From: a virus
Strand: one strand, 5' to 3'
Virus record (IMG/VR): IMGVR_UViG_3300017730_000002
Span: 32,001-96,000 of that record
Length of the DNA: 64,000 nucleotides
In this document: positions 1 to 64,000 of the stretch, one piece after another
Numbering within the stretch: the first letter of the stretch is position 1
Layout of the letters: each line of letters begins with the position of its first letter
Position numbers and translations under genes: made by a program
Notes under the pieces: generated by a model
Told to the model about the DNA's origin: nothing
Databases searched by the model: none
Seen by the model: the letters and a program-made list of their open reading frames with translations, nothing else

Positions 1-526
1 GAGAAACACCTTCCCAATCTACATAAGATTGCATTTTAATTTCCTTGTTAGTCTTATAATCTATAATTGATACTTTACCCTCAACTACTTCTACTAAATC
101 TGACTGACCGCATATACCTGCAGATTTTAAATAAACCATGTGTTCTGGATATACTCCTGGTTCTAACTTTTGATTTGGTGAAATTTTAACACCGTTGGCT
201 TTTAGTATTGGGCTAAAAATAGGTACAGTAACCCCACTTCTTTCTATTGAAGCTAAAGAGCATAAATCATCTTCTCTTTGATTATGGTAAAATGTTCCAA
301 GAGCCATAGCTCTTTCAGATTCTTTTTTCCAAACTTCTTGAATTTTTTTTGGTGTCATTCCATACCACTTAGAGCTTTTTCTTTTAGAAACTTTCTGTGC
401 TATCTTCTTAGCATCAAAAGGTTCTTTAAAGTGAGAGGTTAATGTTGTTACACTTATCCAATCAATTAAATCATCTTGATTAGATGATTTATAACTATGA
501 TCTTTTTCTGTAAATATTATACTCAT
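1..526 (-). CDS. PD-(D/E)XK (Cas4/RecB-like) exonuclease, truncated at window edge
   Basis: Manual translation from ATG at 526 (overlaps stop of 523..819): MSIIFTEKDHSY...SVTT...GTFYH...GICGQSDLV...IIDYKTNK; open to window edge. Confidence 0.8.
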   Translation of the reverse strand, partial: MSIIFTEKDHSYKSSNQDDLIDWISVTTLTSHFKEPFDAKKIAQKVSKRKSSKWYGMTPKKIQEVWKKESERAMALGTFYHNQREDDLCSLASIERSGVTVPIFSPILKANGVKISPNQKLEPGVYPEHMVYLKSAGICGQSDLVEVVEGKVSIIDYKTNKEIKMQSYVDWEGVS

Positions 527-819
527 AATTCTCCCAATTTATCTTCTTCACTTTCTGACATCAAAGCTGGCCACTCTCCTATTGGACATTCTGCAGATAA
601 AGCTCTTGTTTTAAAAGCTAATGAACAACCACAATTGCCACAACAAGGTTGTGTTCCTGAAACCTCACATTTAGAACCTATTGAATCAAATTCAATACAG
701 TCTTTACATAAAAGCATTCTTTTTGCAGAAACGTCTTCTACAAACTTATCTCTAATAACTGAATTCTTTATTCCCTCATAGATTTGTTTTCTATTTTTCC
801 AAATCTTTTTTAGATTCAT
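523..819 (-). CDS. Small Cys-rich putative Zn-binding protein
   Basis: CKDC...CCGNCGC...KT...CP..W pattern; coupled to neighbours. Confidence 0.6.
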   Translation of the reverse strand: MNLKKIWKNRKQIYEGIKNSVIRDKFVEDVSAKRMLLCKDCIEFDSIGSKCEVSGTQPCCGNCGCSLAFKTRALSAECPIGEWPALMSESEEDKLGEL

Positions 820-1174
820 CTTTTAATTTTTTAAATTCTTCTTTTCTTTTCTTTTCAGAATCAATCTGTTTACTTATACATTGAAGAAATTCTATTTTTT
901 CTTCTAGCTTTTTTAAATTATAATAAGCTGTATATGTAGATGTGTCGTGATTCTTTAGATATTTTTTAAATCTAGGAATAGCATTTTTTATTGCATTTTC
1001 TCTAGCTGTAAATAGACCAAGGCCTGTTATATTTATTCTTGGGTGATGTAACTCACTTAACAAGGTTCTAACGTTTTTATAGTAAAAATCAATTAAACTT
1101 TCTACAAGATCTTTTGACAGATCATTTTCCTCAGATATTTCTTGATATAGATGTCTAGCTTTTTTAGGTTTCAT
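791..1174 (-). CDS. IHF/HU-like DNA-binding protein
   Basis: N-terminal LYQEISEENDLSKDLVESLIDFYY...RINITGLGLF resembles HU/IHF fold; such genes occur in crAss-like late regions. Confidence 0.55.
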   Translation of the reverse strand: MKPKKARHLYQEISEENDLSKDLVESLIDFYYKNVRTLLSELHHPRINITGLGLFTARENAIKNAIPRFKKYLKNHDTSTYTAYYNLKKLEEKIEFLQCISKQIDSEKKRKEEFKKLKDESKKDLEK

Positions 1175-1530
1175 TTAGCAAGAAAGTTATAATCTAAAAA
1201 TATAGATCCTACAGTCTCAATATTTAAACTAGGACTAATCCGAATAAGTTTTTTATTTTTAACATCTCTTTCTACAATTTTAAATTTTATACATTTATTA
1301 ATGCAGTTTCTAACTGTTTGCTGAGACTTAAATATTTTTTGTTCATCAGCTGCATCATAACAAAAATGAGAAATTTCTAAGGGTCCTGTTGAACTAAGCA
1401 AAGTTAAACACTCAAGATCAGAATCACTCACCGTTATTTTATTAAGATAACAGTGAGTAATTAATTGAAACTTAATAACATCTTTTGTAGACATTATTAC
1501 TTTTTTCTGAACTCGTTTAACAATAGCCAT
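1171..1530 (-). CDS. Hypothetical protein (possible winged-helix)
   Basis: 119-aa ORF overlapping neighbours; SQQTVRNCINKCIKFKIVER resembles a wHTH recognition helix. Confidence 0.55.
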   Translation of the reverse strand: MAIVKRVQKKVIMSTKDVIKFQLITHCYLNKITVSDSDLECLTLLSSTGPLEISHFCYDAADEQKIFKSQQTVRNCINKCIKFKIVERDVKNKKLIRISPSLNIETVGSIFLDYNFLAK

Positions 1531-1793
1531 TATACGCTTTGTTTTTTCAGACTTCTCTTTTTTGGTTTAACCTCTGGTGGCATTGGTGCTCCGTCATCTT
1601 CAGGCGGTGCCATCATTTGAGCATATGCCATTTGAATCTGAGTTCTTTTAAGTCTCATCTCATCAATTTCCGATAACATTTTTTCATAGTCAAGTTGAGC
1701 TTCTAAATAAGGCATTGATTCTTTGTAGAACTGAAGCATTTCTTCTTTTTTTACTTTTAATTCTTCTGGTGATAGATTTTCTGGATTTTCCAT
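1530..1793 (-). CDS. Hypothetical coiled-coil protein
   Basis: 87-aa ORF with A-rich start, downstream of a promoter motif. Confidence 0.65.
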   Translation of the reverse strand: MENPENLSPEELKVKKEEMLQFYKESMPYLEAQLDYEKMLSEIDEMRLKRTQIQMAYAQMMAPPEDDGAPMPPEVKPKKRSLKKQSV

Positions 1794-1814
1794 TGGTTTA
1801 AATTTTTATTTACT

Positions 1815-1822
1815 CAAATATA
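1815..1822 (-). promoter_or_regulatory. Bacteroidota sigma70 -7 element (TATATTTG)
   Basis: Matches TAnnTTTG ~20 nt upstream of ATG at 1793. Confidence 0.55.
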
Positions 1823-1853
1823 CAAATAAAGTTTAAACTTCTGTGGTTTAAAT

Positions 1854-1885
1854 AAAAAAACCTGAGTTATTAAACCCAGGTTCTC
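1854..1885 (-). terminator. Intrinsic terminator after amidase
   Basis: AACCTG(A/G)G stem followed by U-tract on minus strand. Confidence 0.6.
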
Positions 1886-1909
1886 TTTATTTAACTTACC
1901 TATGAAAAG

Positions 1910-2608
1910 TTAAATCTTACCCTCAGCCTCTATTTGTTGAATCATTTGAAAGTGAACTTTTGCTATTCTATCTCTACCTTCTTCAGATAAAAGATACTTG
2001 TGACAATTATCTGAGTTGGTCATAAAGAAGTTTTCAGAAAGTATTGCAGGCATAGAGGTATTAATAAGAACATAAAAATTAGATTCTTGATCTACATCTC
2101 CATCTCTGTATGTATCAGATCTCATATACTCACCTTTAAACTCTCTAGCTGCCTTTTCAAAAAGAACTGTTGCTATATCATCTGATTTAGTTTGCCCTTG
2201 AGAAGTGTATACACACCATCCATTTGCTGACTCGTCAGTATATCCATTAGCATGTACACTTACATATATACATCGTTTTTGAGAAGACTTGGCTAATCTA
2301 TTAGCAGTATCTACTCTTTCTGTTAAACTAACATCTTTTGGAGTATCTACCAGGTTAATGGCATCTATACCATTAGCCTCACATTTTTTCATTAATCTAT
2401 CTACTATAGCTCTATTAAATTCGCCTTCAAATAATTGTGTGCCATCTGGCCATACTGGAGATCTTTTACCAGGAGTTTGATAAACATCATCTATCATACC
2501 TCCATGACCATTATCAAGTATCCAAAGATATTTAGATTCAGTTTCATGTGGTGTAATAGACATATCAAATTCTGTCTTACAATGAGGGCATGTTATAATT
2601 TTTTCCAT
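1910..2608 (-). CDS. N-acetylmuramoyl-L-alanine amidase (Amidase_3) endolysin
   Basis: ILDNGHGG, EGEFN, SVHAN, PAILSENFFM motifs. Confidence 0.9.
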   Translation of the reverse strand: MEKIITCPHCKTEFDMSITPHETESKYLWILDNGHGGMIDDVYQTPGKRSPVWPDGTQLFEGEFNRAIVDRLMKKCEANGIDAINLVDTPKDVSLTERVDTANRLAKSSQKRCIYVSVHANGYTDESANGWCVYTSQGQTKSDDIATVLFEKAAREFKGEYMRSDTYRDGDVDQESNFYVLINTSMPAILSENFFMTNSDNCHKYLLSEEGRDRIAKVHFQMIQQIEAEGKI

Positions 2609-2683
2609 AGATATCTTATTACTGCGGGTATTGCATATATTAAAAAGAAAGTCAAATATACTAAAATTGCACTTACCCCATTA

Positions 2684-2917
2684 TTATTTCTTATTTCTTA
2701 TTCTAGTTAATTTATCTATAGATGTTAACCCTAGTGCGCCAAATGCAAATAAAGCTACAGCGTCTACAAGGTATTCTGCTGGTCTTATATCTCCATGAGT
2801 AAAGGTATTAGCCACTAGTGATACTACAAGTGCTAAAACGCAAAGTAAACCACCTAATCTTTTAGAAGAGTAAACTCCTGTTTCATCACTTAATAATTCT
2901 TTAAAAAATTTTTTCAT
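2684..2917 (-). CDS. Putative holin
   Basis: Two TM helices, YSSKR motif, basic C-terminus; start at MKKFF (ATGA overlap) next to amidase. Confidence 0.65.
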   Translation of the reverse strand: MKKFFKELLSDETGVYSSKRLGGLLCVLALVVSLVANTFTHGDIRPAEYLVDAVALFAFGALGLTSIDKLTRIRNKK

Positions 2918-3360
2918 AGTAATCTTTTTTTTAAAAATAAAAACAATCTGTAAACCCCGTAGAGTAATACAGCTACCATTAGCCAATTAAATATTCTTTT
3001 CCAAAGTGGAGTTTTTTCGTAGTATTTAACTGGTATTTTCCTTTCAACTATTTTTTCAACAGTTACAGTATCACACTCACCTTTTATATACACAGTTTTT
3101 TTAATAGTATCGTGAAATATCTTTATAGTAAGTCTTTCTTTTTGTAGAACTAAAGTATCTCTAGTTATTTGTGTAAAGAAATGCTGATTAATAATTGTAT
3201 CATGTACTACTTTAGGTACTTCTACTTTAACTGTATCATGTATAGTTAAAGTATCTGTAGTAAGTAAATGAGGGTATTTATCTATTAGCCTAGTAAATCT
3301 TCGTTGAGGAGTACAGGCAAATAAACCTAATATTACTAATACAAAAAGGGTTCTTATCAT
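2914..3360 (-). CDS. Lipoprotein with C-terminal TM helix (u-spanin-like)
   Basis: Lipobox LFAC, DT-rich beta repeats, C-terminal TM; in lysis cassette. Confidence 0.6.
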   Translation of the reverse strand: MIRTLFVLVILGLFACTPQRRFTRLIDKYPHLLTTDTLTIHDTVKVEVPKVVHDTIINQHFFTQITRDTLVLQKERLTIKIFHDTIKKTVYIKGECDTVTVEKIVERKIPVKYYEKTPLWKRIFNWLMVAVLLYGVYRLFLFLKKRLL

Positions 3361-3650
3361 CTACTTTTAATTGCATGAATAGCTTCAATGATTTCTATTT
3401 TCATTTTAGCCATGTCATCTCTTAAATCTGTAATAGATTTTTCTTGTTTTTCACGATTAGATTCTACTCTTTCTTTAAGACCATCTACTCTTTTATGAAC
3501 CATATCTAAACTTTCTTTTAGGTTATCTAAAACCATTTGCTGTATAGCGACTTTATTTTTAAGTGTAAACCAAACAGTTAAAGCACCAACTAAAGCTGAA
3601 AGGATGGATAATAAAGCATCAAAACCTACTTGCATTTGTGAAATCTCCAT
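3357..3650 (-). CDS. Membrane-anchored coiled-coil protein (lysis-associated)
   Basis: N-terminal TM then coiled coil; likely start MEISQ. Confidence 0.55.
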   Translation of the reverse strand: MEISQMQVGFDALLSILSALVGALTVWFTLKNKVAIQQMVLDNLKESLDMVHKRVDGLKERVESNREKQEKSITDLRDDMAKMKIEIIEAIHAIKSR

Positions 3651-3725
3651 TTTCTTTTGTATAAATAATAAACATATAGTTATAATATACAAAAAATATT
3701 TAAATATACCAGGAAATACGTAGGT

Positions 3726-4613
3726 TTAAATGGGAAATTTATAGGAGTCTATTCCTCTCTGAAAGTAGTCAGCACCTTCATCTCGGATTCTTTTATAATT
3801 TATTTCTAAAATTCTGCCACCCGTAGGTTTAATTGGCGCACCTCTTTCAACATGCCAACCTTTAGATCCATCTCCATATTCTTCTTTATATGTACCTGTA
3901 AGCATCAGATGGAGCTGCTTTTGTACTTGTCTATAACTTGATCTACCGTGAACTATTGAGTCTCTTACATCGTTCCTAGAAGCATTTTCATGGATATGCC
4001 CCATAGTAAACACATCAAAATCCTCATACATTTCTAAAGCTCTTGTTAAGTTTAGCGCTCCTTTAGTAACTACACCACCTCCACCTGATCCGTGAAAGTA
4101 TCTTATTTTCATTGATGAAGAACCTTTAATAGGACCATTCTTTTTAACAATTTGATTTACTATCATCCATCCGCCATATCCACCTACCTGTACATTTGTA
4201 CCATTCTTAATGTTAAGTAATTTTACAAATCTTGCAAGTATGTCTGTTTCTTGAAATTTAATAATAGCAGTCTCGTGATTACCATACCCTATAACTGTAA
4301 GTAAATGAGCATAGGGGCTAAACCATTCTACAGCTGTTTCTACAATGCTGTCTAAATACATAGCATTGTTATGTTCTGGTCTTATATCAGACTTATTCTT
4401 TCTATTATCACCTCTACCTTGCATTAAGCAGAACATATCCCCATTAATCATAATAGGAATAGATTCTTTTAAGCAATAATCTAAATCTTGTTTTAGTTGT
4501 TTCCAGTCACATTTAGGATTATCCCAATGTAAATCTGACATCATTGCAATCTTAGCTTGTGTACCCTCAAGCTTTAGCTCGTGGATATTGCTAGCATGTT
4601 TAATTAACTTCAT
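3726..4613 (-). CDS. Calcineurin-like metallophosphoesterase
   Basis: SDLH, NGD, GNHE, HG, GHIH motifs. Confidence 0.85.
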   Translation of the reverse strand: MKLIKHASNIHELKLEGTQAKIAMMSDLHWDNPKCDWKQLKQDLDYCLKESIPIMINGDMFCLMQGRGDNRKNKSDIRPEHNNAMYLDSIVETAVEWFSPYAHLLTVIGYGNHETAIIKFQETDILARFVKLLNIKNGTNVQVGGYGGWMIVNQIVKKNGPIKGSSSMKIRYFHGSGGGGVVTKGALNLTRALEMYEDFDVFTMGHIHENASRNDVRDSIVHGRSSYRQVQKQLHLMLTGTYKEEYGDGSKGWHVERGAPIKPTGGRILEINYKRIRDEGADYFQRGIDSYKFPI

Positions 4614-4659
4614 AATTTTATTTTTCTGGAGAGAATTTCCCTAATATACAACTTATTTT

Positions 4660-4944
4660 TTAAAGTGGAGTATATTCAATATCAAAAGGATCTGGAGAAC
4701 TCCAATCTTCACTAGTCATTAATTCTAAACCCTCTTTATAAGTATATAGACCATCAGGTATGACTGTACCATCTGCAATAAAGCTAGGTTCAGTATCCCA
4801 TTTTAATACAAATTGAGTAGGTGGATTTAAAACATTTTTTCTAATAGTATCTGCAGAAGTTTCTCCTACTTGAGAAAAGTCCACTTTAGATAAATCCTCT
4901 ATTCTTATTACACCGTATGTTTGAAAAACTTTTCTTAGTTTCAT
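4660..4944 (-). CDS. Hypothetical protein associated with LamG tail genes
   Basis: 94-aa ORF, co-oriented, follows LamG gene. Confidence 0.6.
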   Translation of the reverse strand: MKLRKVFQTYGVIRIEDLSKVDFSQVGETSADTIRKNVLNPPTQFVLKWDTEPSFIADGTVIPDGLYTYKEGLELMTSEDWSSPDPFDIEYTPL

Positions 4945-4953
4945 ATTTTTTAT

Positions 4954-5727
4954 TTAAGGTGTATTTGTACTAAAAGTGGCAGCATTTTCTAAGGTTCCTG
5001 CATTTGATCCAGATCCTGAATCAGCTACACTTGTTCCTGAACCTTCTTCAAATCTCCACCAACTTACTAAACTACTAAATTCAGATAAATCTGTAGGTAT
5101 TCCACTATTGTATATGTTTGTTATATCTGTTGCAGATAATTCTGCATTAAAAATTGCTACTTCGTCTATTTCTCCGTTTGCAAATGAGGGAGTTGATCCA
5201 TTAAATTTACCTATTAAAAGGGGTTCATTTGTATTATGCATTGCAGTATATGATCCACCACCAGATACACTACCATTATCTAAAGAACCATTTAAGTATA
5301 TTTTTATACCAGTATTCAAACCATTTCCATTATAGGTCATTACAACATGACTCCATACATTTTCTGGTATAGTTGTATTTCCATTTCTTGTTAAACTTGC
5401 TGCGGTACCAGCATCGTAAAGTCCAGCTTGTAACTTTAACCCACCAGCTGTTTGAAAATAATATTCTCTTAAAGATGTAGTTACATTATATTTAAAAATA
5501 ATTCTAAATTTATCATTATCATCAGGTCTTATCCAAGCAGAAATACTAAAAGCAGAATCGCTTGAGCCATCTCCAAAAGACAAGTTATTATTATCTGCTA
5601 CATTTACATAAGCATCTATACCATCAAGTTCTACACTATGAGTATTAACAAAACTAGTCTGAGGAGCTATAATACTAGTTCCTGTAGATACTCCTAAAGT
5701 CTTATTTGTATTTATTGATACTCCCAT
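4954..5727 (-). CDS. LamG/concanavalin A-like domain virion protein
   Basis: FSISAWI, WSHVVMTY, IYLNG, GEIDEVAIFN, WWRFEEG motifs. Confidence 0.85.
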   Translation of the reverse strand: MGVSINTNKTLGVSTGTSIIAPQTSFVNTHSVELDGIDAYVNVADNNNLSFGDGSSDSAFSISAWIRPDDNDKFRIIFKYNVTTSLREYYFQTAGGLKLQAGLYDAGTAASLTRNGNTTIPENVWSHVVMTYNGNGLNTGIKIYLNGSLDNGSVSGGGSYTAMHNTNEPLLIGKFNGSTPSFANGEIDEVAIFNAELSATDITNIYNSGIPTDLSEFSSLVSWWRFEEGSGTSVADSGSGSNAGTLENAATFSTNTP

Positions 5728-5809
5728 AATTACATAAATATTATAAAATCATCATCAGATCCAGAAGATAAACCTGTTATTTCCGTAGGCATAAGTTTTT
5801 AATTAAATG

Positions 5810-6574
5810 CTACGCTACATATATCATCAATACATCTGCGCCAGTACCATTTACTACAAAATGAGATCCTGCAAATTTATGAGCATTACCACCTGCATCA
5901 AAGTTTACTGTTTCACCTGCAAGCAAGTTAACAGCGGATCCACCACCTATTGCTATAGTAGCAGTTGCACTAGCATGTGCATTATAAAATGATATTGATT
6001 TAACAGCATCTGTTACAGTTACAGAACCTGTAACTCTTTGCATACTAGCAACATTAGTTTGAACACCTGTATTAGTTTTAACTCTATCTACATCTAGTTC
6101 AATTTCAGTATTCTTTGCAAGAATAGCATCAGCTGTAGTTTCAATTTCAGTGTTTTTAGCTAATATAGCATCGGCTGTTACTTCTATTTCTGTATTTTTA
6201 GCCAGAATAGCAGTTGTATCAACCTCTATAGCAGTATTCTTAGCTAAGATATTTAAAAGAGTTGCTTCTGTTGCGTCACCTTGTTCTAAATAAGTTTTAG
6301 TACAAGCTGAATAATTGGTAGTATCTTCTGTTAATGATCCTGGAGGATATAATTCAATATCTGTAAAAGCTCCTGTACTTGTATTAAAGATTCTTACTTC
6401 TAATCTAATGATTGCAGGATCTGATCCACAAACAATGCTAATTAAATCTGCTTCATAATCTTTACCCGCAGTTACAATACTAGCTGCAATTTTATCCAAA
6501 CCAAGCAACATTCTATATTGCCAAGTCCAGTTAGTTCCTTTTTGCCCTTGTGTTTTTAAGTTTCCTACTGACAT
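5810..6574 (-). CDS. Putative fibre/structural protein with 14-aa coiled-coil repeats
   Basis: Four repeats of (A/N)ILAKNT(E/A)IE-x4; beta-rich C-terminus. Confidence 0.6.
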   Translation of the reverse strand: MSVGNLKTQGQKGTNWTWQYRMLLGLDKIAASIVTAGKDYEADLISIVCGSDPAIIRLEVRIFNTSTGAFTDIELYPPGSLTEDTTNYSACTKTYLEQGDATEATLLNILAKNTAIEVDTTAILAKNTEIEVTADAILAKNTEIETTADAILAKNTEIELDVDRVKTNTGVQTNVASMQRVTGSVTVTDAVKSISFYNAHASATATIAIGGGSAVNLLAGETVNFDAGGNAHKFAGSHFVVNGTGADVLMIYVA

Positions 6575-6588
6575 GTTTTATGTTTTTA

Positions 6589-6963
6589 TTATTCAAATAC
6601 CCCATGCTCTACTAAGCATCCTGTTGCTCCTGAAGCATATACTCTAATATCACTAGTATCTGCTGCCCAAGGAAATAGTGCCCAGGAACCTGCATCTAAA
6701 AACATATCATATACAGCACCTGACGCTGTTGCTTCAATTTTAACATAGATATTCAAACTTCCTGCATTCTTCAAGTATACATACGCACCTGGAGAATGGC
6801 TTGCATGAGGAATCAATGTTAATGGTGCACCAACCACTGCTGTAACGTTAGTTCTAGAAATACCTCCCTGAGTAACTGTAGCTGACTTTAAAACTGTAGA
6901 TAGTAAACTATCGCTAGTTAAGTTAGTAGAAGTTATTGTTGAAGTTAAATTTACTGTTGCCAT
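6589..6963 (-). CDS. Small beta-rich structural protein (paralog of 6984..7373)
   Basis: Shared motifs QGG.R, G.WAL.PWAA, E.G.F. Confidence 0.65.
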   Translation of the reverse strand: MATVNLTSTITSTNLTSDSLLSTVLKSATVTQGGISRTNVTAVVGAPLTLIPHASHSPGAYVYLKNAGSLNIYVKIEATASGAVYDMFLDAGSWALFPWAADTSDIRVYASGATGCLVEHGVFE

Positions 6964-6983
6964 TTTTATAAGTTTATAAGATT

Positions 6984-7373
6984 TTAATTAAATATTCCGT
7001 ATTCTAGAATATTATTTGCTGTTTCTGCATAAGCTTCCAAACTTACTGGTGTACCACTGCTGCTTGCGGCCCATGGTATTAATGCCCAATCCCCACCACT
7101 TAATATAATTTGATCTGATGTAGAATCAAATGATATATAAATTTTTTCGTTTGTTGTAGCTGTAGATGGATTATATAACCAAACTCTTGCGCCTTGAACA
7201 TATAAGTCCTCATCTGCAATAATTTGCGCTGTACCAATTGCTGTTGGTTCAATCTTTTGTCTCATCACACCACCTTGCTCTATAGCTCTAGTAAGGTTTG
7301 TTACAGTTAATGAAATCACATCTGTAGTTAAATCTGTAGACTCTATCTTAAGAGTATGTGTTACGTCTGCCAT
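6984..7373 (-). CDS. Small beta-rich structural protein (paralog of 6589..6963)
   Basis: Shared motifs as above. Confidence 0.65.
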   Translation of the reverse strand: MADVTHTLKIESTDLTTDVISLTVTNLTRAIEQGGVMRQKIEPTAIGTAQIIADEDLYVQGARVWLYNPSTATTNEKIYISFDSTSDQIILSGGDWALIPWAASSSGTPVSLEAYAETANNILEYGIFN

Positions 7374-7401
7374 TTTTTAAAGTTTTATAAGTTTAAGTTA
7401 A

Positions 7402-7872
7402 TTAAGCTCTATCAATAATCATGAAATTGATCTTAACATTACCATTCATTGTGGCAGTTCCACAGTTGTGAACGCGAATAGTAGCAGTACCTGTATTTTT
7501 AGCACGTATTTCTAATACTACTGTGCCATTACTTCCTGTCTGAGGAGTTAACAATATTATAGAATTTCCTAGTATTTTGCTGTTGTTAAGTACAAATTGT
7601 GTATTTGCATTAGCTGCTAAAGTTAATGAAACAGTATCAATAGTACCATGATGTGCATTCAATGTTACAGCTGTTGTAGAGCTGGTTGTTTGAGTTACAG
7701 CACCACCATCATATAAAGATTGTAAAGGTTCTGCATTAATTGATAAAGGTCTGTAAGTATCATCGCGTTTAGGATCTTTTGCCCCTACTGCAAATAAGTT
7801 AGTTGTATCTGTTGGAAGAGTCGCTCTATAGTCACCTCTTTTAATCCAAGAAATAAAATTTAAAATGTCCAT
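7402..7872 (-). CDS. Putative virion structural protein
   Basis: Thr/Ala/Asn-rich; GAVTQTTSSTTAVTLNA..G.I segment typical of phage structural proteins. Confidence 0.55.
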   Translation of the reverse strand: MDILNFISWIKRGDYRATLPTDTTNLFAVGAKDPKRDDTYRPLSINAEPLQSLYDGGAVTQTTSSTTAVTLNAHHGTIDTVSLTLAANANTQFVLNNSKILGNSIILLTPQTGSNGTVVLEIRAKNTGTATIRVHNCGTATMNGNVKINFMIIDRA

Positions 7873-7932
7873 TTTTTATTTTTTTAAAATATTTATAAAT
7901 ACGTATGATATAATATAGTAAAAATAATTGAT

Positions 7933-7965
7933 AAAAAAAAGCCCTCGGTAAAAACTAAGGGCTTA
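7933..7965 (-). terminator. Intrinsic terminator
   Basis: AAGCCCT/AGGGCTT stem with A8 on plus strand. Confidence 0.65.
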
Positions 7966-8003
7966 AAATTAGCTTGCAAATGGATTTGGGTAGTGGTAAC
8001 AAG

Positions 8004-8207
8004 CTAATCAAATAAGTAATGATAAAGTCCTATTGCTACAGCAAATGACACGATATATCCAATCATACCCATAATCCTAGCTTCTCTATCTTGTACTCTT
8101 CTTCCAGTTATTGGATCTACTATATCTTGCATAAGAGCATGCGATAATGTAGAAACAATAATTATACAAATTAGTCCGAATAAGACTACTAATGATTTCA
8201 TAATCAT
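8004..8207 (-). CDS. Small two-TM membrane protein
   Basis: Likely start MIMKSL overlapping upstream stop; two hydrophobic helices. Confidence 0.5.
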   Translation of the reverse strand: MIMKSLVVLFGLICIIIVSTLSHALMQDIVDPITGRRVQDREARIMGMIGYIVSFAVAIGLYHYLFD

Positions 8208-8494
8208 AATGACTGTATTTCTTTTAATAATTTCTCGACATACAACGTAGCATCCATTAACTCTTCTTGTAAGTGAGTTAACCACTGCTTCATAGTTAAA
8301 TCTTTTCTATCTAGAGTCTTTCCATACTTAAGCTTGCCTGTCTCAGATCTTTCCTGATACTTCTCAAGTACAGATTCTACTATAGTATCTTCTTCAACTG
8401 GCGGAATCGGGATAACACCATCTGTCATATTACCATATACAGAGTTACCATGCATCTCCTTATACCAATCTTTAGCTGATTCTTTTATTGCCAT
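8204..8494 (-). CDS. All-alpha NTP pyrophosphohydrolase-like (MazG-fold) protein
   Basis: KYGKTLDR...WLTHLQEELMDATLY acidic EExxD motif. Confidence 0.5.
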   Translation of the reverse strand: MAIKESAKDWYKEMHGNSVYGNMTDGVIPIPPVEEDTIVESVLEKYQERSETGKLKYGKTLDRKDLTMKQWLTHLQEELMDATLYVEKLLKEIQSL

Positions 8495-8787
8495 ACCATT
8501 ACAATATCATGTACTAATACCATCATCTTGATTTTGCCGTCTATATCTATGATTTCAGCATTATGAAGGGCACCAGTACGGACATATACCTTATCCCCTG
8601 CCTTTAGATCTTTAACTTCATCCCCTACTGCAAATATATTAAGATGAGTCCACTCCTTCATCATTTCTTGCTCTGCTTCTTTTTCTAGATTATCTGGAAC
8701 AATAAGATCTAGTTCACCTTCTTTTTTTTCTTTTTTCTCAGGCTTATCTAGCATAATCCTGTTTCCTCTTAATATAAATTTGCTCAT
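8485..8787 (-). CDS. groES: Co-chaperonin GroES-like protein
   Basis: LRGNRIML, LIVP mobile loop, AVGDEV..LKAGDKV, IDG...DI. Confidence 0.75.
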   Translation of the reverse strand: MSKFILRGNRIMLDKPEKKEKKEGELDLIVPDNLEKEAEQEMMKEWTHLNIFAVGDEVKDLKAGDKVYVRTGALHNAEIIDIDGKIKMMVLVHDIVMVWQ

Positions 8788-8805
8788 TTCTTTGTTGGTT
8801 TTAGA

Positions 8806-8813
8806 CAAATATA
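8806..8813 (-). promoter_or_regulatory. Bacteroidota -7 promoter element (TATATTTG)
   Basis: TAnnTTTG ~19 nt upstream of groES-like ATG. Confidence 0.5.
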
Positions 8814-8820
8814 ATAAAAA

Positions 8821-9687
8821 TTATTTATCCTCAAAGTTGTACATAATATTTCCATCACCATCTATTACCAAACCTTTGTAATCTTGTTTTACTTCTTGAC
8901 CCATTAAGTTATATCTTCTTGGATCCGTAAATACACTACGGTATACATACACGGGACCAAAGGTTTCTTCTTTACCATCTATATCAATCTGAATTAACTT
9001 ATAGTAGTTATATCCATATTCTATACGTGTATCAAAGTATTTATATGTTAGTTCTGTATTACTAAACCCCGCTGCAGGAATCTCATCCTGGTACCCCCAG
9101 GTGGTTCCATCCAAAGATTTATATAAATCAAACTTCAGTGAGTTGTTTTCTGATGCTGTAACCCATTTAACCATATTACCTTGGTCTTGCAAGCTTGCAG
9201 AGAAATCCAACATTTCAACAGGTAATGGCGCTGTATTCCTAATTTCAAAAAAATCAATATGGCAATATTTACCATCTAACAAACCCGATCCAAACGTAGT
9301 ATTAAGAACTAACGCAAAAGCTAATGTTGTATTAGGAACAGTAATCATGTAATATCCATTAAGATCAGATATATCATAATAAAACCAACCACTATCATAA
9401 AAATACAAAGCAAAGACATCACCTAGCCTTACATTACTTTCCTGATACCACGAGACCTCCACTTCTGCATATGTACTAAAATCATATATAGGTGACTGAA
9501 ATACATAAAATTCATTTTCCAAATAGTTACCAGAAAGGTTATAACATAGATCACCACTGTGTGAACCAGTGTTGCCACCAGGGCTTGTCCACTCATCAGG
9601 ACCATCAAATGAGTCAAAAGGTTCAAAAATCTGACCATAACCAAATAAACATAACAGTGTAAATAATAAGAGTAATATAGTTTTCAT
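8821..9687 (-). CDS. Secreted protein resembling Bacteroidota T9SS cargo
   Basis: Signal peptide ending GYG|Q, PLPVEMLDF..W.TASE.N..F Ig-like domain, YYKL.Q.D.DG, C-terminal YNLMGQEV. Confidence 0.7.
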   Translation of the reverse strand: MKTILLLLFTLLCLFGYGQIFEPFDSFDGPDEWTSPGGNTGSHSGDLCYNLSGNYLENEFYVFQSPIYDFSTYAEVEVSWYQESNVRLGDVFALYFYDSGWFYYDISDLNGYYMITVPNTTLAFALVLNTTFGSGLLDGKYCHIDFFEIRNTAPLPVEMLDFSASLQDQGNMVKWVTASENNSLKFDLYKSLDGTTWGYQDEIPAAGFSNTELTYKYFDTRIEYGYNYYKLIQIDIDGKEETFGPVYVYRSVFTDPRRYNLMGQEVKQDYKGLVIDGDGNIMYNFEDK

Positions 9688-10374
9688 ACTATAAGATAAC
9701 AATATCTGCGGACATTCCCAAGTGTAATGGATCTACGGAGGTAGAAATGTTCTATGCAAGACATTGTAGTGACTCTTGTATCAGATGGCCCCCACCACCT
9801 ACCACCCTGTTGGTACCCCCCTATGATTTGTACAGGAGAATGTGTTTTTGCTGACACAAAACCAAAAAAGCATGCTGCTGAGAAAAGTTTAGCAGGGTTG
9901 TGCAAGGTGCAAGACACAGTGGTGCTTTGTGTTGTGTAGTTTCTTTTTGTTTAGTTTGTAGATTATCCTCTGTCACATGGATTAAGTTCCATAACAAGAT
10001 AAGACTGTAAAGTCCAGTATAAAGCAAACTCCTAAGCCCTACAAGTTGAAATCATATACACTTGAGGGCTTTCTTTTTTTTTAGTTTGTAAAGTTTTATA
10101 CTATTCAAAGAAACAATCACCTTGTGTGCACAAGTGGGTGGACAGCATTGTTGAGAAGAGTATATGTAATTAGGGACAATGTACAGTAAGGTACATCCCT
10201 TTCTTTTTTTTTAGTTCTGAGGTGCAATGCAAACCTCCCGCTAAAGCACTTAGCCTTTAACACACACATAAGGGGAGGAACATTCTCAGACGTGAGAGAA
10301 AACAATGGTTAAGGCCCATTGTTTTTTTTGTGTTGTTTCTTTTTTTTTAGTGTTGAACTTTTAAAACCCATACT

Positions 10375-10548
10375 ATGAAAAATACTAAAGTTCAAATCTT
10401 TTCTGTTCCTTGTAATGAGGCTGAAGCCATTACTGCGGTTCAGAAAAAGATTAATCAGTGGCTTACCACTGGCTTATTAATCAAATATGAAATGCACACT
10501 ACTGCTACTCATATTGTGTTTAATGTTGCATTGAGAAAAGAGGCTTAG
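10375..10548 (+). CDS. 57-aa early hypothetical protein
   Basis: MKNTKVQIFSVPC...LRKEA*; between motif copies, ends in hairpin. Confidence 0.65.
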   Translation: MKNTKVQIFSVPCNEAEAITAVQKKINQWLTTGLLIKYEMHTTATHIVFNVALRKEA

Positions 10549-10727
10549 GCCTCTTTTGTTTCTTTTTTTTTATTAACTAAGTAGTGTAACACCTTAAAAC
10601 GATTATATCCTTGATGTGCTAGTGTGCATAACCACACAGGTTTATTAGAAGTCCTTAAAAGTAGCGGAGGAGGTGGCACTACTTTTTTCCTTTATTTCTT
10701 TTTTTTTAGTTAGGAAAATTATATACT

Positions 10728-10868
10728 ATGAGAAAGAAACATTTGATACCCGTTGTTTGGTTTAGTGTAATTATCCTAATTGCAACACTATTATGTTCCT
10801 GTGGATCAGGAAAAGTTAGCTGTGATGCATATGGTTCAATTGATAACACTGAAATAGATAAGGCTTAA
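10728..10868 (+). CDS. 46-aa small lipoprotein
   Basis: MRKKH-hydrophobic-LCSCGSGKVSCDAYG; paralog at 16066. Confidence 0.7.
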   Translation: MRKKHLIPVVWFSVIILIATLLCSCGSGKVSCDAYGSIDNTEIDKA

Positions 10869-10906
10869 CAGCCTTTTCTTTTTTTTTAATTAATAAAATT
10901 AAAAAT

Positions 10907-10993
10907 ATGAAAACAGTTGGATTAGATACGTTTACTACAGTAATACTAATGACATACTTTGTATGTGGTTTAATAGTTGGTTTATGCAGTTAG
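10907..10993 (+). CDS. 28-aa hydrophobic peptide
   Basis: MKTVGLDTFTTVILMTYFVCGLIVGLCS*; fills one motif-to-hairpin cassette, A-rich start. Confidence 0.5.
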   Translation: MKTVGLDTFTTVILMTYFVCGLIVGLCS

Positions 10994-11046
10994 GGGCTCT
11001 CGCCCCTTTCTTTTTTTTTAATTGGGAAATTTTAAAATATAATACT

Positions 11047-11394
11047 ATGAATGAAGAAAAATTTATTGATGTAAATGGTTTCCAAGTTATGGACTTAGCT
11101 CCTGATATGCAAAGAAAGTTAGCTTTAGTTGATTTAGATGTGTTAGTTGAGATAACAAACTCACTTCAGAAAGTTAACTCTCGTATAATTAAGCAAGATT
11201 TAATTGCAGAACTTCAATCTGTAACTAATAATGGAGAACTAACGCGAATGCAACAGTTGCTGTATATTTGTGAAAAGTTTGTTACACTTCACAAGACTGT
11301 TTTGAAAATTCAAAATATTGAGCATCCTTTAAATGAAAAAGCAGTAGCTGACCTTAATCCAATTAAAGGTAAAGACATTAGTGACATAAGTTAG
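11047..11394 (+). CDS. Early hypothetical protein
   Basis: Start MNEEK after motif copy 8. Confidence 0.7.
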   Translation: MNEEKFIDVNGFQVMDLAPDMQRKLALVDLDVLVEITNSLQKVNSRIIKQDLIAELQSVTNNGELTRMQQLLYICEKFVTLHKTVLKIQNIEHPLNEKAVADLNPIKGKDISDIS

Positions 11395-11447
11395 TGTATA
11401 GCCCCTTCGGGGGCTTCTTTTTTTTTATTTGTGAAAACTTAATTACT

Positions 11448-11810
11448 ATGGAAGAAGAATTTAAAATGGTTTGTACTGCCTCTAAAGGCAGTTATGGCAC
11501 AGGGTTTGAAGACGTGTTTGATAACATTGAAGACCTTAAGAGAGCAATTGTAAAACACGAGTGTAATCCTTGGGATGAAGAAGACAACACTTATACAGAA
11601 GATAAGTATACTGATGAACTGTTTAAGGAGGTTTGCAAAGCAAAAGATTATACTGTTGTTATTGTAAAACTTCACTCATCAGAAAAGATATCATTTGATG
11701 AGTATGACGGGACATCATCTCCTTATATTGAGAAGATAGACCCTCAGTTTAAATCTGTAATGGAATATGCAACAGAAAGACATTGGGACTTATTGAACTC
11801 AAAGGAGTAG
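11448..11810 (+). CDS. Early acidic hypothetical protein
   Basis: Start MEEEF after motif copy 9. Confidence 0.7.
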   Translation: MEEEFKMVCTASKGSYGTGFEDVFDNIEDLKRAIVKHECNPWDEEDNTYTEDKYTDELFKEVCKAKDYTVVIVKLHSSEKISFDEYDGTSSPYIEKIDPQFKSVMEYATERHWDLLNSKE

Positions 11811-11928
11811 CATTTCATAGTGCAGGGGGTAGTTCCCTTGCACTTTGTTTTGTGTATATACCACAATTTTTTTGCAAAAAATTGCATCTTCCTTTTTTCT
11901 TTTTTCTTAATTATGAAATTTATTTATT

Positions 11929-12345
11929 ATGAAACATCAGAATTATTATTACAATTACAATTTTGCAACCAAGCAAGAAGGCTTGAGTTCATTAGACTTT
12001 GAAGAGTGTCTTAAGCAATGCACATTAGTTGCAGGTAACATAATGGCATTAGACCAATTTAATGCTATCGTACCTGTAGATGAATCCCAATGTGTGGACA
12101 TTCCTACTGCAACTGCCACTGCAAATGGCAATGGCACTTTCAGAGTACCTACCTATCCTATTGAGTTATTGGGAGACTTTACCGTAATAGAAAGAGAGTT
12201 TGACCATAGACCTTGGTTTAAATGTTGGGTAGGCAAGGGTGGATATACAATAGGGGAAAGAAATGTCAATAAAGGCTGTTTCTCTATAGTTGAAACTCAT
12301 AAAGGCTTTGTGCTGTATTTGGGACAAAGATACAGACAGTACTAA
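11929..12345 (+). CDS. Early hypothetical protein
   Basis: 138-aa ORF after motif copy 10. Confidence 0.7.
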   Translation: MKHQNYYYNYNFATKQEGLSSLDFEECLKQCTLVAGNIMALDQFNAIVPVDESQCVDIPTATATANGNGTFRVPTYPIELLGDFTVIEREFDHRPWFKCWVGKGGYTIGERNVNKGCFSIVETHKGFVLYLGQRYRQY

Positions 12346-12519
12346 TATTTCATAGTGTGGGGTGTAATAGCCCTGCACTATAAATAGGTTGTCCCGTTGG
12401 GGCATAGGGCTATTGCTGTACACATATGTGGGTAATCACAATTTCTTTCAGAAATTGCATCTTTTCAGTTTCTTTTTTTTTATTTAGGAGTTTATTTATT
12501 AATTAATATATGATTTCAT

Positions 12520-12939
12520 ATGAAACTTAAATTTGAGTTTAAAGCAGATGTCTATAACGGCATCACAAGACAAGTAGCAAATTTTACAGGTACATTAGTA
12601 TCTATTGCTAAATTACCAATCAAGAATGTCAATAACACAGAGTATTACCCTGCAACTGTTGATATGAAAGATTCTCACGGGAATGTTCGTAAAGGTACAT
12701 CTTGTATGATTTACAAAACATCCTTTGACAAAGGTATGGAGATAGGACAAGACTATCTTGGCTCCGTTACCATTGAATCAGGTAAACAACCACTTATTAA
12801 GCTTACTTCAGGTACAGGCAATGGCACTCGTGCTACTATGGACGACTTTGACTTCCAAGTTGCTCCTGCACCACAACCTGTTGCACAACCTACTCAGGCT
12901 ACTACAGCCACAGAGAGTAACCTAAGTGACATAGGATAG
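12520..12939 (+). CDS. Early hypothetical protein (beta-rich, possible OB-fold) with Pro/Ala/Gln tail
   Basis: 139-aa ORF after motif copy 11. Confidence 0.65.
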   Translation: MKLKFEFKADVYNGITRQVANFTGTLVSIAKLPIKNVNNTEYYPATVDMKDSHGNVRKGTSCMIYKTSFDKGMEIGQDYLGSVTIESGKQPLIKLTSGTGNGTRATMDDFDFQVAPAPQPVAQPTQATTATESNLSDIG

Positions 12940-13365
12940 GACAATAACACTCTGCACAGCAATGTGTGGAGTGTCCTTTCAGGCTTCGCCTATCTTATTT
13001 GTTTCTTTTTATTTAGTTGTTAGTGTTCCACGTAACAATAAATAAAGTAATTATGGTCGTAAGGCATAGTATGTCCCTAAATGGTCATAAGAATACTTAA
13101 CATTGTTGGAACACAGATAGAATTGCGGAAATACTTATGTGTCTTAATCTGTTTTAGATAGTAAAACTATACCCTATATCATTGGTTGTATATTAATATC
13201 ATAATTATTCTATAGTATATAGTATTATAATATTTTATATAGCTAACTTTTTCATAATAGGTTAAGTAATAATAGTTGTTTTCTTATATATAGGATTAGT
13301 ATACTCTCTATATAGAAGATAAGATACATAGTATCCCGCATTTAGATTTGTTTGAATAGATTTAG

Positions 13366-13605
13366 GAGGGAAAACCTCGGTCATAAGGTGGGCTCTTATG
13401 ATTACTGTTGACTTAGGTTCGCTACCTTCGTTGTATCAGGGCTTAGATGTTTCGTCTAGGGTTTAATAATGCCTTTGGGTTCAACTTTTCTTGGTTGGGC
13501 AAGTGCTTCGCACTTCTTGAGTATTCAAACATTAAATAGGTACAAGTAGGGTGTATTCCCGTAAATTAGTTCTTGCTAAGTTGACAGAGAGTCAAGCCTT
13601 TTTTA
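13366..13605 (+). ncRNA. Putative structured ncRNA (~240 nt)
   Basis: ORF-free; serial hairpins (GGTCATAAG/CTTATGATT, TAGATG/CGTCTA, AAGTGC/GCACTT, TTGAC/GTCAA) ending in U-tract. Confidence 0.5.
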
Positions 13606-13615
13606 TTTACAAACC

Positions 13616-14410
13616 TATGACTAGAGAGTCGGTCATAGTATAAATGGAATAGAAATTAGAAATTGTATAGGTTCTAACGTAATTTTAAAAGTTAGTATAG
13701 GCATACAACATATGCTTAGAGGTCTGGATGACTGTCTGTCCTTAAATGTGAACTATACTATGCAATATTTTCTTTTCGCGATTTATTATCATTTCTAATT
13801 GATATGCTTCGGCTATTAATTAGTCTTAATCCCAAGTTGTCGGGATTTAAAATCACAGATGTTGAACTGTGATATGAATTCGTTCTAATAGACAAAACAC
13901 CGTGTAATCAGTACCTTTCTTGTAAGGGGAGCAGTTGCACACAAGGGTGGATAGGACAAAGACCTTACAGGGTTCTAAAACTATCAGTGTTATATGTAAA
14001 GAGTACGGTCTGTAAACTGTACGTGGTTGCATATGAAATTAGGGATTTGAGCTACTATCCTAGTAAAACGTAAAATGCTAAGTCTTAACTAAAAACAAAG
14101 AACTGGACAATGACGTGAAGTCTAAAGCTTATGGTGTAATTAGAAGTGCCTAATCATAGTTTAGAAATGAACTGTGTTATCCCGCAAGGGGTTGTGAATT
14201 TTATGTGCCAGCATAATTGAAGCAACACTTAATTGAGATGTCATTGGCCAATGATATTGATAGAGAGTAGAATGATTACATCTTATCCTGTTACTATGCA
14301 GTCGATCATAGTATGGCAAAGTTAATGAAGGATTTTTCTATCCGTGTGCTAACCCTTACAAATTGAGGGGTCATTAACATTTTGAACCGAGTAGTGCTAG
14401 GTTCTTTTTT
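13616..14410 (+). ncRNA. Putative giant structured ncRNA (~0.8 kb)
   Basis: No ORF >=60 aa; many nested helices, cUUCGg and GCAA tetraloops, terminal terminator. Confidence 0.65.
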
Positions 14411-14431
14411 ATTCACTTAAAACATTTTGAA

Positions 14432-14695
14432 ATGGAGACATTTGTATCTTACAAAAACAAAGTAGTTAATAGACGTAATGATGATCTCGCTGAGAGTAAT
14501 TTAGTCTATCCTATTGGTAAAGGGTATCATCAAGTAGCGCAACTTGATAAATCCTGGGTATTAAAGTATTTGCGTTTGAAATTAGGTCGTGGAGTTAAAG
14601 ATATTCATAACAAGTATGTAGTTCGTATTAAGAATGATATGCTTGTATATAACTGTGACGGCAAGTATTGGTTAATTAAAAAAAATAATGACTAA
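14432..14695 (+). CDS. Hypothetical basic protein
   Basis: 87-aa ORF, A-rich start. Confidence 0.65.
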   Translation: METFVSYKNKVVNRRNDDLAESNLVYPIGKGYHQVAQLDKSWVLKYLRLKLGRGVKDIHNKYVVRIKNDMLVYNCDGKYWLIKKNND

Positions 14696-14918
14696 AGAAG
14701 AAGCATTAGAAAAGACTAGAAAGAAATTCACTAACCTCTTTGATGGAGATATCCTTCCAAGGGTTAGTGTCGGTAAGATTATATCTTACTATGAATCACT
14801 TATTGCAGGTAACAAACCTATAGTTACTGATAGAGATTGTAATATTACAAGAGCATTCAATGAAGCATCGAATTATGATATGATGGATGATCTTGATGAA
14901 TATTATGATGGTATTTAA
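14688..14918 (+). CDS. Hypothetical protein
   Basis: 76-aa ORF overlapping upstream gene. Confidence 0.65.
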   Translation: MTKEEALEKTRKKFTNLFDGDILPRVSVGKIISYYESLIAGNKPIVTDRDCNITRAFNEASNYDMMDDLDEYYDGI

Positions 14919-15102
14919 CCTGACACAGCGGGTTAATAGAGGTTGTACGGTCCAAATTTACTCTATAAAATCTTATGGGACCTATGCTGGTAACAGTTCC
15001 AGACACGGAGATGAGATGAAACCTTAGACACTTAATTAATGTCTGTATGGGATTAAGCCGTGAAAGAATGAGGGTAGACTGTGAAAAAAACTACCCTCTT
15101 TT
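14917..15102 (+). ncRNA. Putative structured RNA with possible pseudoknot and terminator
   Basis: Several helices; loop GGTCC complementary to downstream GGACC; GAGGGTAG/CTACCCTC + U-tract. Confidence 0.45.
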
Positions 15103-15129
15103 TATTTATTTACTTAAAAACAAATTATC

Positions 15130-15543
15130 GTGAAATTATTTGATAAAAGAATTAACTTAGATGTAAAAACAGAAAATTTAATTGGTCTTGCCATAGGTAT
15201 AGACTCGTGGGGTAAAGTAGATGTAAGAACTAGACAGTATCAACTGTTAATCTTATGTTTTGTAATAGAATTACAAACAAGAACTACTATTAAAGAAAAA
15301 ATAGTAAAGAAAAATCTATACAAGAAGAAAAGGAGAACAACTCGTACAGCTAAATTTATAGCATTTATGTGTGGATTATGTATGCTTGCATCTTGTTTGG
15401 CTATATATGAAGCTCTTAATGCTACTACAGGTGCTACTGCATATTCTTTTACATTAGTATCAGCAGTATTTTTAGCTTTATTTGTAGTGATAGGCATAAG
15501 TTATCTCATTATGGATAATAAAGAAAAATACTATGTTGAGTAA
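15130..15543 (+). CDS. Membrane protein (2 C-terminal TMs)
   Basis: GTG start, hydrophobic helices. Confidence 0.6.
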   Translation: MKLFDKRINLDVKTENLIGLAIGIDSWGKVDVRTRQYQLLILCFVIELQTRTTIKEKIVKKNLYKKKRRTTRTAKFIAFMCGLCMLASCLAIYEALNATTGATAYSFTLVSAVFLALFVVIGISYLIMDNKEKYYVE

Positions 15544-15721
15544 ACTATTAACTAGATGGATTATATATTTTTTACTATTTGAAATGTTAATAGTGTTAGA
15601 TTATATTTTAGAAATAATAATACCTTGTGTTTATTATCTTTATACTCAAGTATTGTAAAGACATTGCAAGTAGGTAACACTACTTGCATTTTTTGATTAA
15701 TTATTTATTTAAAAACAAACT

Positions 15722-15859
15722 ATGTTACAACCCACAGATGAATGTTACATCTACATTAAAGATGGAAAAGAATTATTTACAGGATCGTTAGAATTAGCTC
15801 ATAAAAGAGCAGATGATGACACCACAATTAAAGTTGTCAAAATTGACATAATCACTTAA
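15722..15859 (+). CDS. 45-aa hypothetical protein
   Basis: MLQPTDECYIYIKDG...; A-rich start. Confidence 0.5.
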   Translation: MLQPTDECYIYIKDGKELFTGSLELAHKRADDDTTIKVVKIDIIT

Positions 15860-15871
15860 AAATTAAAATTT

Positions 15872-16069
15872 ATGACTGAAATTATGATTGAAGAGATTCA
15901 GGAATTGCACATTGCAGTACACCAAGAAGCAATCTCACCAGAAGAAATAGAAGAAAAGTATGAATGTAGACTTACTGTTAAGAACATAAGAGAAATCAGA
16001 GATATATTATCTCGTTTGCATATGCAAGCTATGTGTCCACAGTTTGGTTTACCAAATTTTGAAATATGA
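15872..16069 (+). CDS. Hypothetical protein
   Basis: 65-aa ORF. Confidence 0.6.
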   Translation: MTEIMIEEIQELHIAVHQEAISPEEIEEKYECRLTVKNIREIRDILSRLHMQAMCPQFGLPNFEI

Positions 16070-16236
16070 AAAAAACAATTACATTATTAGAACTTATAAA
16101 AATTGTATTACCAGTTGTTACTGTTGTTACATTAGTATTAATTATGTCCAGTTGTGGAACGGGACAAGTAAGCTGTGATGCTTATGGTCAAAATGATATA
16201 GAATATGGGGACATATCAGAAGATGAAGCAAGCTGA
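16066..16236 (+). CDS. 56-aa small lipoprotein
   Basis: MKK-hydrophobic-MSSCGTGQVSCDAYG; ATGA overlap; paralog of 10728. Confidence 0.7.
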   Translation: MKKTITLLELIKIVLPVVTVVTLVLIMSSCGTGQVSCDAYGQNDIEYGDISEDEAS

Positions 16237-16417
16237 AGCAGAGTACAAAGAGTTAGAGAATGATATCAGTACTGATGAGAAATCAAAAATGTACTGGAGT
16301 TCTAGAGAAAAGTATCGTTCATTAAAGTATGAATATACTATTCAAAGCTCTGTGCTTATATTAGTAGTGTTTGCTGCAGTAGCAGTAATTGCAAGTATTT
16401 TATTCGGAGGTGTGTAA
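16205..16417 (+). CDS. Hypothetical protein with C-terminal TM
   Basis: 70-aa ORF. Confidence 0.55.
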   Translation: MGTYQKMKQAEAEYKELENDISTDEKSKMYWSSREKYRSLKYEYTIQSSVLILVVFAAVAVIASILFGGV

Positions 16418-16443
16418 TGCACCTCCACAAATTATGATTAGAA

Positions 16444-17040
16444 ATGGCATATAAAAAAGAAAAAAGAGGTGCTTCATTAGTAGTGAATCACTTTGATAAT
16501 CAGTTAAATATTGTAGGTAACTACTTTAATAAGTGGGTACATCACGAGATTAACCTTGATGAAAAAAAGACTAAAATAGTAACAGGAACTCAAAAATATC
16601 AATATTTAGATAAACCAGTAGTCTGGAGAGACAAATGGTTAAAGAGTAAATTCATTAACTGTAAGCAACAGATTGACAACCAATTATGGTTTGTTGATTT
16701 TAATGCTTATGGATATCAAGTAAGCTTTACAGAAGAATTTGATGGCATTCATATTGGTGATGATTATTGGAATATTAAGAAATGTCAATTTCTTGGTAAA
16801 ATAGTCAGTAGACTTAATCAGTATCTAAAACAAGAGAAAGACAATGCTATTGTTTTACATCCAGATGCAAAAGAAACAAGGTGTATGATTAAGCCTGAAG
16901 TATTGGTCTCTTGTATTGAGTCAGTTAATAAGGATTTTCCTTATACACTGAAATCAAGAAGAGAATCATATGAACATGCTGAAAATATATTTGAGGTAAC
17001 TCAAGGTAGAGAGCCTGAGCTAGATGATTTACCGTTTTAA
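16444..17040 (+). CDS. Hypothetical protein with DDLPF C-terminus
   Basis: 198-aa ORF; SSB-like C-terminal tail. Confidence 0.7.
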   Translation: MAYKKEKRGASLVVNHFDNQLNIVGNYFNKWVHHEINLDEKKTKIVTGTQKYQYLDKPVVWRDKWLKSKFINCKQQIDNQLWFVDFNAYGYQVSFTEEFDGIHIGDDYWNIKKCQFLGKIVSRLNQYLKQEKDNAIVLHPDAKETRCMIKPEVLVSCIESVNKDFPYTLKSRRESYEHAENIFEVTQGREPELDDLPF

Positions 17041-17113
17041 GAATTTTTTAAGTGGATAGGGTAAAGGTTGGAGATGTAATGTCTTCAGCCTTATGCCTTT
17101 AAAAAACAAAATT

Positions 17114-17548
17114 ATGCAGATAAAAAAAGTAGCTGTAAACATTACAGAAAGAGATATAACATCAATGGTTGAGACCATATGTAAAGAAACACAAAGTACA
17201 CAAAAAGCAAATGACATTGCAGATCTATTTACAGAACTTTTATTAAAGAGTACTGAAGCATCTACATTATTTGTGCAAATTATGCTTGGTAATGGTTTAC
17301 CACTAACATTGCGTGAAGGAGATGTAGTTAGATGTAAATGGGATAGGCTTAAAGTAGGACTAACAAATGCAGATGACACACTTGATAGACTTCACGAAAA
17401 TAATCTGATTAATGAAGATAATGAGGTTGTTTGTATGGTAAAATCATTCAGAGGTTATACAGAATATTTCCCATATACTGTGGAGTTTAAGTATGGAGAT
17501 GATCTATATGCATCTTGTAGTATGGGATTTGAAGATATACTATCATAA
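17114..17548 (+). CDS. Hypothetical protein
   Basis: Likely start MQIKK. Confidence 0.65.
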   Translation: MQIKKVAVNITERDITSMVETICKETQSTQKANDIADLFTELLLKSTEASTLFVQIMLGNGLPLTLREGDVVRCKWDRLKVGLTNADDTLDRLHENNLINEDNEVVCMVKSFRGYTEYFPYTVEFKYGDDLYASCSMGFEDILS

Positions 17549-17840
17549 AACATTGCAAGCAGCTGTCATCGTAACTAAAATAAGGAGAGTTTAATAGTCC
17601 TTCCTTAGACACTGCTTGCATCTTATTAACCTGTAACTGACCCTTGAGTTTTAATTAACTATAGTCTGCGGTGGCTATGAGGGTCAGAACAGGTTTTAGT
17701 CATTATATTTTAGTCGAATATATGCTTGTAGCAAATAACAAAGGAAGAATTTTAACCCATTTTTCCTTTGTTAGCTATATAATGGCAATTTTTTTATTGT
17801 TGCATAGCCAACATATGAAAATTTATTGCGTAATTAGTAT

Positions 17841-18083
17841 ATGAATTATCAGTTACCTAATGGAAAAGTTATCTATATCTCTATAGAGGAGTACTTATCC
17901 TTGACTGATGAAGATATCCAGCATCTTATAGCATTAGACTACGGTGATGTAATTACTAATCCCTTCAGTGGATCAGCAGTAGACACTAAAGGTAAAGTAG
18001 AACCAACAGAACCCAGAGAGTTTTTAGATACGGGTGATGATGGTGAAACCTTTCCAGATATAAATCTATCAGATTTATCTTAA
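17841..18083 (+). CDS. Hypothetical acidic protein
   Basis: 80-aa ORF. Confidence 0.65.
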   Translation: MNYQLPNGKVIYISIEEYLSLTDEDIQHLIALDYGDVITNPFSGSAVDTKGKVEPTEPREFLDTGDDGETFPDINLSDLS

Positions 18084-18195
18084 TGTAATATGACTTATTA
18101 AAGTCCACTTACTTGCATTTGGCAATGTGCAAGTATAGTATCTAGTTGCCCAATTATTTATTTATTTATTTATTTATTTATCAAAACAATTCATT

Positions 18196-18675
18196 ATGAA
18201 TTCAAAAGTTAAAGTAGTAGCTAATGCTACAACAGGAGCGGTTGTTAATGTATCAGAGAACAACCCAGAGTATGGTTATATTAGATTAGAGCAAACTAAA
18301 GCTGTAATTGATGATAACGGATTTTTAAAGAATAGAAGTATTTCTACTTTATTGCAAGGTAATGTAGAAGACCTTAGATCTTTAGGATTTTTTGCAGGTC
18401 AAGAAGTTCCTGGTAAAATTTGCGTTCAAGAATCTTTAGAAGCATTTAGTTCTAAAAATCCTGAAAGAGATTTGAAAGTAGCGGGTGTTACAGGTATTGT
18501 ATGCAGACAAGGTGAGTCACCTATTTATCGCAAGACTGTTTATGATCCAACAGGTTCTAAAGTAGAATCTTTTGTTCAGCATGATAATGTTGCTGAGTTA
18601 AGAGCAGCATATGATGCTCAGAAAGCTACTAGTGAAGCTATTAAGCCTAATGCAGATTTCTCTATAGGAGGATAA
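18196..18675 (+). CDS. Conserved-looking phage hypothetical protein
   Basis: 159-aa ORF followed by terminator. Confidence 0.75.
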   Translation: MNSKVKVVANATTGAVVNVSENNPEYGYIRLEQTKAVIDDNGFLKNRSISTLLQGNVEDLRSLGFFAGQEVPGKICVQESLEAFSSKNPERDLKVAGVTGIVCRQGESPIYRKTVYDPTGSKVESFVQHDNVAELRAAYDAQKATSEAIKPNADFSIGG

Positions 18676-18697
18676 TAAATTTTAATGGTTACAGATA

Positions 18698-18722
18698 AAG
18701 GGTCAGCAATGGCCCTTTTTCT
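18698..18722 (+). terminator. Intrinsic terminator
   Basis: AAAGGGTCA/TGGCCCTTT + U-tract. Confidence 0.6.
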
Positions 18723-18753
18723 ATTTATGAATTTAATAAAAAACAAGTTGTAT

Positions 18754-19248
18754 ATGAGTTCGACTAAAAAACAAAAATTTGAGTACTCTGGAAAACTAGA
18801 AGAGTACCAGTTGTATAAGAAAAATACTTATACCAAATATGAAGCAGATCAATATTCACAATATCAAAACTTTCTTTATAAGAGAGCATTGTATGGTCTA
18901 AAGTCTTTACCAGCTGAAGAAGTAGCAAAGATGAGTAAGCAAAAGCAGATTAGAATACAAAGAGTTAACAGAAGAGCACAGCGTGTTCTTAATGAAGCAA
19001 AGCAAAGAAAAGTAATTAGTATTACTAATGGTTTATTTGCAAAATGGTTTCCTGATACAAAATTTACTAAGTTTATGCTTGGCAGTACTGAAACAGATTT
19101 CAAAGTAAGAAATACTCTAAATTTTAAAGATTTAAATATTGATAAACATGAAATAGTTCGTATATTTATTGAAGAAGGAATCTTAAGTTCAAACTTTTTA
19201 AGTTTAAGAAGAGATCCTAATCAGTTACCAAGATTAAAAAATGTATAG
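18754..19248 (+). CDS. Hypothetical basic protein
   Basis: Likely start MSSTKK downstream of terminator. Confidence 0.65.
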   Translation: MSSTKKQKFEYSGKLEEYQLYKKNTYTKYEADQYSQYQNFLYKRALYGLKSLPAEEVAKMSKQKQIRIQRVNRRAQRVLNEAKQRKVISITNGLFAKWFPDTKFTKFMLGSTETDFKVRNTLNFKDLNIDKHEIVRIFIEEGILSSNFLSLRRDPNQLPRLKNV

Positions 19249-19441
19249 AAACCAAGAATTATCAGAAATAGACCAAGAGTTTTATGATTTTACTAAAGAT
19301 TTTGATTTAGAAGATTGGAGAACGGTTAGAACTGAAGATTATTGGTGGGTAGAGACTCCTATTGGTACTAAAAGACCAAGGAGTACCTATGAAAAGCTTG
19401 ATTTAATTAGGCATTACGTTAATAAAGGAGTGCCAAAATGA
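19241..19441 (+). CDS. Hypothetical protein
   Basis: 66-aa ORF, coupled. Confidence 0.55.
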   Translation: MYRNQELSEIDQEFYDFTKDFDLEDWRTVRTEDYWWVETPIGTKRPRSTYEKLDLIRHYVNKGVPK

Positions 19442-19845
19442 AACCAAAGTTAAAAGAATGTGACGGTTGTCAAAAGATGACTGTTATATGGAAGAATCAT
19501 GAGGGTAATAGATACTGTAAATATTGCTGGAGTTGCCACAAAAGCAGTACTAACAAGCCAAAGAAACCAAACAAGTCTGTTATCCCTCGTGTTTCTGCCA
19601 AAAGAAAGAAGAAAGATGCTGAGTATCTTAAGTTAAGAGAAAGATATCTTATTGACAATTCCCTATGTAAAGTTAAAGTTCAAGGATGCAGTAGTAATGC
19701 TACTGATGTTCATCATACATATGCAGGCAGTAACCGTGATGCTTTTTATTTGGTTCAAAGTACATGGATTCCTGTTTGCAGGAATTGTCATAACTGGATC
19801 CACGAGCATCCAGAAGAAGCAAGAATTATGAATTATTTAAAATGA
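19438..19845 (+). CDS. HNH endonuclease with N-terminal Zn finger
   Basis: CxxC...CxxC; C.V...C...ATDVHH...CRNCHNWIH. Confidence 0.8.
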   Translation: MKPKLKECDGCQKMTVIWKNHEGNRYCKYCWSCHKSSTNKPKKPNKSVIPRVSAKRKKKDAEYLKLRERYLIDNSLCKVKVQGCSSNATDVHHTYAGSNRDAFYLVQSTWIPVCRNCHNWIHEHPEEARIMNYLK

Positions 19846-20210
19846 AGTATATGACAAGCATCGTATTAAGAACATTAACAAAAAAGTCAAAATTAGGAGT
19901 TTGGAAAATTACTGATACTATACAAAATTTACTTGATAGAAAAGATAAAAGAAATCTTGTACAAGCTTACTTTAAATTGACTACAATTAACTATACTGAT
20001 GATATTCTCGATGAATTAGGAATAACATCTAAATGGAAGATTAAAAAACCAGGAGCAAATAAAGATTTATATTATGAGTTTTTAAAGGCAAATAACTGGA
20101 GTAGTGAAATGACTAGTAAAAAAAGTAGAGGAGGTAGGGCTGATAAACTTAAAGGAAAGAATATTCTTTTATCAAAAAGTTCATTACAAAGTAAAAATCA
20201 CGGAAGATGA
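19842..20210 (+). CDS. Hypothetical basic protein
   Basis: 122-aa coupled ORF. Confidence 0.6.
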   Translation: MKYMTSIVLRTLTKKSKLGVWKITDTIQNLLDRKDKRNLVQAYFKLTTINYTDDILDELGITSKWKIKKPGANKDLYYEFLKANNWSSEMTSKKSRGGRADKLKGKNILLSKSSLQSKNHGR

Positions 20211-20458
20211 TACATCAAAAACAAGAAGCTAATACGAATTATCCAAAAGTAAAAGATGATGGGCAGAGATTAATAGATGCTCATTTAAAATTTGATTCAC
20301 CTTCTAAAAATGTAATAGGAGAAAAGTTGTACCCTAGAGAAGCATTGCAAGCAGCAATTGTAACAGCTAAAGAGTTAGCTAGTGCTACTGCAAAGGCTCA
20401 TTGGTATAAAGTGCTTACATATTTAGAAAATCAACAACAAATAAAATATGGTAGATAG
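20207..20458 (+). CDS. Hypothetical protein
   Basis: 83-aa coupled ORF. Confidence 0.6.
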   Translation: MIHQKQEANTNYPKVKDDGQRLIDAHLKFDSPSKNVIGEKLYPREALQAAIVTAKELASATAKAHWYKVLTYLENQQQIKYGR

Positions 20459-21545
20459 AGATAAAGTACAAGCTGAAGCTCTAAAGAAAACTATAGGTAT
20501 TAACAGATGTGGTTTAGGATTGGCTACAGGTGTCGGTAAGACACTTGTAGCACTAAATCATCTGGAGAGTAACTATTCTCCATTGCTTAATATACTTGTA
20601 GTTGCACCAAAACTATCAATTTTTGATAGTTGGAGAGCAGAAGCAAGAAAATTTGATAAAGAAAAGTTATTGGTAAGAGCTACATTTACAACTTACTTAA
20701 GCTTAAATAAACAAAATCCCAAGGACTTTGATATTGTATATCTAGATGAATGCCATAGCTTATTAAATTCTCATAAAGAGTTTCTAAATGAGTATAATGG
20801 TAAGATTCTAGGTCTTACAGGCACACCGCCTAAATATCACAAATCTGAGAAAGGTGTGTTAGTAAATGAATTCTGTCCAATAGTATATGAATTTGTTACT
20901 GATAGTGCTGTAGATAATAATATTCTAAATGATTATCAGATAATTGTACATGAGCTTGAGTTAAGCACAAAGAATAATTATCTAGTAGAAATGAAGAATA
21001 AGAGTTTTAAGACTTCAGAACAAAAAAATTACGGTTATTGGTGTAACAGAATTGAAGCTGGTGCAGGGTCTATGCATATGCTGCGTATTATGAGAATGAA
21101 AGCTATGAAAGAATATCCCAGTAAAGAACAGTATGCTAAATTATTGTTTGAGAGTATTCAAGATAAATGCATAATGTTTGCTAATACCCAAGATCAAGCT
21201 GATAAATTATGTGAGCATAGCTATCATAGCAAGAATCCTGAATCTGAAGATAATCTTGAAATGTTTAAAGAAGGTACTATAAGTAAATTATCTTCTGTAA
21301 TGCAATTAAATGAAGGTGTAAACATTCCAAATTTAAGACAAGGAATTATTATGCATGCATATGGTAATGAAAGAAAGTCTGCTCAGAGGATAGGAAGGTT
21401 ACTGAGGCTTAATCCAGATGAAAAAGCTATAGTACATGTATTATGCTATAAACATACTGTAGATGAAAAATGGGTAAAGACTGCCTTAGAAGGTCTAGAT
21501 AGTTCCAAAATAGAATGGAAGAACTACAATGTTAACCTGGGTTAG
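20448..21545 (+). CDS. Superfamily 2 DEAD/DEAH-type helicase
   Basis: ATGVGKT, DECH, GLTGTP, EGVNIP, QRIGRLLR. Confidence 0.9.
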   Translation: MVDRDKVQAEALKKTIGINRCGLGLATGVGKTLVALNHLESNYSPLLNILVVAPKLSIFDSWRAEARKFDKEKLLVRATFTTYLSLNKQNPKDFDIVYLDECHSLLNSHKEFLNEYNGKILGLTGTPPKYHKSEKGVLVNEFCPIVYEFVTDSAVDNNILNDYQIIVHELELSTKNNYLVEMKNKSFKTSEQKNYGYWCNRIEAGAGSMHMLRIMRMKAMKEYPSKEQYAKLLFESIQDKCIMFANTQDQADKLCEHSYHSKNPESEDNLEMFKEGTISKLSSVMQLNEGVNIPNLRQGIIMHAYGNERKSAQRIGRLLRLNPDEKAIVHVLCYKHTVDEKWVKTALEGLDSSKIEWKNYNVNLG

Positions 21546-21582
21546 ATAGCTATTATCTGCCCAAAAATTAGTATATTATTAT

Positions 21583-21837
21583 ATGGGTGAAGCTAAAACA
21601 CATAAGGTTATTTTGTATAATGATGACATACTCAGTTTTGATTATGTCACAGCATGCTTGATGGAGATATGTAATCATACACCTATTCAAGCAGAACAAT
21701 GTGCCCTTACAGCACATAATAATGGTAAAGTAACTATTATTTCTGGAGATTTTGATGAAATGTACAAAGTATTAGAAACACTGACCATGGTAAGTGTTGA
21801 AGTAGATATAGAAGCATATGAAAGCAATTTGTATTGA
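21583..21837 (+). CDS. clpS: ClpS-like protease adaptor
   Basis: VILYNDD..SFDYV..L...C.H...QAEQCA..AH..GK. Confidence 0.85.
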   Translation: MGEAKTHKVILYNDDILSFDYVTACLMEICNHTPIQAEQCALTAHNNGKVTIISGDFDEMYKVLETLTMVSVEVDIEAYESNLY

Positions 21838-22159
21838 CAGTAGTAACAAGCCAGAAAACATTTCAGAATATGAATGGGTGGAAGAAGGTCGTGTATATAC
21901 TATTACTGAAGTAGTAGAAATGGGTTTGCAAAACGGTAAACTAGGAATTGCCTTAGAAGAAATACAGCTTACAGATGCTTCTGCTCCTTACAAGTATTAT
22001 TCTTTAGAAAGATTTTTATTAGTTCCTGAAAACTTAAGCATTAAGCTTAAAGAACTAAGTGATGAGGATATGAGAGATTGGCAAGAATCCAGTCTTAAAA
22101 CTATAGCTAAAGAAATAGATGCATATGAAGAAGATGCAGATTTGACAAATTCAATTTAA
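21818..22159 (+). CDS. Hypothetical protein (SH3-like start MKAICID)
   Basis: 113-aa ORF; EGRVYTI...RF pattern. Confidence 0.6.
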   Translation: MKAICIDSSNKPENISEYEWVEEGRVYTITEVVEMGLQNGKLGIALEEIQLTDASAPYKYYSLERFLLVPENLSIKLKELSDEDMRDWQESSLKTIAKEIDAYEEDADLTNSI

Positions 22160-22173
22160 TTAACAAACAATTT

Positions 22174-22353
22174 ATGGGAGAAAGAATCTTTGAGGGATCA
22201 ATGATTCTGTTGGTAATATACTTTATAGTATCACAATGTATGGTATTATACTTTTGGTATTTACTTGCACAGAATCACGATTTCTTATACACATTATTTA
22301 TTGGGCCAGTTATAGCAGAGTATAAAGGTTTGCTATGGCCGTTTTTTATTTAA
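22174..22353 (+). CDS. 59-aa membrane protein
   Basis: Manual translation MGERIFEG...WPFFI*. Confidence 0.5.
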   Translation: MGERIFEGSMILLVIYFIVSQCMVLYFWYLLAQNHDFLYTLFIGPVIAEYKGLLWPFFI

Positions 22354-22356
22354 AAT

Positions 22357-22836
22357 ATGCAAGATTACACAGACAAAGATGTACTACTAGCTCTTAAAAA
22401 AGTTATTCCTAGAGTTAGAACAAGAAAAAGAAGTTATTTAGATAAACGTAATTATCTAATATCTATATTGTATTATAAGTTTGAATATACTGAGGAGAAG
22501 ATCTCTAGTATGTTTAAGCTCACATGTGATCCTATGGACAGATCATCAGTATCACATGCTAAAAAACAACCAGGGAACTTTTCTAAAAATGAAGATGTAA
22601 AGTTTTTAATTCATACAGAAGAGCTTGTAAAAGAGTTTCCGTTTAATGTTCCTGAAGTAATTACAGAGGGTATAGAAAAGAATTTATATATACCCATGAG
22701 TTTAAAACAACATAGACGTATTACAACTTATTGTGAAAAGCATAACTATAGACAGAATCAAGCTATTAGAAAATTGCTAGACAGTGCTCTTAAAATTGAT
22801 GAAAGTGATTATACAGTAAGATTAGTAAAAGAATAG
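22357..22836 (+). CDS. Putative HTH/RHH DNA-binding protein
   Basis: DRSSVSHA (DnaA-C-like HTH); C-terminal NQAIRKLLD. Confidence 0.5.
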   Translation: MQDYTDKDVLLALKKVIPRVRTRKRSYLDKRNYLISILYYKFEYTEEKISSMFKLTCDPMDRSSVSHAKKQPGNFSKNEDVKFLIHTEELVKEFPFNVPEVITEGIEKNLYIPMSLKQHRRITTYCEKHNYRQNQAIRKLLDSALKIDESDYTVRLVKE

Positions 22837-22838
22837 TT

Positions 22839-23054
22839 ATGGGACATATGAAAAATTTATACATAGATATATGTAATGCAAATGATGGTGTTCTTCCAAA
22901 AGAACTTACCATAGAAGATGCAAATAGAATGCATGAGTGGAAAATATTTAATTGGACAGAGTATGTACAGAAATTTGATAAGGAAATTAAAGACAAGAAA
23001 TTTGACATCATCACTGATACGCGAGAAAATAAGAAAGAAGAAGAATTATTCTAG
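22839..23054 (+). CDS. Hypothetical protein
   Basis: 71-aa ORF. Confidence 0.55.
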   Translation: MGHMKNLYIDICNANDGVLPKELTIEDANRMHEWKIFNWTEYVQKFDKEIKDKKFDIITDTRENKKEEELF

Positions 23055-23062
23055 AGTAAACA

Positions 23063-23905
23063 ATGAGTGCGGAAATTAAGCATCAAAATACTAAAACCCT
23101 AGTTACCAAAGACAATAATAATAGTGCAAATTGCATAGCTCCTAACCTAGTATATGGTTGTTTTGGAGGCTGTGTAGATACCTATTGTTATATGTCCAGG
23201 TATAATGGTCATAGAGTATTTGTAAATGAGAATGTAGATGATATATTTAACTCTGTTGTAGAGTGGGAGAAAGGTTTTACCAAGGTCCCTGATCAGCAGG
23301 ATCCAATATATACCATGGTAGATGTTGCATGTAATACTGATTTAGTGCTAATGCAGCGTTATTTACCTGAACCATTGATAGATTATCTCAAAAGATATGA
23401 TAATCACCCTACCTTGAATTCAACTATGGCAACTAAGTATCCTAGTTTGTTGAAACTTGACGTCAAAAAGTTCAACAAAAAACCAAGGGTAAGAGTTAGT
23501 CTTATGCCACAAAGGTTTGCAGACGTGTTGGAGCCTAAGATGCAAAAGGTTGCAAGAAGGATTCCTGAGATCAATAGACTTAAAGACCTTGGGTGGGAAG
23601 TGCACGTTAACTATAGTCCTCTTGTTTTCTACAAGAAATGGAAAGAAGACTACAGTGAGTTGTTTAAGATGGTAAAGGATGCAGCAGGAGTAAATAAATG
23701 TGAGGTAATTGCATTAACTAATCATGCTAATCAAATGGCAAGGTCTTCTGATGCGGCCAGAGAATTAATGAGCCTTAGCTATGAAGTAAAAAATAGCTCA
23801 GGTGTTATGAGGTATCCTTTGAAACATAAAACAAGGTTACTTGAGGAGTTTAAAGAACTATACTCACAGTACTTTGATTTAGACACAATAAGGTATATTT
23901 TCTAA
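23063..23905 (+). CDS. Spore photoproduct lyase-like radical SAM protein
   Basis: GCFGGCVDTYCY cluster, DVACNTD, ATK, RVRVSLMP, VHVNYSP, MRY as in SplB family. Confidence 0.75.
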   Translation: MSAEIKHQNTKTLVTKDNNNSANCIAPNLVYGCFGGCVDTYCYMSRYNGHRVFVNENVDDIFNSVVEWEKGFTKVPDQQDPIYTMVDVACNTDLVLMQRYLPEPLIDYLKRYDNHPTLNSTMATKYPSLLKLDVKKFNKKPRVRVSLMPQRFADVLEPKMQKVARRIPEINRLKDLGWEVHVNYSPLVFYKKWKEDYSELFKMVKDAAGVNKCEVIALTNHANQMARSSDAARELMSLSYEVKNSSGVMRYPLKHKTRLLEEFKELYSQYFDLDTIRYIF

Positions 23906-24052
23906 GTTTATTAAGTTTATTAAGTTTATTAGTGCTGCTGATGTACACAGTTCTGGATTAGGTCGTGATAAGATATACGTAATGTGAATCCTAGTAGCTC
24001 AAAATACCTGAAATATAGGTGGCGGGGCCTAAAGTTAAAGCACTAATAATTT

Positions 24053-24126
24053 GCACCCATAGCTCAGATGGATAGAGCAACTGCCTTCTAAGCAGTAGGT
24101 CTTAGGTTCGACTCCTAATGGGTGTA
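24053..24126 (+). tRNA. tRNA-Arg(TCT), CCA not encoded
   Basis: Cloverleaf: GCACCCA/TGGGTGT acceptor, ACTGC-CTTCTAA-GCAGT anticodon arm, GGTTCGACTCC T-arm. Confidence 0.95.
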
Positions 24127-24129
24127 CTA

Positions 24130-24415
24130 AGGGTGTTACTCCACAACGGCAATGTTATGTTAAGGTCTAGGAAGTGTAGTAGAGGTGAGCTTGAAAACGT
24201 AACAGTTACAAGTTGAATTCTCTTGTTCAAGCATGGAGACAGATGAGCAACCCGCGGGGGAAATGGAGGCAAAGTGTATTGACCTATTTGGTAATAGAAT
24301 AGGCATAGAGCCGAATACACAGTATTATACTAACATGGAAGTAAACGTCTATGGAAAAAGATTTGTGAAAGCAACTAGGTGGAGGTAAGTGCTCTAGTAT
24401 AATACTACCCTTTTT
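24130..24415 (+). ncRNA. Putative structured ncRNA immediately 3' of tRNA
   Basis: AGGGT/ACCCT closure, 12-bp helix 24321-24332/24395-24406, GCTTGAA/TTCAAGC, GTGTATT/AATACAC; U-tract end. Confidence 0.55.
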
Positions 24416-24640
24416 ATTAATTTTTATGAGTATGAATGAAGCATATGATTTACTGAGAGATTTAGAAATATTAATTCGTGATGGTAAAGACATCAAGAAA
24501 CAATTAATACTTATTGCAAGTATTAGAATATTAATGAAAGAAGCTGAAAATGGGAACTAATATAGCAGATTGGATGGAGCATTGGGATCATTTTGATAGA
24601 GATTTGTATATAGCTTATCTTATAGCAAAACAAAATAAAG

Positions 24641-24793
24641 ATGAGTAAGTCAAGGTATAAAATGCCATGGGGTAAATATAAAGGAAAGTCATTAAGTGAT
24701 ATACCTTTTAATTACCTAAGATGGTTATCTGAACAAGATTATAGCCCAAAACAAGTGAAAGCTTGGGTAAAAAGACATAAAGATTTTATTTAA
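24641..24793 (+). CDS. DUF3820-like small protein
   Basis: MPWGKYKGKSLSDIPFNYLRW motif. Confidence 0.7.
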   Translation: MSKSRYKMPWGKYKGKSLSDIPFNYLRWLSEQDYSPKQVKAWVKRHKDFI

Positions 24794-24813
24794 TAAATTA
24801 AAAACCAAAAAAG

Positions 24814-25008
24814 ATGGCAATAGACAATGAAACTTTTGAACATTTTAGAGAACTAAAAAGAAAAAAAGAAGAAGCTGAAAATAAAACAATACTTCAAGAA
24901 GTTATTCAATTTTTAATTGATAATGAACAATATGGAGATGATTGGAAAAAACATATTGATCTTCTTCAAAAAATTAGTGATAAAATAAAAATTGCAGAAA
25001 ATGATTAG
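24814..25008 (+). CDS. Hypothetical protein
   Basis: 64-aa ORF. Confidence 0.55.
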   Translation: MAIDNETFEHFRELKRKKEEAENKTILQEVIQFLIDNEQYGDDWKKHIDLLQKISDKIKIAEND

Positions 25009-25312
25009 AATATTATTAGCAGCACTCTTATTAGTAGGGTGTGGTAAAAAACTAGATCTTGTAGAAAAACGAGATGCTGTATGGGACAAAGCAGAAATGA
25101 TTGATGTCAAATGTTACAAGAGTGACACTGATCCAAGGTATTTACAAACCTTTGAGATGAATGGATACAAGTTTGTAATATATACTAATGGACGTGGTAG
25201 TGCTATGCAAGCAATACCTTTAAATAATAATGCAGAATATATCCGCATGTTAGAAGAAGAGAATCAATTGCTAGGAGAAACATTAGCAGAATACTCTTTA
25301 AATTATGAATAA
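25001..25312 (+). CDS. Lipoprotein
   Basis: MIRILLAALLLVGC lipobox. Confidence 0.6.
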   Translation: MIRILLAALLLVGCGKKLDLVEKRDAVWDKAEMIDVKCYKSDTDPRYLQTFEMNGYKFVIYTNGRGSAMQAIPLNNNAEYIRMLEEENQLLGETLAEYSLNYE

Positions 25313-25432
25313 GCCTTGTTATAGATGCCATGTAGTAAAAGACACCTCTGAGATGGAAGAGATTGGAGTGTGGATATGTAAAGATTGCCTAGGGGAATCT
25401 GAAAGTAAAAACAAAAAGAAAAAAAGTAAATT

Positions 25433-26134
25433 ATGAGTAAAGCAGAATTAGAATCAGTAAGTGTAAATACTAATGCACAATTAGAGTTAAAAGTAACTAA
25501 GGAAGATGTATTAAATGTATTATTGGAAAAGAAAGAAAATGAGCTTGTTGAAGCTATAGAAAAGTTGACTGTTATAAAAGATGAGAATGAAAAGAACTCA
25601 AAACAAGTAATGGAAGATTTTATATTGTCAATAGTAAATAAAGAATTTACAGAATGCGAACATTATTATGCTAAGGACCTTAGAAGCCGTGTTAGATATG
25701 CTTGGGAACATCTAACTGTTTATGACTTTAATGGATATGATGTTTATGATATCGTACAATTAAATACTGTAAAGAATCCTTCAAGAGTAAAACAGAAAAA
25801 AGTACATACTTCAACTTATACTTATAAAGTAAATATGAGAGGTGATAATACTTTTGCATATCATTTAATAAAAGAGGTAGAAGATTTAAATGGATGGGAA
25901 GGTACACTTAATAAAAGAGTAGAGCAAAAACTAACAAAAGATCAAATAAAAGATCTTAAGATAGCAATTAAAAAAATAAATGCTTTTAATGAAGCTTATA
26001 AGAATGATCATATAGCTTTAGCTACTCTTGAGTATGAGTTATTGACTTTAGATACCAACCGTGCATTTAGAAATAAACTTACTAAGACTATTATTGCTAA
26101 TGCAGATTTAACACAACTTTTATTAGACGCATAA
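25433..26134 (+). CDS. Hypothetical coiled-coil protein
   Basis: 233-aa ORF. Confidence 0.7.
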   Translation: MSKAELESVSVNTNAQLELKVTKEDVLNVLLEKKENELVEAIEKLTVIKDENEKNSKQVMEDFILSIVNKEFTECEHYYAKDLRSRVRYAWEHLTVYDFNGYDVYDIVQLNTVKNPSRVKQKKVHTSTYTYKVNMRGDNTFAYHLIKEVEDLNGWEGTLNKRVEQKLTKDQIKDLKIAIKKINAFNEAYKNDHIALATLEYELLTLDTNRAFRNKLTKTIIANADLTQLLLDA

Positions 26135-26135
26135 T

Positions 26136-26318
26136 ATGAAAGGATTAGTAATTAATACATATTGGTTAGGAGCTCTTATAACTTACCTAGGCTGTATATT
26201 TTTCTTGACTTCATTAGATGTTATTGTATCTATGATTGGATGGTTTATTATACCCCAGGTATTTAAGTTTAGGGTAAATGAAGAAATAAAAGATTTAGAT
26301 GACAAAGCAGTGGACTGA
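26136..26318 (+). CDS. Small membrane protein
   Basis: 60-aa hydrophobic ORF. Confidence 0.5.
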   Translation: MKGLVINTYWLGALITYLGCIFFLTSLDVIVSMIGWFIIPQVFKFRVNEEIKDLDDKAVD

Positions 26319-26628
26319 TAAAAACATGCTTGAATTTGCAAGAATTGCATCTGGAGGATCCTATGGGGATTACAAAGGATGCAAGTCTTTGCAATCAAAG
26401 CTAGAAAGATATGAACTTATGAATAAAACAAAAAAAGTAAGAGTACTAGTAGATGTATATTATAGCAGAAGTACAGAGTTTGAAATGAATGCTCCTATTG
26501 ATGCTGGAGAAGAAGAAGTTATAGAGTATGTAGAGGATCATTTCTTTGAGAATATGCCAGATATGGCTAATATAACTTTGCACGAAGATGAAGTAAAACA
26601 CCAAGTAATATCAATAGAAGATGAGTAA
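26299..26628 (+). CDS. Hypothetical protein
   Basis: 109-aa ORF. Confidence 0.6.
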   Translation: MTKQWTDKNMLEFARIASGGSYGDYKGCKSLQSKLERYELMNKTKKVRVLVDVYYSRSTEFEMNAPIDAGEEEVIEYVEDHFFENMPDMANITLHEDEVKHQVISIEDE

Positions 26629-26830
26629 AGATTTAAATAAACACAGACAAGTAAAAAGTGTAGATAGTAATAGTATTATCACAAAGAAAGCTGATAGGGT
26701 TTTACCTGTAAAGTTAAGATCAAGATTTGATATGATATTTGAGATAATAGATATAGAAAAGAAGTATCCAAATGATGCTGACTTAGGTAAACACCTTAGA
26801 CAAGAAATATTATCATGGAAAGACGAATAA
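26621..26830 (+). CDS. Hypothetical protein
   Basis: 69-aa ORF, KYPNDADLG.HLR. Confidence 0.6.
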   Translation: MSKDLNKHRQVKSVDSNSIITKKADRVLPVKLRSRFDMIFEIIDIEKKYPNDADLGKHLRQEILSWKDE

Positions 26831-27237
26831 AGAATCTAGGTAAGAAAATATTGGATGAGCACTATAAAATAACTAGTAATCCTGAAGCTAAGAATTCAAA
26901 CATAATGTGGATGATGTATTTAAATAAAGCTAATACATCTAAAGCAGGAATGATTAAGCCATGGATGTTTTTAGCTGAAGCGCATCTTTTGATGTATTTG
27001 GGCTATATGGATAAGTATGCTGTGGAAAATCTAGTTAATCTTATAAAGTCTCCAGATAAAGATAACTTATTTGTGGCTTCTCAAGTAATTAAGTTTTATA
27101 GAAACTTAAGAATAAAAGAACTTGGGGAGTTTGACAAAAAGAAATCTAAGTATAGAGAAGTTATACGTGACTATGATACTAAGATTTTAAATATGGATTT
27201 GTGGAAACAATACAAAAAATTAAAAGCAGATGACTGA
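26815..27237 (+). CDS. Hypothetical protein with S.D.DN helical motif
   Basis: 140-aa ORF; NLVNLIKSPDKDNLFVA. Confidence 0.65.
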   Translation: MERRIKNLGKKILDEHYKITSNPEAKNSNIMWMMYLNKANTSKAGMIKPWMFLAEAHLLMYLGYMDKYAVENLVNLIKSPDKDNLFVASQVIKFYRNLRIKELGEFDKKKSKYREVIRDYDTKILNMDLWKQYKKLKADD

Positions 27238-27508
27238 GAAAGAACTAATGGACCTAGATTTTGAGAAAGTTATGGTATATGATGAAGAAAGTGATAATGG
27301 TTATGATTATCATTACTTTCGTAAACAAATTGGTGGTAGCATGTTTTTAGCCGCTGATACACTTAATAAAGAAGGAGAGCTACGTGTTAACATAGATGAT
27401 CCTGGATTGGTAATAAGAGATATAAACCTTGTAAAAGAATTAATAAATGTTTTCAGCAAAATTGAAGATGCAGAACGGGAAGTTAGTGTATCCAAAGAAA
27501 ATGGATAA
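27230..27508 (+). CDS. Hypothetical protein
   Basis: 92-aa ORF. Confidence 0.6.
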   Translation: MTEKELMDLDFEKVMVYDEESDNGYDYHYFRKQIGGSMFLAADTLNKEGELRVNIDDPGLVIRDINLVKELINVFSKIEDAEREVSVSKENG

Positions 27509-27809
27509 GCTTGCTTTCAAGTTATTTACTGAAAAACTTTCTGAAGGACAAGAGGTAGACATTTTTATGTCTATCTCTGATGCTGAGGGAAGTGGTGCAC
27601 AGATATCAAAAGTGCATGCTTGTATACGAGAATTGGCCAAGGAAAGTGGCTATAGCTTTGATGATATGAAAAAGCTAGTAAAAGAAAAAGCAGGGTTACT
27701 TATAGTCAATGATTATAAATCTTTTGCTGAATGTGATAAAAGTGAATTAAATTTAGCTATTCAAGCTTGTATAGAAATAGGTGAGTTCTATAATGTTAAT
27801 CTTCATTAG
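27447..27809 (+). CDS. Hypothetical protein, possibly NinB/Orf-like
   Basis: S.AQ...H...RELA.ESGYSFDDMK pattern. Confidence 0.5.
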   Translation: MFSAKLKMQNGKLVYPKKMDKLAFKLFTEKLSEGQEVDIFMSISDAEGSGAQISKVHACIRELAKESGYSFDDMKKLVKEKAGLLIVNDYKSFAECDKSELNLAIQACIEIGEFYNVNLH

Positions 27810-28131
27810 ATTTATTTATATCTTTTATAGCTTTTTTTAATGTATTAGGATCAATATCTTTTTCAATAAACATATTATTTTCTAAAGCTTGTTTTTCAAT
27901 TTCACCTATGAGCAAAGTAAGAGTATAAAAGGTTCTTTCTTTATCATTTAGATCAGCATAAGATTTTGATGTTAGATTTTTAATAAAATTTTCAGCATTA
28001 CCTTTAGGTGAGTTATTGATATCTTTAAAAGATGTAATTAAAGCTGACTTTACCATCATGTAAAAAGTTTTGTTTACATCAATATGCATTATTGCATCAT
28101 CCTTTAATTCTTTTACTTTAGTAGACTCCAT
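27796..28131 (-). CDS. Hypothetical protein (lone minus-strand gene)
   Basis: Likely start MESTK; TATATTTG element at 28146-28153. Confidence 0.6.
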   Translation of the reverse strand: MESTKVKELKDDAIMHIDVNKTFYMMVKSALITSFKDINNSPKGNAENFIKNLTSKSYADLNDKERTFYTLTLLIGEIEKQALENNMFIEKDIDPNTLKKAIKDINKSNED

Positions 28132-28161
28132 AATATTAATTTTACCAAATATAAAAAATAT

Positions 28162-28875
28162 ATGACACAAACAATAGATATAGAAGATATTAAACAAAAA
28201 ATATTTAAAAAATTAGAACCATCAGGTTGGGCTAGACCGCTTAAATCTTTTATATTTAGTTCTGATTTTGAGGATATAATTAAACAACTAGTAACGCTAT
28301 CTAAAGATGGTAAAAGATTCACTCCTAAATTAAGTCAGTTGTTTAGAGCATTTGAAGAATGTCCTTATGATGAACTTAAGGTAATTATGGTAGGTCAAGA
28401 CCCATACCCTAAGTTAGGAGTAGCAGATGGTATTGCATTTAGTTGTAGTAATACAATGGAGCAGCAACCAAGTTTAAGATTTATTTTAAATGAGGTTAAC
28501 AGAACTGTATATGATGGTGTAGGTCAATCACATGATCCAGACCTTACACGGTGGGCTAATCAAGGTATATTGATGCTAAATACTGCACTTACAACTACTG
28601 TAGGTAAAGTAGGGCAACATTATCCCATATGGAAACCTTTTTTAGCTTATTTATTTGATCATTTAACATTTGGTCACACAGGTTTAGTATATATTTACAT
28701 GGGTAAGCAAGCTCATGAATGGAAAGATACTGTACATGATATGAATTATAAGTTCCTTGTTAGCCATCCAGCAAGTGCTGTATACAATAAAGGCCAGACT
28801 TGGGATTCTAAAAATGTATTTGTAGATGTTCAAAAGATTTTAAAAGATAATATGAATTTTTCAGTAACTTGGTAG
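28162..28875 (+). CDS. ung: Uracil-DNA glycosylase (family 1)
   Basis: VGQDPY, GIAFS, PSLR, QGILMLN, SHPAS. Confidence 0.9.
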   Translation: MTQTIDIEDIKQKIFKKLEPSGWARPLKSFIFSSDFEDIIKQLVTLSKDGKRFTPKLSQLFRAFEECPYDELKVIMVGQDPYPKLGVADGIAFSCSNTMEQQPSLRFILNEVNRTVYDGVGQSHDPDLTRWANQGILMLNTALTTTVGKVGQHYPIWKPFLAYLFDHLTFGHTGLVYIYMGKQAHEWKDTVHDMNYKFLVSHPASAVYNKGQTWDSKNVFVDVQKILKDNMNFSVTW

Positions 28876-28876
28876 T

Positions 28877-29467
28877 ATGGATGAAATATTTAATAAATTA
28901 ATAAAAGAAAAGCTTACTCCTAATTCTTTATATGTATTACATTGTATTAAGAATAAGTTATCTGTATCTAAATCTTTAGCTAATTCTGATTTAGAAGTAC
29001 ATAGATTAAAGAGTGAGGATTGGCTTAATGAGGATTTGCAATTAACTAGTAAAAGCCTTATCTTTATGGAAGAATTAGGTTCTTATTTTAGAAAGACTAA
29101 AAAGAAAACTTCTAAAGATTTAATGGGGGATAATTATGACAATAAAATAAAGTTATATAACTCTTTATTCCCTGCTAAAAAACTTGGAAGTGGTAAGTAT
29201 GCAAGAACTAATGTAAAAAACTTGGAAGCAGGTTTTAGATGGTTTTTTGATACTTATGACTATGATTGGCATACAATATTATTAGCAACAAAAAAATATG
29301 TACTTGAATATAAAATGAAAAATTATGAATACATGAGAACATCCCAATATTTTATTAGAAAACAAAATACAGACAAATCTTTTGAGTCTGATTTAGCTAC
29401 TTACTGCGACATGTTAAATGAAGTAGATTCTAATGAATTTGACATATTCAAAGATAAAATAGTATAA
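28877..29467 (+). CDS. Putative replication initiator/helicase loader
   Basis: Directly upstream of DnaB; F..LFP..., YM....YFI pattern. Confidence 0.5.
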   Translation: MDEIFNKLIKEKLTPNSLYVLHCIKNKLSVSKSLANSDLEVHRLKSEDWLNEDLQLTSKSLIFMEELGSYFRKTKKKTSKDLMGDNYDNKIKLYNSLFPAKKLGSGKYARTNVKNLEAGFRWFFDTYDYDWHTILLATKKYVLEYKMKNYEYMRTSQYFIRKQNTDKSFESDLATYCDMLNEVDSNEFDIFKDKIV

Positions 29468-29468
29468 T

Positions 29469-30470
29469 TTGGAACAATTCAATGGTGCAAAGCCTTTAAA
29501 GGCTATTAGTAAGGTGCGTGCTTATGAGAAGGCCCTTTTAGAAATGAGAGGGAGAATGGACGGTAGAATTAAAAGTCTTGCAACTGCATGGCCTAAGTTT
29601 AATGATGCTACACTAAATGGTTTAGAGTGGAATACTCTAACTGTTGTTGGCGCTAGACCTGGTGTTGGTAAAACTTTATTTATGGAGCAGCTTGTTACAG
29701 AAGTTATTGCTCTTAATAAAGATCAAGACTTTCAAGTTCTACAATTTCAATTTGAGATGCCTGAGAAAACTCTTGGTATGAGAGCGTTCTCTGCTATAAC
29801 TCAGAAAGATTATGGTGTCCTTCATAGTAAGTATGAACCTTTAGAAGAAGAGATTTACAATAAATGTAAACAATACACTAGTACACTTAATAAAAACAAT
29901 AGGGTATTCTCTATTTACAGACCGTGTACTGTTAATGAATTCTGCGCAAGTATAGATTATCATTTTAGACAAAATGTAAAAGAAGTTAATGGACAAAAGG
30001 TGTATCCTAAACTTTTAGTAACTGTAGATCACTCAGCTTTATTTAAAAGAGATAAGCATGAGAAAGATAGATTTGAAATGTTATACAATCTAGGTGAAGC
30101 GCTAACCTTTATGAAAAGAAGTTATCCACTATCATTTGTTATTTTAAGTCAATTAAATAGAAACATTGATGATCCTAAACGTGCTGTAGAAGGTACATAT
30201 GGTAATTATGTTCTAGACTCTGACTTATTTGGTGCTGATGCATTATTGCAACATGCTGATATAGTATTAGGTATTAATAAACCTGCTGCTAGAAAAATTA
30301 GATATTATGGTCCAGAAAGAATACAAATAACAGATCCAGAAACCTTGGTGTTTCATTTCTTAAAATGTAGAAATGGAGACACTAGAATAAGTTTCTTTAG
30401 ATTAGATAGAGATACAATAAGAATAGTAGAAATGAACACACCAACACAAAATAATAAAATTCAAATATGA
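29469..30470 (+). CDS. dnaB: DnaB-like replicative helicase (TTG start)
   Basis: GARPGVGKT, FEM, VDH, LSQLNR, K.RNG. Confidence 0.9.
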   Translation: MEQFNGAKPLKAISKVRAYEKALLEMRGRMDGRIKSLATAWPKFNDATLNGLEWNTLTVVGARPGVGKTLFMEQLVTEVIALNKDQDFQVLQFQFEMPEKTLGMRAFSAITQKDYGVLHSKYEPLEEEIYNKCKQYTSTLNKNNRVFSIYRPCTVNEFCASIDYHFRQNVKEVNGQKVYPKLLVTVDHSALFKRDKHEKDRFEMLYNLGEALTFMKRSYPLSFVILSQLNRNIDDPKRAVEGTYGNYVLDSDLFGADALLQHADIVLGINKPAARKIRYYGPERIQITDPETLVFHFLKCRNGDTRISFFRLDRDTIRIVEMNTPTQNNKIQI

Positions 30471-31078
30471 GTACAAGACAAGAGAACCAAAAAGTTCTTA
30501 TGGCAACACACTTGCCAACATTTAAGAGGTTGAAGATTGCTGACCCTTATTTTATTGCTAAGTCTGCATGGGCGCCCCCAGGAGAAGCGCTTAAAATACA
30601 GTTCTTTCCTAATGAATTAAAACAAGGAAGAGATATCTATACAGAACTTAGTGATTTTAATGCTGTATCAGAAGATCCAACACATACATTGTATAAATTA
30701 AAGCATAATCCTTTTTATAAAGAGGAATATCCTTTAGAACAAAAGACTAGTAAGTCAGGTAATGATTATGAAGTTTATGTTGTACCTATTGAGGAGCTTG
30801 TTGCTATTGATAAGAAATCAGGTAAAGAAATACCTTATAATTCATATCAAGATTACTTAAAGAACCCTCCCAAAGAAGAAGTAGAGACTAAACCCGCTGA
30901 TTTTCCAAACTTTACTGAAGAATATCTTGATGTAGGGTTGAAGAAGAAAGAGGAAGATGATCCTAAATATGTTCCTTGGAAAGAAGATGAAGAAGAAGTA
31001 AAAAACTTTCCAGATTGGTTAAACACTTTGGATAGAATAGCAACTGCATTAGAAAAAATAGAAAAGAAAATAAAATGA
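30467..31078 (+). CDS. Hypothetical protein in replication module
   Basis: 203-aa coupled ORF. Confidence 0.7.
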   Translation: MSTRQENQKVLMATHLPTFKRLKIADPYFIAKSAWAPPGEALKIQFFPNELKQGRDIYTELSDFNAVSEDPTHTLYKLKHNPFYKEEYPLEQKTSKSGNDYEVYVVPIEELVAIDKKSGKEIPYNSYQDYLKNPPKEEVETKPADFPNFTEEYLDVGLKKKEEDDPKYVPWKEDEEEVKNFPDWLNTLDRIATALEKIEKKIK

Positions 31079-31800
31079 GTATAGTACTTCCAACAAAAAA
31101 GGTAAAGAAAGAAAGAGTTAATCCTAAAAGATTAATAATCTATAGTAAACCAAAGACAGGTAAAACAACTGCATATGCAGGCTTAGAAAACAATTTAATA
31201 TTGGATCTAGAGAATGGTAGCGAGTATGTTGAAGCATTGAAAGTTAAAATTGAAAACTTACAAGAGCTTCTTGATGCAGGCAAGGCCATAAAAGAAGCAG
31301 ATAAACCTTATGATTATGTTACAATAGATACAGTAACCGCATTAGAAGAAATGGTAATGCCACTAGCTGTAAAAATGTACAAAAAGACACCAATGGGTAA
31401 AAATTATGATGGTAATAATGTAACAACTCTTGCAAATGGTGCTGGATATTTATATATTCGTCAGGCATTTTTTCAAGTATTGGATTTTATTGATACATTA
31501 GCGCCTCATATTATTTTATCTGGACACATCAAAGACAAAGTTGTAGATGATAAAGGAGAAATGGTTATGGCTGCTAATATTGACCTCACAGGTAAAATAA
31601 AATCTTTAATCTGCGCTAATGCAGATGCTATAGGTTATATGTACAGAAAGGGTAATAAGACCATCCTCAATTTTAAAAATGATGATGGTGTAACATGTGG
31701 TGCAAGACCTGACCACTTAAGAAATGAAGAAATAGTAGTTTCTGAAATGAATGAAAAAGGTGAGATAAAAACTCACTGGAATAAAATATACAAATCGTAA
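31075..31800 (+). CDS. AAA_24/Sak4-like ATPase
   Basis: YSKPKTGKT, LDLENG, IDTVT, GH, ADAIGY. Confidence 0.8.
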   Translation: MSIVLPTKKVKKERVNPKRLIIYSKPKTGKTTAYAGLENNLILDLENGSEYVEALKVKIENLQELLDAGKAIKEADKPYDYVTIDTVTALEEMVMPLAVKMYKKTPMGKNYDGNNVTTLANGAGYLYIRQAFFQVLDFIDTLAPHIILSGHIKDKVVDDKGEMVMAANIDLTGKIKSLICANADAIGYMYRKGNKTILNFKNDDGVTCGARPDHLRNEEIVVSEMNEKGEIKTHWNKIYKS

Positions 31801-31828
31801 TTATTAACAATTAAAAAAGAAAAATCAA

Positions 31829-32512
31829 ATGGCTTTAAGTACAACAGATTTAAAAGCAGAGGGTGGTAGCGGAATGCCTAAGACAATTGCTCCTGGTAAT
31901 CATGAACTAAAAATTAATAGTATAAGACTAGATGAATTTAGATTTATTGAAGGAGCATACCATTTACTTATGGAAATGGAAACTAAACCAATAGAAGGTT
32001 TTGAAGGTTTTCTTAGAGATAGAAATGATGAAAGCAAAGGGCGTTTTGAAGGCCAAATTGGTAGAGTAAAAGCTAGTCAGTATGCATTTGCGGATGGTGA
32101 AACTAAGTCAGGAATTAAAATACAAAGAGATAGATCTGTATTATTATTCCTAAAGAATTTATCTAATGCTCTTGGTATTGCTGATTGGTTTGCTGAACAA
32201 GATAATCAACATGAAACAATTGAAGACTTTGTAAAAGCATTCAATGATACTGCACCTTATCAAGATAAATATTTACATACTTGTCTTGCAGGTAAAGAAT
32301 ATGAAAATAAATCAGGTTATATTGCATATGACTGTTGGTTTGCAAAAGCACAGAACAAAAAATATGGCTATGCACCTAATGCAGAAACTATGTTACCTTA
32401 TGATGAGTCTAAACATTTAAGAAAGATTGAGAACAAGCCTGTTGAATCTTTTGGTAATGATGAAGACTTATCAATTCCAATGAAAACCAGCGCAGATTTT
32501 GATCTAGACTAG
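31829..32512 (+). CDS. Putative ssDNA-binding protein
   Basis: Follows Sak4-like ATPase; acidic aromatic C-terminus ADFDLD. Confidence 0.55.
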   Translation: MALSTTDLKAEGGSGMPKTIAPGNHELKINSIRLDEFRFIEGAYHLLMEMETKPIEGFEGFLRDRNDESKGRFEGQIGRVKASQYAFADGETKSGIKIQRDRSVLLFLKNLSNALGIADWFAEQDNQHETIEDFVKAFNDTAPYQDKYLHTCLAGKEYENKSGYIAYDCWFAKAQNKKYGYAPNAETMLPYDESKHLRKIENKPVESFGNDEDLSIPMKTSADFDLD

Positions 32513-32583
32513 ATTTCATTTTTATATTTGTAAGTAAAGGGAGGATTTTTTAGTTCTCCCTTTATTGTCTAAAAACATATTGT

Positions 32584-33564
32584 ATGATTTCAACTAAAAA
32601 TTTAATTTCTGATTTAAATGATATACCAACAGGATGGGCTTTTGAATATTACCTAGGATTATCTGAAACACTTGATGGCCAAGATGTCAAGATAAGATCT
32701 ATAGTTAATACCAGAGAGCGTACTCCTTCAATGTGTATTTATCTTAATGCTACTACAGGAAGATATTGTTTTAAAGACTTTTCTTCAGGCAATGGTGGTG
32801 ACTCCGTAGAACTTGTTAAAATTATTTTTGGCCTTACACGGGGACAATCAGCTATGAAAATTATTGAAGACTATAATCAATATGTTTTAAACAATGATTG
32901 TAATCCTATAAAAGAATATAAAGTTCATAGTAGATATAAGGTAACTGATTATGAGATAAGACACTGGACAACAATTGATCAAAAGTATTGGACAAAGTTT
33001 AATATTGGATCCAGGCTGCTTGAAAGATATAATGTGGCCCCGCTACAGTACTATGTGATGACTAAAGAAGATAATGATGGTAAGGAAAGTTCTATTACTA
33101 TTAAAGGTCTTAGTCTATATGGTTACTTTAAAGATGATGGTACATTGTACAAAGTTTACCAACCTAAAGTTTCTGATAAGAAATTTATTAAGGTTAAAAA
33201 TTACATCCAAGGATCTGATCAACTAAAATATGATAAGAAGTATCTTGTAATTACATCTTCACTAAAAGACTTAATGACCTTTGAGAGACTTAAGTTAGAT
33301 GATGCAGAGTCAATTGCACCTGACAGTGAGAATACTTTGATACCAGAGAGCATGCTCAAAAGTATAATACCAAAGTATGAAAAGATATTTGTTTTGTTTG
33401 ATAATGATGAAGCAGGTATCAGATCTATGAAGAGATACAAAGAGAAGTATGATTTTGATTACGTGATTCTAGATATGGAGAAAGATTTATCTGACTCTAT
33501 TAAGGTACACGGTCTTACTAAAACTAGAGAGGTTTTATTACCCCTATTAAAAAAGTTGATATGA
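32584..33564 (+). CDS. DNA primase (Toprim)
   Basis: ERTPS..FKDFSSG N-terminus; SSLKD, FDNDEAG, KDLSD. Confidence 0.85.
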   Translation: MISTKNLISDLNDIPTGWAFEYYLGLSETLDGQDVKIRSIVNTRERTPSMCIYLNATTGRYCFKDFSSGNGGDSVELVKIIFGLTRGQSAMKIIEDYNQYVLNNDCNPIKEYKVHSRYKVTDYEIRHWTTIDQKYWTKFNIGSRLLERYNVAPLQYYVMTKEDNDGKESSITIKGLSLYGYFKDDGTLYKVYQPKVSDKKFIKVKNYIQGSDQLKYDKKYLVITSSLKDLMTFERLKLDDAESIAPDSENTLIPESMLKSIIPKYEKIFVLFDNDEAGIRSMKRYKEKYDFDYVILDMEKDLSDSIKVHGLTKTREVLLPLLKKLI

Positions 33565-34064
33565 AAAGTTTAAAGAGTAAAATAAAAAAGGACATGTATC
33601 CTTGGAAAATAGAAATAGATGCTCCTGATAGACCAAGTAAAAAAAAGTTATTAGATTTTAATAATGACATGATTCCAGAAGGTGCTGTAGGTTTTGTTTA
33701 CATAATGAACTACTTAGATAGTAAAAGTGGAATAATGTATTCTTACATTGGTAAGAAAAACTTTTATAGTAAAAGAAAGAAAAAGTTTGGCAAGAAAGCG
33801 CTAGCTGCTATGACAGACAAAAGAGCTAAGAAATATGAGACAGTTGTTAAGTTAGACTATGAAAACTATTTCAGTAGCAACAAAGAACTAAAACAAGCAT
33901 ATAAAGATGGTAAAATGATATATAGAACCATACTTAAAATTTGTTTTAGTAAATCAAAATTAACTTATCAAGAAACAAAATATCAATTTAAATATGAAGT
34001 TCTTGAGAAAGATTACTATCTGAATGGAAATATATTAGGAAGATTTTATAAAGGAAAAATATGA
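33561..34064 (+). CDS. GIY-YIG-like nuclease
   Basis: GFVYI...YIGKK...Y.SS...E...N.NILG. Confidence 0.7.
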   Translation: MKSLKSKIKKDMYPWKIEIDAPDRPSKKKLLDFNNDMIPEGAVGFVYIMNYLDSKSGIMYSYIGKKNFYSKRKKKFGKKALAAMTDKRAKKYETVVKLDYENYFSSNKELKQAYKDGKMIYRTILKICFSKSKLTYQETKYQFKYEVLEKDYYLNGNILGRFYKGKI

Positions 34065-34270
34065 TGAGTCACAAGAATAGCAATCGGGTATATGTCAATA
34101 TTGATGAGACTATACGGCATTTATGCACCTATCCTAATCAAGTGAGTGACTTATTTTTAAATCAAAACAAATATGAGTAAAGAAGAATTAATAGAGTGGA
34201 TAGAAAATTTACCACTACAGACACTGACTGATGAATTAAAGGATGATATTATAGAAAAGATAGATGATTT

Positions 34271-34705
34271 ATGAATAAAGAAGTTTTAAAAAACTTACTA
34301 ACTATGATGCGGTCAAGTGATAAAGACAATCACTATATGGCAATGCAAGCAATTGTAAATCTGGGTGACCCCAGTACTGTAATAGAAAATTACAAAGAAG
34401 AATTATTATTCTTATGGTTATATGGTAATCCTCATCTTGAGGATTGGGCGCTTGTAGATGTAAGAGTTACAAGACTATTTCGTGACTTAGTAAATAAACA
34501 TAGACCCAAAGGAGTAGGTCTTGTATATAAGCAAGATTTAAAGCTTAAAGAAAGATGGTTGGGTCATATGATAGGACCAAATGCTCGCATTAAAAAACCA
34601 TGGGTAGCAGAGTTGATGATTGAAGAGATTATCAATGAGAAAAAGAGAATATTTAATGCTCTTGATTTTAAATACAAAGAAATCCAAGTAAATATAATAC
34701 AATGA
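34271..34705 (+). CDS. Hypothetical protein with S.D.DN helical motif
   Basis: NLLTMMRSSDKDNHYMA; coupled to vWA gene. Confidence 0.65.
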   Translation: MNKEVLKNLLTMMRSSDKDNHYMAMQAIVNLGDPSTVIENYKEELLFLWLYGNPHLEDWALVDVRVTRLFRDLVNKHRPKGVGLVYKQDLKLKERWLGHMIGPNARIKKPWVAELMIEEIINEKKRIFNALDFKYKEIQVNIIQ

Positions 34706-35928
34706 ATAGACAAGATTCACTGAGTAAAACATCAAAAGACTTGATGTTAAAGGAACCCTATTATGGTTTCTTTTTATTAATGTTACACAAGAGCTGGAGT
34801 GATCAACTTCCAACTGCAGGTGTATGTAAAAATGGCATCAACTTTCAATTGATGATCAATGAGAAGTTCTGGACTGATTTGCCAGAAGATCACAAACTAG
34901 GACTACTGAAACATGAGTTACTTCATATTGCATTTCAACATCTTACAACTTTTACTATGTTTAGTGATAAGAAGATGGCCAATATTGCAATGGATATGGA
35001 GATCAATCAGTATATAGATGGACACTGGTTACCTGAAGGTGGTATAGATATAAATGACTATGGTGATCTTAATCTAGATAAGAAAGCTGGTTCTAGATAT
35101 TATTATGATAAGCTTAAGCAAGCTCAACAAGATAAGAAAGATACTGGATCCTGTGGAGATGATAACATGGACAAGTTGCTTGATGGTATGGAGCAATCTC
35201 AATGTAAAGTTACAATTGGAAAAGCTAGTGGTAGAGATGGAGATAAGGAAGTTAATATTCCTGATCATGAGTGGGAAGAGTTTGAAGACATGCCTGATGC
35301 AGAGAAGAAGCTTATTGAAAAGCAAGTTCAAAGAGTTATGTCTGAAGCTAAGGAACAGACTCTTAAGAAGAGAGGGTATGTACCAGGTGAGATATCAGGT
35401 CTTATTAAGCTTGATGAAGTTATACCACCTAAATTTAATTGGAAAGCATATATCAGAAGGTTTACTGGTATATCTACTAAAATCTTTACTAGAAAAGTTA
35501 GGAGAAAAGAGAACAAAAGATACTCTGATAATCCTGGCCTTAAGATAAAGATGAGACAAAACATGCTTGTTGGTATTGATACTTCAGCTTCTGTTTGTAA
35601 CAGTGAATTAGAAGAATTTATTAATGAGATACATCACTTGTATAAAGCAGGTGTTAATGTTACAATTGTACAGTGTGACACTAAAATTCAATCTATCAAA
35701 GATTATGATGGAAAATTTGAACTAGAGGTGTCAGGTAGAGGAGGTACTTATTTTGAACCTGTTCTAGAATTATTTAATGAAAGAAGAGAGTTTACAAGCT
35801 TAATCTATTTTACAGATGGAGAGGCTTGGACAGATATAAAACCCAGGAAGCCAGTTCTATGGGTATTATCAGAGAGATCTGAGTTTAATGATAGCTTACC
35901 AGGAAGACAAATTAGATTAGAAATTTAA
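34702..35928 (+). CDS. DUF2201-type metallopeptidase + vWA domain protein
   Basis: HELLH zincin; NIAMD.EIN; MIDAS DTSAS; GRGGT; FTDG. Confidence 0.85.
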   Translation: MNRQDSLSKTSKDLMLKEPYYGFFLLMLHKSWSDQLPTAGVCKNGINFQLMINEKFWTDLPEDHKLGLLKHELLHIAFQHLTTFTMFSDKKMANIAMDMEINQYIDGHWLPEGGIDINDYGDLNLDKKAGSRYYYDKLKQAQQDKKDTGSCGDDNMDKLLDGMEQSQCKVTIGKASGRDGDKEVNIPDHEWEEFEDMPDAEKKLIEKQVQRVMSEAKEQTLKKRGYVPGEISGLIKLDEVIPPKFNWKAYIRRFTGISTKIFTRKVRRKENKRYSDNPGLKIKMRQNMLVGIDTSASVCNSELEEFINEIHHLYKAGVNVTIVQCDTKIQSIKDYDGKFELEVSGRGGTYFEPVLELFNERREFTSLIYFTDGEAWTDIKPRKPVLWVLSERSEFNDSLPGRQIRLEI

Positions 35929-35943
35929 ATTAAAAAAAAAGAC

Positions 35944-37119
35944 ATGAGTAAAATCACACAGTTAAACGTTGATGAGTTAAAAGGCTTCTTAAAGCATATG
36001 GTTACTAATAACCAGTATATTCAAAATGAAGGTAAAGTACCTGTTGCAATAAATATTGAAGGTGATGCGGGCCTTGGTAAGACTTCCGCTATTGTCCAGC
36101 TTGGTAAAGAGATGGATATGGATGTTGTAAAGATTAATCTATCTCAGATAGAAGAACTAGGTGACCTTGTTGGTTTTCCTGTTAAAGAATTCAAAATTCA
36201 AAATAAAGAAGGCCAAAGCACTTGGATTATGGAAGCTCAGGTTGAAGCTGCTATGAAGAAGGGTTACAAGATTGTAGAAAAGCGCATGGCTCATGCTGCA
36301 CCTGAATGGATCCAAGGTAGAACTGAAGGTGGTTTCTTGGTTCTTGATGATTACACTCGTGCTGATCATAGATTTATGCAAGCAACTATGGAAATCTTGG
36401 ACAGACAAGAATATATTTCTTGGTCTCTTCCTAAGAACTGGCATGTTATCCTGACTACTAATCCAGACAATGGTGAGTATCAGGTAACTTCTCTTGATGA
36501 TGCTCAGAAAACTAGATTTATCTCTACAGAGGTAAAGTTTGATGCTAATGTATGGGCTCGTTGGGCAGAGAAGGTTAACATTGATGGTAGATGTATTAAC
36601 TTTTTGTTGATGAATCCTGAGATTGTAACACAAAAGGTTAATCCTAGAAGTATTACTACCTTCTTTAACTCTATTAGCTCTATTCAAAAGTTTGAAGATG
36701 AGTTGCCGCTGATTAATATGATTGGTGATGGGTCAATTGGAGAAGAGCCGTCTGCATTGTTTGCTATGTTTATCAATAACAAGTTAGATAAGATTATCAG
36801 CCCTGAGCAGATTCTTACTAATGATGATTGGAACTATGTTAAAGGTTCTTTGACTAGTTGTATTGGTAAAGATGATGATTTCAGAGCAGACATCTCTAGT
36901 ATTATTAGTACTAGAATTATCAACTTTGCATCAATAACAGCTGACAAAGGCTCAGTACCACAAAAGATGATTGATAGAATTATCTCTTTGGTTACTGACT
37001 GTGATTCATTTACTGATGACTTGAGATATTACATGGTTAAAGAGATCCTTAATGGTCACAAAGCCAAATTCTCAAAACTGATGTTGAATCAGAAGGTGGT
37101 GGCGATGACTGTAAAGTAA
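35944..37119 (+). CDS. MoxR/AAA_5-like ATPase
   Basis: GDAGLGKT, LVLDDYTR, TTNP, LD.AQ.TRF, NPRS. Confidence 0.85.
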   Translation: MSKITQLNVDELKGFLKHMVTNNQYIQNEGKVPVAINIEGDAGLGKTSAIVQLGKEMDMDVVKINLSQIEELGDLVGFPVKEFKIQNKEGQSTWIMEAQVEAAMKKGYKIVEKRMAHAAPEWIQGRTEGGFLVLDDYTRADHRFMQATMEILDRQEYISWSLPKNWHVILTTNPDNGEYQVTSLDDAQKTRFISTEVKFDANVWARWAEKVNIDGRCINFLLMNPEIVTQKVNPRSITTFFNSISSIQKFEDELPLINMIGDGSIGEEPSALFAMFINNKLDKIISPEQILTNDDWNYVKGSLTSCIGKDDDFRADISSIISTRIINFASITADKGSVPQKMIDRIISLVTDCDSFTDDLRYYMVKEILNGHKAKFSKLMLNQKVVAMTVK

Positions 37120-37175
37120 TCACAGATAAAACAGTTTCCCGTTTTACTAAACATTAACCTAATTAATTCACAGAT

Positions 37176-37200
37176 AGAGGGGTGTAAAAGCCCCTCTTTT
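37176..37200 (+). terminator. Intrinsic terminator
   Basis: AGAGGGG/CCCCTCT + TTT. Confidence 0.65.
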
Positions 37201-37211
37201 AAAAATAAATA

Positions 37212-38603
37212 ATGAGTACAATAAAAAAAATACCATTCGTAAGTTTAGTTGCAGATATTGGAAAAGATGAATATGGCAAAATAGTCATACAAGATGTACG
37301 TACTGAAGAAACAGATGTATTAAATATAATTGAAGGTGCAAAGTATAATAAGTCAACTCATGGTTTGACATTTAATACTAGTAAGTGGACACCAAAAATG
37401 AAAGATAAGATTTACTTTATGAAAGGATGTACTGTCCCAAGAATAAAGCTTAAGGATCTATCTGTAAAATATAAGATAAGAACTACTACTGACTTAAGTA
37501 CAGCAACCGTTGTTGTTGGTAGTGATAGAGCTGGAGATAAACTGTTTAGCAGCACATGGATGCATTTGGTTCACCCAAAAGTATTTATGGCTAGTATGGA
37601 TGCTTTGAAAGAAGTAGCTGAGGATTTTGATGATTATTATGTAAACCAAGTAAATGATATACTTGAAGGTTTTGATCTAGATACTTTAGAATATGTGTGT
37701 GTTGATTGGCATACTAAAAATCTATGTAACCCTAGAAATAATTCTAATGGAGCTTTAACTACAGCGATTCTTAGAAACTTAGGTTTAAATCTAGAGCAGT
37801 ATATACAGTCTGAGTGGTCAAACGTATCAAGGAACAGTGAATATCTATGGACTATAAGTGATGATAATCTAGAGATTTGGGAAGAAGTTAAAACTAAAGA
37901 TGTCATTGAGCAAAATGCATTGCTTGAAGTTGTTAATGGTGATGATGCTGTCTTAATTGATTTAGATACTTATCAAAACTTAAGAAACATGTTTAAGAGT
38001 TCTGATAGTGACAATCATGTGATGGCCATGGAGATTATGGCTAATGCTAATTATCTAGAAAGTCTTCTCTATCTTGAGATGTTATTCTTTCACCATGGTC
38101 ATGAAATTGATAGTTCAAGAACTAAAAACCATGTTAACTTTAAGTCATTGAAGAACTATCTTGGTAGAGGTAATAGCAGTAGTCGTCACATTGATGGCGT
38201 TATTGCAAACCTAATGTCTTTTGGTAAACTTGATGAAGCAGCTCTTGCATTTATTATGGAAGATCAAAAAGAATACTTTAGCAAAAATGGTTATTCTAGT
38301 TATATACAACCAACTGCTTATGGTATGAATCCAGAGTTTCAACCACAGTTAAATTACCAGTGGGTCCATAAAACTGAAGGTTTTGTAGATAAAACTACAG
38401 TAGCCGCAGTTGAAGAAGAAGAGGTTGTTGAAGATACTGTAGATGAAGTTACTGTTTCTGAACCTGTCACGGCAAAAAGGGGGTCTCTGACGGATCCTAA
38501 AATTAAAGAGGTAGAAGTAGAAACAGAAGAAGAAGCTACAGAAGAAGTATTAATAGCAGAAAAAGAAGAAGTAAAGAATGAAGAAAAGTTTGATTGGTTC
38601 TGA
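37212..38603 (+). CDS. Hypothetical protein with BRCT-like segment and acidic tail
   Basis: IYF..GCTVPRIKLK......IRTT.D...ATVVV; NLRNMFKSSDSDNHVMA. Confidence 0.6.
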   Translation: MSTIKKIPFVSLVADIGKDEYGKIVIQDVRTEETDVLNIIEGAKYNKSTHGLTFNTSKWTPKMKDKIYFMKGCTVPRIKLKDLSVKYKIRTTTDLSTATVVVGSDRAGDKLFSSTWMHLVHPKVFMASMDALKEVAEDFDDYYVNQVNDILEGFDLDTLEYVCVDWHTKNLCNPRNNSNGALTTAILRNLGLNLEQYIQSEWSNVSRNSEYLWTISDDNLEIWEEVKTKDVIEQNALLEVVNGDDAVLIDLDTYQNLRNMFKSSDSDNHVMAMEIMANANYLESLLYLEMLFFHHGHEIDSSRTKNHVNFKSLKNYLGRGNSSSRHIDGVIANLMSFGKLDEAALAFIMEDQKEYFSKNGYSSYIQPTAYGMNPEFQPQLNYQWVHKTEGFVDKTTVAAVEEEEVVEDTVDEVTVSEPVTAKRGSLTDPKIKEVEVETEEEATEEVLIAEKEEVKNEEKFDWF

Positions 38604-39591
38604 TGAACTAAATGCGTTTTATAATGAGAAGTTTTACTTTAGTTATAGCAGCATAAACAAGCTATTGTTTTCACCAAGTATGTTTTTTAAAGATTACGTG
38701 CTTAAACAAAAGGAAGAAAGTGTTGACCCTCACCTTGTAAAGGGGAAGGTCATACACTGCCTTCTTTTAAATCCTGAAGACTTTGATAGTGAGTTTATAA
38801 CTGTACCAGGTAAGCTTCCAAGCGGTAATAACAGGTTGATAGTTGATGAAATTTTCAAATTATATTTGGAAGGCTCAGATAATTCATTAACTTTGGACAA
38901 ATATGAGACTGCAATAGTAGATCTCTTAGAGAAAATAAACTTGCATCAAAAGCTTAAGACTGATGAAGCAAGAGTCAAGAAAATCTTAACAGCTGATAAT
39001 ATTAGCTATTTTGAATTTCTGAAATCAAGTCAAGGTAAAACCTTGGTAGACACAGATACACTCAACTATTGTAAAGAGTGTGTAGAATCTATAAAAGAGA
39101 ATGAGTCTATAACTGCACTACTGCAACTTGATGAATCTGATTTAGAAGTATATAATGAAGTTCCTGTACAGACTGACCAACTTATAAATGGTAAGTTTCA
39201 ATTTGGATTTAAAGGTATACTTGATAATGTAGTGATTGATAAAGAAAAGAAAATCTTATTTATTAATGATTTGAAAACTACAGGTAAGCCGCTAATTGAC
39301 TTTCCTGAATCTGTGGAGTACTATAGATATTGGTTGCAGGCAGCCGTTTACTATAGTCTTGCGTATTACAGATATATTGCTGATAAAGATGATCATCAAG
39401 AGTGGAGTATACAATTTACATTTGTTGTAGTAGATAAATATAATCAGGTATATCCATTTCAGGTTACTCCTAAAACAATGAAAGAATGGATGGAGAGATT
39501 AAATAAAGTTCTCTTACAAGTAGTTTACCATTATGAGAAGAAGGATTATACTTTACCATATGAATTAGCAGTAGAAAACTTAAAACTTTAA
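38578..39591 (+). CDS. PD-(D/E)XK exonuclease (RecE/DUF3799-like)
   Basis: SYSS, G..IH..LL.P, FKGILD, DLKTT, Y.LQAAVY. Confidence 0.8.
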   Translation: MKKSLIGSDELNAFYNEKFYFSYSSINKLLFSPSMFFKDYVLKQKEESVDPHLVKGKVIHCLLLNPEDFDSEFITVPGKLPSGNNRLIVDEIFKLYLEGSDNSLTLDKYETAIVDLLEKINLHQKLKTDEARVKKILTADNISYFEFLKSSQGKTLVDTDTLNYCKECVESIKENESITALLQLDESDLEVYNEVPVQTDQLINGKFQFGFKGILDNVVIDKEKKILFINDLKTTGKPLIDFPESVEYYRYWLQAAVYYSLAYYRYIADKDDHQEWSIQFTFVVVDKYNQVYPFQVTPKTMKEWMERLNKVLLQVVYHYEKKDYTLPYELAVENLKL

Positions 39592-39597
39592 AAATAT

Positions 39598-40155
39598 ATG
39601 GCAGTAAAATCAATTTATAGTAAATACTTTCAAAAATCCAAGGTGTTTTTATATCCGCTCCTTGGAATTAAAAGAGGCGTTAAAGTAATTCCAAGTGAGA
39701 CTTATCTTACTTGGGATCCTTATTATATAGCCGAGGATATGAAATTGTTATGTTTATACCACCCAGATGGATCTCATGATTATTTAGAATATGAAAAGAA
39801 TGTTTTACTAAAACATACTAGATTAATTGATATAAAAGATATTGATAAAACCAATAAGCTTTTTATATTTGATTTTTCTGATATAAAAAATGATTGGGAT
39901 AATTTTATAAAAGGTAAATACAGTCAGATAGATAAAGAAACTAAGTCAAAGATACTTGGTTTCTTTGATAAGGGTAGTGCAAATCATGTATACATGAAAA
40001 GCTATTTGAACCCAAATCAATATTTTGATGATTATGCAGAATGTCTTGGTGTTGAAGTTGAGTTATTGAAAAAAGTAGGTGAGCTTTGTGCGAAACCTGA
40101 CATTAATAAAGAAACTATATTAATAAATCAAGCAGAAAAAGAAATAATTAATTAA
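39598..40155 (+). CDS. Hypothetical protein
   Basis: 185-aa ORF. Confidence 0.7.
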   Translation: MAVKSIYSKYFQKSKVFLYPLLGIKRGVKVIPSETYLTWDPYYIAEDMKLLCLYHPDGSHDYLEYEKNVLLKHTRLIDIKDIDKTNKLFIFDFSDIKNDWDNFIKGKYSQIDKETKSKILGFFDKGSANHVYMKSYLNPNQYFDDYAECLGVEVELLKKVGELCAKPDINKETILINQAEKEIIN

Positions 40156-40173
40156 TTTTACTAAAAAACTAAC

Positions 40174-40557
40174 ATGAGTGAAAAAACAATGATGCTGGTT
40201 GAATCAACCTGGCAAGACACAACAACTTTTAAGATGATTCCAATCAGTAATGACTGCCCATATGTGGAGTGTATATTTGATCCATCATCTAAAGTATTTG
40301 TAATTATTAGTAAGGTAACTAAAACATCCTTGCATATGTTACCTAAGCTTGATGAATATGGTAAAGCCATCAGTGGAAATCGTGGAGCAAAGCAAGAGAG
40401 AAGATCAATTGATACTTTTCAAGAGTATTATATTGAAGATCTAAAAGCTATTGCAGAAATCACAAACCATTTTGCAATTAACGCTAAGAAGTTTGATACT
40501 GATAAATTTACTAAAGAAGTAGCAAGCAAACCTTCAGTGGCTGCAGTAGCAGAGTAA
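40174..40557 (+). CDS. Hypothetical protein
   Basis: 127-aa ORF coupled to polB. Confidence 0.7.
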   Translation: MSEKTMMLVESTWQDTTTFKMIPISNDCPYVECIFDPSSKVFVIISKVTKTSLHMLPKLDEYGKAISGNRGAKQERRSIDTFQEYYIEDLKAIAEITNHFAINAKKFDTDKFTKEVASKPSVAAVAE

Positions 40558-42464
40558 TGACTAGGACTCATTGGGTAATGGACTATGAAACTTTGCTAAA
40601 TTGTTTCATAGCCGTATTTGAGGACATCAAGTCTGAAGACCGCGAGATATTTGTTATTCATAAAGAAAGAAATGACTGTCTAGAATTTATTACATTTCTA
40701 GAGAGGAATATTTTGCTTGAAGAATGGCATGTATCTTTTAATGGTATAGGATTTGATGCTCAAGTAACAGAACACATATTGGCAAACAAAGAGCAGTTAC
40801 TGGAGATGTCTGGTGAAGAAGTTGCTCTGTTCATATATGCAAAGGCCCAAGATACTATTCAAAGACAAAGTGAAGGAGAGTGGGCAGTCTTTGCTCCGTG
40901 GACTCTGCAAATTAAACAAGTTGATGTATTTAAACTCAACCATTGGGATAATGCAGCTAAGAGAACTAGTTTAAAGTGGGCTCAGTTTAGTATGGATTGG
41001 CAGAACATACAAGATATGCCAATACATCACAGTACTGAAATTAAAACCCTAAAGCAGATAGATGACATAATAGAATATTGTATTAATGACGTAGCTTCTA
41101 CTAAAGCAATTATGTATCGCAGCAAGAAAGAAATTGCTTTGAGACAACAGCTTACTAAAGAATACAATATAGATCTATTCAGTGCATCTGAACCAAGAAT
41201 TGCAAAAGAACTATTTGCAATGTTCCTAAGCAAAAAGACAAGAATAAAAAAGTATGATTTAAAAAAGATGAGGACCCATAGGTCTAAGCTTATAGTTAAT
41301 GATCTTTTGTTGCCTTATATTAAGTTTGAGACAGCAACATTTCAAAGACTGGTAAATAAGTTTAGGGATCTGGAACTTAATCCGTATGATTTAAAAGGTA
41401 GTTTTAAATACAGTGTCAGATATAAAGGAATAACTACACACTTTGGCCTTGGTGGTGTACACGGTGCACGTAAAGACATATACACATCTAATGATGAGTT
41501 TGTCATAATGTCAAGTGATGTTACAAGTTTCTATCCTAATCTAGCCATTAGAAATAAATGGTCACCATTACACCTTCCTAAAGAGGAGTTTTGTGATCAG
41601 TATGAATGGTTCTTTGATGAAAGAAAGAAGATACCTAAATCTGACCCTAGAAACTATGTTTATAAGATTGTACTAAACAGTACCTATGGTCTTAGTAATG
41701 ATGAGAACAGCTTCCTATATGATCCTGAGCTTACCATGCGTATAACTCTTAATGGCCAGTTGAGCCTTATGATGTTGTATGAGATGATATGTGAAAGGAT
41801 TCCTAATGCAGTTCCGCTAATGCAAAATACAGATGGCCTTGAGACAAGGATCCCAAGAAAGTACGTAGATGAGTATATGCAGATTTGTAAAGAGTGGGAA
41901 GATATCACTAACCTGCAGCTAGAGCATGATACCTATCAAAAGGTTATACTAGCAGATGTAAATAACTATATAGCAGTTACAGAAGGAGAAGACTTTAAGA
42001 CTAAGTGTAAAGGTAGATTCGTATTTGAAGATTTGCCGCTACACAAGAATAAAAGTTTTCTGTGTGTAAGAAAAGCTATGTATGATTATTTCATCTATGA
42101 TAAAGACCCTGAGCAAACAATCAAAGAGAATAAAAACATCTTTGATTTCTGTGGTGGTGTTAAAGCTAAAGGTGAATGGAAGTTCTTTGAAGAACATATT
42201 GTTAATGGAGAACATAAGAGGGATCCGTTACAGAAAACTGTTAGATACTACATAAGCAATGGAGGTTCCAAGACTGTCAAAGTGCACAGTATAGATGGAA
42301 GAGTTGCGCAAGTAGAAGCAGGTAAATGGTTGCAAACTATGTTTATTGATTACATAGAAAAGCCATTTGAAGAATATGATATCAATTATGATTTCTATAT
42401 TAAAAAGGCCAAGAAAGAAATAGAAGCTCTTGAGCCAAAAACTAATCAATTACAATTATTTTAA
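40557..42464 (+). CDS. Family B DNA polymerase with 3'-5' exonuclease
   Basis: DYET, FNG..FD, YC.ND; DVTSFYP, K..LNSTYG, NTDG. Confidence 0.9.
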   Translation: MTRTHWVMDYETLLNCFIAVFEDIKSEDREIFVIHKERNDCLEFITFLERNILLEEWHVSFNGIGFDAQVTEHILANKEQLLEMSGEEVALFIYAKAQDTIQRQSEGEWAVFAPWTLQIKQVDVFKLNHWDNAAKRTSLKWAQFSMDWQNIQDMPIHHSTEIKTLKQIDDIIEYCINDVASTKAIMYRSKKEIALRQQLTKEYNIDLFSASEPRIAKELFAMFLSKKTRIKKYDLKKMRTHRSKLIVNDLLLPYIKFETATFQRLVNKFRDLELNPYDLKGSFKYSVRYKGITTHFGLGGVHGARKDIYTSNDEFVIMSSDVTSFYPNLAIRNKWSPLHLPKEEFCDQYEWFFDERKKIPKSDPRNYVYKIVLNSTYGLSNDENSFLYDPELTMRITLNGQLSLMMLYEMICERIPNAVPLMQNTDGLETRIPRKYVDEYMQICKEWEDITNLQLEHDTYQKVILADVNNYIAVTEGEDFKTKCKGRFVFEDLPLHKNKSFLCVRKAMYDYFIYDKDPEQTIKENKNIFDFCGGVKAKGEWKFFEEHIVNGEHKRDPLQKTVRYYISNGGSKTVKVHSIDGRVAQVEAGKWLQTMFIDYIEKPFEEYDINYDFYIKKAKKEIEALEPKTNQLQLF

Positions 42465-42465
42465 T

Positions 42466-43836
42466 ATGCCAAGAAAAATAAAAAGCTACGGAAGACAAGA
42501 TCTAATAGACATTGCTCTTCCAAATCATGCTGATTCGTATACTGTAATAAGTCATGAGTCCGTAATGGACTTATCAACTAAAGCATTGGAAGATGCTGGA
42601 TTTAGTATAACTGCTGAAAACTATAGAGCCACACATGATGGTAACATAGCTTCAGCTATATATACTTTGAACTTTGGAGATGATCCAGAGTTGTCAATGA
42701 TGTTTGCGTGGTCAAACAGTTATAATAAACAAATGAGGTTTAAATGTGGAATTGGTGCAATCCATAATACAAACTCTACAAGTTTAGTTTGTGGAGATAT
42801 GGGGTCCTGGGCAAGAAAGCACACAGGTTCTGCAGATACAGAAACCAAGGAAACAATAGAGCAGCAAGTAAAGTTAGCTAAAGTGTATTATGAGCAGCTA
42901 TGTTCTGATAAAGAGTCTATGAAAAAGATCAATCTAGATGTTAGAAAGCAATCACAGATACTAGGTATGCTATTTGCTGAACATGATATCTTGACTACTG
43001 AGCAAGCTAGTATGATTAAGCAACAGATGAGTAGGCCGACTTATAAGTGTACTGAACCAGGTACATTATGGGAATTCTACAACTTTGTTACCATTGCTCT
43101 ACAGCAATCACATCCAAAGACTTGGATGGAGGATCAAAGAGTTCTACATTGGTTTATCAGTGATACATTTAAGTTTGATAAAGTAAATGTAGCACCTGCG
43201 GCCACCAGTGACGAGGAGGAAACATCTGAAGAAAATGAGGTTAATGAAGCTACAGTAGATAATAAAGCCACTGTAGATACAATACCTGAGAATTCAACAG
43301 AAGAGACCAAGGACCCCGCTCAGGTAGATCTAGTAGATTCTATTGCTGAGATTGAAGCTGAACAACAAGAAGCTTGGGATCAGCAAACTAGAATTGAAGA
43401 AGGTCTTGACCATAAAGGTGGAGGAGATGATGATGATGATGGGCACATAGATGATAGTCCTGAAATTACAGGAATACCTGATGGTGACAAGTTATCTGAT
43501 ACTGATGATGAGTTTGATGCTGATGCAGAAATGCAAGAGATGAAAACTGAAGAGATCATTAAAGAAAAGATAGCTGAAGATGAAGCTGCAGTATCTGAAG
43601 TATGTGATGACAATCCTATACCAGAAGTTACTGATGCAGAAGCTGCAGAATTAATCAAAGGCCAAGAAGCTGTTGATCAGCAGATGGCACAAGAAGCAGC
43701 AGCTGATAATTCAGTATCTGATGAGAACGTTGACATTGTTATGAAAGGTGAACCTGACTTTAATTTAGATTTTGCACCAGTTGCAGAAGATGATGATGAT
43801 GTTGAAGCGGGAGATGTTGATTTTGATTTCGCATAA
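42466..43836 (+). CDS. DUF932-like protein with long acidic C-terminal tail
   Basis: Y..ISH, NSY.K..RF.CG.G..., RKHTG, TLW..YN..T; ~200 D/E-rich residues; likely start MPRKIK. Confidence 0.65.
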   Translation: MPRKIKSYGRQDLIDIALPNHADSYTVISHESVMDLSTKALEDAGFSITAENYRATHDGNIASAIYTLNFGDDPELSMMFAWSNSYNKQMRFKCGIGAIHNTNSTSLVCGDMGSWARKHTGSADTETKETIEQQVKLAKVYYEQLCSDKESMKKINLDVRKQSQILGMLFAEHDILTTEQASMIKQQMSRPTYKCTEPGTLWEFYNFVTIALQQSHPKTWMEDQRVLHWFISDTFKFDKVNVAPAATSDEEETSEENEVNEATVDNKATVDTIPENSTEETKDPAQVDLVDSIAEIEAEQQEAWDQQTRIEEGLDHKGGGDDDDDGHIDDSPEITGIPDGDKLSDTDDEFDADAEMQEMKTEEIIKEKIAEDEAAVSEVCDDNPIPEVTDAEAAELIKGQEAVDQQMAQEAAADNSVSDENVDIVMKGEPDFNLDFAPVAEDDDDVEAGDVDFDFA

Positions 43837-43855
43837 AACTAATATGAATAACTAC

Positions 43856-43890
43856 AAGGGAGATGGCTTAGGCTGTCTCCCTTTTTTTTT
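43856..43890. terminator. Terminator between convergent gene blocks
   Basis: AAGGGAGATGG/CTGTCTCCCTT + T-run. Confidence 0.75.
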
Positions 43891-43891
43891 A

Positions 43892-44047
43892 TCAAGTACG
43901 ATCAAATACATGCAATGATAAAGTACATATAAATAAATATAAAGTAAACGTATTCATTTGTTCTTTCTCATTTGGTGCTATATATTCCCAACCTAAAGCA
44001 CACCTATCATGAGGCCAATGCAAAGCTATATCTAATTGCCAATTCAT
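43892..44047 (-). CDS. 51-aa hypothetical protein
   Basis: MNWQLDIALHWPHDRCALGWEY...; TAATG overlap with 1945-aa gene. Confidence 0.55.
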   Translation of the reverse strand: MNWQLDIALHWPHDRCALGWEYIAPNEKEQMNTFTLYLFICTLSLHVFDRT

Positions 44048-47000
44048 TATCTTAAATTTTCAAATTGTTCATTCTTCTTAATTGCCCACATAGGCGATAA
44101 GTTTTTACCTGTCAATCCTATAGTTTGACCTAAGTGATTCCATATTTTATTTGAACCTTCTTTTTGCCAATCGTAATATCCAACATCTTGTTTATAGTAT
44201 GCTTTTTCACTTCCAGTAGCAAGATTATATAAATCATTTAAGATTCTTACATAAGCTACAACAGTAGGTCCAAGCATTATAGTACTACTATCTATCATAC
44301 TCAGTTGATCTTTAGCTCCCCATATCGGTAAAAAGAGTCTATTTTCTTTTTGAATCATAATTAATTGATAAAGAATCTGATTACCTGACCAACCAATTAA
44401 AAACGGATAGTCTTTCTCTTGTCTTTCTCTAATCTTTTTAAATCTATCTTCATCTCCTGGATCATAACCAAATAATAAACCAGCAGCTAAACCTAATATT
44501 GCTAAGTAAGCAGTTTCTGTAACTATCTTTCTCCATGCAGCTTTTTCTCTATCTGTCATATATTTACTTCTATATTGACCTGTGGTTAACATTTTTCTAA
44601 GTGAATCTATAGCATCTATATAATAACCTCGTGTAAGCTCATTAGTATTCCAATTGTATACATCACCAAATAAATTGTTTTTTGCTGTATCAAACTGGAA
44701 TCTATTAAGAACCATACCTGTTAAAAATCTTCTAGAGAAAGTGGCAAGACTATAACCAAGATACTTTTCTGCAAGAGGGCTATCTATTTTATTAGTTATA
44801 CCATTAAGTCTTGCGTTTGCATCTGCAATAATTAACTTAAGATTATTAAACTGAGTAGACTTGCTAATAATTAGCTTTTCCCCTGGCTCAAGTTTTCTTT
44901 TAGATTTTATTTTATTCTTTGCCATTAACTTTTCAACAGGTATAGAATACTGTTTAGCAATGCTCTCTAAAGTATTACCTTCACCTACTGTATGATTAAT
45001 TGGAACATGAGAATATTCAGGATCCACACCTTCTTTTAATTTTAATACACCATCCTCATCAGTTGTCCAAGCATCTGCATATGGAATTTGTTTTACTGTA
45101 CCATCTGGCTGCATTACATCAACCATCTGTTTATACATTATTCCAAATCCAAGTTCCATAGCTGAATTTTGTTCCATTAGTTTCCTATCTGAATAAAGCC
45201 ACTTTCCATCAAAAAAATCAGTGACCAAAGTCCTAGTGGTTGACTCACCAAACTCAGTTCTAGATTTACCTGGGGCCATATCAAAAGCTTCTGATATTTG
45301 TACATCCATAGGTTTAGCACCTCTAGCATAATTACCAACTGTACCCATTTGCCACGTAGCTTTAGCTGCTCTATACTTACCTCTGACTAAAGTTCTAGCA
45401 TCTAAATACTTTCCACCCGCAGCTTCTATAGCTTTATTAAACTGCATACCTCCTCTGTTTTTTAAAGAAGATTGAGGATTTAATGCAAAGAATGCTCGTG
45501 CTGCATTACCTGATAAAGCTCTCATAGCTTTTGTAAGAGGTCTGTTATTTTGCTGAAATTCTGACACTCTTTGTCCATAATAAGTTCTATCTATAAACTC
45601 TCTAAGTGCAGTTATTCGCTTGTCTTCACCTTTATTTTTAGAAATTAGATTTAGTCTAGATGAAATTTTACCTGTATTACGACTTGCAACATTTAAATTT
45701 TTGATAGCATTTTCATCATCAGATATAATACCTAATATTGCATTCATTACAGGTTCATCTTCCATCAAAGCTTTTTGTTCATTTAAAGAATACAGATAAT
45801 CCCATATAGATCTCATAGCATCTGTAGAGGTTTCTGCTAAAGATAGTTTATACATACCTCGTACTGGAACTCTTGTAATTCTATTTCCCTCTAAATCTGT
45901 TGGAATATAAATAAGTGATTCATCAAAATTAAAACCATCTTCTGCATCATCTTTTTTTCCTTGTACATAGGAACTCACATATTCTAGTGCAGTACTTACC
46001 TGTTCTTTTTTGGCCTTTAGTTTTGCTGCTGTTTGACCACTAGTAAATGCTTCTACATTTGTTCTTTGTCTAAATCTAGGTAAATCTAAATACATTCTAG
46101 AAGAAAGTACAGCGTCTTTCTGTAGATCTAAAAGTTCTTTTTTATAACCTTGCAATAATTTAAACTTAGCATCGTTCTTAGATTGCATTTCATAGAACTT
46201 CTTGTTTTGATATTTATCATCAAAGGCTCCATTAATTACATCTCCTGTAAATTCTTTTGGTAAAAAGTTACCTCTATTGTCTATTATAGTACCTACGTAT
46301 TGAGATCTATCGGCACCCATAGGTATAGTTCTGTACTTATCTTTTATAGTTGAAGTAGAATACTTAGCAATTGGTACACCTTGTATGTTAATGGTATTAC
46401 CTTCTGAGTCTTTTATAGAAGTAGTTTTGTAATGATTTTTATTTGAAGGTCTTTCTAAACTCCAAACCTTTAGTCTAACAAATCCAGGAGACATTTTTTC
46501 TCCATCATACATGTCTCTTTCAAAGTGATTCTTATAAAACCATTCTTCAAATACAGACCCACCTTCAGTCTCATTAAATATTTTATTTAAAGCTACCTTA
46601 TCTAAAACAAAATCTTCTACAGTTTCAGCAGTAACAGGATCAGCTCCCGTACCCTCAAGTGCATCATTAAAAGCAGCAATATAATTATCAGTTGGTGTGA
46701 TGTTTCTAAGGGCATTTAGTTTTGAATATAGGTTTCTCATGTTACCTATTTCAATAGATGTCATTCCAAACTCATTTTGTCTTGTAGTTAAATCTTGAAA
46801 CACCTTTAACTCATCTGCACTTAGTTTAGCTTTCTTAGATATCTTAAAATTAAGTTGGTTTAAAGTTCTAGACTCTGCTTTTGATAAACCAGTCTTTCTA
46901 TCAAACAATAGATTCTGTGCTACTATTTCATTTTCAATTGTCTTTAATCTTTCAATCTGTATTGAGTTTAGATCTCGGCCATTAGGTTCACCATCTTTAT

Positions 47001-49884
47001 CTGTAACAGTATTTACAATTCTAAATCTTTCTTCATAAAGACTATTAAGCTTTTCTATTACAGGATTATTACTTGACTTGGCCTGAAGTTTTCTTAAATC
47101 ATTTAATATTTGATTTTTATCTTGATAGTATTCGCTAGTATATGCAACCTTGGTATTTTTTTCTAAGAATTTGTTTACTTGCTCATTGAATAATTCAGGA
47201 TTAGATTCTTGTGTAATACCTTCTCCAGCTAATACAACATTTATAAAGTGATTATAGTCATCTTCAAATCTTTGCATATCTGTAGAATACTCATAAAACT
47301 TTTTAGATTCTTTTCTATACTTTCTTCTTACTAGTACTCTTTGAAGTTCTTCACCCTGCTTATACTTACCGTTTATATCTACAAGATTGTAGAGTTCATC
47401 ATACTTTATTTTAGCTTCTTTAGATGCACTAAACTCTAAAAGATCATCGAGATCAGTCCAGGCATCATTTACATTTAATACATTAAGTTCCTCAAGAGCC
47501 TTCTGTCTTTCAACAAATGCTTCTGCAGAAACTTTAGCTGATATAGTTATTTCTCTTTTAGTAGAAGGGTCATATATGGTATTAGGTTGCTCCCATATTT
47601 TTCTAACATTATATACCTCTTGAGTATATGGTCTATGCATATACTTTTCGTGAAAGTCATTAAGCTCCTTAGTAGCCTTTATTATAGCATCTTTGTCCCC
47701 ACTTTTGTGTGCAATTTCTAAGTTATTTTGAAGACGATCTCTATCAAATCTCCAACCTTTAAACTTATCAATTACAGAATAAATTTCATACTCTTCAATT
47801 TCATTAGTATTTGGATTTATTTCAGCTACAGTATCCACAAAAAGCAATGCTTCAGCAACCTGTTTAGGATTAGTTATATCTACACCTGCTGCTTTAAAAA
47901 GAGGATTTAATTTTTCACCAATTCTATTAACTTGATTAAGACTTTGTGTTTCTGATAAAGATAACTTGTTCTTTGTATATCTGTATACAGAACCCAGTAA
48001 GTCATCTACATTACCCAAAGGAGTATACATTGCTCCTATATTTCCAAGATCTTCTGTTCTACCCTCTAAGTAATTTAAAATAGTATCTCTGCTTATCCTT
48101 TTTGCAATATAAGTTTTGATATTGTTAATGATAGGTTTACTTGCTGTGGTTTTCCTTGGTAAATTTAAAGATGAAACACTTCTTACATTTTCATTATCTA
48201 TCTTATTTAAAATATCTTTTACAAAGGCATCTATCTCTTCTTCTGTAAAATTATCTGCTGCCAATAAACGCCTTACTTCTGATTCAAAGTTCCCCCTAAT
48301 ATTTTCAGACATTGCCTCAGTGTTCTCTTCAAAAAATTGCACCGTAAAATCTTTACTAAGAGTACTTACTAACTGTAAGTTATCTTCAATACTTTGTGAT
48401 ATGGCAGCAAGTTTATTCATAAAAGGATTTGATCTATCAGAACTTTTTAATCTTAATCTTGCATTATCTATAAATTGTTTTTCAGCTGCTAAGAGTTTTT
48501 TGAAGTATTGAATTTTTGCAATACCGTCTGTAGATAGATGTCTCTTATCTTTTTCAAGTTCTCTTAATATATTATTAATCTTATTTGAAAAAGTTTCAAT
48601 CTCACTAATACTGTTTATAAGAGCAATAGATCTAGTTCTTAAATCAGACTCTTGTTCTGCTAAACCATCAGCTACTTTATCAAGATTCTCTTCAGATAAT
48701 CTACCATCTTTTGTTTTAAATGGCGCCACATAATCTCTAATATTTTCCAATACAGCCCTACCACCTTCAGCTTCAAGTTCTTCTTTTAACTTTTTAGGGC
48801 TATTTTTTAATACACGTATTTGATACTGCATTTCTTCACCCATTGTATCAATAGTTTCTTGTAAAGCCTTATCAGAAGATTGACTAAGATCCTTTAAAAA
48901 CTGTTCTGTTTCTTTTCTAAAGTCAGCCAAATCAGATTTAATATATTCAAAATCCTCTATTACAAAGTCTTTATTAATCATCATATCAACTAACTCATCA
49001 AGTGTAGTTGACATTTTAAGTTTCCCAAGATTTACTTTTTTTCCAGCCAATGCCCTAACAACTTGTTTTATAGCATAAAGTATTTTCTTTAGTAGTTTTT
49101 GAAACTCTGTATCATTATCTATAACATCATTTATTATTTCATTCCCACCAAGCTCAATTGCTTTTACTAAAACTTCTTCTTTAAATCTATCTGTATTAGG
49201 TTCTAGTTCAGGGTATAAATCTTTAACAGAATTTATTATTGCTTTTCCTTTATCTGTACTCGCTGTCTGATCGTAAAGATTATAAAATAATTTAGCATTC
49301 TGCTTCTGAATGGCTTTCATAAAAGGATGCGCAAATTCATGTAACACATTAGATGAATTGAACTGACCCTCAATAAAATACACTTTATCTCCATAGAAAA
49401 ATGCAGATACACCAGCCTTCAATGGCGTAGGTGAATTTTCTAATAATAGTTCTGCCTCAGTTTGTGTAATAATAACTGAATCTATACCAAATATTTTAGT
49501 AAACTTATCAGATAATGCTTTTGCAATAAGTTTATCTTTCTCTACCCTTAATCTTTCATCAGTAAAAAGATCATCAGTATCATACAAGTATCTATCATTG
49601 TATTCTATACCAGCTCTTCTAGCATCAAGCCTTTGAACTTGTCTTGCTTCTTCTATTTCTAGATTTAGCTCCTCTTCAAAGTATTGATTTACTAAACCTG
49701 GCGATATGTATATATCTCTTTCTACAGTATCACCTAATCTAAATGTCACAACTTCTTCTCCAAATCTTTGATTTATAGTATTAGCTAAAGCTCTAGCATT
49801 TTTAATATTCATACCAAGTCCTGCGCTAGATAATCTATCTACTACATCATAAAGGTTAGATTTTATTTGTTTTCTACAAGGCAT
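44047..49884 (-). CDS. Giant virion cargo/ejection protein (zincin, LysM, C-terminal TM)
   Basis: HEFAH (~49330), LysM-like HTVGEGNTLESIAKQYSIP...LEPGEKLII (~44860-44995), hydrophobic AYLAILGLAAGLLFG. Confidence 0.75.
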   Translation of the reverse strand: MPCRKQIKSNLYDVVDRLSSAGLGMNIKNARALANTINQRFGEEVVTFRLGDTVERDIYISPGLVNQYFEEELNLEIEEARQVQRLDARRAGIEYNDRYLYDTDDLFTDERLRVEKDKLIAKALSDKFTKIFGIDSVIITQTEAELLLENSPTPLKAGVSAFFYGDKVYFIEGQFNSSNVLHEFAHPFMKAIQKQNAKLFYNLYDQTASTDKGKAIINSVKDLYPELEPNTDRFKEEVLVKAIELGGNEIINDVIDNDTEFQKLLKKILYAIKQVVRALAGKKVNLGKLKMSTTLDELVDMMINKDFVIEDFEYIKSDLADFRKETEQFLKDLSQSSDKALQETIDTMGEEMQYQIRVLKNSPKKLKEELEAEGGRAVLENIRDYVAPFKTKDGRLSEENLDKVADGLAEQESDLRTRSIALINSISEIETFSNKINNILRELEKDKRHLSTDGIAKIQYFKKLLAAEKQFIDNARLRLKSSDRSNPFMNKLAAISQSIEDNLQLVSTLSKDFTVQFFEENTEAMSENIRGNFESEVRRLLAADNFTEEEIDAFVKDILNKIDNENVRSVSSLNLPRKTTASKPIINNIKTYIAKRISRDTILNYLEGRTEDLGNIGAMYTPLGNVDDLLGSVYRYTKNKLSLSETQSLNQVNRIGEKLNPLFKAAGVDITNPKQVAEALLFVDTVAEINPNTNEIEEYEIYSVIDKFKGWRFDRDRLQNNLEIAHKSGDKDAIIKATKELNDFHEKYMHRPYTQEVYNVRKIWEQPNTIYDPSTKREITISAKVSAEAFVERQKALEELNVLNVNDAWTDLDDLLEFSASKEAKIKYDELYNLVDINGKYKQGEELQRVLVRRKYRKESKKFYEYSTDMQRFEDDYNHFINVVLAGEGITQESNPELFNEQVNKFLEKNTKVAYTSEYYQDKNQILNDLRKLQAKSSNNPVIEKLNSLYEERFRIVNTVTDKDGEPNGRDLNSIQIERLKTIENEIVAQNLLFDRKTGLSKAESRTLNQLNFKISKKAKLSADELKVFQDLTTRQNEFGMTSIEIGNMRNLYSKLNALRNITPTDNYIAAFNDALEGTGADPVTAETVEDFVLDKVALNKIFNETEGGSVFEEWFYKNHFERDMYDGEKMSPGFVRLKVWSLERPSNKNHYKTTSIKDSEGNTINIQGVPIAKYSTSTIKDKYRTIPMGADRSQYVGTIIDNRGNFLPKEFTGDVINGAFDDKYQNKKFYEMQSKNDAKFKLLQGYKKELLDLQKDAVLSSRMYLDLPRFRQRTNVEAFTSGQTAAKLKAKKEQVSTALEYVSSYVQGKKDDAEDGFNFDESLIYIPTDLEGNRITRVPVRGMYKLSLAETSTDAMRSIWDYLYSLNEQKALMEDEPVMNAILGIISDDENAIKNLNVASRNTGKISSRLNLISKNKGEDKRITALREFIDRTYYGQRVSEFQQNNRPLTKAMRALSGNAARAFFALNPQSSLKNRGGMQFNKAIEAAGGKYLDARTLVRGKYRAAKATWQMGTVGNYARGAKPMDVQISEAFDMAPGKSRTEFGESTTRTLVTDFFDGKWLYSDRKLMEQNSAMELGFGIMYKQMVDVMQPDGTVKQIPYADAWTTDEDGVLKLKEGVDPEYSHVPINHTVGEGNTLESIAKQYSIPVEKLMAKNKIKSKRKLEPGEKLIISKSTQFNNLKLIIADANARLNGITNKIDSPLAEKYLGYSLATFSRRFLTGMVLNRFQFDTAKNNLFGDVYNWNTNELTRGYYIDAIDSLRKMLTTGQYRSKYMTDREKAAWRKIVTETAYLAILGLAAGLLFGYDPGDEDRFKKIRERQEKDYPFLIGWSGNQILYQLIMIQKENRLFLPIWGAKDQLSMIDSSTIMLGPTVVAYVRILNDLYNLATGSEKAYYKQDVGYYDWQKEGSNKIWNHLGQTIGLTGKNLSPMWAIKKNEQFENLR

Positions 49885-49905
49885 AATTCTTTTTTATAAA
49901 TATAA

Positions 49906-52900
49906 TTAAAATCCACAGAAATCATCTGTTCTATCTATTGGAGGTTTACCCTTAGGTCCAAATTCTTTTTTAACATCTTCTTCAAATTTACTTAAGTCTC
50001 TCTGATCCATACGGAGAGTACCATCTGGATTACGTACTACTCTTCCAGATAAATATCCTGGAGGTTGATCACCAGTTGTTGTATCGGTAGTAAAATCAGT
50101 ATTAAGATTTCTTCTAGTTAAAAAGCTATCTGTAAGAATTTGTAGAACTTGTTTATTAGATAAAAGATTTAATAACCACTTGGTAAACTTCTTCCACCAG
50201 TTTAGAGCTTCACCTTTTTGTGCTACTACTTGTTCTCCTATAGCTTGAACTAAAGCTTCTTCCCCACCAAATCTTCTTATTCCTTCCTGAACAAGTTCAT
50301 TGTCTCTAAAGTATGCAATGTAATGATGAGCATACTCATGAGGCAAAGTATCTTGTTTTTGGTTTGCCGCATCAATTAAAACAGTCATAGCTTTTATATT
50401 AGCCTGACCTATAATTTTATCTTTGTAAGTTTGATTTAATAAATATAAATCACTAAATACATTAGTAGTGCTACCATAAACAAGTTTATTTGTTAAACGA
50501 CTGTTTAAATCAGTTAAGTCTGCTAACTTTTGAAAAGGTGCTTCATAACCAGTAAACAAGCTCTCCTGAACTTTATCCCATTGATCTGTAGCAGTCATAG
50601 AAAGCACTCCTTCAGCTATACCATTGTTTAAGTCTTTAAATAACTTACCACTTGATTCTGCAGTTACAGCATTTAAGAACCAACCTGGAACTGGAGCCAT
50701 TATATCTCCTGCTGTATTTATATCTTTATCGTCTGCAGTAAATTCATCTTTATTAGCAAGTACATATTTAACCAAGTCTTGTTTAGCTTTTAATTTTACA
50801 TACTCTTCATTTTTTTTACGTTCAAGTAAGTCATTACTATTATGAAAATAGGTAGGGCTTGTTAGTCCTCGCAAACCATCAGTAATACCATTAGTAGCTA
50901 GGATATCTTCTGCTAAATCACCAAGACCACTTTCTATGGCAGATGATGGTGCAGGTCCGTAATAATGCTCCCAAGACAGCTCAAACTGAGATATCCTTCC
51001 TTTAACAAGATCAGCTTTTCTTTGCTCAGGTGTTTGAAATTGTACTTTAAGTCTTTGTTTTAATAACTCCTTTTCTAAGTTTTCTAAAGCTACATAATCA
51101 ATTCCTTTTTTGATTCTGTCTGTATTATTTTTAAAATCTTTTAAAGCAAGTTGTGCATCAATCCAACGATCATCAGATGATGTGACTTCTTCACCACTAT
51201 AATATGTTACATCTTTATATAACTTTTCCCCAGTAACTGGATCTTTTCCAGCACGTTCTCTTCGTTTAGAAGGTACTCTTTCATATAACTTATCTAGTTT
51301 ACCATTTATAAAGTTATATGTATATATACCTTCTTTTCCTTGTAAGTTAAAATCTCTACGAACACCAGGAAATGTTTTAGTAATGTATGGACTCATACTT
51401 TGACCAATATCAAAATAATTCTGAGCAGTTACAAAAAGTTCAAATAAATCCTTTTTAGTTTTTGTACCATTATCAAATCCTGAAATAGTATCTTTAATCT
51501 TTTTAATTTCTAGATCTGCTAAATACTCAAGATCTTTATCGGCTTGTTCAGCTATTTCAATGTCTTTAATGTATTGAGGATTATTAGGATCCATACCGCT
51601 TTTTTCTCCTTCCTCAAGTCTTTTAAGTTCTTGTTGAGTTGACCAATCAAGAATTTCTTCACCGTAAGTATCATATAATAAATAACCTAATGCATAAACA
51701 TCTAAAGTAACTCTACCTCCATACTCTACGTTTATATACTTATAAGGATCACTCTTTATAGCATTTTCCATTGTAGCTAAAAAAGCTACTTTATTTTTAC
51801 GGCTAAATGCATAAAATTGAGAAGCGGCTTTTTTTAAAGGTGCTGTTAATTCTGCAATAACTTTTTGCGTTGTTTCTTGAGATCTTTTCATCTCCTGATT
51901 GAACACATCTGGACTAGAATCAAATCCAATGGGATCATTTGTAAAATTCAGCTTTATGTTAGGATACTTTTCTCTTAATACAGCTTCAATTTTCTTAGAT
52001 AACTCTTCACTAAATTTAGTATCAAATCCAGTGGTGTCAGGACCTAAAATTATTTCAGGGTTTCTACTCACAAAACTTTCAAAACCTTTTAAGTCAGCTT
52101 CATTACCTAGTATATGTATTTGATCTATATCATATACCACATAAATATCTGTAGGAGTTGGATCCATTGTATTTTTTATAATAGAAGAATCCTTATTAGT
52201 TTCTTTATCTTCTTTTATAATAGCAGCAAATGACTTATCTCTTCTAGTTTGTTCTTTTTGCGTATAAGTACCAGGATTTTTCATATCCAAAATAACTTTA
52301 ACTAAATTTCCATCAAATGCAGAAAAACCTTCTTCTCTTGTTTTTTTTATAAACTCAGAAGCTTCTTTAAATGTTAAGTTCTTTCTTATTCTTTCATCAG
52401 ATTGAAAAGCATCTCCAGTTTGTTTAGGTTTTAAATAGACAGCATATTTAATCTTGTTATCATAAAATTCATTTGCTTTTGCAAGTCTACCTTTTTTAAA
52501 TGCATATAATGTAAAAGAACCACCGTCATCATCCATTACATTTCGAGGCTTTTCAAAAAATTCCTCTTGCTGTTCTAAAGTTGATTTATCATATAAAGTC
52601 TTTAATATACCATTAGCATCAATAGTATCTTGTTCTATGTATGTACTAAAAGGGTCCGCTGTTAAATATTCTAAAGCTGTTGAAGGGTTATCTGCAAAAA
52701 AGAACCCTTCTTGTGCAGATGAAGATCTAGTATAAGATCCAAGTTTTTCTTTTGAAAATGGTTTAAAATTTTCATCAGTACCATGATATAAAATATCTTT
52801 TACTTGACTATTTGGGAATATAGATTGTATGTATTCAGCATATTGTTCTTTTGTACCAATAGCAGCAAGCTCAGGATTTTCAGAAAACAGCACATCTATT

Positions 52901-55900
52901 TCAGGATTAACTTGATCAGTAACCATTAGCTTACTAAACTCGTCATTGAAGATAATGTTAGATGGTATAGGTCCTGCAGATGCAAACATCTCTGCCATCT
53001 CTAAAGGACTATATCCATTTAGATTTCTACCTTGTGTTGTGTATAAAACATATGCATTTCTACTAGGATTTTTTGTATAGTAGTCATACATATTTTTTAT
53101 TTGATTTATAATCTCATCTTTAGGAACCTGTCTAGCAGGATCATCCATAGGAAGTTGCCAATCAGTTACGGTTTGTATTGCATAAGATGAACCTTCCGTA
53201 CCTGTTTGAAATCCTCTAGGTTGGCCTACTATAACTCTAAGACCCTTACCTTCAATCTTTTGTTTTTTATATGCTCTAGAATCATTAGCATATAGAATAC
53301 CAGCTGTACCTCCACCGTGGAATCCATCTTGATTAGATCCAAATACAGTATCTTCATTACCTTTTAGGTTTTTAATATCAACAAGACCTGTATAAGTTTT
53401 AACCTTAGCAGGCGGTTGAGTAGATTTATCTATGTTTCCACTTTTTACAGCATTATGTCTAAGTGTAATACTAAATCTTTTAGACTTATTTCCTTCAGCA
53501 TCTATACCATGTTTATAATTGATTTGCCCATCTTTACCCATTATTAAACCTAGGCCAGATTTCATAGATATTTTATATTCTTTTTTACCCTTTAGAATCA
53601 TAGTTCTTTCATCACCAAAACTTATAGTTACTACAGAAGGATTTAACTTACCTTTATTATTTAATATAGGCTCGTTGTCTGTATGGAATCCTATTTTTTG
53701 ACTACCATCCTTATATTCATTTATAAGAACCATATCAAAGTATCCATCCTCAAAACCTAAATCTCTAGTTATTTTAGAGACCAACCTTTGAAGTTCAACA
53801 CTTCCTGTATTAGCAGGCCTAGTTGTCCCTGAATAAGAATAACTTTCATCAGAAAAATACATACTGCGTCTACCCCTACCAAATTTATCAGAAGACTTAT
53901 GCTCAGATTCATAAGTTTGATCATACAATGTTTCTATAAAATCAAAAACTTTTTTAGACTCTTCGTTTGTAAAAACTTGTTTAGTAAAAACTTCGGCATC
54001 TTCTACATTAACACTTTTTAAACCCTTGGTATTTACTAAACCATTAGTAAGTAAAGTTGCAATGTCTAAATCACTACTTTGATCTGTTGGTTGAACAGGA
54101 GCTATAGGAGCACCATATTCTTTAGGATCTACCACTAAGTCTATAAACTTATCGGTTGACATTTTACCAAATTTTAAAAGCTTCTTAAATACAAATTCAA
54201 AAGTAGCATCATTGCTTTGAGCATCTGTGAAATTCTGACCAGCTACATTCATTATATTTACAAAGTTCTCATAAGGAAGAACATCAATCATTGAATCTCT
54301 ATTATATCCACCTGTACCATTTTGATATATAGATATCAAAGGTAACCTCGCAAATAATCTAGACAATCTTAAGTTCTCAGCTCTATCAGCTACTTTCTTT
54401 ACAGCAGGGTCTGCAAGATCTTTTAAGTTTTGGTAATAGATATCGCCAAGACCTTCTGTCTTTTTTACTTGAGATATGTTTCGTAATGATAAAACTTTTA
54501 TACCAACATTATCACCAAACTGTTTAGGAATATAAAGCTGCTCAAGTATAGGATACTTTTGCTTTAAATCTGCATTTCTGTCTATACTGTCAATTACAGT
54601 TTGTGAATAAGAATAAGCTCCTGTTCCCATAATTACAGATCTATTATAAGAATCCAGAAGCGCTTCTTTATTCAAGAAGTATTCATAGGCTTGTTTTGTA
54701 GCATTCTCTTCAGTAAAATTAAACTGAGTTTTTAAAGTATTCTTAACAGCAATAAATTCTTTGTCACTAGATATATTTTCTAGTGGTATTCTAGATCTTA
54801 AATACTCTCTTGCTATTACATACTTTTTATACTGTATAACATTATCAAATATATCTTTATTAAAAGTTCTTAGACCTTCTTTAGGATATGTTATAGAATT
54901 TTTTAGATAAGCTTTGTTAAAAAAGTCTCTTTCTATTTTAGCATTATCTACATATATAACATCTGACTGTTCTGTCATATTAGCCATTGCACCTCTTTCT
55001 ACACCTTCTCTGTTTATAATCTTACGGCCCATGTATGTTTCAGGAGTAGATGTTAGCTTACCATTAGAATCCACAAAACCTGTCTGATAGTTTTGGAATA
55101 TATAATCCATCAAACTATCTTTAAATCTTGTTATAAGTAAAGACTTCTCATCTCTGGTTGCTCTTATAAAAGGAAGTTCTCTCTTAAGAAAATCATTAAC
55201 TCTGTCATTATTTCTAAATTGAAACACAGGAGTTACAATATCTTTAATAAGATCACCTATCCTGAAGCTACTTAATATAGATTCTTCTCTTAGTTTTCTT
55301 ACAAGCTGTTGATCCACCTTTGTTAGATCAGCTAAACCTTCATAATTAGCTTCTTTAAGAATTATTTCTTGTAGTGTTCTTGATGTAGTTGTATCAGGAT
55401 TAGACTGAAGCTTTAAACTTGTCAAACCTTTTAACTGCTTTTCAATTTCTAAGAAATGAAGAAACATATTTAATCCTACGTTATTTGCTCTAGGATCATT
55501 TGAAATAGTATCTCTATTTACAGAAGCCATATCACTAGTAGTAAAGACATCCTTATCTCCCATTCTTCTACTTAAAACATCATAGAAGTTTTTATTAGTT
55601 ATATACTGGTATACCGTAATATCTTGATAATCTTCTGTTGTAAACTCAAGTAAGCTACCCTTTCTATTTTGTTCAAGAGCTATTTTTTCAATAGTTCTAC
55701 CTGCAGCTTCGTATTTTACAAACTGGCGCTCAACACCTTCTGTTGAATACTCGCTACCCAGCTTTCTCTGTTGAGCAGCGTATTCTATTACATAAGGGTT
55801 AGATACAAACTGTACTGCTGACTTAATTGGAACACCAGCTTTTATTAAGTACAAAAGTATCGGAGCTACCTCTCTATTACCTTGAATGTTAAACACCCAA

Positions 55901-58900
55901 GGATCCTTTTCAATATCTACAAATCCATTTAACAATTGATTATAAAGCTCATTAATGTTATTACCATCTTTTGCTGTAACATCCGATATTGATATAGATC
56001 CATCAGGAAACTCATTATGTGGTAAGAATAGTCTCATATTATAATCACCATCTGTAAGTGTCCAGCCGCTTTTTATAAAATTAGGAAGACTTGTCTCTTT
56101 AATTACTTCTCTTTTGCCTGCTTTATCTACTACAGTAACGGCTTTAACATATCTCTTAGTTGCATTATCATATATTTCTGGAGAGTATTTTTTAGGCATC
56201 TTACCTCCTTGGCTGTTTATTATAGGACTTAATGCATTTTCTATAGCTACAATACCAAGTACTCTTTTACCTATCATGTTCTCAGTATGCTTCTGTAAAT
56301 TATAGATAGGCTCGATTGTTCTTGTTGGACTTATAACCTTTGTCTCTTTGCCGTTTTTATCTACTTTAATTTTGACACCTTGACTTCTGTTAGCGTATCT
56401 ATCATAAGTTGCTACATCATCTCCAATTTCATCAGCTATCTCTTCTTTTAATAAATAAGTAGCATTAGGTTTTACTAAGTTAGCATAGTTAGATTTTAGA
56501 CTAAGTATCTCAGCCATGTTAAACATTATATCATTTTGTAAAGCAAGCTTCTTAGTATTAAATATCTTTTTCTGAGTAGCTTCAGTAGACATGTTTGCCA
56601 TCTCAATAGTCTTTTCTACAGAAGAATTATATTCAGTCAAAGACCCATCAGAATTTATGTTAGGAAAAAATATATTAAGCTTATCAATATCAAAGTCAGA
56701 TCCTGATTTAGCAACTATCTCTGTTGGAAGTATTATAATGTTACCCGCACTTGCTGGAAGAAATTCATGAACCTCACCAAATTCCATATAGTTAATACCT
56801 CCAACAGGAATACGTGTACCTACTATGGTAACCTTTTTTCTATTTTCACCATTATTAGCATCTAACCACTTTTCGTCCTTTATAAGCTTATTTAAATTAG
56901 CTAAACTAGCCTCTTCATCTAAAACTCTAGTTGTATTTTCTACACCAGAATCATCTATATATGTTTCTTCTCTATATACAGCAACGTCATCAAGTCTTAA
57001 AAGATTTTTAAAACTACCTTGCATCGCAATAGCTACTTTCATACCTGCAGTACTACCATCTTCTGGTTTAGTTCTGTAAAAAGGTAAATCGTTTGTACCT
57101 CGATATTTTTGAATGTCTGCTGTACTTGCTGTTTTGTACTCAGCTTGATTCCACATACCGTTGGTCAAAGCACTAGAAACTTGAACTAAAGACTCACCAT
57201 TAATTCTTTGATTAATAATTCTTTTTTGAATTAGATTAATTATCATTGACTCAATATCACCAGCTTTAAAGTGATATGATAAATCAGTTTCTAAAGTTCC
57301 ATTTACATTCTTTCCTACAAATTCTATTTGATGTTCAGGGACATTTCTTCTGCCTAATTCTCTTTGAACTAAGCTTAAGAAGTTATTAATATTACCTATA
57401 TACTTATCGCCTTCTTTTCTATATCCTATTTCAGACAAAAGCTCTTCTTCTAAAATCTTTTCATAATCACTTATCAATTTAGCGTATCTTTCTGCAGCAT
57501 CCTTAGCATCAGGATCTGTAATAATACCTCTATTATAGAGATCTTTTAAGATCATTTTTCTAAACTGAGTAGAAAATATAGTTTGTTTTTTAAACTTCTT
57601 TGGAACGCCTGTTACATTTTTAAGATACTCTACGTAGATAGTATTCATAGTAAAGTCAATATCACCCTTTAGTGTATCTTGCTCTTTATTCTCAGCATCA
57701 AAAATTATATCAGCGCCTTCTGGATTAGATGCTATATGTGAAACTTTAGAACCTGTCTTAAATAAAGAATAGTGAATACTTTTATCCATCATTTGTTCAT
57801 GAAGACTTTCTAATTCACCAGTCATTACCCCAGGTATCAATGGCATAAGTGAAAATTTATGCATTGAATTAACAGGTAACTTAGCTTGTTTTATACTACC
57901 TGAATAGAATAACTTATATGGCGGAAAGAATTCAGTAACTTCATTTATACCCACATATTCTCCTCTAGAAATTTTTTGAAACAAAGCTTCTTGCTCATAG
58001 CTCCAATCATTTTCTAAAAATCTTAAAGATCTGTATGCATCAAAAGTAATATAACCTTGGCCATCAGCCTCTTCCATTCCTTTATAAACACTGAGATCTC
58101 TCTTTACAAGTTCATCTACTCTAGCTTTATCAAAGTTTTTACTATAGAATTCTCTGAGACCCTTTTCTATCTGATCTAAATATTCACTGTCTCTTTCAAT
58201 GTCTTTCATAATAGCAGTATTTAAACTACCATCATACCTAAGAGTCTTCTTACCATTTTGCTCTGCATAAGAAGTCTTTTTTAAATGACCATTAACGAAT
58301 GTCTGAGCTGCTTTATCTACTCTAAAAGTTTTACCACCAGACTTAGTACCAGGAGATCTTTTTGAAAGCTCTTCTTTCTCATGATTGTATTGTGATAAAT
58401 CACCTTCAAGTAAATTTGCAGTTTCAAAATTATGAATCCATGAATTATACACATAAGCCGCAGCTAATAATTTCTGTTGTCCAAGTGGATCTTCAGTAAT
58501 TTTATTAACCTCTTCTAATAAGTTCTTACTTAAATAGTCATTTTCTGCAATTTTTAACCGAACCTCAGTTGCTAACTTATTAAAATACTCATTTATTTCA
58601 CCTTTTATCTTAGCTTGTAATGTGATGTTTTCATTTTCTAAATAAGATTCTAAATCAAAAAACTTACCTTCATTTTTATCAATGATGTCATATATTTCTT
58701 GCTTAGTATCATCAGTTAATACGTCATCAAATATTGTAAATGACTCACCTGCCATTCTACCATTAGTAAGTTTATTATTAAATCCTACATAGTTTTTAAA
58801 CTCTGGGTTACTCTTAAACTTATGGATCCTGTTAGCTTCAGAAGCTAAGTAGCCCAATATAAACTCATTGTTTATTAACTCTTGAGTACCTCGATAATCA

Positions 58901-61900
58901 CTAAACTTGTCTATATCAATGTATAAATTAGAGTTCTTTTTATTAAGATCAAATCCTAACTTACTTTTAATAGACCCTGTAAACTTTAAACCAAATGCAG
59001 ACTTCTTAGATGCAGCTCTAATAAACTCTTGTGTTCCACCTAGCAGCATCATGTGAAGCTCTTGTGAGAACTTAGATCCTTCATCTAAGTCAGCGGTATT
59101 AGTACCTCCACCTGTTTCTTTAGTAGTACCAGAATCTAAGAATAATTCAAGATTAGCATTTTGTATACGCTTGCCGCTTGTTGCAGTAGAGTTTAAAGAA
59201 TACATACTTCTTAAAAGTACTGACTTAGATGTAAAAGGATTTATGTCAGGACTAAGATAATTCATTGGATTATTTTCACTATCTATAAGATTTTGAAAAT
59301 CTTCTGCATCATTTATTTTGGATGTTCTTGTAGATACTGTATTATTTTCTATATACTCATATACTATATTTCCTTCTGCATTCTGTACACCAAATATATT
59401 AGCCGCTTCTCCAAATCTTCCTTGTAAACGTGCTATTCTATCTATCTGAGTTTTTTGAGACGTAGCAGATGTAGACGTAATGCTTTTATCTAAAGGTCTT
59501 TGAAGTGTCTTAATGGGATCCTGCAGTAAGTCAGATAATCTATCAGTTTGTGTTTTACTTAAAGGCGCATCCTGAGTGCTTACTTTATCATATACATTTT
59601 TAAGATTACCATAGATATATTCTAAACCATAAAATCTTTGACCCTCTGATGAAGTTAATTCGGTTCTTATGGTATCAATATTATCTACATATAAACCAAT
59701 TGCTCTAAGAAATTCTACAGACTTAGACGTATCAAACTTGCCATTTTTACCAAAGTCTTGGATAACCTTTTCTAAATTTAACTCTGTTATTTTTGAAGAT
59801 GGGTTCAGTGTTGTGTATGGGTTATCCATATCACTCATGTACTGATTTCTAAACGTATTAATAACATTTCTAGCATCAGCAGATGCATTATTTACTTTGG
59901 CTGTATCATCCTTAAATAAAGTTAGCTGTATATAAGGTACTCTTGACTTATTAAAATCCTGCCAGAAAGATGTAGTAGCTTTAAAGTCATAAATATTATT
60001 AGCTGCTATACTTGGGTTGGGAAGCTTAGTTGAAGTCAATTGTTTAAAAGGTGCATACATGTCACCTGCCTTAACCAGTTTATCATACATTACTTGAGGA
60101 TCAGATTCACTTGCAATAGTTCTTACAACATTATTCCACGTTAACCTAAAGTCAGCAAGCTTTTTAAATCCTAAAGAGTTTAACTTAGTCTTGCCACTCT
60201 TGTCTGTGTCATGCAGACTTTTAAGCATGTATATTGTTTCCTTACCTGCAAACTCTAATAATGATTTATCTCCAACTTTTTTATCAGCAAATCTTTCACC
60301 AACTTCTTCAGCTGTATTTTCATCCTTAGTAAGTTCATCTTCTATATATGTATCTGCTAGAATCTTATATGTACTGTTTTTCAAATGGAAACCTACCGTA
60401 CCATCTGTTGCTGTGCCATAGTTTTCTACAGCAGCTGTAAGTACTCTTATGTTTTCATCAAGCTGATCTACTACAAATTCATTCTCCTCGGCAACTTCTA
60501 CTCTTTGTGTTTTAAATTCGTTTAACTTTTCCTCAAGTCTCTCTTTTATTACATCATATAAAATAGACTTTTTACCAGGATCCAAAACTAACTTAAGAGC
60601 CATGCCTTTATTATTTTCAGAGTCAGTGCTTCTTAAATCCATAGTAACTTCATCAACTATATCAGATATAATTGAATCCATACTATCTTTAACTAAAAGA
60701 GATTCGCTTCTTGTTAAAGCTTGTTTATCGGTACCAGGTTCTGTAATACCTATGTTTCTTTCTAACTCATCAAACTGTACATTCTCAATGGTAGGTGTAT
60801 ATTTATTGAGACCTTTGTTATAATAAAGAGCTTCAAACATTTCTTGAACCATTTGAATTTCCATTACATTAGATGCATATCCTACACCAAACAACTTTTT
60901 TAAGAAATTTAATATTCTTCTAAAGAAAGTATTTCTTTTAGGAGATCCTTTTTTAGCTTTTGGATTTTTAGCATAAGTTCTAAACTCTTCTGCAAGAATT
61001 TCTTCTATTTCCTGAACACTATAATTTTTACCACCTTTTAAAGATTTTTTAACTTCTCTATATAGAGCTCTTTTTTCTTTAGGTGATAAAAACAATTGTG
61101 TAAATCCATGCCATGCTTCGTGATATAAATCAACTGATGAACCTTTCTTAGCGATCTGTATTGTACCATACTTACCTGCAAGAATACCGCCATATGAAAT
61201 AAACTTAGCAAATGCATCTGAGTTAACTATATTAACTCCTACCTCTAAATCTAAATATTTACTAAGGTCAGATTTATTCCACCAATCAATTGCTTTTTTA
61301 TTTTGCTCAGATGTACCTTTATCTTGAGTTAATGTTCCAGATCTTTCTAAACCAAATCGTTTAGCTATACCTCTTTCATAAGGTGTATTTGTTCCTGCTT
61401 TAGTTGTAGCATCATCTATTTGTTCTTCCTTAGATTTAGTCTGTCTATTTTTATACAGCTCTTTATAGTAAGGTACTCTACTATCTTCCTGAGCATAAAA
61501 ATCAGTTTCTTGAACATTGCCAATAACTTCCCCAGTAGTACTATCCACTACAGATAAGAGTTCGGGTATAAAAATTTTAGTCTTGTTATCAATTTTTTCT
61601 TCTATTACAAATGTTATAGGCGCACCTACCATAAAGGGAATTGTGACATTTCCATATTTATATTTATCAGCAAGATAGATTTTCATTGTTTGACCATCCA
61701 CAGGTGATTGAAATAGTATATATGCATAAGGACCTTTACCACCAGGTCTTTCTCCATTTTCTACTGCAGATATAGTAGTTGTAGTTACAGTACCAGCATT
61801 CTTTACAAAAGCTGCAAGAGCATCTTTTCTTTTTCTAATTTCAGATGGTTGCTTTTCTTTAGCATCTTCTAAAGATTTAGTTACTTTACTGGGTATAGCA

Positions 61901-63624
61901 AAGTTCATATATTGATTAAACACCTTTTCAGCATTAGCTGAAGATAAATCAATTTTACCACCTTTTAAGGAAGCAAGATAATCAGTGTAAGATATGCCAG
62001 ACTTTTGAAGTTCGCCTGTTTCAATATTGTAATCTACAAAAGCATCACTTGCTAAGTTACTCTCATTAAATATTATACTTATAGGATACTTTACGTTTTT
62101 AAACTCACTAGCATTCATGAGTGTATCAACTATAATAGATTTAGCTTCTGGACTTTTTAAATCGAGAGGCTTTGATTTCTCTGTAGGATTCTTTTGAAAA
62201 GTATCTTCAAAATAAGAAAACTGAATTGTTTTATTATTATCTAGATATTTTATACCATGTCTTCTTTGTTTTCTACTTTTAGTATAAGGAGATAAGAATT
62301 GCTTTATGTAAGCTGATCTTTCATTATAATCTAACTTATCATTTATTAATACCTCAGCAATTTTTTCAGCAGTAGCTTGATCAAGAGCAGGTCTATTTAC
62401 AGTAAACTGCTCACCTCTTATATTTATTGTAGACTTGTATACATTCTGTGATTTTAATGGTGTTATTGTTCTTATTGAATCCTGTAAACCAAACTTAGAA
62501 AGAGTTCCTAATGTTAAACTTTTTTGTGTATATGCGGCCTCTACACCTGCAGAGAAACCTACAAGAGCTAATGATTTTACATCACCATTAAGAATGCTTT
62601 TATTTAAATCGTATAAGCTTTTAAGCTGCTCTTGAAATATTTTTTCAGCAACTTCTTGAGTTACTTCTTGATCAGCCATAATCCTAGCAACGTTATTTGC
62701 CAATACTTCGTATCCATAAAGATTTACAGGTTTATACTTACCACCTTTCTTTACCACGTTTCTCATCATTTGATAGACAATCTGCCCACCCGTTTGAGTT
62801 ATGTTTCCGTTATTATCAAATTTAATAGGGTTACCTTCTTTATCAGCTAATACAGTTAAGATAACTTCATTTGGGTTTATTACATTTGCCTTAGACTTTC
62901 CTGCTCTTATTATAGCAGAAGCCTTCAATAAAAAGTTACCAGTTATCTTATCTAGATCCTTAACATCCATATCAGATAACTTCATAGGCTTTAGGGTAAC
63001 GTCTACTCCTTGATAAGATATAGTACCAGTTACACCTTCTTCCTGAACATCTTCAGCTTGTTGTATATTGTTAAATACAGTATAAAAAACTTTTCTTTCT
63101 TCTGAACTTTTTTGAATTAATGTTTCATCAAGTTTATTAGGATCAAGAGTTTCAAATTGTTGAAACGTTGTGCTAAATACATTAGTTGGCTCAAGCCTAA
63201 CAGGCTCAAGTCTATCTACAGATGATGGAGGTATCTTAGACGTAGTCAACTCTGTTTGAAACACAGCTTCTTTTAAAACGCTTTGACTTTGCTGTGGTGC
63301 AAAATGTTTAAGTACATTTCTTAGGCCAACGTTAGGATCAGCAAAAAGTTTATTAAGCTTAAGTATTGGATCTACATTTAGCTCAACATCATTAATAAAG
63401 TTTGGTAAGGTTGAATAAGCTTTAAACACCATTAGTGGTACAGGCTGTAAGAATTTCACAGCAGTATCAATATCTTTTGCTTTTGTAATCTTTTTAAAAA
63501 GATCTTTCATATATGCATCAGCATCAAATGGAGTATTTTCCGATTGAGCTTGCTTCATCTTTTTAGTTACAGCAGTATATATCTTTTCTAATTGTATGGG
63601 GCTAACAGCACAAATTATTTTCAT
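49906..63624 (-). CDS. Giant virion RNA polymerase polyprotein (crAss-like two-barrel RNAP) with accessory domains
   Basis: GSDFDIDK catalytic loop (~56690), DGQG, RIP motifs; HEAWH and HEYAH zincins; AlkB-like and ART-like domains. Confidence 0.85.
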   Translation of the reverse strand: MKIICAVSPIQLEKIYTAVTKKMKQAQSENTPFDADAYMKDLFKKITKAKDIDTAVKFLQPVPLMVFKAYSTLPNFINDVELNVDPILKLNKLFADPNVGLRNVLKHFAPQQSQSVLKEAVFQTELTTSKIPPSSVDRLEPVRLEPTNVFSTTFQQFETLDPNKLDETLIQKSSEERKVFYTVFNNIQQAEDVQEEGVTGTISYQGVDVTLKPMKLSDMDVKDLDKITGNFLLKASAIIRAGKSKANVINPNEVILTVLADKEGNPIKFDNNGNITQTGGQIVYQMMRNVVKKGGKYKPVNLYGYEVLANNVARIMADQEVTQEVAEKIFQEQLKSLYDLNKSILNGDVKSLALVGFSAGVEAAYTQKSLTLGTLSKFGLQDSIRTITPLKSQNVYKSTINIRGEQFTVNRPALDQATAEKIAEVLINDKLDYNERSAYIKQFLSPYTKSRKQRRHGIKYLDNNKTIQFSYFEDTFQKNPTEKSKPLDLKSPEAKSIIVDTLMNASEFKNVKYPISIIFNESNLASDAFVDYNIETGELQKSGISYTDYLASLKGGKIDLSSANAEKVFNQYMNFAIPSKVTKSLEDAKEKQPSEIRKRKDALAAFVKNAGTVTTTTISAVENGERPGGKGPYAYILFQSPVDGQTMKIYLADKYKYGNVTIPFMVGAPITFVIEEKIDNKTKIFIPELLSVVDSTTGEVIGNVQETDFYAQEDSRVPYYKELYKNRQTKSKEEQIDDATTKAGTNTPYERGIAKRFGLERSGTLTQDKGTSEQNKKAIDWWNKSDLSKYLDLEVGVNIVNSDAFAKFISYGGILAGKYGTIQIAKKGSSVDLYHEAWHGFTQLFLSPKEKRALYREVKKSLKGGKNYSVQEIEEILAEEFRTYAKNPKAKKGSPKRNTFFRRILNFLKKLFGVGYASNVMEIQMVQEMFEALYYNKGLNKYTPTIENVQFDELERNIGITEPGTDKQALTRSESLLVKDSMDSIISDIVDEVTMDLRSTDSENNKGMALKLVLDPGKKSILYDVIKERLEEKLNEFKTQRVEVAEENEFVVDQLDENIRVLTAAVENYGTATDGTVGFHLKNSTYKILADTYIEDELTKDENTAEEVGERFADKKVGDKSLLEFAGKETIYMLKSLHDTDKSGKTKLNSLGFKKLADFRLTWNNVVRTIASESDPQVMYDKLVKAGDMYAPFKQLTSTKLPNPSIAANNIYDFKATTSFWQDFNKSRVPYIQLTLFKDDTAKVNNASADARNVINTFRNQYMSDMDNPYTTLNPSSKITELNLEKVIQDFGKNGKFDTSKSVEFLRAIGLYVDNIDTIRTELTSSEGQRFYGLEYIYGNLKNVYDKVSTQDAPLSKTQTDRLSDLLQDPIKTLQRPLDKSITSTSATSQKTQIDRIARLQGRFGEAANIFGVQNAEGNIVYEYIENNTVSTRTSKINDAEDFQNLIDSENNPMNYLSPDINPFTSKSVLLRSMYSLNSTATSGKRIQNANLELFLDSGTTKETGGGTNTADLDEGSKFSQELHMMLLGGTQEFIRAASKKSAFGLKFTGSIKSKLGFDLNKKNSNLYIDIDKFSDYRGTQELINNEFILGYLASEANRIHKFKSNPEFKNYVGFNNKLTNGRMAGESFTIFDDVLTDDTKQEIYDIIDKNEGKFFDLESYLENENITLQAKIKGEINEYFNKLATEVRLKIAENDYLSKNLLEEVNKITEDPLGQQKLLAAAYVYNSWIHNFETANLLEGDLSQYNHEKEELSKRSPGTKSGGKTFRVDKAAQTFVNGHLKKTSYAEQNGKKTLRYDGSLNTAIMKDIERDSEYLDQIEKGLREFYSKNFDKARVDELVKRDLSVYKGMEEADGQGYITFDAYRSLRFLENDWSYEQEALFQKISRGEYVGINEVTEFFPPYKLFYSGSIKQAKLPVNSMHKFSLMPLIPGVMTGELESLHEQMMDKSIHYSLFKTGSKVSHIASNPEGADIIFDAENKEQDTLKGDIDFTMNTIYVEYLKNVTGVPKKFKKQTIFSTQFRKMILKDLYNRGIITDPDAKDAAERYAKLISDYEKILEEELLSEIGYRKEGDKYIGNINNFLSLVQRELGRRNVPEHQIEFVGKNVNGTLETDLSYHFKAGDIESMIINLIQKRIINQRINGESLVQVSSALTNGMWNQAEYKTASTADIQKYRGTNDLPFYRTKPEDGSTAGMKVAIAMQGSFKNLLRLDDVAVYREETYIDDSGVENTTRVLDEEASLANLNKLIKDEKWLDANNGENRKKVTIVGTRIPVGGINYMEFGEVHEFLPASAGNIIILPTEIVAKSGSDFDIDKLNIFFPNINSDGSLTEYNSSVEKTIEMANMSTEATQKKIFNTKKLALQNDIMFNMAEILSLKSNYANLVKPNATYLLKEEIADEIGDDVATYDRYANRSQGVKIKVDKNGKETKVISPTRTIEPIYNLQKHTENMIGKRVLGIVAIENALSPIINSQGGKMPKKYSPEIYDNATKRYVKAVTVVDKAGKREVIKETSLPNFIKSGWTLTDGDYNMRLFLPHNEFPDGSISISDVTAKDGNNINELYNQLLNGFVDIEKDPWVFNIQGNREVAPILLYLIKAGVPIKSAVQFVSNPYVIEYAAQQRKLGSEYSTEGVERQFVKYEAAGRTIEKIALEQNRKGSLLEFTTEDYQDITVYQYITNKNFYDVLSRRMGDKDVFTTSDMASVNRDTISNDPRANNVGLNMFLHFLEIEKQLKGLTSLKLQSNPDTTTSRTLQEIILKEANYEGLADLTKVDQQLVRKLREESILSSFRIGDLIKDIVTPVFQFRNNDRVNDFLKRELPFIRATRDEKSLLITRFKDSLMDYIFQNYQTGFVDSNGKLTSTPETYMGRKIINREGVERGAMANMTEQSDVIYVDNAKIERDFFNKAYLKNSITYPKEGLRTFNKDIFDNVIQYKKYVIAREYLRSRIPLENISSDKEFIAVKNTLKTQFNFTEENATKQAYEYFLNKEALLDSYNRSVIMGTGAYSYSQTVIDSIDRNADLKQKYPILEQLYIPKQFGDNVGIKVLSLRNISQVKKTEGLGDIYYQNLKDLADPAVKKVADRAENLRLSRLFARLPLISIYQNGTGGYNRDSMIDVLPYENFVNIMNVAGQNFTDAQSNDATFEFVFKKLLKFGKMSTDKFIDLVVDPKEYGAPIAPVQPTDQSSDLDIATLLTNGLVNTKGLKSVNVEDAEVFTKQVFTNEESKKVFDFIETLYDQTYESEHKSSDKFGRGRRSMYFSDESYSYSGTTRPANTGSVELQRLVSKITRDLGFEDGYFDMVLINEYKDGSQKIGFHTDNEPILNNKGKLNPSVVTISFGDERTMILKGKKEYKISMKSGLGLIMGKDGQINYKHGIDAEGNKSKRFSITLRHNAVKSGNIDKSTQPPAKVKTYTGLVDIKNLKGNEDTVFGSNQDGFHGGGTAGILYANDSRAYKKQKIEGKGLRVIVGQPRGFQTGTEGSSYAIQTVTDWQLPMDDPARQVPKDEIINQIKNMYDYYTKNPSRNAYVLYTTQGRNLNGYSPLEMAEMFASAGPIPSNIIFNDEFSKLMVTDQVNPEIDVLFSENPELAAIGTKEQYAEYIQSIFPNSQVKDILYHGTDENFKPFSKEKLGSYTRSSSAQEGFFFADNPSTALEYLTADPFSTYIEQDTIDANGILKTLYDKSTLEQQEEFFEKPRNVMDDDGGSFTLYAFKKGRLAKANEFYDNKIKYAVYLKPKQTGDAFQSDERIRKNLTFKEASEFIKKTREEGFSAFDGNLVKVILDMKNPGTYTQKEQTRRDKSFAAIIKEDKETNKDSSIIKNTMDPTPTDIYVVYDIDQIHILGNEADLKGFESFVSRNPEIILGPDTTGFDTKFSEELSKKIEAVLREKYPNIKLNFTNDPIGFDSSPDVFNQEMKRSQETTQKVIAELTAPLKKAASQFYAFSRKNKVAFLATMENAIKSDPYKYINVEYGGRVTLDVYALGYLLYDTYGEEILDWSTQQELKRLEEGEKSGMDPNNPQYIKDIEIAEQADKDLEYLADLEIKKIKDTISGFDNGTKTKKDLFELFVTAQNYFDIGQSMSPYITKTFPGVRRDFNLQGKEGIYTYNFINGKLDKLYERVPSKRRERAGKDPVTGEKLYKDVTYYSGEEVTSSDDRWIDAQLALKDFKNNTDRIKKGIDYVALENLEKELLKQRLKVQFQTPEQRKADLVKGRISQFELSWEHYYGPAPSSAIESGLGDLAEDILATNGITDGLRGLTSPTYFHNSNDLLERKKNEEYVKLKAKQDLVKYVLANKDEFTADDKDINTAGDIMAPVPGWFLNAVTAESSGKLFKDLNNGIAEGVLSMTATDQWDKVQESLFTGYEAPFQKLADLTDLNSRLTNKLVYGSTTNVFSDLYLLNQTYKDKIIGQANIKAMTVLIDAANQKQDTLPHEYAHHYIAYFRDNELVQEGIRRFGGEEALVQAIGEQVVAQKGEALNWWKKFTKWLLNLLSNKQVLQILTDSFLTRRNLNTDFTTDTTTGDQPPGYLSGRVVRNPDGTLRMDQRDLSKFEEDVKKEFGPKGKPPIDRTDDFCGF

Positions 63625-63627
63625 GTC

Positions 63628-64000
63628 TTAACAGTCTAGGTCATCTAATAAATTATCTTCAGCATCTTCTGCTGAAATATTAGAATCATTTATTTCTTTT
63701 AATTTAGCATCATTTGCAAGAAGCTCTGATGTAGCAGTTGTTGTCTCTTTACCAAAGTTTTCTTCTTCTTTAGTTACATTTTGTTCAAAAGACTTTGGAT
63801 CATTTAACGCATCATTTGATAAATAGTTATCATTTATTTGATCAAGAGTTAACGTCATAACTGAACCATCGTTAGATTTAACTGTAATTTTATTACCATC
63901 TATTTTTGAAACTTTCACAATACCATCTTTTTCTACAAATATATCACCTTTGGATTTACCTTTAGTTTTTATTACATCTAATTTAGCAATTACTTCGCTA
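63628..64000 (-). CDS. C-terminus of another large cargo protein (truncated by window)
   Basis: Frame is open to the window end; ends ...LLDDLDC*. Confidence 0.7.
   Translation of the reverse strand, partial: SEVIAKLDVIKTKGKSKGDIFVEKDGIVKVSKIDGNKITVKSNDGSVMTLTLDQINDNYLSNDALNDPKSFEQNVTKEEENFGKETTTATSELLANDAKLKEINDSNISAEDAEDNLLDDLDC

Follow-up and report, generated by a model that had tools for sequence, protein, structure and literature searches.

The window analysed here, a stretch of 64,000 nt from a 109,286-bp genome, derives from a marine crAss-like phage, a member of an abundant marine phage group. It holds an array of small cassettes, each headed by a copy of a short T-rich motif (Table 1). 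Seven small open reading frames (ORFs; 28-139 aa) and four ORF-free units of 117-123 nt lie between the copies, as expected from an earlier note that had described one-gene or one-RNA cassettes, and the last copy leads into a 1.4-kb ORF-free stretch. Pfam and PHROGs searches with all the cassette proteins returned nothing meaningful. Positions 9600-14600 gave no Rfam match even at E values up to 1, and at the gathering threshold a tRNA-Arg is the sole match in the whole window. When compared with shuffled sequences, two of the four ORF-free units fold better (z -2.9 and -3.1), one marginally so (-1.3) and one does not (0.07).

Table 1. Features of the cassette array and the candidate polymerase gene (positions in the window)
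Feature	Position	Strand	Remarks
Motif copy 1 (TTTC-TTTTTGTTT-A..A)	9940..9960	+	Array head; hairpin precedes; identical in L151
Unit 1, ORF-free	9961..10069	+	Folds well, z -2.9; 10-bp terminator stem at end; 97% identical in L151
Motif copy 2	10070..10090	+	Hairpin abuts, gap 2 nt
Unit 2, ORF-free	10091..10199	+	Fold not above shuffles; missing from L151
Motif copy 3	10200..10220	+	Hairpin abuts, gap 3 nt
Unit 3, ORF-free	10221..10335	+	Folds well, z -3.1; missing from L151
Motif copy 4	10336..10356	+	13 nt downstream of complete hairpin+T8 terminator (10295-10329)
57-aa ORF	10375..10548	+	Homologous DNA in G002, there preceded by class A motif
Motif copy 5	10559..10579	+	Runs on from T-rich tail of hairpin 10536-10557
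Unit 4, ORF-free	10580..10694	+	Closing stem from +17; two other ORF-free units (81, 170 nt) instead in L151
Motif copy 6	10695..10715	+	After closing stem of ORF-free unit and T-rich tail
46-aa ORF	10728..10868	+	N-terminus lipoprotein-like (by eye); no family found
Motif copy 7	10875..10895	+	Hairpin 10860-10875 abuts
28-aa ORF, hydrophobic	10907..10993	+	
Motif copy 8	11007..11027	+	Hairpin 10992-11007 abuts
115-aa ORF	11047..11394	+	Alleles in L151, L153 and L154 only 72-76% identical
Motif copy 9, CTTC form	11414..11434	+	Hairpin 11400-11415 abuts
120-aa ORF	11448..11810	+	Entire cassette missing from L151
Separate terminator hairpin of 120-aa cassette	11819..11844	+	55 nt before C of motif copy 10
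Operator-like palindrome CAATTT-N9-AAATTG (within CACAATTT..AAATTGCATC)	11864..11884	.	12 nt upstream of TTC
Motif copy 10, TTTTTTCTT form	11896..11916	+	No adjacent GC hairpin; palindrome 12 nt upstream
138-aa ORF	11929..12345	+	Query by which strain-level loci were recovered
Palindrome, second copy (CAATTT-N7-AAATTG)	12439..12457	.	12 nt upstream of TTC; L153 and L154 have it too, at 11-12 nt
Motif copy 11	12469..12489	+	No adjacent GC hairpin; palindrome 12 nt upstream
139-aa ORF	12520..12939	+	
Motif copy 12, TTTTTATTT form	13002..13022	+	Heads 1.4-kb ORF-free stretch
Hairpin-like RNA (putative), about 100 nt	13023..13125	+	Main helix from +18 of copy 12; z -2.0
Possible degenerate 13th copy, spacer 10	14402..14422	+	After hairpin, about 10 nt before ATG at 14432
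4572-aa polyvalent virion-type protein	49906..63624	-	crAss-type RNAP module; candidate motif reader

All twelve copies lie on the + strand between positions 9940 and 13022, exactly where the earlier note had placed them. They define an extended motif of 21 nt, (T)TTC-T9-A-N-T-(T)-NNN-A, in which the C is numbered 0. The claimed spacing of nine nucleotides between C and A is found in 12/12 copies, including those with interrupted T-runs (TTTTTGTTT, TTTTTTCTT and TTTTTATTT). The TTTC-N9-AnTT consensus initially given was right in its spacer but too strict at both ends: the copy at 11414 reads CTTC, which leaves TTC invariant, and AnTT occurs in 10/12 copies against 12/12 for A-N-T. Invariant positions reach 8 nt beyond the T-run, with A+10, T+12, A+17 and a purine at +18 each present in every copy. 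Identity ends sharply at the motif edges, the flanks of the different copies being unrelated. The earlier note had not noticed the motif elsewhere in the window and this extends to the genome, on the + strand of which the loose extended pattern with a spacer of 9 retrieves the array copies exactly; spacers of 8 or 10 give scattered matches only, among them the possible degenerate copy at 14402 (Table 1). The exact 13-mer TTCTTTTTTTTTA occurs nine times in the whole genome, always within the cluster and never on the reverse strand. With at most one mismatch it has 15 matches in the window for 1.95 expected, 12 of which form the array cluster. No other repeated element was found in the spacers of this phage. 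Megablast of the region against GenBank phages returned no match, and when IMG/VR was scanned for pairs of exact copies at a distance of 105-135 nt, an unrelated low-complexity repeat from a giant-virus contig and one other stray match were all that emerged.

The motif keeps its place relative to the downstream unit and not to the upstream stop codon. From A+10 to the ATG there are 19-21 nt in 6/9 coding cassettes, of which two occur only in the strains, and from the preceding stop codon to the motif there are 10 to 127 nt. The main closing helix starts at +16 to +18 in five of seven ORF-free units. Such a fixed distance to start codons, together with a single-stranded, U-rich tract beside protective hairpins, would also suit a signal acting at the RNA level in a long early transcript, either an RNase cleavage site or an S1-type translation enhancer. 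This is decidedly improbable: the ORF-free units have the motif in front too, neither role needs an exact length or an invariant C and A, and many strong terminators would still have to be read through.

The array is rich in predicted terminators, with 13 terminator-like sites against 2.2 expected, so that each unit would need re-initiation. Directly before the T-run, at a gap of 0-3 nt, a stable GC-rich hairpin is predicted in eight of the twelve copies (dG -7 to -14 kcal/mol), and there the T-run is most simply a terminator U-tract as well. The motif is thus fused to the terminator at these junctions, contrary to the separation of the two initially proposed. At copies 4, 10, 11 and 12 the gap to any hairpin is 13-15 nt, and three of these four have their own terminator-like hairpin further upstream. 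The nearest hairpin predicted at copy 12 (about 12976-12991) is weak and 14 nt off, a strong one (12948-12973) being about 29 nt off. The hairpins upstream of the copies are unrelated in sequence and have loops of 4-13 nt.

The motif could be a terminator and nothing else, T9 followed by A being the preferred U-tract of the intrinsic terminators of this phage. A single promoter at the head of the array and partial read-through would form an attenuation ladder, and recombinational copying of junctions would account for the uniformity. Beyond the eight abutting hairpins, a C-T9-A tail is also found on the strong terminator at 43856-43892, which lies between convergent genes, a place where one would not expect a promoter. 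A hairpin precedes even copy 1, so an upstream unit may end there, and the cores do recombine, as judged from the chimeric junctions described below. Nevertheless, this explanation is unlikely. Four copies have no adjacent hairpin, and the conservation of A+10, T+12, A+17 and the purine at +18, which a plain terminator does not need, favours a role as start signal. The abrupt end of identity at the motif edges is unlike conversion tracts. The spacing to the next ATG is constant where that from the previous stop varies, and relatives keep a separate non-T motif in the same slot. Moreover, if transcription did not restart along a series of twelve strong terminators, the distal genes would be starved. 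Across strains, seven motif copies have an operator-like palindrome at a fixed 11-12 nt upstream (Table 1). This suggests that the order at such junctions is terminator, putative operator, start signal, leader and gene.

Strain-level variation was examined in four independent metagenome contigs (L151-L154). TTC-N9-A is present with its exact length at every junction of these contigs, with flanks down to 72-83% identity. The 115-aa cassette keeps the motif at both ends although its alleles have diverged (Table 1), and the interrupted T-run variants in the strains also keep the length of 9. The exact length of the motif appears to be under selection, which supports the argument of the earlier note that the motif is distinct from an ordinary U-tract. 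A search for close relatives yielded one contig ending before the array with the 293-aa protein and nothing with the 139-aa protein. Cassette content and order differ between strains: L151 has two other units and is devoid of units 2 and 3 and of the 120-aa cassette, and L154 has another cassette order and two extra genes. In total, 24 chimeric junction pairs show homology on one flank only, and the crossovers between strains fall within a 14-nt core. Cassettes are evidently gained, lost and reordered at the repeats between strains, in agreement with the shuffling that had been suggested. Crossovers within the core and variable cassette content and order could be the mark of a dedicated recombination site, integron-like or nickase-dependent, mainly devoted to cassette capture. 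The probability of this is very small, given that no integrase or recombinase gene was found beside the array among the part of the neighbouring ORFs scanned, that one exchange point lies in shared first codons, outside the motif, and that short-homology recombination explains the pattern, as in the promoter-early stem-loop (PeSL) cassettes of T4-type phages.

The array recurs at the same junction in more distant relatives (62-90% identity in DNA polymerase). The T-run motif was never found in their terminator-to-ATG slot, where other repeated motifs are present instead. Two non-T-run classes, A (AAACAACTTTTTGCATA..TAAAC) and B (CCTAGCCCTAAACTT), were read from ATG-aligned upstream regions. 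A naive k-mer search for motifs in the relatives was swamped by AT-rich low complexity. The homologue of the 57-aa gene in the relative G002 has the class A motif where the T-run motif sits in this phage, and T-runs after hairpins in the relatives' arrays vary in length, from 5 to 9 in G002. The conservation of the spacer among relatives thus holds in L151-L154 but the motif itself is absent beyond this strain cluster. A polymerase-specific promoter would consequently have had to change wholesale over this range, which counts against a promoter reading. Apparent class B relics in units 1 and 3 were dropped: the one in unit 1 belongs to the terminator stem, and this genome has no cluster of either class.

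The candidate reader of the motif is the giant protein listed in Table 1. The earlier assignment of a crAss-type RNA polymerase (RNAP) to this gene is corroborated by the sequence DFDID at residue 2310, which corresponds to the DFDxD catalytic motif, and by tblastn matches of the 4572-aa ORF to the 'putative RNAP catalytic subunit' of crAss002 (E 1e-6) and to cr108_1 (E 6e-22). Phmmer against the PDB matched an AlkB-like domain only, and not 6VR4, and PHROGs gave no RNAP family, so that the assignment rests on DFDID and tblastn. Bacteroidetes promoters have -33 TTTG and -7 TAnnTTTG boxes, usually 19-21 nt apart. This two-box pattern has six matches in the window for 5.4 expected, none of them in the array, and the density of TAnnTTTG is 0.96 per kb in upstream regions and 0.73 per kb over the whole genome; the host-type TAnnTTTG elements that the earlier note had reported elsewhere in the window were therefore not confirmed. 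The sigma-70 scan of the array was below chance, with 17 matches against 25.5 expected. Within the motif, TTTC and TA are 8 nt apart, without any -33/-7 or -35/-10 pair at the proper spacing. None of these scans supports a host-type promoter. A promoter read by the host RNA polymerase in a non-canonical or phage-sigma-dependent manner, and not by the injected RNAP, is improbable on the same grounds. In addition, the motif is found only in the presumed early array and its class changes between close relatives, which is unexpected for a conserved host sigma. On the other hand, the phage promoters defined in phi14:2 are host-type (bioRxiv 10.1101/2020.03.07.982082), the T-A-N-T-T following the T-tract faintly resembles the -7 box TAnnTTTG and an operator-like palindrome fits factor-regulated host transcription.

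The explanation that we favour, and to which we give an even chance, is that each copy is a composite terminator/start-signal junction between two transcription units. The T9 run, often with the preceding TTC, would act as U-tract in the hairpin terminator of the upstream unit, and the same 21 nt, TTC-T9-A-N-T-T-NNN-A, would be the start signal of the downstream unit. Initiation would take place between the invariant A+10 and the invariant A+17, giving the small genes leaders of about 12-20 nt and the small RNAs a closing helix at their 5' end. The reader would probably be the phage's own crAss-type RNA polymerase and not the host sigma-A holoenzyme. The identical 14-nt cores are also the recombination points between strains, so that cassettes are added, lost and re-ordered, and this can put a gene behind the putative operator of another cassette. 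Termination, initiation, the reading enzyme and the early timing are what we infer here, the early timing from position and gene content only.

A more specific version of the composite junction, quite possible but put forward tentatively, is that the T-tract is the promoter of the injected crAss-type RNAP, with a start between +10 and +17, and that the relatives switched classes wholesale. At least three classes of early start signals are proposed: the T-tract, AACAACTTT..CATA..TAAAC and CCTAGCC..TAAACTT. The recognition signal of this giant injected RNAP has been a question since 2020, and the lone experimental study found no common motif upstream of the early transcripts made by the virion RNAP of phi14:2 (bioRxiv 10.1101/2020.03.07.982082), which counts against the proposal. 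If true, polymerase and promoter would have co-evolved fast, and this polymerase family would have its first defined promoter. In any case, the T-rich 21-nt signal offers a testable candidate for what the RNA polymerase injected by crAss-like phages recognises as its start signal. It is unusually sharp and short, makes mutational predictions (spacer of 9, C0, A+10 and A+17) and comes with natural controls in the close relatives that have other motifs in the same slot. Regardless of the enzyme, the presumed first-expressed, probably host-takeover genes and putative small RNAs of this marine phage group are seen to be exchanged as self-contained units through a 14-nt junction.

Several known systems share part of these features. 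Intrinsic (Rho-independent) terminators have the GC-rich hairpin and immediate U-tract predicted at 8/12 copies, but not the exact tract length, the invariant C and A or the conserved bases 8 nt downstream, and four copies have no hairpin adjacent to them. Virion-RNAP promoters of coliphage N4 contain a conserved hairpin, with a stem of 5-7 bp and a 3-nt loop, at a fixed distance from the start; in the present array the hairpins are unrelated, their loops are larger and four copies have none beside them. Lineage restriction of the motif is shared with the AT-rich pre-early promoters of the tape-measure-fused virion RNAP of Thermus phage P23-45 (bioRxiv 10.1101/2022.12.01.518664). This phage belongs to a different group and polymerase lineage, and TSS mapping and ChIP-seq connected its motif to the enzyme, whereas here the link is drawn from sequence. 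In phi14:2, early transcription is carried out by the virion RNAP gp66 and two long intergenic regions yield abundant transcripts (Drobysheva et al., bioRxiv 10.1101/2020.03.07.982082). Both phages have a giant DFDID-containing polymerase and an early arm of small genes and ORF-free stretches, although the polymerase studied here is too diverged from that of phi14:2 (PDB 6VR4) for a sequence match. A search of the phi14:2 early region for a comparable T-run found none and no T-run array exists there, in contrast with the single sharp motif before every unit of the present array. The PeSL cassettes of T4-type phages contain strong sigma-70-like host promoters, and their promoter and terminator activities were measured (Arbiol et al. 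2010, PMC2839356; Comeau et al. 2014, PMC4122927). The array described here has neither a -35/-10 pair within the repeat nor the two boxes about 19-21 nt apart of Bacteroidetes sigma-A. Its signal is instead a length-constrained T-tract overlapping the terminator's U-tract, in a crAss-like phage with its own RNAP, and several cassettes would encode small RNAs. In both systems, short repeats, composite terminator/promoter elements in PeSLs and putatively so here, surround small, mostly ORFan genes in a plastic region (in this phage, 12 copies flanking 7 ORFan genes and 4 ORF-free units), and close relatives differ by indels, replacements and re-ordering with breakpoints at the repeats.

The earlier note had claimed twelve plus-strand copies of a T-rich signal, and all twelve were found where it had placed them, between 9940 and 13022. 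With at most one mismatch, the 13-mer TTCTTTTTTTTTA occurs 15 times in the window for 1.95 expected, and 12 of the 15 occurrences form the cluster. The exact 13-mer occurs nine times genome-wide, always within the cluster. When the copies are aligned on their C (position 0), the conserved block exceeds the length first described and reads TTC-T9-A-N-T-(T)-NNN-A. TT, C, A+10, T+12, A+17 and a purine at +18 are present in all 12 copies, T-3 in 11 and T+13 in 10 of them, and the nine T positions contain one non-T base in each of three copies. An extended loose pattern with a spacer of 9 (C to A+10) retrieves exactly these 12 copies on the plus strand of the genome; spacers of 8 or 10 give scattered matches only. 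The longest T-run anywhere in the genome is nine. An element that follows a GAACC/GGTTC hairpin and lies some 10 nt ahead of the ATG at 14432 may be a degenerate thirteenth copy.

Coordinates of the array-associated features, of the motifs found in relatives and of the polymerase protein
Feature	Sequence or composition	Location	Strand	Remark
C-rich element	G-rich on minus strand; small CACC/GGTG stem	9789-9829		array head
AT-rich palindrome	CAATTT-N7/9-AAATTG, then CATC	11864-11884, 12439-12457; L153:603,1121; L154:91,1338,1578
1.4-kb stretch	no ORF of at least 60 aa	13016-14431		between last copy and gene at 14432
Possible degenerate 13th copy	TTC-N10-A-C-T-T-AAA-A	14402-14422	+	spacer one base longer
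Strongest terminator outside array	12-bp stem, T9 run then A	43856-43892		ends rightward block, convergent junction
4572-aa protein	RNAP module, AlkB-like domain, weak ART-PolyVal match	49906-63624	-
170-nt ORF-free cassette		L151:5079-5228
Class A motif	AAACAACTTTTTGCATA-NNN-TAAAC, also written AACAACTTT..CATA..TAAAC	G002, G003, G004, L106, L107, L108, L111
Class B motif	(C)CTA(G/A)CC-YWW-AACTT, also written CCTAGCC..TAAACTT	G001, G005, L113

When the 55 nt preceding each copy were scanned for folds, eight of the 12 copies proved to have a stable hairpin whose end lies 0-3 nt before the C. Copies 4, 10, 11 and 12 are separated from the end of the closest hairpin by 13-15 nt; a complete hairpin-plus-T8 terminator stands upstream of copy 4, and upstream of copies 10 and 11 a terminator-like hairpin is found farther off, followed by the palindrome. 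Only for this third of the copies can motif and terminator be regarded as separate elements, as the earlier note had proposed. In a consensus scan, 13 terminator-like sites were counted between 9000 and 15000 against 2.2 expected; the 20-kb replication block has 14 where 6.6 are expected, one of them a strong site at the end of the block. Because a hairpin adjoins eight of the 12 copies and terminator-like sites exceed expectation, the T-run very probably serves most units as the U-tract of their predicted terminators. The motif could then be read as a terminator only, and C-T9-A also closes the plain terminator that ends the rightward block, which counts against any composite or virion-polymerase reading. 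We nevertheless consider the terminator-only reading unlikely.

Within the window, A+10 precedes the start codon by 26, 20, 19, 27, 21, 20 and 38 nt; two genes seen in the strain contig L154 alone have distances of 20 and 20 nt. The previous stop codon lies 14, 10, 17, 23, 89, 127 and 66 nt from the C. In five of seven ORF-free units (units 3 and 4 and the unit after copy 12 in the window, and two units found only in the strain contig L151), the beginning of the main closing helix falls at +16 to +18, right after A-N-T-T-NNN-A. The motif therefore travels with the downstream unit and is phased to it. The palindrome resembles an operator site that a dimeric regulator would bind. In seven copies across strains, a constant 11-12 nt separates it from the motif TTC downstream. 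The palindrome stands before different genes in different strains, a placement that appears to arise through recombination. Moreover, each strong predicted terminator would make re-initiation necessary for the next unit. The length constraint, the bases conserved past the run and the phasing, taken together with the copies lacking adjoining hairpins, the fixed palindrome and this need for re-initiation, argue for each copy being a composite terminator/start-signal junction, a reading to which we give about an even chance.

A metagenome scan with a 138-aa protein yielded four strain-level contigs (L151-L154), in which this protein is 92-96% identical. The motif is present at every junction in all four, with a spacer of 9 throughout, and the strains agree exactly in the interrupted forms carried by the first and the last copy. 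Since G or T replaces A at +10 in two copies of the TTTTTTCTT form, A is strongly preferred at this position but not absolute. The 115-aa cassette shows 72-76% identity between strains, both its flanking motifs being unchanged. Units 2 and 3 and the 120-aa cassette are missing from L151, in which ORF-free units of 81 and 170 nt take the place of unit 4. In L154, the 3' end of the 120-aa cassette precedes the 115-aa gene, and additional 70-aa and 54-aa genes are found. Between assemblies, 11 pairs of copies have both flanks in common, 12 the upstream flank only and 12 the downstream flank only. As positions +11 to +17 segregate with the downstream flank, crossovers fall within the 14-nt core, with the exception of one exchange point in the first codons common to two genes.

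More distantly, a DNA polymerase search returned 353 relatives, the best 80 of which were kept as loci, and further loci were reached via a 107-aa neighbour gene. In five of the best 80 loci and in further loci, small genes and ORF-free units form an array at the same junction. The TTC-T9-A cluster is absent from all these relatives' arrays. Their slot between the terminator T-tail and the ATG contains one of two motif classes, A or B, starting about 40 nt before the ATG and usually after a pyrimidine tract; no cluster of either class was found in this genome. The 57-aa gene has homologous DNA in G002, with a class A motif at the place of the T-run motif, and T-runs after hairpins in the G002 array range from 5 to 9. 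The slot appears to be a start-signal slot across the whole clade; in this strain cluster, its only conserved element is the T-tract motif, which would have fused with the terminator tail.

Classes A and B are mixed among close and distant relatives and have a TAG-YY..TAAAC core in common. The 170-nt cassette of L151 folds very well (z -3.7). Its core GTGTGTCCAAGGAGGTTGGGTAA recurs in an ORF-free unit of G002 (about 6000-6190), a more distant relative, so that certain small-RNA cassettes seem to have been kept in phages of different motif classes. The C-rich element occupies the same place in G001, G002, G003, G005 and L106 although the arrays differ, and is 88% identical to G003; candidate roles are those of a first promoter, an origin or, on the opposite strand, a G-quadruplex. 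Segments of the 1.4-kb stretch recur in G001 and G003 with 78-87% identity and in L151 and L152 with 94-98%, and Rfam gave no match to it even at E up to 1.

The window spans bases 32001-96000 of an IMG/VR virus record that measures 109,286 bp in all, with a completeness estimate of 93%. Genes run leftward up to about 9700, rightward from about 9940 to 43836 and leftward again from 44047. The rightward block carries small ORFan genes, then the replication module (helicase, DNA polymerase, HNH endonuclease), and the following leftward block includes ORFs of 1945 and 4572 aa. The 4572-aa protein has DFDID at residue 2310, the same catalytic motif as the virion RNAP gp66 of phi14:2 (bioRxiv 10.1101/2020.03.07.982082), and its residues 1501-3000 match by tblastn the crAss002 'putative RNAP catalytic subunit', cr108_1 and other crAss-like phages. 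On these grounds, the phage can be called crAss-like, with a crAss-type polymerase module encoded in its genome. No sequence-level match was obtained between the protein and the solved gp66 structure. Its AlkB-like 2OG-Fe(II) oxygenase domain (residues 3222-3389) scores above the Pfam cut-off and its ART-PolyVal match (residues 3611-3654) below; the protein is probably a polyvalent virion protein. The polymerase module is 44-51% identical to its counterparts in G004 and G005, versus 67-68% for the DNA polymerase.

The virion enzyme would be the favoured reader of the motif, since copies of the motif occur only in the presumed early array, scans (sigma-70, Bacteroidetes two-box, TAnnTTTG) gave no support for host-type boxes, and closely related phages differ in the class of signal that they carry. 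An AT-rich, lineage-restricted motif has a precedent in the virion polymerase of Thermus phage P23-45 (bioRxiv 10.1101/2022.12.01.518664). Against a virion-RNAP reading count the phi14:2 early transcripts, which have no common upstream motif (bioRxiv 10.1101/2020.03.07.982082), and the phi14:2 early arm, in which no such T-runs were found. As a specific claim, the virion-RNAP promoter put forward in the earlier note is thus a tentative proposal that leaves us more sceptical than convinced.

A literature search found no description of such arrays in crAss-like phages. The 1.4-kb stretch is a sequence-level parallel to the long intergenic RNAs that are highly transcribed in phi14:2. In architecture and cassette shuffling, the array resembles the promoter-early stem-loop (PeSL) cassettes of T4-type phages, whose promoter activity, terminator activity and recombination have all been demonstrated (PMC2839356, PMC4122927). 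Because the sigma-70-like promoter that defines PeSLs is absent here, the array would be a functional analogue of PeSLs rather than a member of their family.

Follow-up and report, generated by a model that had tools for sequence, protein, structure and literature searches.

Trans-acting small RNAs of bacteria and phages are typically stand-alone units of about 100 nt, with several hairpins and a 3' hairpin that is followed by a U-tail. Among phage early control regions, the A1, A2 and A3 promoters of T7 lie at spacings similar to ~130 nt, and the virion RNA polymerase of phage N4 has hairpin-containing promoters. In T4-type phages, small early genes are separated by so-called PeSL cassettes, composite stem-loop structures that combine a terminator with a putative early promoter (PMC2839356; PMC4122927). 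Differences between the genomes of these phages consist of insertions, deletions and replacements of whole cassettes, with the junctions in the repeat (PMC2839356; PMC4122927). In the crAss-like Cellulophaga phage phi14:2, an injected virion RNA polymerase transcribes the early genes, no common motif was found upstream of the early transcripts, and the intergenic regions g004-g005 and g005-g006 yield abundant non-coding RNAs, transcribed rightward and high from the earliest time point (bioRxiv 10.1101/2020.03.07.982082). We observed that the g005-g006 region (NC_021806, L009, 4031-4502) holds a tmRNA-like gene, for which ARAGORN gave the tag peptide GSSVQKLAMVA; the Rfam tmRNA model gave it 46 bits (E = 2.6e-16), where the gathering score is 47.

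Here we describe an array of short cassettes in a window of 64,000 nucleotides, which comprises bases 32001-96000 of a 109,286-bp IMG/VR virus record (completeness estimate 93%; G+C 32.6%). Like PeSL, the array has a repeated short terminator joined to a conserved element between small early genes, here in 12 copies with a hairpin upstream of each, and the junctions of indels and replacements between close relatives (L100-L108) coincide with the repeat. Unlike in PeSL, the conserved part is not of the sigma-70 type, being a T-rich TTTC-N9-ANTT box without sigma-70 hexamers; the carrier is not T4-type but crAss-like, with a candidate for a virion RNA polymerase; and several cassettes carry a structured RNA in place of an ORF. 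The locus resembles that of phi14:2, a crAss-like phage of a marine host, in having stretches free of ORFs close to where the rightward early module starts. The phi14:2 regions differ, however, in that they are long (~0.7-1 kb) and not short repeated cassettes, one of them contains the tmRNA-like gene, the early transcripts have no upstream motif in common, and the four ORF-less units of the window (U1-U4) show no sequence similarity to them. In their size, hairpins and 3' hairpin with T-run, and in the exposed loop of U1 that is complementary to start regions, the units resemble trans-acting small RNAs, although, unlike the described ones, they match no RNA family. Closely spaced putative start signals at the head of an early region, with a hairpin before every copy of the motif, also recall T7 A1-A3 and N4; different here are the terminator that closes every unit, the conserved unit interiors, and the hairpins, whose sequence and distance to the motif are variable.

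The reading that we favor, and hold to be fairly probable, is that U1, U2 and U3, together with U4, are autonomous small-RNA genes carried in terminator/promoter cassettes of the PeSL kind, which head the early module of a crAss-like phage. Its basis is the anatomy of the units, their non-coding nature, their modular presence and absence among relatives, and the conservation of their sequence and structure.

The source phage and the position of the array

Genes of the window run leftward to the left of ~9700 and rightward from ~10375 to 43800, and the U1-U3 array forms the very head of the rightward module, directly past the divergent junction. That this region is early is suggested by the likeness of its layout to that of phi14:2. 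A 4572-aa protein encoded at 49906-63624 (- strand) contains DFDID at residue 2310, which is the catalytic motif of phi14:2 gp66 also (bioRxiv 10.1101/2020.03.07.982082). A 901-residue stretch around this motif matched 83 phage records, all of them Crassvirales, including crAss002 ("putative RNAP catalytic subunit") and Cellulophaga phi14:2, and a PDB sequence search with the protein gave no match. We regard the protein as a candidate carrier of a crAss-type virion RNA polymerase core. Residues 3238-3389 of the same protein form an AlkB-like stretch that matches phrog_21963, and its 2102-aa neighbor had no match in the cultured-phage collection. No DNA match to the array region was obtained in that collection, and the DNA polymerase of the phage is only ~35% identical to those of cultured phages. 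Because the polymerase-core matches are confined to Crassvirales and the DNA polymerase identity is so low, the source is an uncultured marine phage, crAss-like but distant, that has a candidate for a virion RNA polymerase. Pfam and PHROGs returned nothing for the small early proteins or for a 288-aa neighbor, and these proteins therefore lend no support to any host phylum; the hosts of such marine phages are presumably Bacteroidota.

Several other features of the surroundings were observed. A C-rich element, CCCCCACCACCTACCACCC..GGTACCCCCC (9783-9822), is found at the divergent junction immediately ahead of the early array. It is also present in relatives (L093 4230-4265, L094 1786-1816, L099 2782-2815, L100-L107, and L160 at ~214-250) and persists even in those with a DNA polymerase identity as low as ~67%; it may serve as a control site, an origin or a packaging site. 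Directly past the last motif copy, ~3.4 kb (12940-16440) are without any ORF of at least 100 aa. A 127-bp "terminal repeat" of the relative G025 looks like an assembly overlap, and has no bearing on which genome end enters first.

The boundary element and the units between its copies

The boundary element was searched for as a TTCTTTTTTTTTAGTT-type pattern, with the consensus TTTC-N9-ANTT (TTC-N9-ANTT). Copies with few mismatches start at 9941, 10071, 10201, 10337, 10560, 10696, 10876, 11008, 11415, 11897, 12470 and 13003, all on the + strand, and this run of 12 same-strand copies is confined to 9941-13018. Copy 1 (TTCTTTTTGTTTAGTT; 9941..9956) stands at the head of the array as the putative promoter of U1, copy 2 (10071..10086) doubles as the T-tail of U1's terminator and the putative U2 promoter, copy 3 (10201..10216) was identified by the motif search, and copy 4 (10337..10352) precedes the first early gene. 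The original prediction had given the spacings between these four copies as 130, 130 and 136 nt, and the motif search reproduced them. When up to three mismatches were allowed, the window held 38 matches against 8.6 expected, and with at most one mismatch the whole genome held 10 forward matches and 1 reverse match, compared with 0 for a control pattern. A hairpin lies 0-20 nt upstream of each motif copy, and terminator-like sites within 9600-13200 numbered 12 against 1.6 expected. Sigma-70-like sites were not enriched (10 vs 13.2 expected), and none was located at the motif. The motif is a separate element, and more than the U-tract of a terminator, because its C-to-A gap is exactly 9 nt in every copy, even where the T-run is interrupted, and because the U3 terminator has its own T8 tail, which is followed by GTGTTGT and only then by motif copy 4 (10319-10352).

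Eight of the motif-led units hold a small ORF, with its ATG 17-35 nt past the motif, and four units, U1-U4, hold none. In all ORF-less families, which include three further ones (V, W and X) in the arrays of relatives, the structured part starts 0-10 nt past the motif, and this fits transcripts that would start at the motif or just past it. It was also observed that ORF-less cassettes mostly start with AGTT-TGTA(A/G)A (window 10087-10105; the starts of V, X and U1 in relatives) and coding cassettes with A(N)TT-(A/G)(G/T)GAAA, which may represent different initial transcribed sequences. Each unit had been proposed to have its own promoter and terminator: a hairpin with a T-run does close each of them, and the motif precedes each of them as well as the neighboring small genes, its role as a promoter being putative.

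In U1 (9957..10070, + strand, ~114 nt), a long 5' hairpin is followed by a small one, ACUG/CAGU, and then by an unpaired stretch, and the terminator hairpin (10034-10071) has a loop of 13 nt (10047-10059). U2 (10087..10200, + strand) is formed by a long imperfect hairpin, TATACT...AGTATA, which encloses AACAAT/ATTGTT and CACC/GGTG, and by a terminator hairpin (10173-10199) that is followed by the T-run of the next motif copy. U3 (10217..10336, + strand) comprises helix P1 (10217-10253), hairpin P3 (10284-10297) and a terminator (10299-10325) with its T8; a possible pseudoknot pair, CCUCC (10234-10238) with GGAGG (10274-10278), is only partly supported. The first early protein gene (10375..10548, + strand), which encodes 57 aa of no known family, comes next, and past it lies U4 (10576..10695, + strand), closed by a 5'-3' helix and then a T-run. 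In U2, U4, V, W and X alike, the RNA is closed by a helix that joins its two ends.

Much of the original description of the array was borne out. The three hairpin-rich units without a credible ORF are there, and U4 adds a fourth; all of the listed hairpins are present; U1, U2 and U3 each end in the strong hairpin described, and the T-run that follows it gives it the form of an intrinsic terminator; and the units do differ from one another, with no sequence relationship among U1-U4. The statement that each unit folds holds in part: the hairpins are present, and compared with shuffled sequence the + strand folds are unusually stable for U1 (z = -2.4) and for U3 (z = -3.2), but U2 (z = -0.4), as well as U4 (z = -1.0), is no more stable than its shuffles. 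With regard to the suggested antitoxin mimics, a ToxI-like type III tandem-repeat array is excluded because the units have no sequence in common; the neighboring 57-aa gene is without a known family.

No ORF was found within any unit under table 11. ATG-led frames in U1 and U3 span just 2 and 5 codons, and non-canonical starts provide a 28-codon frame in U2 (from ATT) and a 31-codon frame in U3 (from CTG). When TAG or TGA was read as sense, only frames running across the T-rich motif appeared. Searches of the units with Rfam 15 and for tRNA and tmRNA, at permissive thresholds too, remained at chance level (best ~20 bits, E at least 0.3), and the sole tRNA found is a tRNA-Arg at 24053.

Cassette exchange and conservation among relatives

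Relatives were collected by a metagenome scan with alignment of the 57-aa first gene, which gave 57 loci. In nine loci from marine assemblies (L100-L108), the 57-aa protein is 81-98% identical to that of the window, and the same motif is present. The cassette order, which is U1-U2-U3-gene-U4 in the window, reads U1-gene-W-X in L101, V-U1-gene in L100 and L105, V-U1-U3-gene in L106, U1-U3-gene-W in L103, U3-gene in L102, V-U3-gene-W in L107 and, from the contig start, U2-U3-gene-W in L108. Order is constant among L100-L108 and the junctions fall at the motif or the adjoining T-run, as expected from recombination between repeated boundary elements. Each cassette is dispensable, since every one is missing from some relative. 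Homologues of U1 occur in L100, L101, L103, L105 and L106 (96-99% identical at aligned bases); the sole homologue of U2 is in L108 (97% identical), and none of U4 was found among the relatives.

More distant relatives have other conserved elements past their terminators (AACAACTCTTACT in L093, AAACATTTTATACTTATAT in L099), and they also show ORF-free stretches among their first genes. Such stretches, with different inter-cassette motifs, were seen among the first early genes of L093 (4680-4957) and L094 (2467-2645 and 3120-3828), relatives whose DNA polymerase is ~88% identical; the stretch in L093 lies past that phage's own promoter-like motif and forms a closed hairpin, AAAAGCTATG...CCATAGCTTTT. 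A covariance model of U3 detected no further homologues in 59 fetched loci and 0 in 50 related virus records (DNA polymerase 61-97% identical to that of the window); because the latter records gave none, these RNA families are taken as limited to a narrow cluster of strains. Scans of IMG/VR for the exact cores of U3 and U1 gave one chance match in GC-rich DNA and nothing else, and a scan for two motif copies 95-125 nt apart returned only an unrelated phage, whose T-run leads into a TTTACA-N17-TATAAT promoter of the classical kind. A side observation concerns the unrelated phage L097 (IMG/VR 3300001598_001791), which has three consecutive hairpin-T9-AGTTTAC elements at 600-900; a classical TTTACA-N17-TATAAT promoter comes after the T-run there, and two ORF-less units of ~135 and ~110 nt lie between the elements.

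The units were compared with the synonymous sites of the first gene. In the comparison with L107 and L108, identity is 64-66% at the third codon positions of the 57-aa gene, whereas at aligned bases it reaches 93% for U3 and 97% for U2; for U1 it is 96-99%, in comparisons that give 84-93% for the third positions. This better conservation of the units points to constraint, although recent cassette exchange between lineages, instead of selection, could also produce it. The conservation is not that of a coding sequence, for no reading frame is common to all copies of any family. Relatives of U3 have stops in all three frames, the ATT-led frame of U2 is shifted by a 1-nt insertion in L108, and one frame of U1 is open across the unit in four relatives and not in the window or L101. 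Indels in the units are 1, 2 or 4 nt long, that is, not multiples of three. The original view that no credible ORF lies between the motif copies is thereby upheld, since the candidate frames are broken by indels or stops in relatives.

The structure, too, shows signs of conservation. In the alignment of six U3 sequences, 6 of 46 paired columns are variable, compared with 52 of 84 unpaired columns (p = 4.5e-8, with the structure partly derived from the same sequences and gap columns counted as variable). Helix P1 (CUGAGGUGC/GCACUUAG) is 100% paired in 6/6 sequences and shows two independent compensatory pairs, G-C to A-U in L102 and C-G to U-A in L108, and additionally one change from G-U to G-C. 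For the 5' part of U3, the hairpins GAGGT/ACCTC and GCTAA/TTAGC had been proposed; they are present, but P1 is better supported, since these hairpins show no compensatory change and GCTAA/TTAGC is paired in only 79%. Signs of covariation across related phages, to which the prediction had pointed as a check, were seen in U3, where 14 of 500 shuffles reached the observed values, and in U1 as a single stepwise covarying pair (U-A / U-G / C-G); U1 is nearly invariant and so carries little structural information. W has one compensatory pair (G-C to U-A) across seven sequences, which include two relatives whose 57-aa protein is only ~70% identical to that of the window. The families have 2 to 6 homologues each (6-7 sequences in the U3 and W alignments), a thin basis for covariation.

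The 13-nt terminator loop of U1 is invariant in 6/6 copies and has complementary sites elsewhere in the window. A 12-nt site (12507..12518, + strand) occupies positions -13 to -2 relative to the start of a 139-aa early gene (12520), and a 13-nt site (32583..32595, + strand), complementary to the loop plus three stem bases, covers the start codon of a primase-like gene (32584-33564); both are regarded as leads only. All sense-strand sites with at least 11 bases complementary to the loop are in start-region windows, and 0 of 3000 shuffles of the loop region reached two or more such windows (mean 0.02-0.03). These targets were counted by exact complement, RNAduplex energies over all start regions being erratic and uninformative. 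A third start-region match lies inside a long gene, is probably spurious and was discounted. The 12507 site is intact in L101, L103 and L106, which are all of the U1-bearing relatives that reach it; of two relatives without U1, L102 retains 11 nt of the site and L107 lacks it. The loop holds the complement of TATATGA, a frequent start context of this phage, which may explain part of the signal. Antisense pairing of the U1 loop with the start regions of these two phage genes is offered as a post hoc lead, and a doubtful one.

Competing readings and a proposed mechanism

The units could be empty or decayed gene cassettes that have lost their frames and are carried neutrally, along with their promoter and terminator, by recombination at the boundary element. 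U2 would suit such an origin, for it retains a coding-type leader, TGTAAAGTTTTATACTAT, with ATT in place of the ATG of coding cassettes, and its open 28-codon frame ends in the terminator loop. The U1 frame that is open across the whole unit in four relatives agrees with it too, as do the absence of each unit from some relatives, so that none is essential, and the absence of U3 from the 50 more distant ones. Neutral carriage is hard to reconcile, however, with units that outdo the synonymous sites of the 57-aa gene in conservation, with U3 substitutions that are either compensated or outside helices, and with the retention of W where the 57-aa protein has diverged to ~70% identity. Decay also leaves unexplained why no frame is common to all copies of any family and why units that lack an ORF and have their 5' and 3' ends closed by a helix turn up in seven unrelated families, and we consider it unlikely.

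A role in cis, with the units as stacked early promoters that load polymerase or pull the genome in, or as a leader or attenuator of the first gene, would make the sequence between motif copies mainly a spacer. Conserved interiors and helices would be needless in a spacer, and a strong hairpin with a T-run in each unit should stop the transcript before the next one, even though the units do stand at the very head of the early module past the divergent junction and the ~130 nt spacing resembles that of the T7 A promoters. U3, where present, is always directly upstream of the 57-aa gene, as a leader would be, but this gene has its own motif copy and in some relatives is not preceded by U3, and ORF-less cassettes (U4, W, X) also occur past it; a cis-acting role is therefore, in our judgment, very unlikely. 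Translation of micro-peptides from non-canonical start codons could draw on the ATT-led 28-codon frame of U2 and the CTG-led 31-codon frame of U3 in the window. These frames are shifted or stopped in relatives, indels are of 1, 2 or 4 nt, ATG-led frames reach only 2 and 5 codons, and reading TAG or TGA as sense yields only frames through the T-rich motif, which together make micro-peptides hardly credible.

In the favored reading of the units as small-RNA genes, a cassette would extend from the conserved TTTC-N9-ANTT element through to the hairpin terminator, whose T-tail would abut or merge with the next copy of the element. The element would act as an early promoter specific to the phage, and the injected virion RNA polymerase may be the enzyme that reads it. 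Most cassettes would carry a tiny protein gene, and U1-U4 a folded RNA of ~100-115 nt instead. Repetition of the boundary element would allow recombination there, by which related phages could lose or swap whole cassettes. Promoter activity, transcription, timing and function of the units are what we infer from this arrangement; as a best guess, the cassette RNAs would act in trans as early regulators or decoys, and the exposed 13-nt loop of U1 could pair antisense with the translation start regions of the two phage genes. A more specific version can be imagined, in which TTTC-N9-ANTT is the promoter of the crAss-type injected RNA polymerase, the ORF-less cassettes are immediate-early trans-acting small RNAs shuffled by recombination, the U1 loop times translation of the primase-like gene and the 139-aa gene, and the other RNAs are decoys against host defense; as a whole, we regard this version as speculative and quite unlikely.

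Although crAss-like phages rank with the most abundant of known phages, the signal at which their injected RNA polymerase starts is undefined; phi14:2 is the one studied model, and the function of its abundant early non-coding RNAs is unassigned. The array is a compact natural test set, in which one boundary element heads tiny genes as well as small structured RNAs, at least four of them and unrelated to one another. Natural variants carry each RNA or not, and for one RNA, U1, there is a concrete candidate for a target. Should the element be a promoter and the RNAs be made, the array would offer access to early transcription of the crAss type and to early RNA-based functions of phages in marine hosts.

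Follow-up and report, generated by a model that had tools for sequence, protein, structure and literature searches.

A structured non-coding RNA of ~585 nt, outside Rfam and with likeness to GOLLD and ROOL, predicted in the early region of a crAss-like phage

To our knowledge, GOLLD and ROOL are among the largest RNAs of bacteria and phages that have no known function. In recent cryo-EM work, both reportedly form RNA-only cages. The cages are homo-oligomeric and are held by intermolecular kissing loops and A-minor contacts. We know of no description of the structure of the early long non-coding RNAs (lncRNAs) of phage phi14:2. GOLLD and ROOL are borne by phages and prophages, often near tRNAs, with function unknown; the kissing loops that hold their cages were first seen as covariation, and GOLLD has a variable 5' half (PMC12286853). 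In phi14:2, two long early intergenic regions (g004-g006) of unknown function are transcribed above most genes, and the early intergenic lncRNAs, present from the earliest time point onward, persist and rank with the most abundant transcripts (bioRxiv 10.1101/2020.03.07.982082).

The window analysed here is a stretch of 64,000 nt that corresponds to bases 32001-96000 of a 109-kb IMG/VR virus record. Its minus strand encodes proteins of 4,572 and 1,945 aa, and for the replication genes the nearest cultured relatives are crAss-like phages of Flavobacterium, Bacteroides and Cellulophaga (helicase ~30% identity). The phage is probably of marine origin; one relative of the 87-aa ORF described below (ORF87) lies on a Tara contig. 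Rightward genes begin near 9940; between them, a hairpin followed by TTTCTTTTTTTTTA recurs in twelve copies. ORFs of at least 60 aa cover 91% of the window, and 12940-14431 is free of them on both strands, as had been claimed for this gene-dense genome. No other ORF-free gap in the window is as long: this one spans 1,492 nt, the runner-up 657 nt. Each of its six frames holds 31-48 stops, with all three stop kinds present, and no frame was opened by reading TAG as Gln or TGA as Trp (table 4). A recent pseudogene was ruled out, since this stop density is that of random AT-rich DNA. The stretch 13616-14410, originally predicted to be one large RNA, folded at -199.9 kcal/mol on the plus strand (z -3.24) and at -153.3 kcal/mol on the minus strand (z -1.63; 20 shuffles each).

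The preferred reading, held at a probability of about 0.75, is that the plus strand of 13828-14404 encodes, as a stand-alone gene, a compactly folded non-coding RNA (ncRNA) of ~585 nt with its U-run, here called RNA E, which lies outside Rfam and is a functional analogue of GOLLD and ROOL. In the ~109-kb crAss-like phage, the gene lies ~4 kb inside the early region, where transcription runs rightward. Twelve homologues were found in IMG/VR and metagenome contigs. Ten are full-length (L047 and L052-L060; 69-98% identity to the window), the eleventh (L061) is truncated by a contig end, and the twelfth comes from a metagenome contig; L052-L061 were recovered by exact-pattern scans of IMG/VR with blocks from RNA E. 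On alignment A5 (11 rows, some closely related), RNAalifold returned 154 pairs, 61 of them with compensatory double changes. Three spurious A-U pairs to the terminator U-run were dropped, leaving 151 pairs in 24 nested helices. These pairs were formed in 98.4% of cells, against 35-47% when the 3' partners were slid by 1-3 columns, and the 61 covarying pairs compare with 7-10 in the slid versions. None of 500 shuffles of A5 reached any of five measures. Absent covariation, or folding at the level of shuffles, had been named beforehand as grounds for abandoning the RNA; the core (13828-14404) showed neither.

Within the helices of A5, 225 cells are G-U and 2 are A-C, and the RNA is therefore the plus strand, as had been proposed from G-U pairs in the single sequence. 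This imbalance also bears on a DNA-level element, that is, a replication origin, a packaging site or a recombination hot spot. RNA E does adjoin the conserved AT-rich stretch 13123-13344 in a recombination-prone region, but the ratio is the signature of an RNA strand, the pseudoknots described below covary, the sequence closes with a terminal hairpin and U-run, and iterons or repeats are absent. An element acting as DNA is barely credible.

The structure as an RNA has three domains and a terminal hairpin, all on the plus strand. The 5' domain (13828-14064) comprises helices H1-H9. It is followed by a central multi-branch domain of H11-H20, closed by H10 (14076-14080 with 14314-14318), and by a 3' three-way junction of H21-H23 (14321-14378). 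The terminal hairpin H24 pairs 14384-14392 with 14396-14404 and leads into a U-run that extends to 14410. Most helices picked out by eye in the original prediction were borne out by covariation across the 11 homologues: AATCCC/GGGATT (H1), ATCACAG/CTGTGAT (H2), TATATGTAA/TTGCATATG enclosing GTACGG/CTGTAC (H7/H8), TACTATG/CATAGTA (H20), GTTAATGA/TCATTAAC enclosing two hairpins (H21-H23), and GAACC/GGTTC with its U-run (H24). The CCC-GCAA-GGG hairpin (H15) was paired in every copy, and it lacks covariation because its stem is invariant. Invariant unpaired positions number ~154 in RNA E, the loop of the terminal hairpin included.

Tertiary contacts were chosen post hoc from an all-against-all scan of the unpaired columns, in which four covarying antiparallel stacks were found among the 11 sequences, against none in a null scan for the parallel orientation. 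In pseudoknot PK1, the H1 loop TTGTC (13837-13841) pairs with GACAA (13891-13895); three of the five pairs covary, and 100% of cells are paired. A loop-loop contact joins TACA of H6 (13966-13969) to TGTA of H8 (14011-14014), with one pair (146/192) being GC in 6 copies and AU in 5, with zero exceptions. Six of the 11 copies have the self-complementary TGCA in both the H6 and the H8 loop; the contact could be purely intramolecular. Pseudoknot PK4 joins the H9 loop TGAGC (14048-14052) to GCTTA (14127-14131), with 98% of cells paired and a C-G pair replaced by U-A in 3 copies. The weakest of the four is PK2, a candidate long-range contact between the H2 loop ATGTT (13859-13863) and AACGT (14067-14071); its five pairs are always formed, and one of them varies (UA in 6 copies, UG in 4, CG in 1).

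At the 3' end, H24 and its U-run look like an intrinsic terminator, judged from sequence. The outer stem of H24 covaries (e.g., AU in 5 copies and GC in 4), and the loop-proximal CCGAGTAGTGCTAGG is invariant in 12 of 12 copies (alignments A5 and A6). A simple terminator scan misses H24 because of its inner 3-bp stem. Separately, the invariant loop of this hairpin would be unusual in a plain terminator. At the 5' side, a scan for sigma-70-like promoters gave matches at background level, and upstream sequences are unconserved across carrier lineages. The members of RNA E share no conserved stop-free frame. With covariation, plus-strand G-U pairs, no conserved ORF and a terminator-like end of its own, 13828-14404 is a predicted stand-alone structured ncRNA gene. 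Its independence follows from the conserved hairpin and U-run end together with neighbours that differ among carriers.

The position of RNA E directly upstream of the 87-aa ORF (14432-14695, plus strand), with 27 nt between its terminator-like hairpin and the start codon, could be taken to indicate a cis-acting 5' leader or riboregulator of that gene, riboswitch-like or an attenuator. The feature downstream, however, is a different one in nearly every carrier, examples being a membrane-like ORF, a HAD-like ORF and a tRNA-like element. A metagenome scan with an ORF87 alignment gave five contigs with ORF87 homologues, and in two loci (L048 and L049) these occur without RNA E, its place upstream being taken by ORFs of ~110 aa. 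At 585 nt and 24 helices the RNA also far exceeds known leaders, and an alternative anti-terminator pairing is not evident. A leader function is highly improbable, and ORF87 is treated as downstream context with no link to the RNA. In the window, RNA E is flanked by ORFs of 139 and 87 aa, both without a PHROG family; their proteins have no relatives in IMG/VR.

The extent of the RNA differs from that first proposed. The region 12940-14431 is a mosaic of cassettes rather than one 0.8-kb RNA. Its edge is element A (13123-13344, plus strand), which is AT-rich and forms the upstream border of a variable hot spot for RNA and other cargo. In 37 contigs chosen by a related helicase (52-93% aa identity), element A is the only part of the gap held in common; beyond it these relatives carry a 599-aa or 613-aa ORF, small ORFs or non-coding DNA, and none holds 13350-14431. 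Identity in element A is 69-84% in L003/4, L009/10, L013, L017, L047 and L051, and the sequence downstream differs in all of them. Next comes module B (13345-13529, plus strand), a G+C-richer, hairpin-dense insert found in L047 only (97% identity), with one compensatory U-A to C-G change in its hairpin at 13383-13401; it is possibly a second small RNA. Module C (13530-13598, plus strand) is a conserved leader ending in the hairpin GTTGAC...GTCAAG. It is also present in L047 and L051 (91-94% identity), with a compensatory G-C to A-U change in the hairpin in L051. Folded together, B and C gave a z of -2.55 against 200 shuffles.

Module D (13599-13784, plus strand) is an orphan non-coding insert of ~190 nt in this genome only, and it covers the first ~170 nt of the stretch originally predicted. 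A hairpin and T-run precede its start, and a degenerate T-rich motif marks its end. No homologue of D was found in 62 loci or in IMG/VR (one 20-mer), and its folding (z -1.46) was equalled by 16 of 200 shuffles. In L047, module C is joined straight to the hairpin that precedes RNA E, and D is therefore an insert. This 5' hairpin (13795-13823, plus strand; motif search and alignment A8) has the cUUCGg loop that had been noticed earlier, lies directly upstream of H1, and is real, recurring in relatives. It precedes RNA E in the window, L047 and L056, and GOLLD in L051; the remaining carriers of RNA E have unrelated hairpins at this position. The helices CTATGACT/GGTCATAG and TAGTATAG/CTATACTA that had been drawn in 13616-13790 fall in the segment without a homologue and were not upheld. 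The 10-bp long-range helix AATTAGAAAT/ATTTCTAATT is unlikely because its 3' arm is part of the conserved local 5' hairpin, and because L047 retains that arm and wholly lacks the 5' arm.

A single RNA of ~0.8 kb that starts near 13610, with D as a lineage-specific 5' extension, was weighed against these observations. The whole stretch does beat its shuffles (z -3.24, as above), D begins right after a hairpin and T-run with no obvious terminator between it and the core, and the 5' half of GOLLD is likewise variable (PMC12286853). D is nevertheless missing from every other member, even from the L047 copy with its 98% identity, alone it folds no better than chance, the long-range partner is already used by the local 5' hairpin, and the T-rich motif at the end of D resembles those that close other early cassettes. 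The longer RNA is accordingly unlikely. The part of the original prediction that stands is a large multi-branched ncRNA; as D lacks a homologue and its folding hardly exceeds that of shuffles, the conserved RNA measures ~585 nt instead of ~0.8 kb.

RNA E was compared with known families using Rfam 15 (4,227 models, including RNase P, tmRNA, 6S, OLE, HEARO, raiA, group I/II introns and self-cleaving ribozymes). At gathering thresholds the sole match in the whole window was a tRNA elsewhere. At E<=10 with permissive filters, no GOLLD or ROOL match was returned in 12700-14700, and 13828-14365 had no match of any kind; the flanks gave chance-level matches to unrelated small RNAs (best E 0.041, 26 bits against a gathering threshold of 41.2). 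As a positive control, L051:3462-3872 was identified by cmscan as GOLLD (RF02032; 165.7 bits, E 6e-45), for which the gathering threshold is 150 bits. RNA E did not reach the GOLLD model by covariance score, and it was not matched by the ROOL model (RF03087) at gathering or at E<=10. Nor does it have the length and variable 5' half of GOLLD, being ~585 nt and conserved end to end in 11 members. Since RNA E has no Rfam 15 match and fails both the GOLLD and the ROOL model, it is a member of neither family. It is a putative new family outside Rfam that joins the large ornate phage RNAs, a kind already known. The size class of ROOL and GOLLD, the marine crAss-like phage and the place outside Rfam families, all put forward originally, are thus supported, the Rfam check having given no family match for RNA E.

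The likeness to GOLLD lies in general build. RNA E is also large, ornate, pseudoknotted, protein-independent-looking, phage-borne (13 of 13 copies are on viral or virome contigs) and placed beside tRNAs in some carriers, and both RNAs have covarying loop-loop contacts, those of GOLLD being proved intermolecular (PMC12286853). Unlike GOLLD, which measures ~700 to >800 nt, RNA E is ~585 nt long, has another helix layout, and has no sequence or covariance-model similarity to it. With ROOL it shares a length of ~580 nt, carriage by phages, multiple pseudoknots and no conserved protein partner (PMC12286853), whereas ROOL is known mainly in Firmicutes and rumen prophages and RNA E in uncultured marine crAss-like and other virulent-looking phages. 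A highly divergent GOLLD or ROOL missed by the Rfam models would fit the carriage by phages, the tRNAs adjoining some carriers, the ROOL-like length, and the slot shared with a true GOLLD in L051. It is very unlikely, however, given that no match appeared at E<=10 where the L051 GOLLD scored 165.7 bits, that the nhmmer profile and covariance model (CM) of RNA E found no match in L051, and that RNA E is shorter than GOLLD.

Including the window, RNA E is present in 13 contigs from at least two phage lineages. Helicases of 6 of 9 carrier records are 55-69% identical to that of the window, placing these in the same broad phage group, and one is only 27% identical. A 166-kb carrier contig (L059) has no helicase and holds RNA E ~60 nt after a tRNA-Pro; in L053 and L058 a tRNA-like element adjoins RNA E, and in the window the nearest tRNA is 9.6 kb away. 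Genes both upstream and downstream of RNA E vary between carriers. RNA E was absent from the 37 helicase-related contigs by blastn, nhmmer, a whole-record search and a CM that spans only the 125-nt 3' domain. A search of 38 sources, phi14:2 included, with the profile HMM and this 3'-domain CM recovered known members only. No match came from two exact-pattern scans that covered 185k prokaryote species genomes, and blastn at a distant setting against GenBank phages gave no match to the region. From this patchy distribution and the differing neighbours, RNA E is taken to be an optional, horizontally exchanged cassette of uncultured phages.

Patchiness across at least two lineages, precise cassette swaps at a hot spot that also holds Hatchet ribozymes, and the many invariant unpaired nucleotides would likewise suit a large ribozyme or the RNA of a mobile element (a guide or omega-RNA, a bridge RNA, an intron-like RNA or a processing ribozyme). 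Against this, no nuclease, recombinase or reverse-transcriptase gene lies alongside, so that the arrangement of HEARO/IscB-type elements is lacking; the neighbours differ between carriers, and the 139- and 87-aa ORFs of the window belong to no family. Rfam ribozymes and introns gave no match at E<=10, and flanking exon halves are absent. An origin of this kind is quite improbable.

The preferred reading, an independent ncRNA gene analogous to GOLLD and ROOL, draws on the slot that RNA E occupies. Locus L051 shares with the window elements A and C, the 87-aa ORF and other genes, and carries a 38-aa basic ORF and the hairpin CTAATTGATATG... directly upstream of GOLLD. In L056, this small ORF and this hairpin lie upstream of RNA E. 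Past the shared 5' hairpin the sequences part, into GOLLD in L051 and into RNA E in the window, L047 and L056, and the L051 GOLLD and RNA E both end in a hairpin and T-run. Read from sequence, this is one slot that is apparently interchangeable between GOLLD and RNA E. GOLLD was found in 0 of 48 virus records, the genome of the window included, and at the slot only in L051; the control genomes of the 48-record search lack GOLLD, and the cmscan match in L051 is the positive control. The replacement, in related phages, amounts to a natural swap experiment, and the exchange of GOLLD for an unrelated RNA, cassette for cassette, argues that GOLLD, ROOL and RNA E are functional equivalents.

A further comparison is offered by phi14:2 (NC_021806), where 2904-4602 near the left end is ORF-free (~1.7 kb). 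Both phages are Crassvirales-like with a Bacteroidota host, and each has an ORF-free region of ~1.5-1.7 kb that lies ~3-4.6 kb into the rightward early region, but no homology to RNA E was detected in phi14:2 by blastn, nhmmer profile or 3'-domain CM. Because no similarity was found to GOLLD, ROOL or the phi14:2 region, the proposal that RNA E works like GOLLD is purely an argument from position and general architecture. The finding ties the class of ornate RNAs to the early region of Crassvirales-like phages, with phi14:2 as a cultivable model.

By this analogy, RNA E would do the same job as the GOLLD/ROOL type of ornate phage RNA. Its transcription would be early and abundant, with the virion RNA polymerase as the probable enzyme, as suggested by the phi14:2 lncRNAs, and the RNA would fold without protein into a rigid particle. 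Homo-oligomers may, speculatively, form through the H6-H8 contact, where UGCA is self-complementary in 6 of 11 copies. The RNA would then act in trans on a component of the host rather than on a neighbouring gene; ribosomes or tRNAs are named as targets only by way of speculation. The full version, in which RNA E is a third, unrelated family of self-assembling ornate RNA, swapped with GOLLD at one early-region slot by marine crAss-like phages, transcribed by the injected virion RNA polymerase at the very start of infection and multimerised, as RNA only, through the UGCA loops of H6-H8 for the capture of a host component such as ribosomes or tRNAs, is unlikely. If true, GOLLD, ROOL and RNA E would be convergent solutions to one takeover task. 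Strong covariation and compact size make RNA E a good target for structure determination.

The early-region site is a hot spot for structured-RNA cargo, with RNA E, GOLLD, Hatchet ribozymes and small orphan modules among its occupants. L013 and L011 have self-cleaving Hatchet ribozymes at this site, and L060 carries one ~465 nt upstream of its RNA E. Not convincingly identifiable in RNA E, a boxA-like leader was visible by eye after the hairpin in the GOLLD of L051.

Element A, an AT-rich segment of ~220 nt (window 13123-13344), was recovered at 69-84% identity in many relatives, which differ in the sequence that flanks it. Judged by sequence comparison, element A is the upstream boundary of a variable cargo site, and it could act as a promoter or regulatory region or as a recombination anchor. 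Modules B and C follow as a G+C-richer, hairpin-dense unit of ~260 nt (window 13345-13606; fold z -2.55) that ends at its 3' side in a hairpin and T-run. Module B was common to the window and L047 only (97% identity, one compensatory change). This module could represent a second gene for a small RNA.

A motif made up of a G+C-rich hairpin and a following TTTCTTTTTTTTTA[GAT]TT occurs twelve times between the early cassettes, always on the same strand (window 9940-13020), and variant copies, C-TTTTTTATT-yAC, were located after module C (13598) and after the new RNA (14403). The same hairpin motif preceded the new RNA in contigs L055 and L058. These copies probably serve as terminators of the early region, and termination may be coupled to re-initiation.

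In a related phage (L051, metagenome contig Ga0098074_1002728), GOLLD RNA (RF02032) was matched at L051:3462-3872 with 165.7 bits and was preceded by the same hairpin that in the window lies ahead of the new RNA. The stretch L051:3005-3885 holds this hairpin and GOLLD together with a small basic ORF, a 38-aa Lys/Arg-rich reading frame located upstream of GOLLD (L051:3005-3118). In L053 and L056 the ORF was found again 5' of the new RNA, and L017 and L035 have it as well; its product may be an RNA partner.

A tRNA-like element of ~80 nt was identified beside the new RNA in two contigs, upstream in L053 (1011-1090, plus strand) and downstream in L058 (~440-520, minus strand), and was not called in either by ARAGORN or Rfam. 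It combines an acceptor-like 7-bp stem, in which the two copies differ by two compensatory changes, with a canonical T arm (GGTKCGAATCC) and has a long hairpin where the D and anticodon arms would be.

The early-region hot spot of related phages also houses self-cleaving ribozymes of the Hatchet class, each matching RF02678 with 86.7 bits. They were detected immediately 3' of element A in L013 (2850-2987), in L011 (571-708), and in L060 (10438-10575, minus strand), where ~465 nt lie between the ribozyme and the new RNA downstream of it.

The early region of Cellulophaga phage phi14:2 (L062, NC_021806:2904-4602) is ORF-free over ~1.7 kb, several small ORF annotations having since been withdrawn, and corresponds to very abundant early lncRNAs that have been reported from that phage (bioRxiv 10.1101/2020.03.07.982082). 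It gave no match in Rfam and does not resemble the new RNA; its fold appears to be undescribed. At the position equivalent to that of the new RNA, the other relatives L009 (3778-4320), L013 (2990-3697) and L017 (2177-2850) carry stretches of 0.5-0.7 kb with few or no ORFs of appreciable length (none reaches 60 aa), which might be home to more unclassified RNAs.

Follow-up and report, generated by a model that had tools for sequence, protein, structure and literature searches.

In the cyanopodophage A4 (Anabaena phage A-4L), the only Cys of the internal protein gp27 (1717 aa) is at residue 1715 and the only Cys of gp26 (1114 aa) is at residue 5 (PNAS 2025, PMC12002296; PDB 9K2V, 9K3A). By cryo-EM, Cys1715 of gp27 forms a disulfide with Cys5 of gp26, and the C-terminal helix of gp27 enters the N-terminal part of gp26; the bond was reported by the authors as a stabilizer, with no general rule, link to gene fusion or reductive release being stated (PMC12002296). 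In the Schitoviridae, the giant ejection proteins (N4 gp50 vRNAP; DEV gp71, gp72 and gp73) show a conserved suppression of Cys that was ascribed to passage through the periplasm (PMC11445570). In crassviruses, a virion RNA polymerase (RNAP) is delivered into the cell, as reported for phi14:2 and crAss001 (PMC10172136; bioRxiv 10.1101/2020.03.07.982082). In crAss001, mass spectrometry of virions detected gp47, gp49 and gp50, and the virion tail carries disulfides, but the cargo proteins could not be resolved in the structural atlas; they were predicted to be folded and helical, with only partial unfolding on exit (PMC10172136). A standing problem is how megadalton protein cargo, including a whole RNAP, leaves the podophage capsid and reaches the cell still functional.

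Here the analysis covered a 64,000-nt stretch of an IMG/VR virus record (the window) and, for genes reaching beyond it, translation of the whole 109-kb contig. The genes form a block in the order X-A-B-C totalling 9677 aa, in which X is a fourth cargo-like protein of 1057 aa that precedes A on the contig (Table 1). A, B and C are probably giant proteins packed and injected by a crAss-like phage, with the RNAP (B) in the middle. The original prediction had named B as an RNAP, and this is borne out by a DFDID catalytic motif, likewise described for phi14:2 gp66 (bioRxiv 10.1101/2020.03.07.982082), and by a tblastn match of B residues 1652–2316 to the “putative RNAP catalytic subunit” of crAss002. 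Homologues of B also align to crAss001 gp50 and phi14:2 gp77, the latter (GenBank numbering) being the RNAP “gp66” of Drobysheva et al. (PDB 6VR4). B is thus classed as a virion-type two-barrel RNAP with added effector domains; it is about twice the length of the RNAPs of cultured crassviruses, carries an AlkB-type and other added domains, and has its A|B break elsewhere. C contains an HEFAH zincin motif (residue 182) and, at residues 1631–1673, a LysM domain, which was the only hit when PDB sequences were searched with A, B and C by phmmer. The gap between B and C had a median of 3 nt in 57 relatives, and the tight gene spacing fits a coupled, roughly equimolar translation of A, B and C.

Table 1. 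Positions of the cargo genes, their Cys codons and the domains of B (window numbering unless the contig is named).
Feature	Position	Strand	Detail
Protein A, last 123 codons and stop	63628..63999	(-)	truncated upstream ORF, ends ...DLDC
Full gene A	contig 95628-101939		2103 aa; PD-(D/E)XK nuclease domain
Protein B, RNA polymerase	49906..63624	(-)	4572 aa; MKIIC... to ...DDFCGF
Protein C	44047..49884	(-)	1945 aa; begins MPC
Gap, A stop to B start	63625-63627	(-)	3 nt
Spacer, B stop to C start	49885..49905	(-)	21 nt
Only Cys of A (last residue)	codon 63631-63633	(-)	TGT
Cys 5 of B	codon 63610-63612	(-)	TGT
Cys 4570 of B (third from end)	codon 49915-49917	(-)	TGT
Cys 3, only Cys of C	codon 49876-49878	(-)	TGT
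HEAWH zincin motif, B residue 835	61108..61122	(-)	homologous domain at the C-terminal end of crAss001 gp47
DFDID catalytic motif, B residues 2310-2314	56683..56697	(-)	also described for phi14:2 gp66
AlkB-type 2OG-Fe(II) oxygenase domain, B residues 3222-3389	53458..53961	(-)	PF13532, E 2e-17
Weak ART-PolyVal (ADP-ribosyltransferase) match, B residues 3611-3654	52663..52794	(-)	E 1e-4; 23.4 bits, below Pfam cut-off 31.2

It had been claimed from a reading of the window that B has Cys only at residue 5 and third from its end, that C has a single one at residue 3 and none at its C-terminus, and that the truncated upstream protein ends in Cys, leaving about 6500 residues free of internal Cys in a window where other proteins use Cys freely. 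Translation found no missed internal Cys in B or C and no other Cys in full-length A, and the statement became stronger with A complete and X (0 Cys) included, there being only four Cys, all terminal, in the 9677 residues. The other 51 ORFs of the window, which include DNA polymerase, primase, helicases and exonuclease, gave a background of 133 Cys in 10,887 aa (1.22%), at which about 118 Cys would be expected in the four proteins (Poisson log10 P ~ -44). Given the per-protein counts, the probability that all Cys fall within 5 residues of the observed terminus was ~7e-12. Chance or composition as the source of the pattern was ruled out by this background and these terminal-position statistics. 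The depletion is not general to virion proteins, since this genome also encodes outer structural proteins that are rich in Cys (for example, 51 Cys in 734 aa and 21 Cys in 1779 aa).

No true exception to the terminal-Cys rule was seen among about 270 database homologues or at about 160 IMG/VR loci. Among protein database homologues, a C-terminal Cys was present in 117 of 120 A proteins (the sole Cys in 114) and an N-terminal one in none, while C showed the converse, with an N-terminal Cys in 113/120 and a C-terminal Cys in 0/120; for B, the values were 24/32 at the N-terminus and 31/32 at the C-terminus. In the IMG/VR loci, the C-terminal Cys was found in 76/76 A and 64/64 B sequences, both Cys of the B|C junction in 56 of 57 distinct cases, and no Cys in any of 75 complete copies of X. 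Candidate exceptions were each accounted for: two B proteins apparently lacking the N-terminal Cys had a start assigned 12 codons too far upstream (real start MKVTC), one C gene (L057) was split by a frameshift with its 128-aa N-terminal piece beginning MAC, one A gene (L145) had lost its stop codon so that the Cys is now 11 residues from the end, and one gene call on a 12.6-kb contig (P0023) was probably truncated. In an alignment of the last 250 aa of 32 A homologues with a mean identity of 21%, the terminal Cys was the sole invariant column, and Cys 5 of B was invariant in 32 aligned homologues. Both synonymous codons, TGT and TGC, are used at the terminal sites, which indicates selection on the amino acid. 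The homologous blocks of cultured crassviruses, phi14:2 gp78-gp77-gp76, crAss001 gp47-gp50-gp49 and DAC15 gp61-gp63-gp62, follow the same rule. In phi14:2, gp78 ends in its only Cys, the Cys of the RNAP gp77 lie at residues 3 and 2179, and the only Cys of gp76 is residue 3. In crAss001, the Cys is third from the end in gp47, at residue 5 and ninth from the end in gp50, and at residue 5 (the only one) in gp49, and the DAC15 pattern is as in crAss001. The crAss001 proteins have masses of 262.5 kDa (gp47), 276.9 kDa (gp50) and 154.5 kDa (gp49), which would add up to about 690 kDa in a linked unit. The terminal Cys, which the original prediction had expected to recur in homologues, are thus kept across homologues, loci and cultured phages.

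The resemblance to A4 is that one internal protein has a single Cys at its C-terminal end and the protein after it a single one near residue 5; the neighbouring internal proteins of A4 are also Cys-poor. Among other podophages, T7 gp14 has one Cys only, at residue 2. A4 differs in having one such junction rather than a three-protein chain, in lacking an RNAP and in its family, the Saffermanviridae. No homology of the junction domains to A4 gp27 or gp26 was detected by blastp or hhalign, which may miss distant kinship, and A4 is therefore taken as the closest precedent for the A-B-C clasps by analogy without detectable homology. With the Schitoviridae, the block shares the near-absence of Cys along the chain (0.04–0.05%, with about 0.05% over ~630,000 aa of cargo homologues, against the background of 1.22%), whereas those proteins have essentially no Cys even at their termini and terminal Cys are present here in nearly all homologues.

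The terminal Cys covaried with gene fusion and fission. In A+B fusions (Fpv1 gp33, cr50_1, cr4_1, cr10_1 and metagenomic P0025/27/28/29/30/32) there is no N-terminal Cys, the C-terminal Cys is kept and the next protein keeps its Cys at residue 3–5; Fpv1 gp33 was assigned to this group by its length and its RNAP core at residues 2733–3587, its A-like part not being shown by BLAST. Conversely, B+C fusions (p-crAssphage gp44, crAss002 gp33 and cr8_1) keep the N-terminal Cys and have no C-terminal one. In each fusion, exactly the Cys pair of the fused junction is missing, while separate genes keep the pair. In cr108_1, the gene pair 606/607 is interrupted. The A|B break itself is also mobile relative to the series of domains. 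In crAss001 gp47, the nuclease domain aligns to A and the zincin domain, at its C-terminal end, aligns to B residues 782–884 of the window, and a Cys is found at this break too. Because the break has moved with Cys at it, the Cys mark polypeptide ends and not a homologous site.

Complex prediction was carried out for the A|B junction using the last 250 aa of A and the first 300 aa of B with three controls, and was read out as a score and contacts. The predicted complex, in which the A tail docks on the B head, scored 0.82 and the best control 0.00. Of 80 solved complexes 58 reach this level, as do 2 of 110 mismatched pairs, a calibration that is only rough because custom alignments were used. 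The runs shared at least 44% of contacts and the partner pLDDT was at least 63. The predicted contact is a folded helix-in-domain interface that takes in residues 247–250 of the A fragment (250 being the Cys) and residues 2–18 of B, including Cys 5. No solved look-alike was found with Foldseek and VIA-align, so that the score is unlikely to reflect a memorized structure. For this search, residues 1–300 of B were modelled with AlphaFold2 (pLDDT 79), and the Foldseek and VIA-align matches of the model were generic helical bundles only (Z ≤6.2), with A4 gp26 not among them.

Taken together, the terminal-Cys pattern and its behaviour in fusions point, at the level of sequence, to putative end-to-end disulfide links between the cargo proteins. 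The best explanation, to which we give a probability of about 0.7, is that inter-protein disulfides tie docked A, B and C head to tail, with clasps at the termini and counter-selection of internal Cys. In this mechanism, A, B and C would be cargo inside a crAss-like virion, each protein would dock through its C-terminal helix on the N-terminal domain of the next, and a Cys 1–4 residues from the C-terminus would form a disulfide with the Cys at residue 3–6 of the following protein, making A-B-C one covalent unit of 8620 residues. The pairing of the A C-terminus with the B N-terminus and of the B C-terminus with the C N-terminus had been proposed at the outset, and is strongly supported by the conservation, the losses in fusions, the predicted A–B interface and the disulfide seen by cryo-EM in A4. 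Weighing against a disulfide are assembly in the reducing cytoplasm and the anoxic habitat of gut crassviruses.

With a clasp at the extreme end of each chain, the linked proteins would remain topologically linear, like a polyprotein, and could exit the capsid successively, and the clasps would then be opened in the reducing cytoplasm of the host. On a broader and tentative reading, for which the odds are somewhat against, crassviruses and perhaps further podophages, A4 among them, may string their injected proteins into a redox-cleavable pseudo-polyprotein that is packed 1:1:1 and exits as one ordered linear thread, to be separated by host reductants that switch on the RNAP and effectors. A comparable use of disulfides is known from AB-type toxins, in which an interchain disulfide holds the translocated enzyme chain to its partner across the membrane and is reduced in the target cytosol; this is an analogy only, as the proteins are unrelated and neither a phage or capsid nor a head-to-tail geometry is involved. 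If this reading is true, splitting or fusing genes of the cargo block would be nearly neutral, and the wandering of the break points would be explained. The original prediction of unfolded cargo in the virion is not supported, since in the A4 pre-ejectosome both gp26 and gp27 have a folded structure, and the crAss001 cargo is predicted to be folded and helical (PMC10172136).

A rather unlikely alternative is that the clasps are real disulfides with a structural job, locking a folded core (pre-ejectosome) and securing 1:1:1 co-packaging as in A4, with no ordered thread and with release that need not require reduction. This would agree with the A4 gp27–gp26 disulfide lying within a folded, five-fold symmetric, DNA-wrapped core, with the folded nature of the predicted A–B contact and with the very short intergenic gaps, which fit equimolar synthesis. 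However, it leaves unexplained why the Cys lie a few residues from the chain ends in every lineage and why the break moves with Cys at it, as a lock could sit anywhere in the interface, and the two functions are not exclusive. That the terminal Cys pair homotypically (A-A, B-B and C-C chains) or with portal, tail or other virion proteins is improbable. A and C each hold one free Cys that would allow homodimers, inter-subunit disulfides are numerous in the tail proteins of crAss001, and for the single Cys of the p-crAssphage cargo protein gp47, second from the end, there is no evident partner at an N-terminus; but such pairing does not predict the joint loss of the two Cys of one junction in fusions with the other junction intact, the predicted heterotypic A–B interface holds both Cys-bearing ends with controls at 0.00, and a heterotypic bond is seen directly in A4.

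Paired terminal thiols could also serve another chemistry without a stable disulfide, such as a bridging metal ion or a redox sensor, in that thiols apposed by docking could bind Zn or Fe and the anoxic gut may disfavour disulfides. This is more improbable still: a site with two ligands is weak, the sequence comparison showed no conserved His, Cys or Asp beside the Cys, and A4 has a disulfide. One site of four Cys that brings all termini together is excluded, since two Cys suffice in the fused forms. Close to refuted is the reading that the Cys have no protein-level role and instead reflect composition, signals in the nucleotide sequence where genes meet (translational coupling), or lipidation or processing of the N-terminus. 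The genes do abut, 3 to 21 nt apart, but both Cys codons are used, the offset of the Cys from the ends varies, crAss001 gp47 and gp50 keep the pair from opposite strands, and the background Cys content is 1.22%; as for lipidation, there is no signal peptide, lipobox or hydrophobic leader, and the Cys is at residue 3–6, right after the start Met.

No paper on terminal Cys or a disulfide chain in crassvirus cargo was found in a literature search that was thin in subscription journals, and the accessible texts on phi14:2 and crAss001 cargo, PMC10172136 among them, do not mention Cys or disulfides in these proteins. A two-Cys clasp at every cargo break is a concrete hypothesis that is cheaply testable in crAss001, DAC15 and phi14:2, would provide a handle for placing cargo termini in maps, and turns a single structural finding, made in one cyanophage, into a rule for an abundant order of phages. 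As an annotation rule, the terminal Cys would fix start codons, flag fused or split cargo genes and identify ejected proteins from sequence alone.

The remaining part of the original prediction, that internal Cys are excluded to avoid mis-pairing, stood as far as depletion is concerned, and counter-selection would ensure that no wrong or unfolding-blocking bond arises. It is not an absolute requirement, since the exclusion is relaxed in gut crassviruses, with one internal Cys in crAss001 gp50, three in DAC15 gp63, 14 in the cr8_1 fusion and a maximum of 15 Cys, in a fusion of 4422 aa.

The right end of the window is occupied by three mutually abutting minus-strand genes encoding the giant cargo proteins A, B and C of a crAss-like phage (table below). 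Translation bore out the original prediction that B, the RNA polymerase (RNAP) protein, contains two Cys only, at residue 5 and third from the end, that C has one at residue 3 and none C-terminally, and that the upstream protein A ends in Cys. On the single 109,286 bp contig (of which the window is bases 32001–96000), full-length A comprises 2103 aa with the final residue as its sole Cys, and the preceding protein X (1057 aa) has none.

Cargo genes at the right end of the window
Protein	Position	Strand	Description
A (window part)	right end, cut by window edge	minus	last residues ...DLDC
B	49906–63624	minus	4572 aa; Cys at residues 5 and 4570 only
C	44047–49884	minus	1945 aa; sole Cys at residue 3

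Cys makes up 1.22% of residues in the window's 51 other ORFs (DNA polymerase, primase, helicases and exonuclease among them), in agreement with the earlier remark that its cytoplasmic proteins use Cys freely. At this background rate ~118 Cys would be expected in X, A, B and C together against 4 observed (log10 P ~ −44). The depletion is specific to the internal cargo proteins; among the outer structural proteins encoded by this genome, which are rich in Cys, one of 734 aa has 51 and one of 1779 aa has 21. The major head protein has no Cys and the portal two. Two unannotated structural-module proteins encoded outside the window (contig L002, 12701–16668, minus strand; 576 aa with 18 Cys and 734 aa with 51 Cys) are the reverse of the cargo and may be disulfide-stabilized outer tail or fibre parts.

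B matched the RNAP of crAss002 and has, at residue 2310, DFDID, the motif typical of crAss-type two-barrel RNA polymerases; it further contains an AlkB-type oxygenase domain, a zincin motif and a stretch weakly matching ART-PolyVal. A PD-(D/E)XK nuclease domain in A aligns to the same domain in crAss001 gp47, and C combines a zincin motif with a LysM domain. In p-crAssphage and crAss002, the RNAP is a fusion protein whose tail aligns to the C-like proteins crAss001 gp49 and phi14:2 gp76. In crAss001, gp47, gp49 and gp50 were identified by mass spectrometry as virion cargo and have been assigned to the capsid cargo zone (PMC10172136), and the phi14:2 RNAP enters the cell and transcribes the early genes (bioRxiv 10.1101/2020.03.07.982082). 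Near its N-terminus, the giant helicase-domain protein P0005 (5608 aa) has a 650 aa segment 92% identical to B residues 3856–4508, in the B tail, the rest being 24–43% identical to B, which suggests, as judged from sequence, recent shuffling of an effector cassette among cargo proteins.

Cys positions were counted across Crassvirales cargo in two independent sets, protein database homologues and IMG/VR loci sorted by blastp, and the terminal Cys proved conserved in both. Among 120 database homologues of A (30–100% identity), 117 had a Cys in the last ten residues, as the sole Cys in 114, and none had an N-terminal Cys; conversely, a Cys lay among the first ten residues in 113 of 120 C homologues (23–91% identity), and no C homologue had one at the C-terminus. 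B homologues (n = 32) showed the N-terminal Cys in 24 and the C-terminal Cys in 31 cases, and Cys amounted to ~0.05% across the ~630,000 residues of these A, B and C homologues. In the IMG/VR loci, all 75 complete X copies lacked Cys, the C-terminal Cys was present in A (76/76) and B (64/64), and both Cys of the B|C junction occurred in 56 of 57 distinct cases. On inspection, all apparent exceptions traced back to the choice of start codon, to a gene split by a frameshift or to loss of the stop codon; at L057:8862–9700, an IMG/VR locus, a frameshift splits the C homologue into a 128 aa piece beginning MAC and a remainder in another frame. The Cys lies 1–3 residues from the end of A, 1–4 from the end of B and at residue 3–6 in both B and C, with TGT and TGC codons both occurring. 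Across 32 genomes, the terminal Cys is the sole invariant column of the A C-terminus (final 250 residues, 21% mean identity); the first 300 residues of B have three invariant columns, Cys 5 among them.

Cultured phages showed similar arrangements. In phi14:2, the sole Cys of gp78 (1797 aa) is its final residue, the RNAP gp77 (2180 aa) has only Cys 3 and 2179, and gp76 (1421 aa) only Cys 3. In crAss001, the sole Cys of gp47 is third from the end, gp50 has Cys 5, Cys 1334 and a Cys ninth from the end, and gp49 only Cys 5; this arrangement, equalled in DAC15, is present despite gp47 lying on the opposite strand. Smaller cargo proteins contain close Cys pairs that could form short local loops: 390/398 in crAss001 gp45 (L006:6988–9516), 211/219 and 273/281 in DAC15 gp59 (L169:39020–41518) and 369/378 in phi14:2 gp80 (L166:8986–10248).

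The key test of pairing is covariation with gene architecture, which, at the level of sequence, matches what a clasp across each break would predict. A+B fusions (cr50_1, cr4_1, cr10_1, six metagenomic proteins P0025/27/28/29/30/32 and, assigned by length, Fpv1 gp33) have no N-terminal Cys and retain the C-terminal one, the next protein retaining Cys 3–5. B+C fusions (p-crAssphage gp44, crAss002 gp33 and cr8_1) retain the N-terminal Cys and have no C-terminal one, A keeping its C-terminal Cys. Homodimers, or bonds to outside partners, would not predict the loss of a Cys pair tied to gene fusions, nor would a nucleotide signal of which the terminal Cys were a by-product predict a pattern that follows them. 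Since the C-terminal zincin domain of the A-like crAss001 gp47 (HExxH; residues 2097–2203; L006:11120–18145) aligns to B residues 782–884, the A|B break does not fall at one constant homologous position, and the Cys is located at the polypeptide ends. The window's zincin motif (61108–61122, B residue 835) lies ~800 residues inside the RNAP protein, so that the cargo block behaves as if it were one domain series cut variously by lineage. For crAss002 gp33 (L004:17385–17500), the true start probably lies 32 codons downstream of the annotated one, at an internal Met that would give MSC..., matching the p-crAssphage gp44 N-terminus. In cr10_1 (L171, MT774382), an unannotated ORF beginning MKIIC from ~24745 onward, directly after gp_19819, is the expected C-like protein.

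The proposed multimer prediction of adjacent termini was carried out for the A|B junction, using the last 250 aa of A (the A tail), the first 300 aa of B (the B head) and 32 paired homologues each. The score of 0.82 (0.82, 0.80 and 0.84 in three runs; best control 0.00) supports binding as modelled; 58 of 80 solved complexes attained this level, as did 2 of 110 mismatched pairs, rates that are approximate here because our own alignments were used. Contact agreement between runs was at least 44% and partner pLDDT at least 63. On the A side the predicted interface involves the final ~50 residues (247–250 of the fragment among them), and on the B side residues 2–25 and 42–105; it would thus contain both Cys. 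The B head had no look-alike among solved structures, making it unlikely that the score reflects a structure already known to the predictor.

By analogy, the closest precedent is cyanopodophage A4, where cryo-EM revealed that the C-terminal helix of gp27 inserts into gp26 and that gp27 Cys1715 is disulfide-bonded to gp26 Cys5; the authors regard the bond as a local stabilizer (PMC12002296). Neither gp27 (1717 aa) nor gp26 (1114 aa) has any other Cys in the A-4L genome, a layout recalling the last residue of A and Cys 5 of B, and sequence and fold comparison of gp27/gp26 with A or B detected no homology. The ejected proteins of N4-like phages also suppress Cys (PMC11445570) but lack it throughout, whereas A, B and C keep it at their termini. 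Our literature search, of incomplete coverage, found no description of a terminal-Cys rule in crassviruses, a three-protein chain or a tie to gene fusion.

Head-to-tail joining of A, B and C via their terminal Cys is the best-supported reading, to which we give about two chances in three. The bond in particles would be a disulfide, of which crAss001 virions have many in the tail (PMC10172136); it may set the order of exit through the tail and be opened by the host cytoplasm. Against this reading, or unexplained by it, gut lineages tolerate internal Cys, phage assembly takes place in the reducing cytoplasm, and p-crAssphage gp47 (L167:5588–8161, a gp45-like cargo protein of 857 aa) has a lone Cys second from the end, its neighbours including no protein with a matching N-terminal Cys; crAss002 gp30 has a comparable lone Cys eighth from the end. 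Terminal-only Cys in internal proteins may extend beyond crassviruses and A4: in phage T7 (L175, genes 14–16), the sole Cys of gp14 is residue 2, and Cys is absent from gp15 and from the first 1135 residues of gp16.
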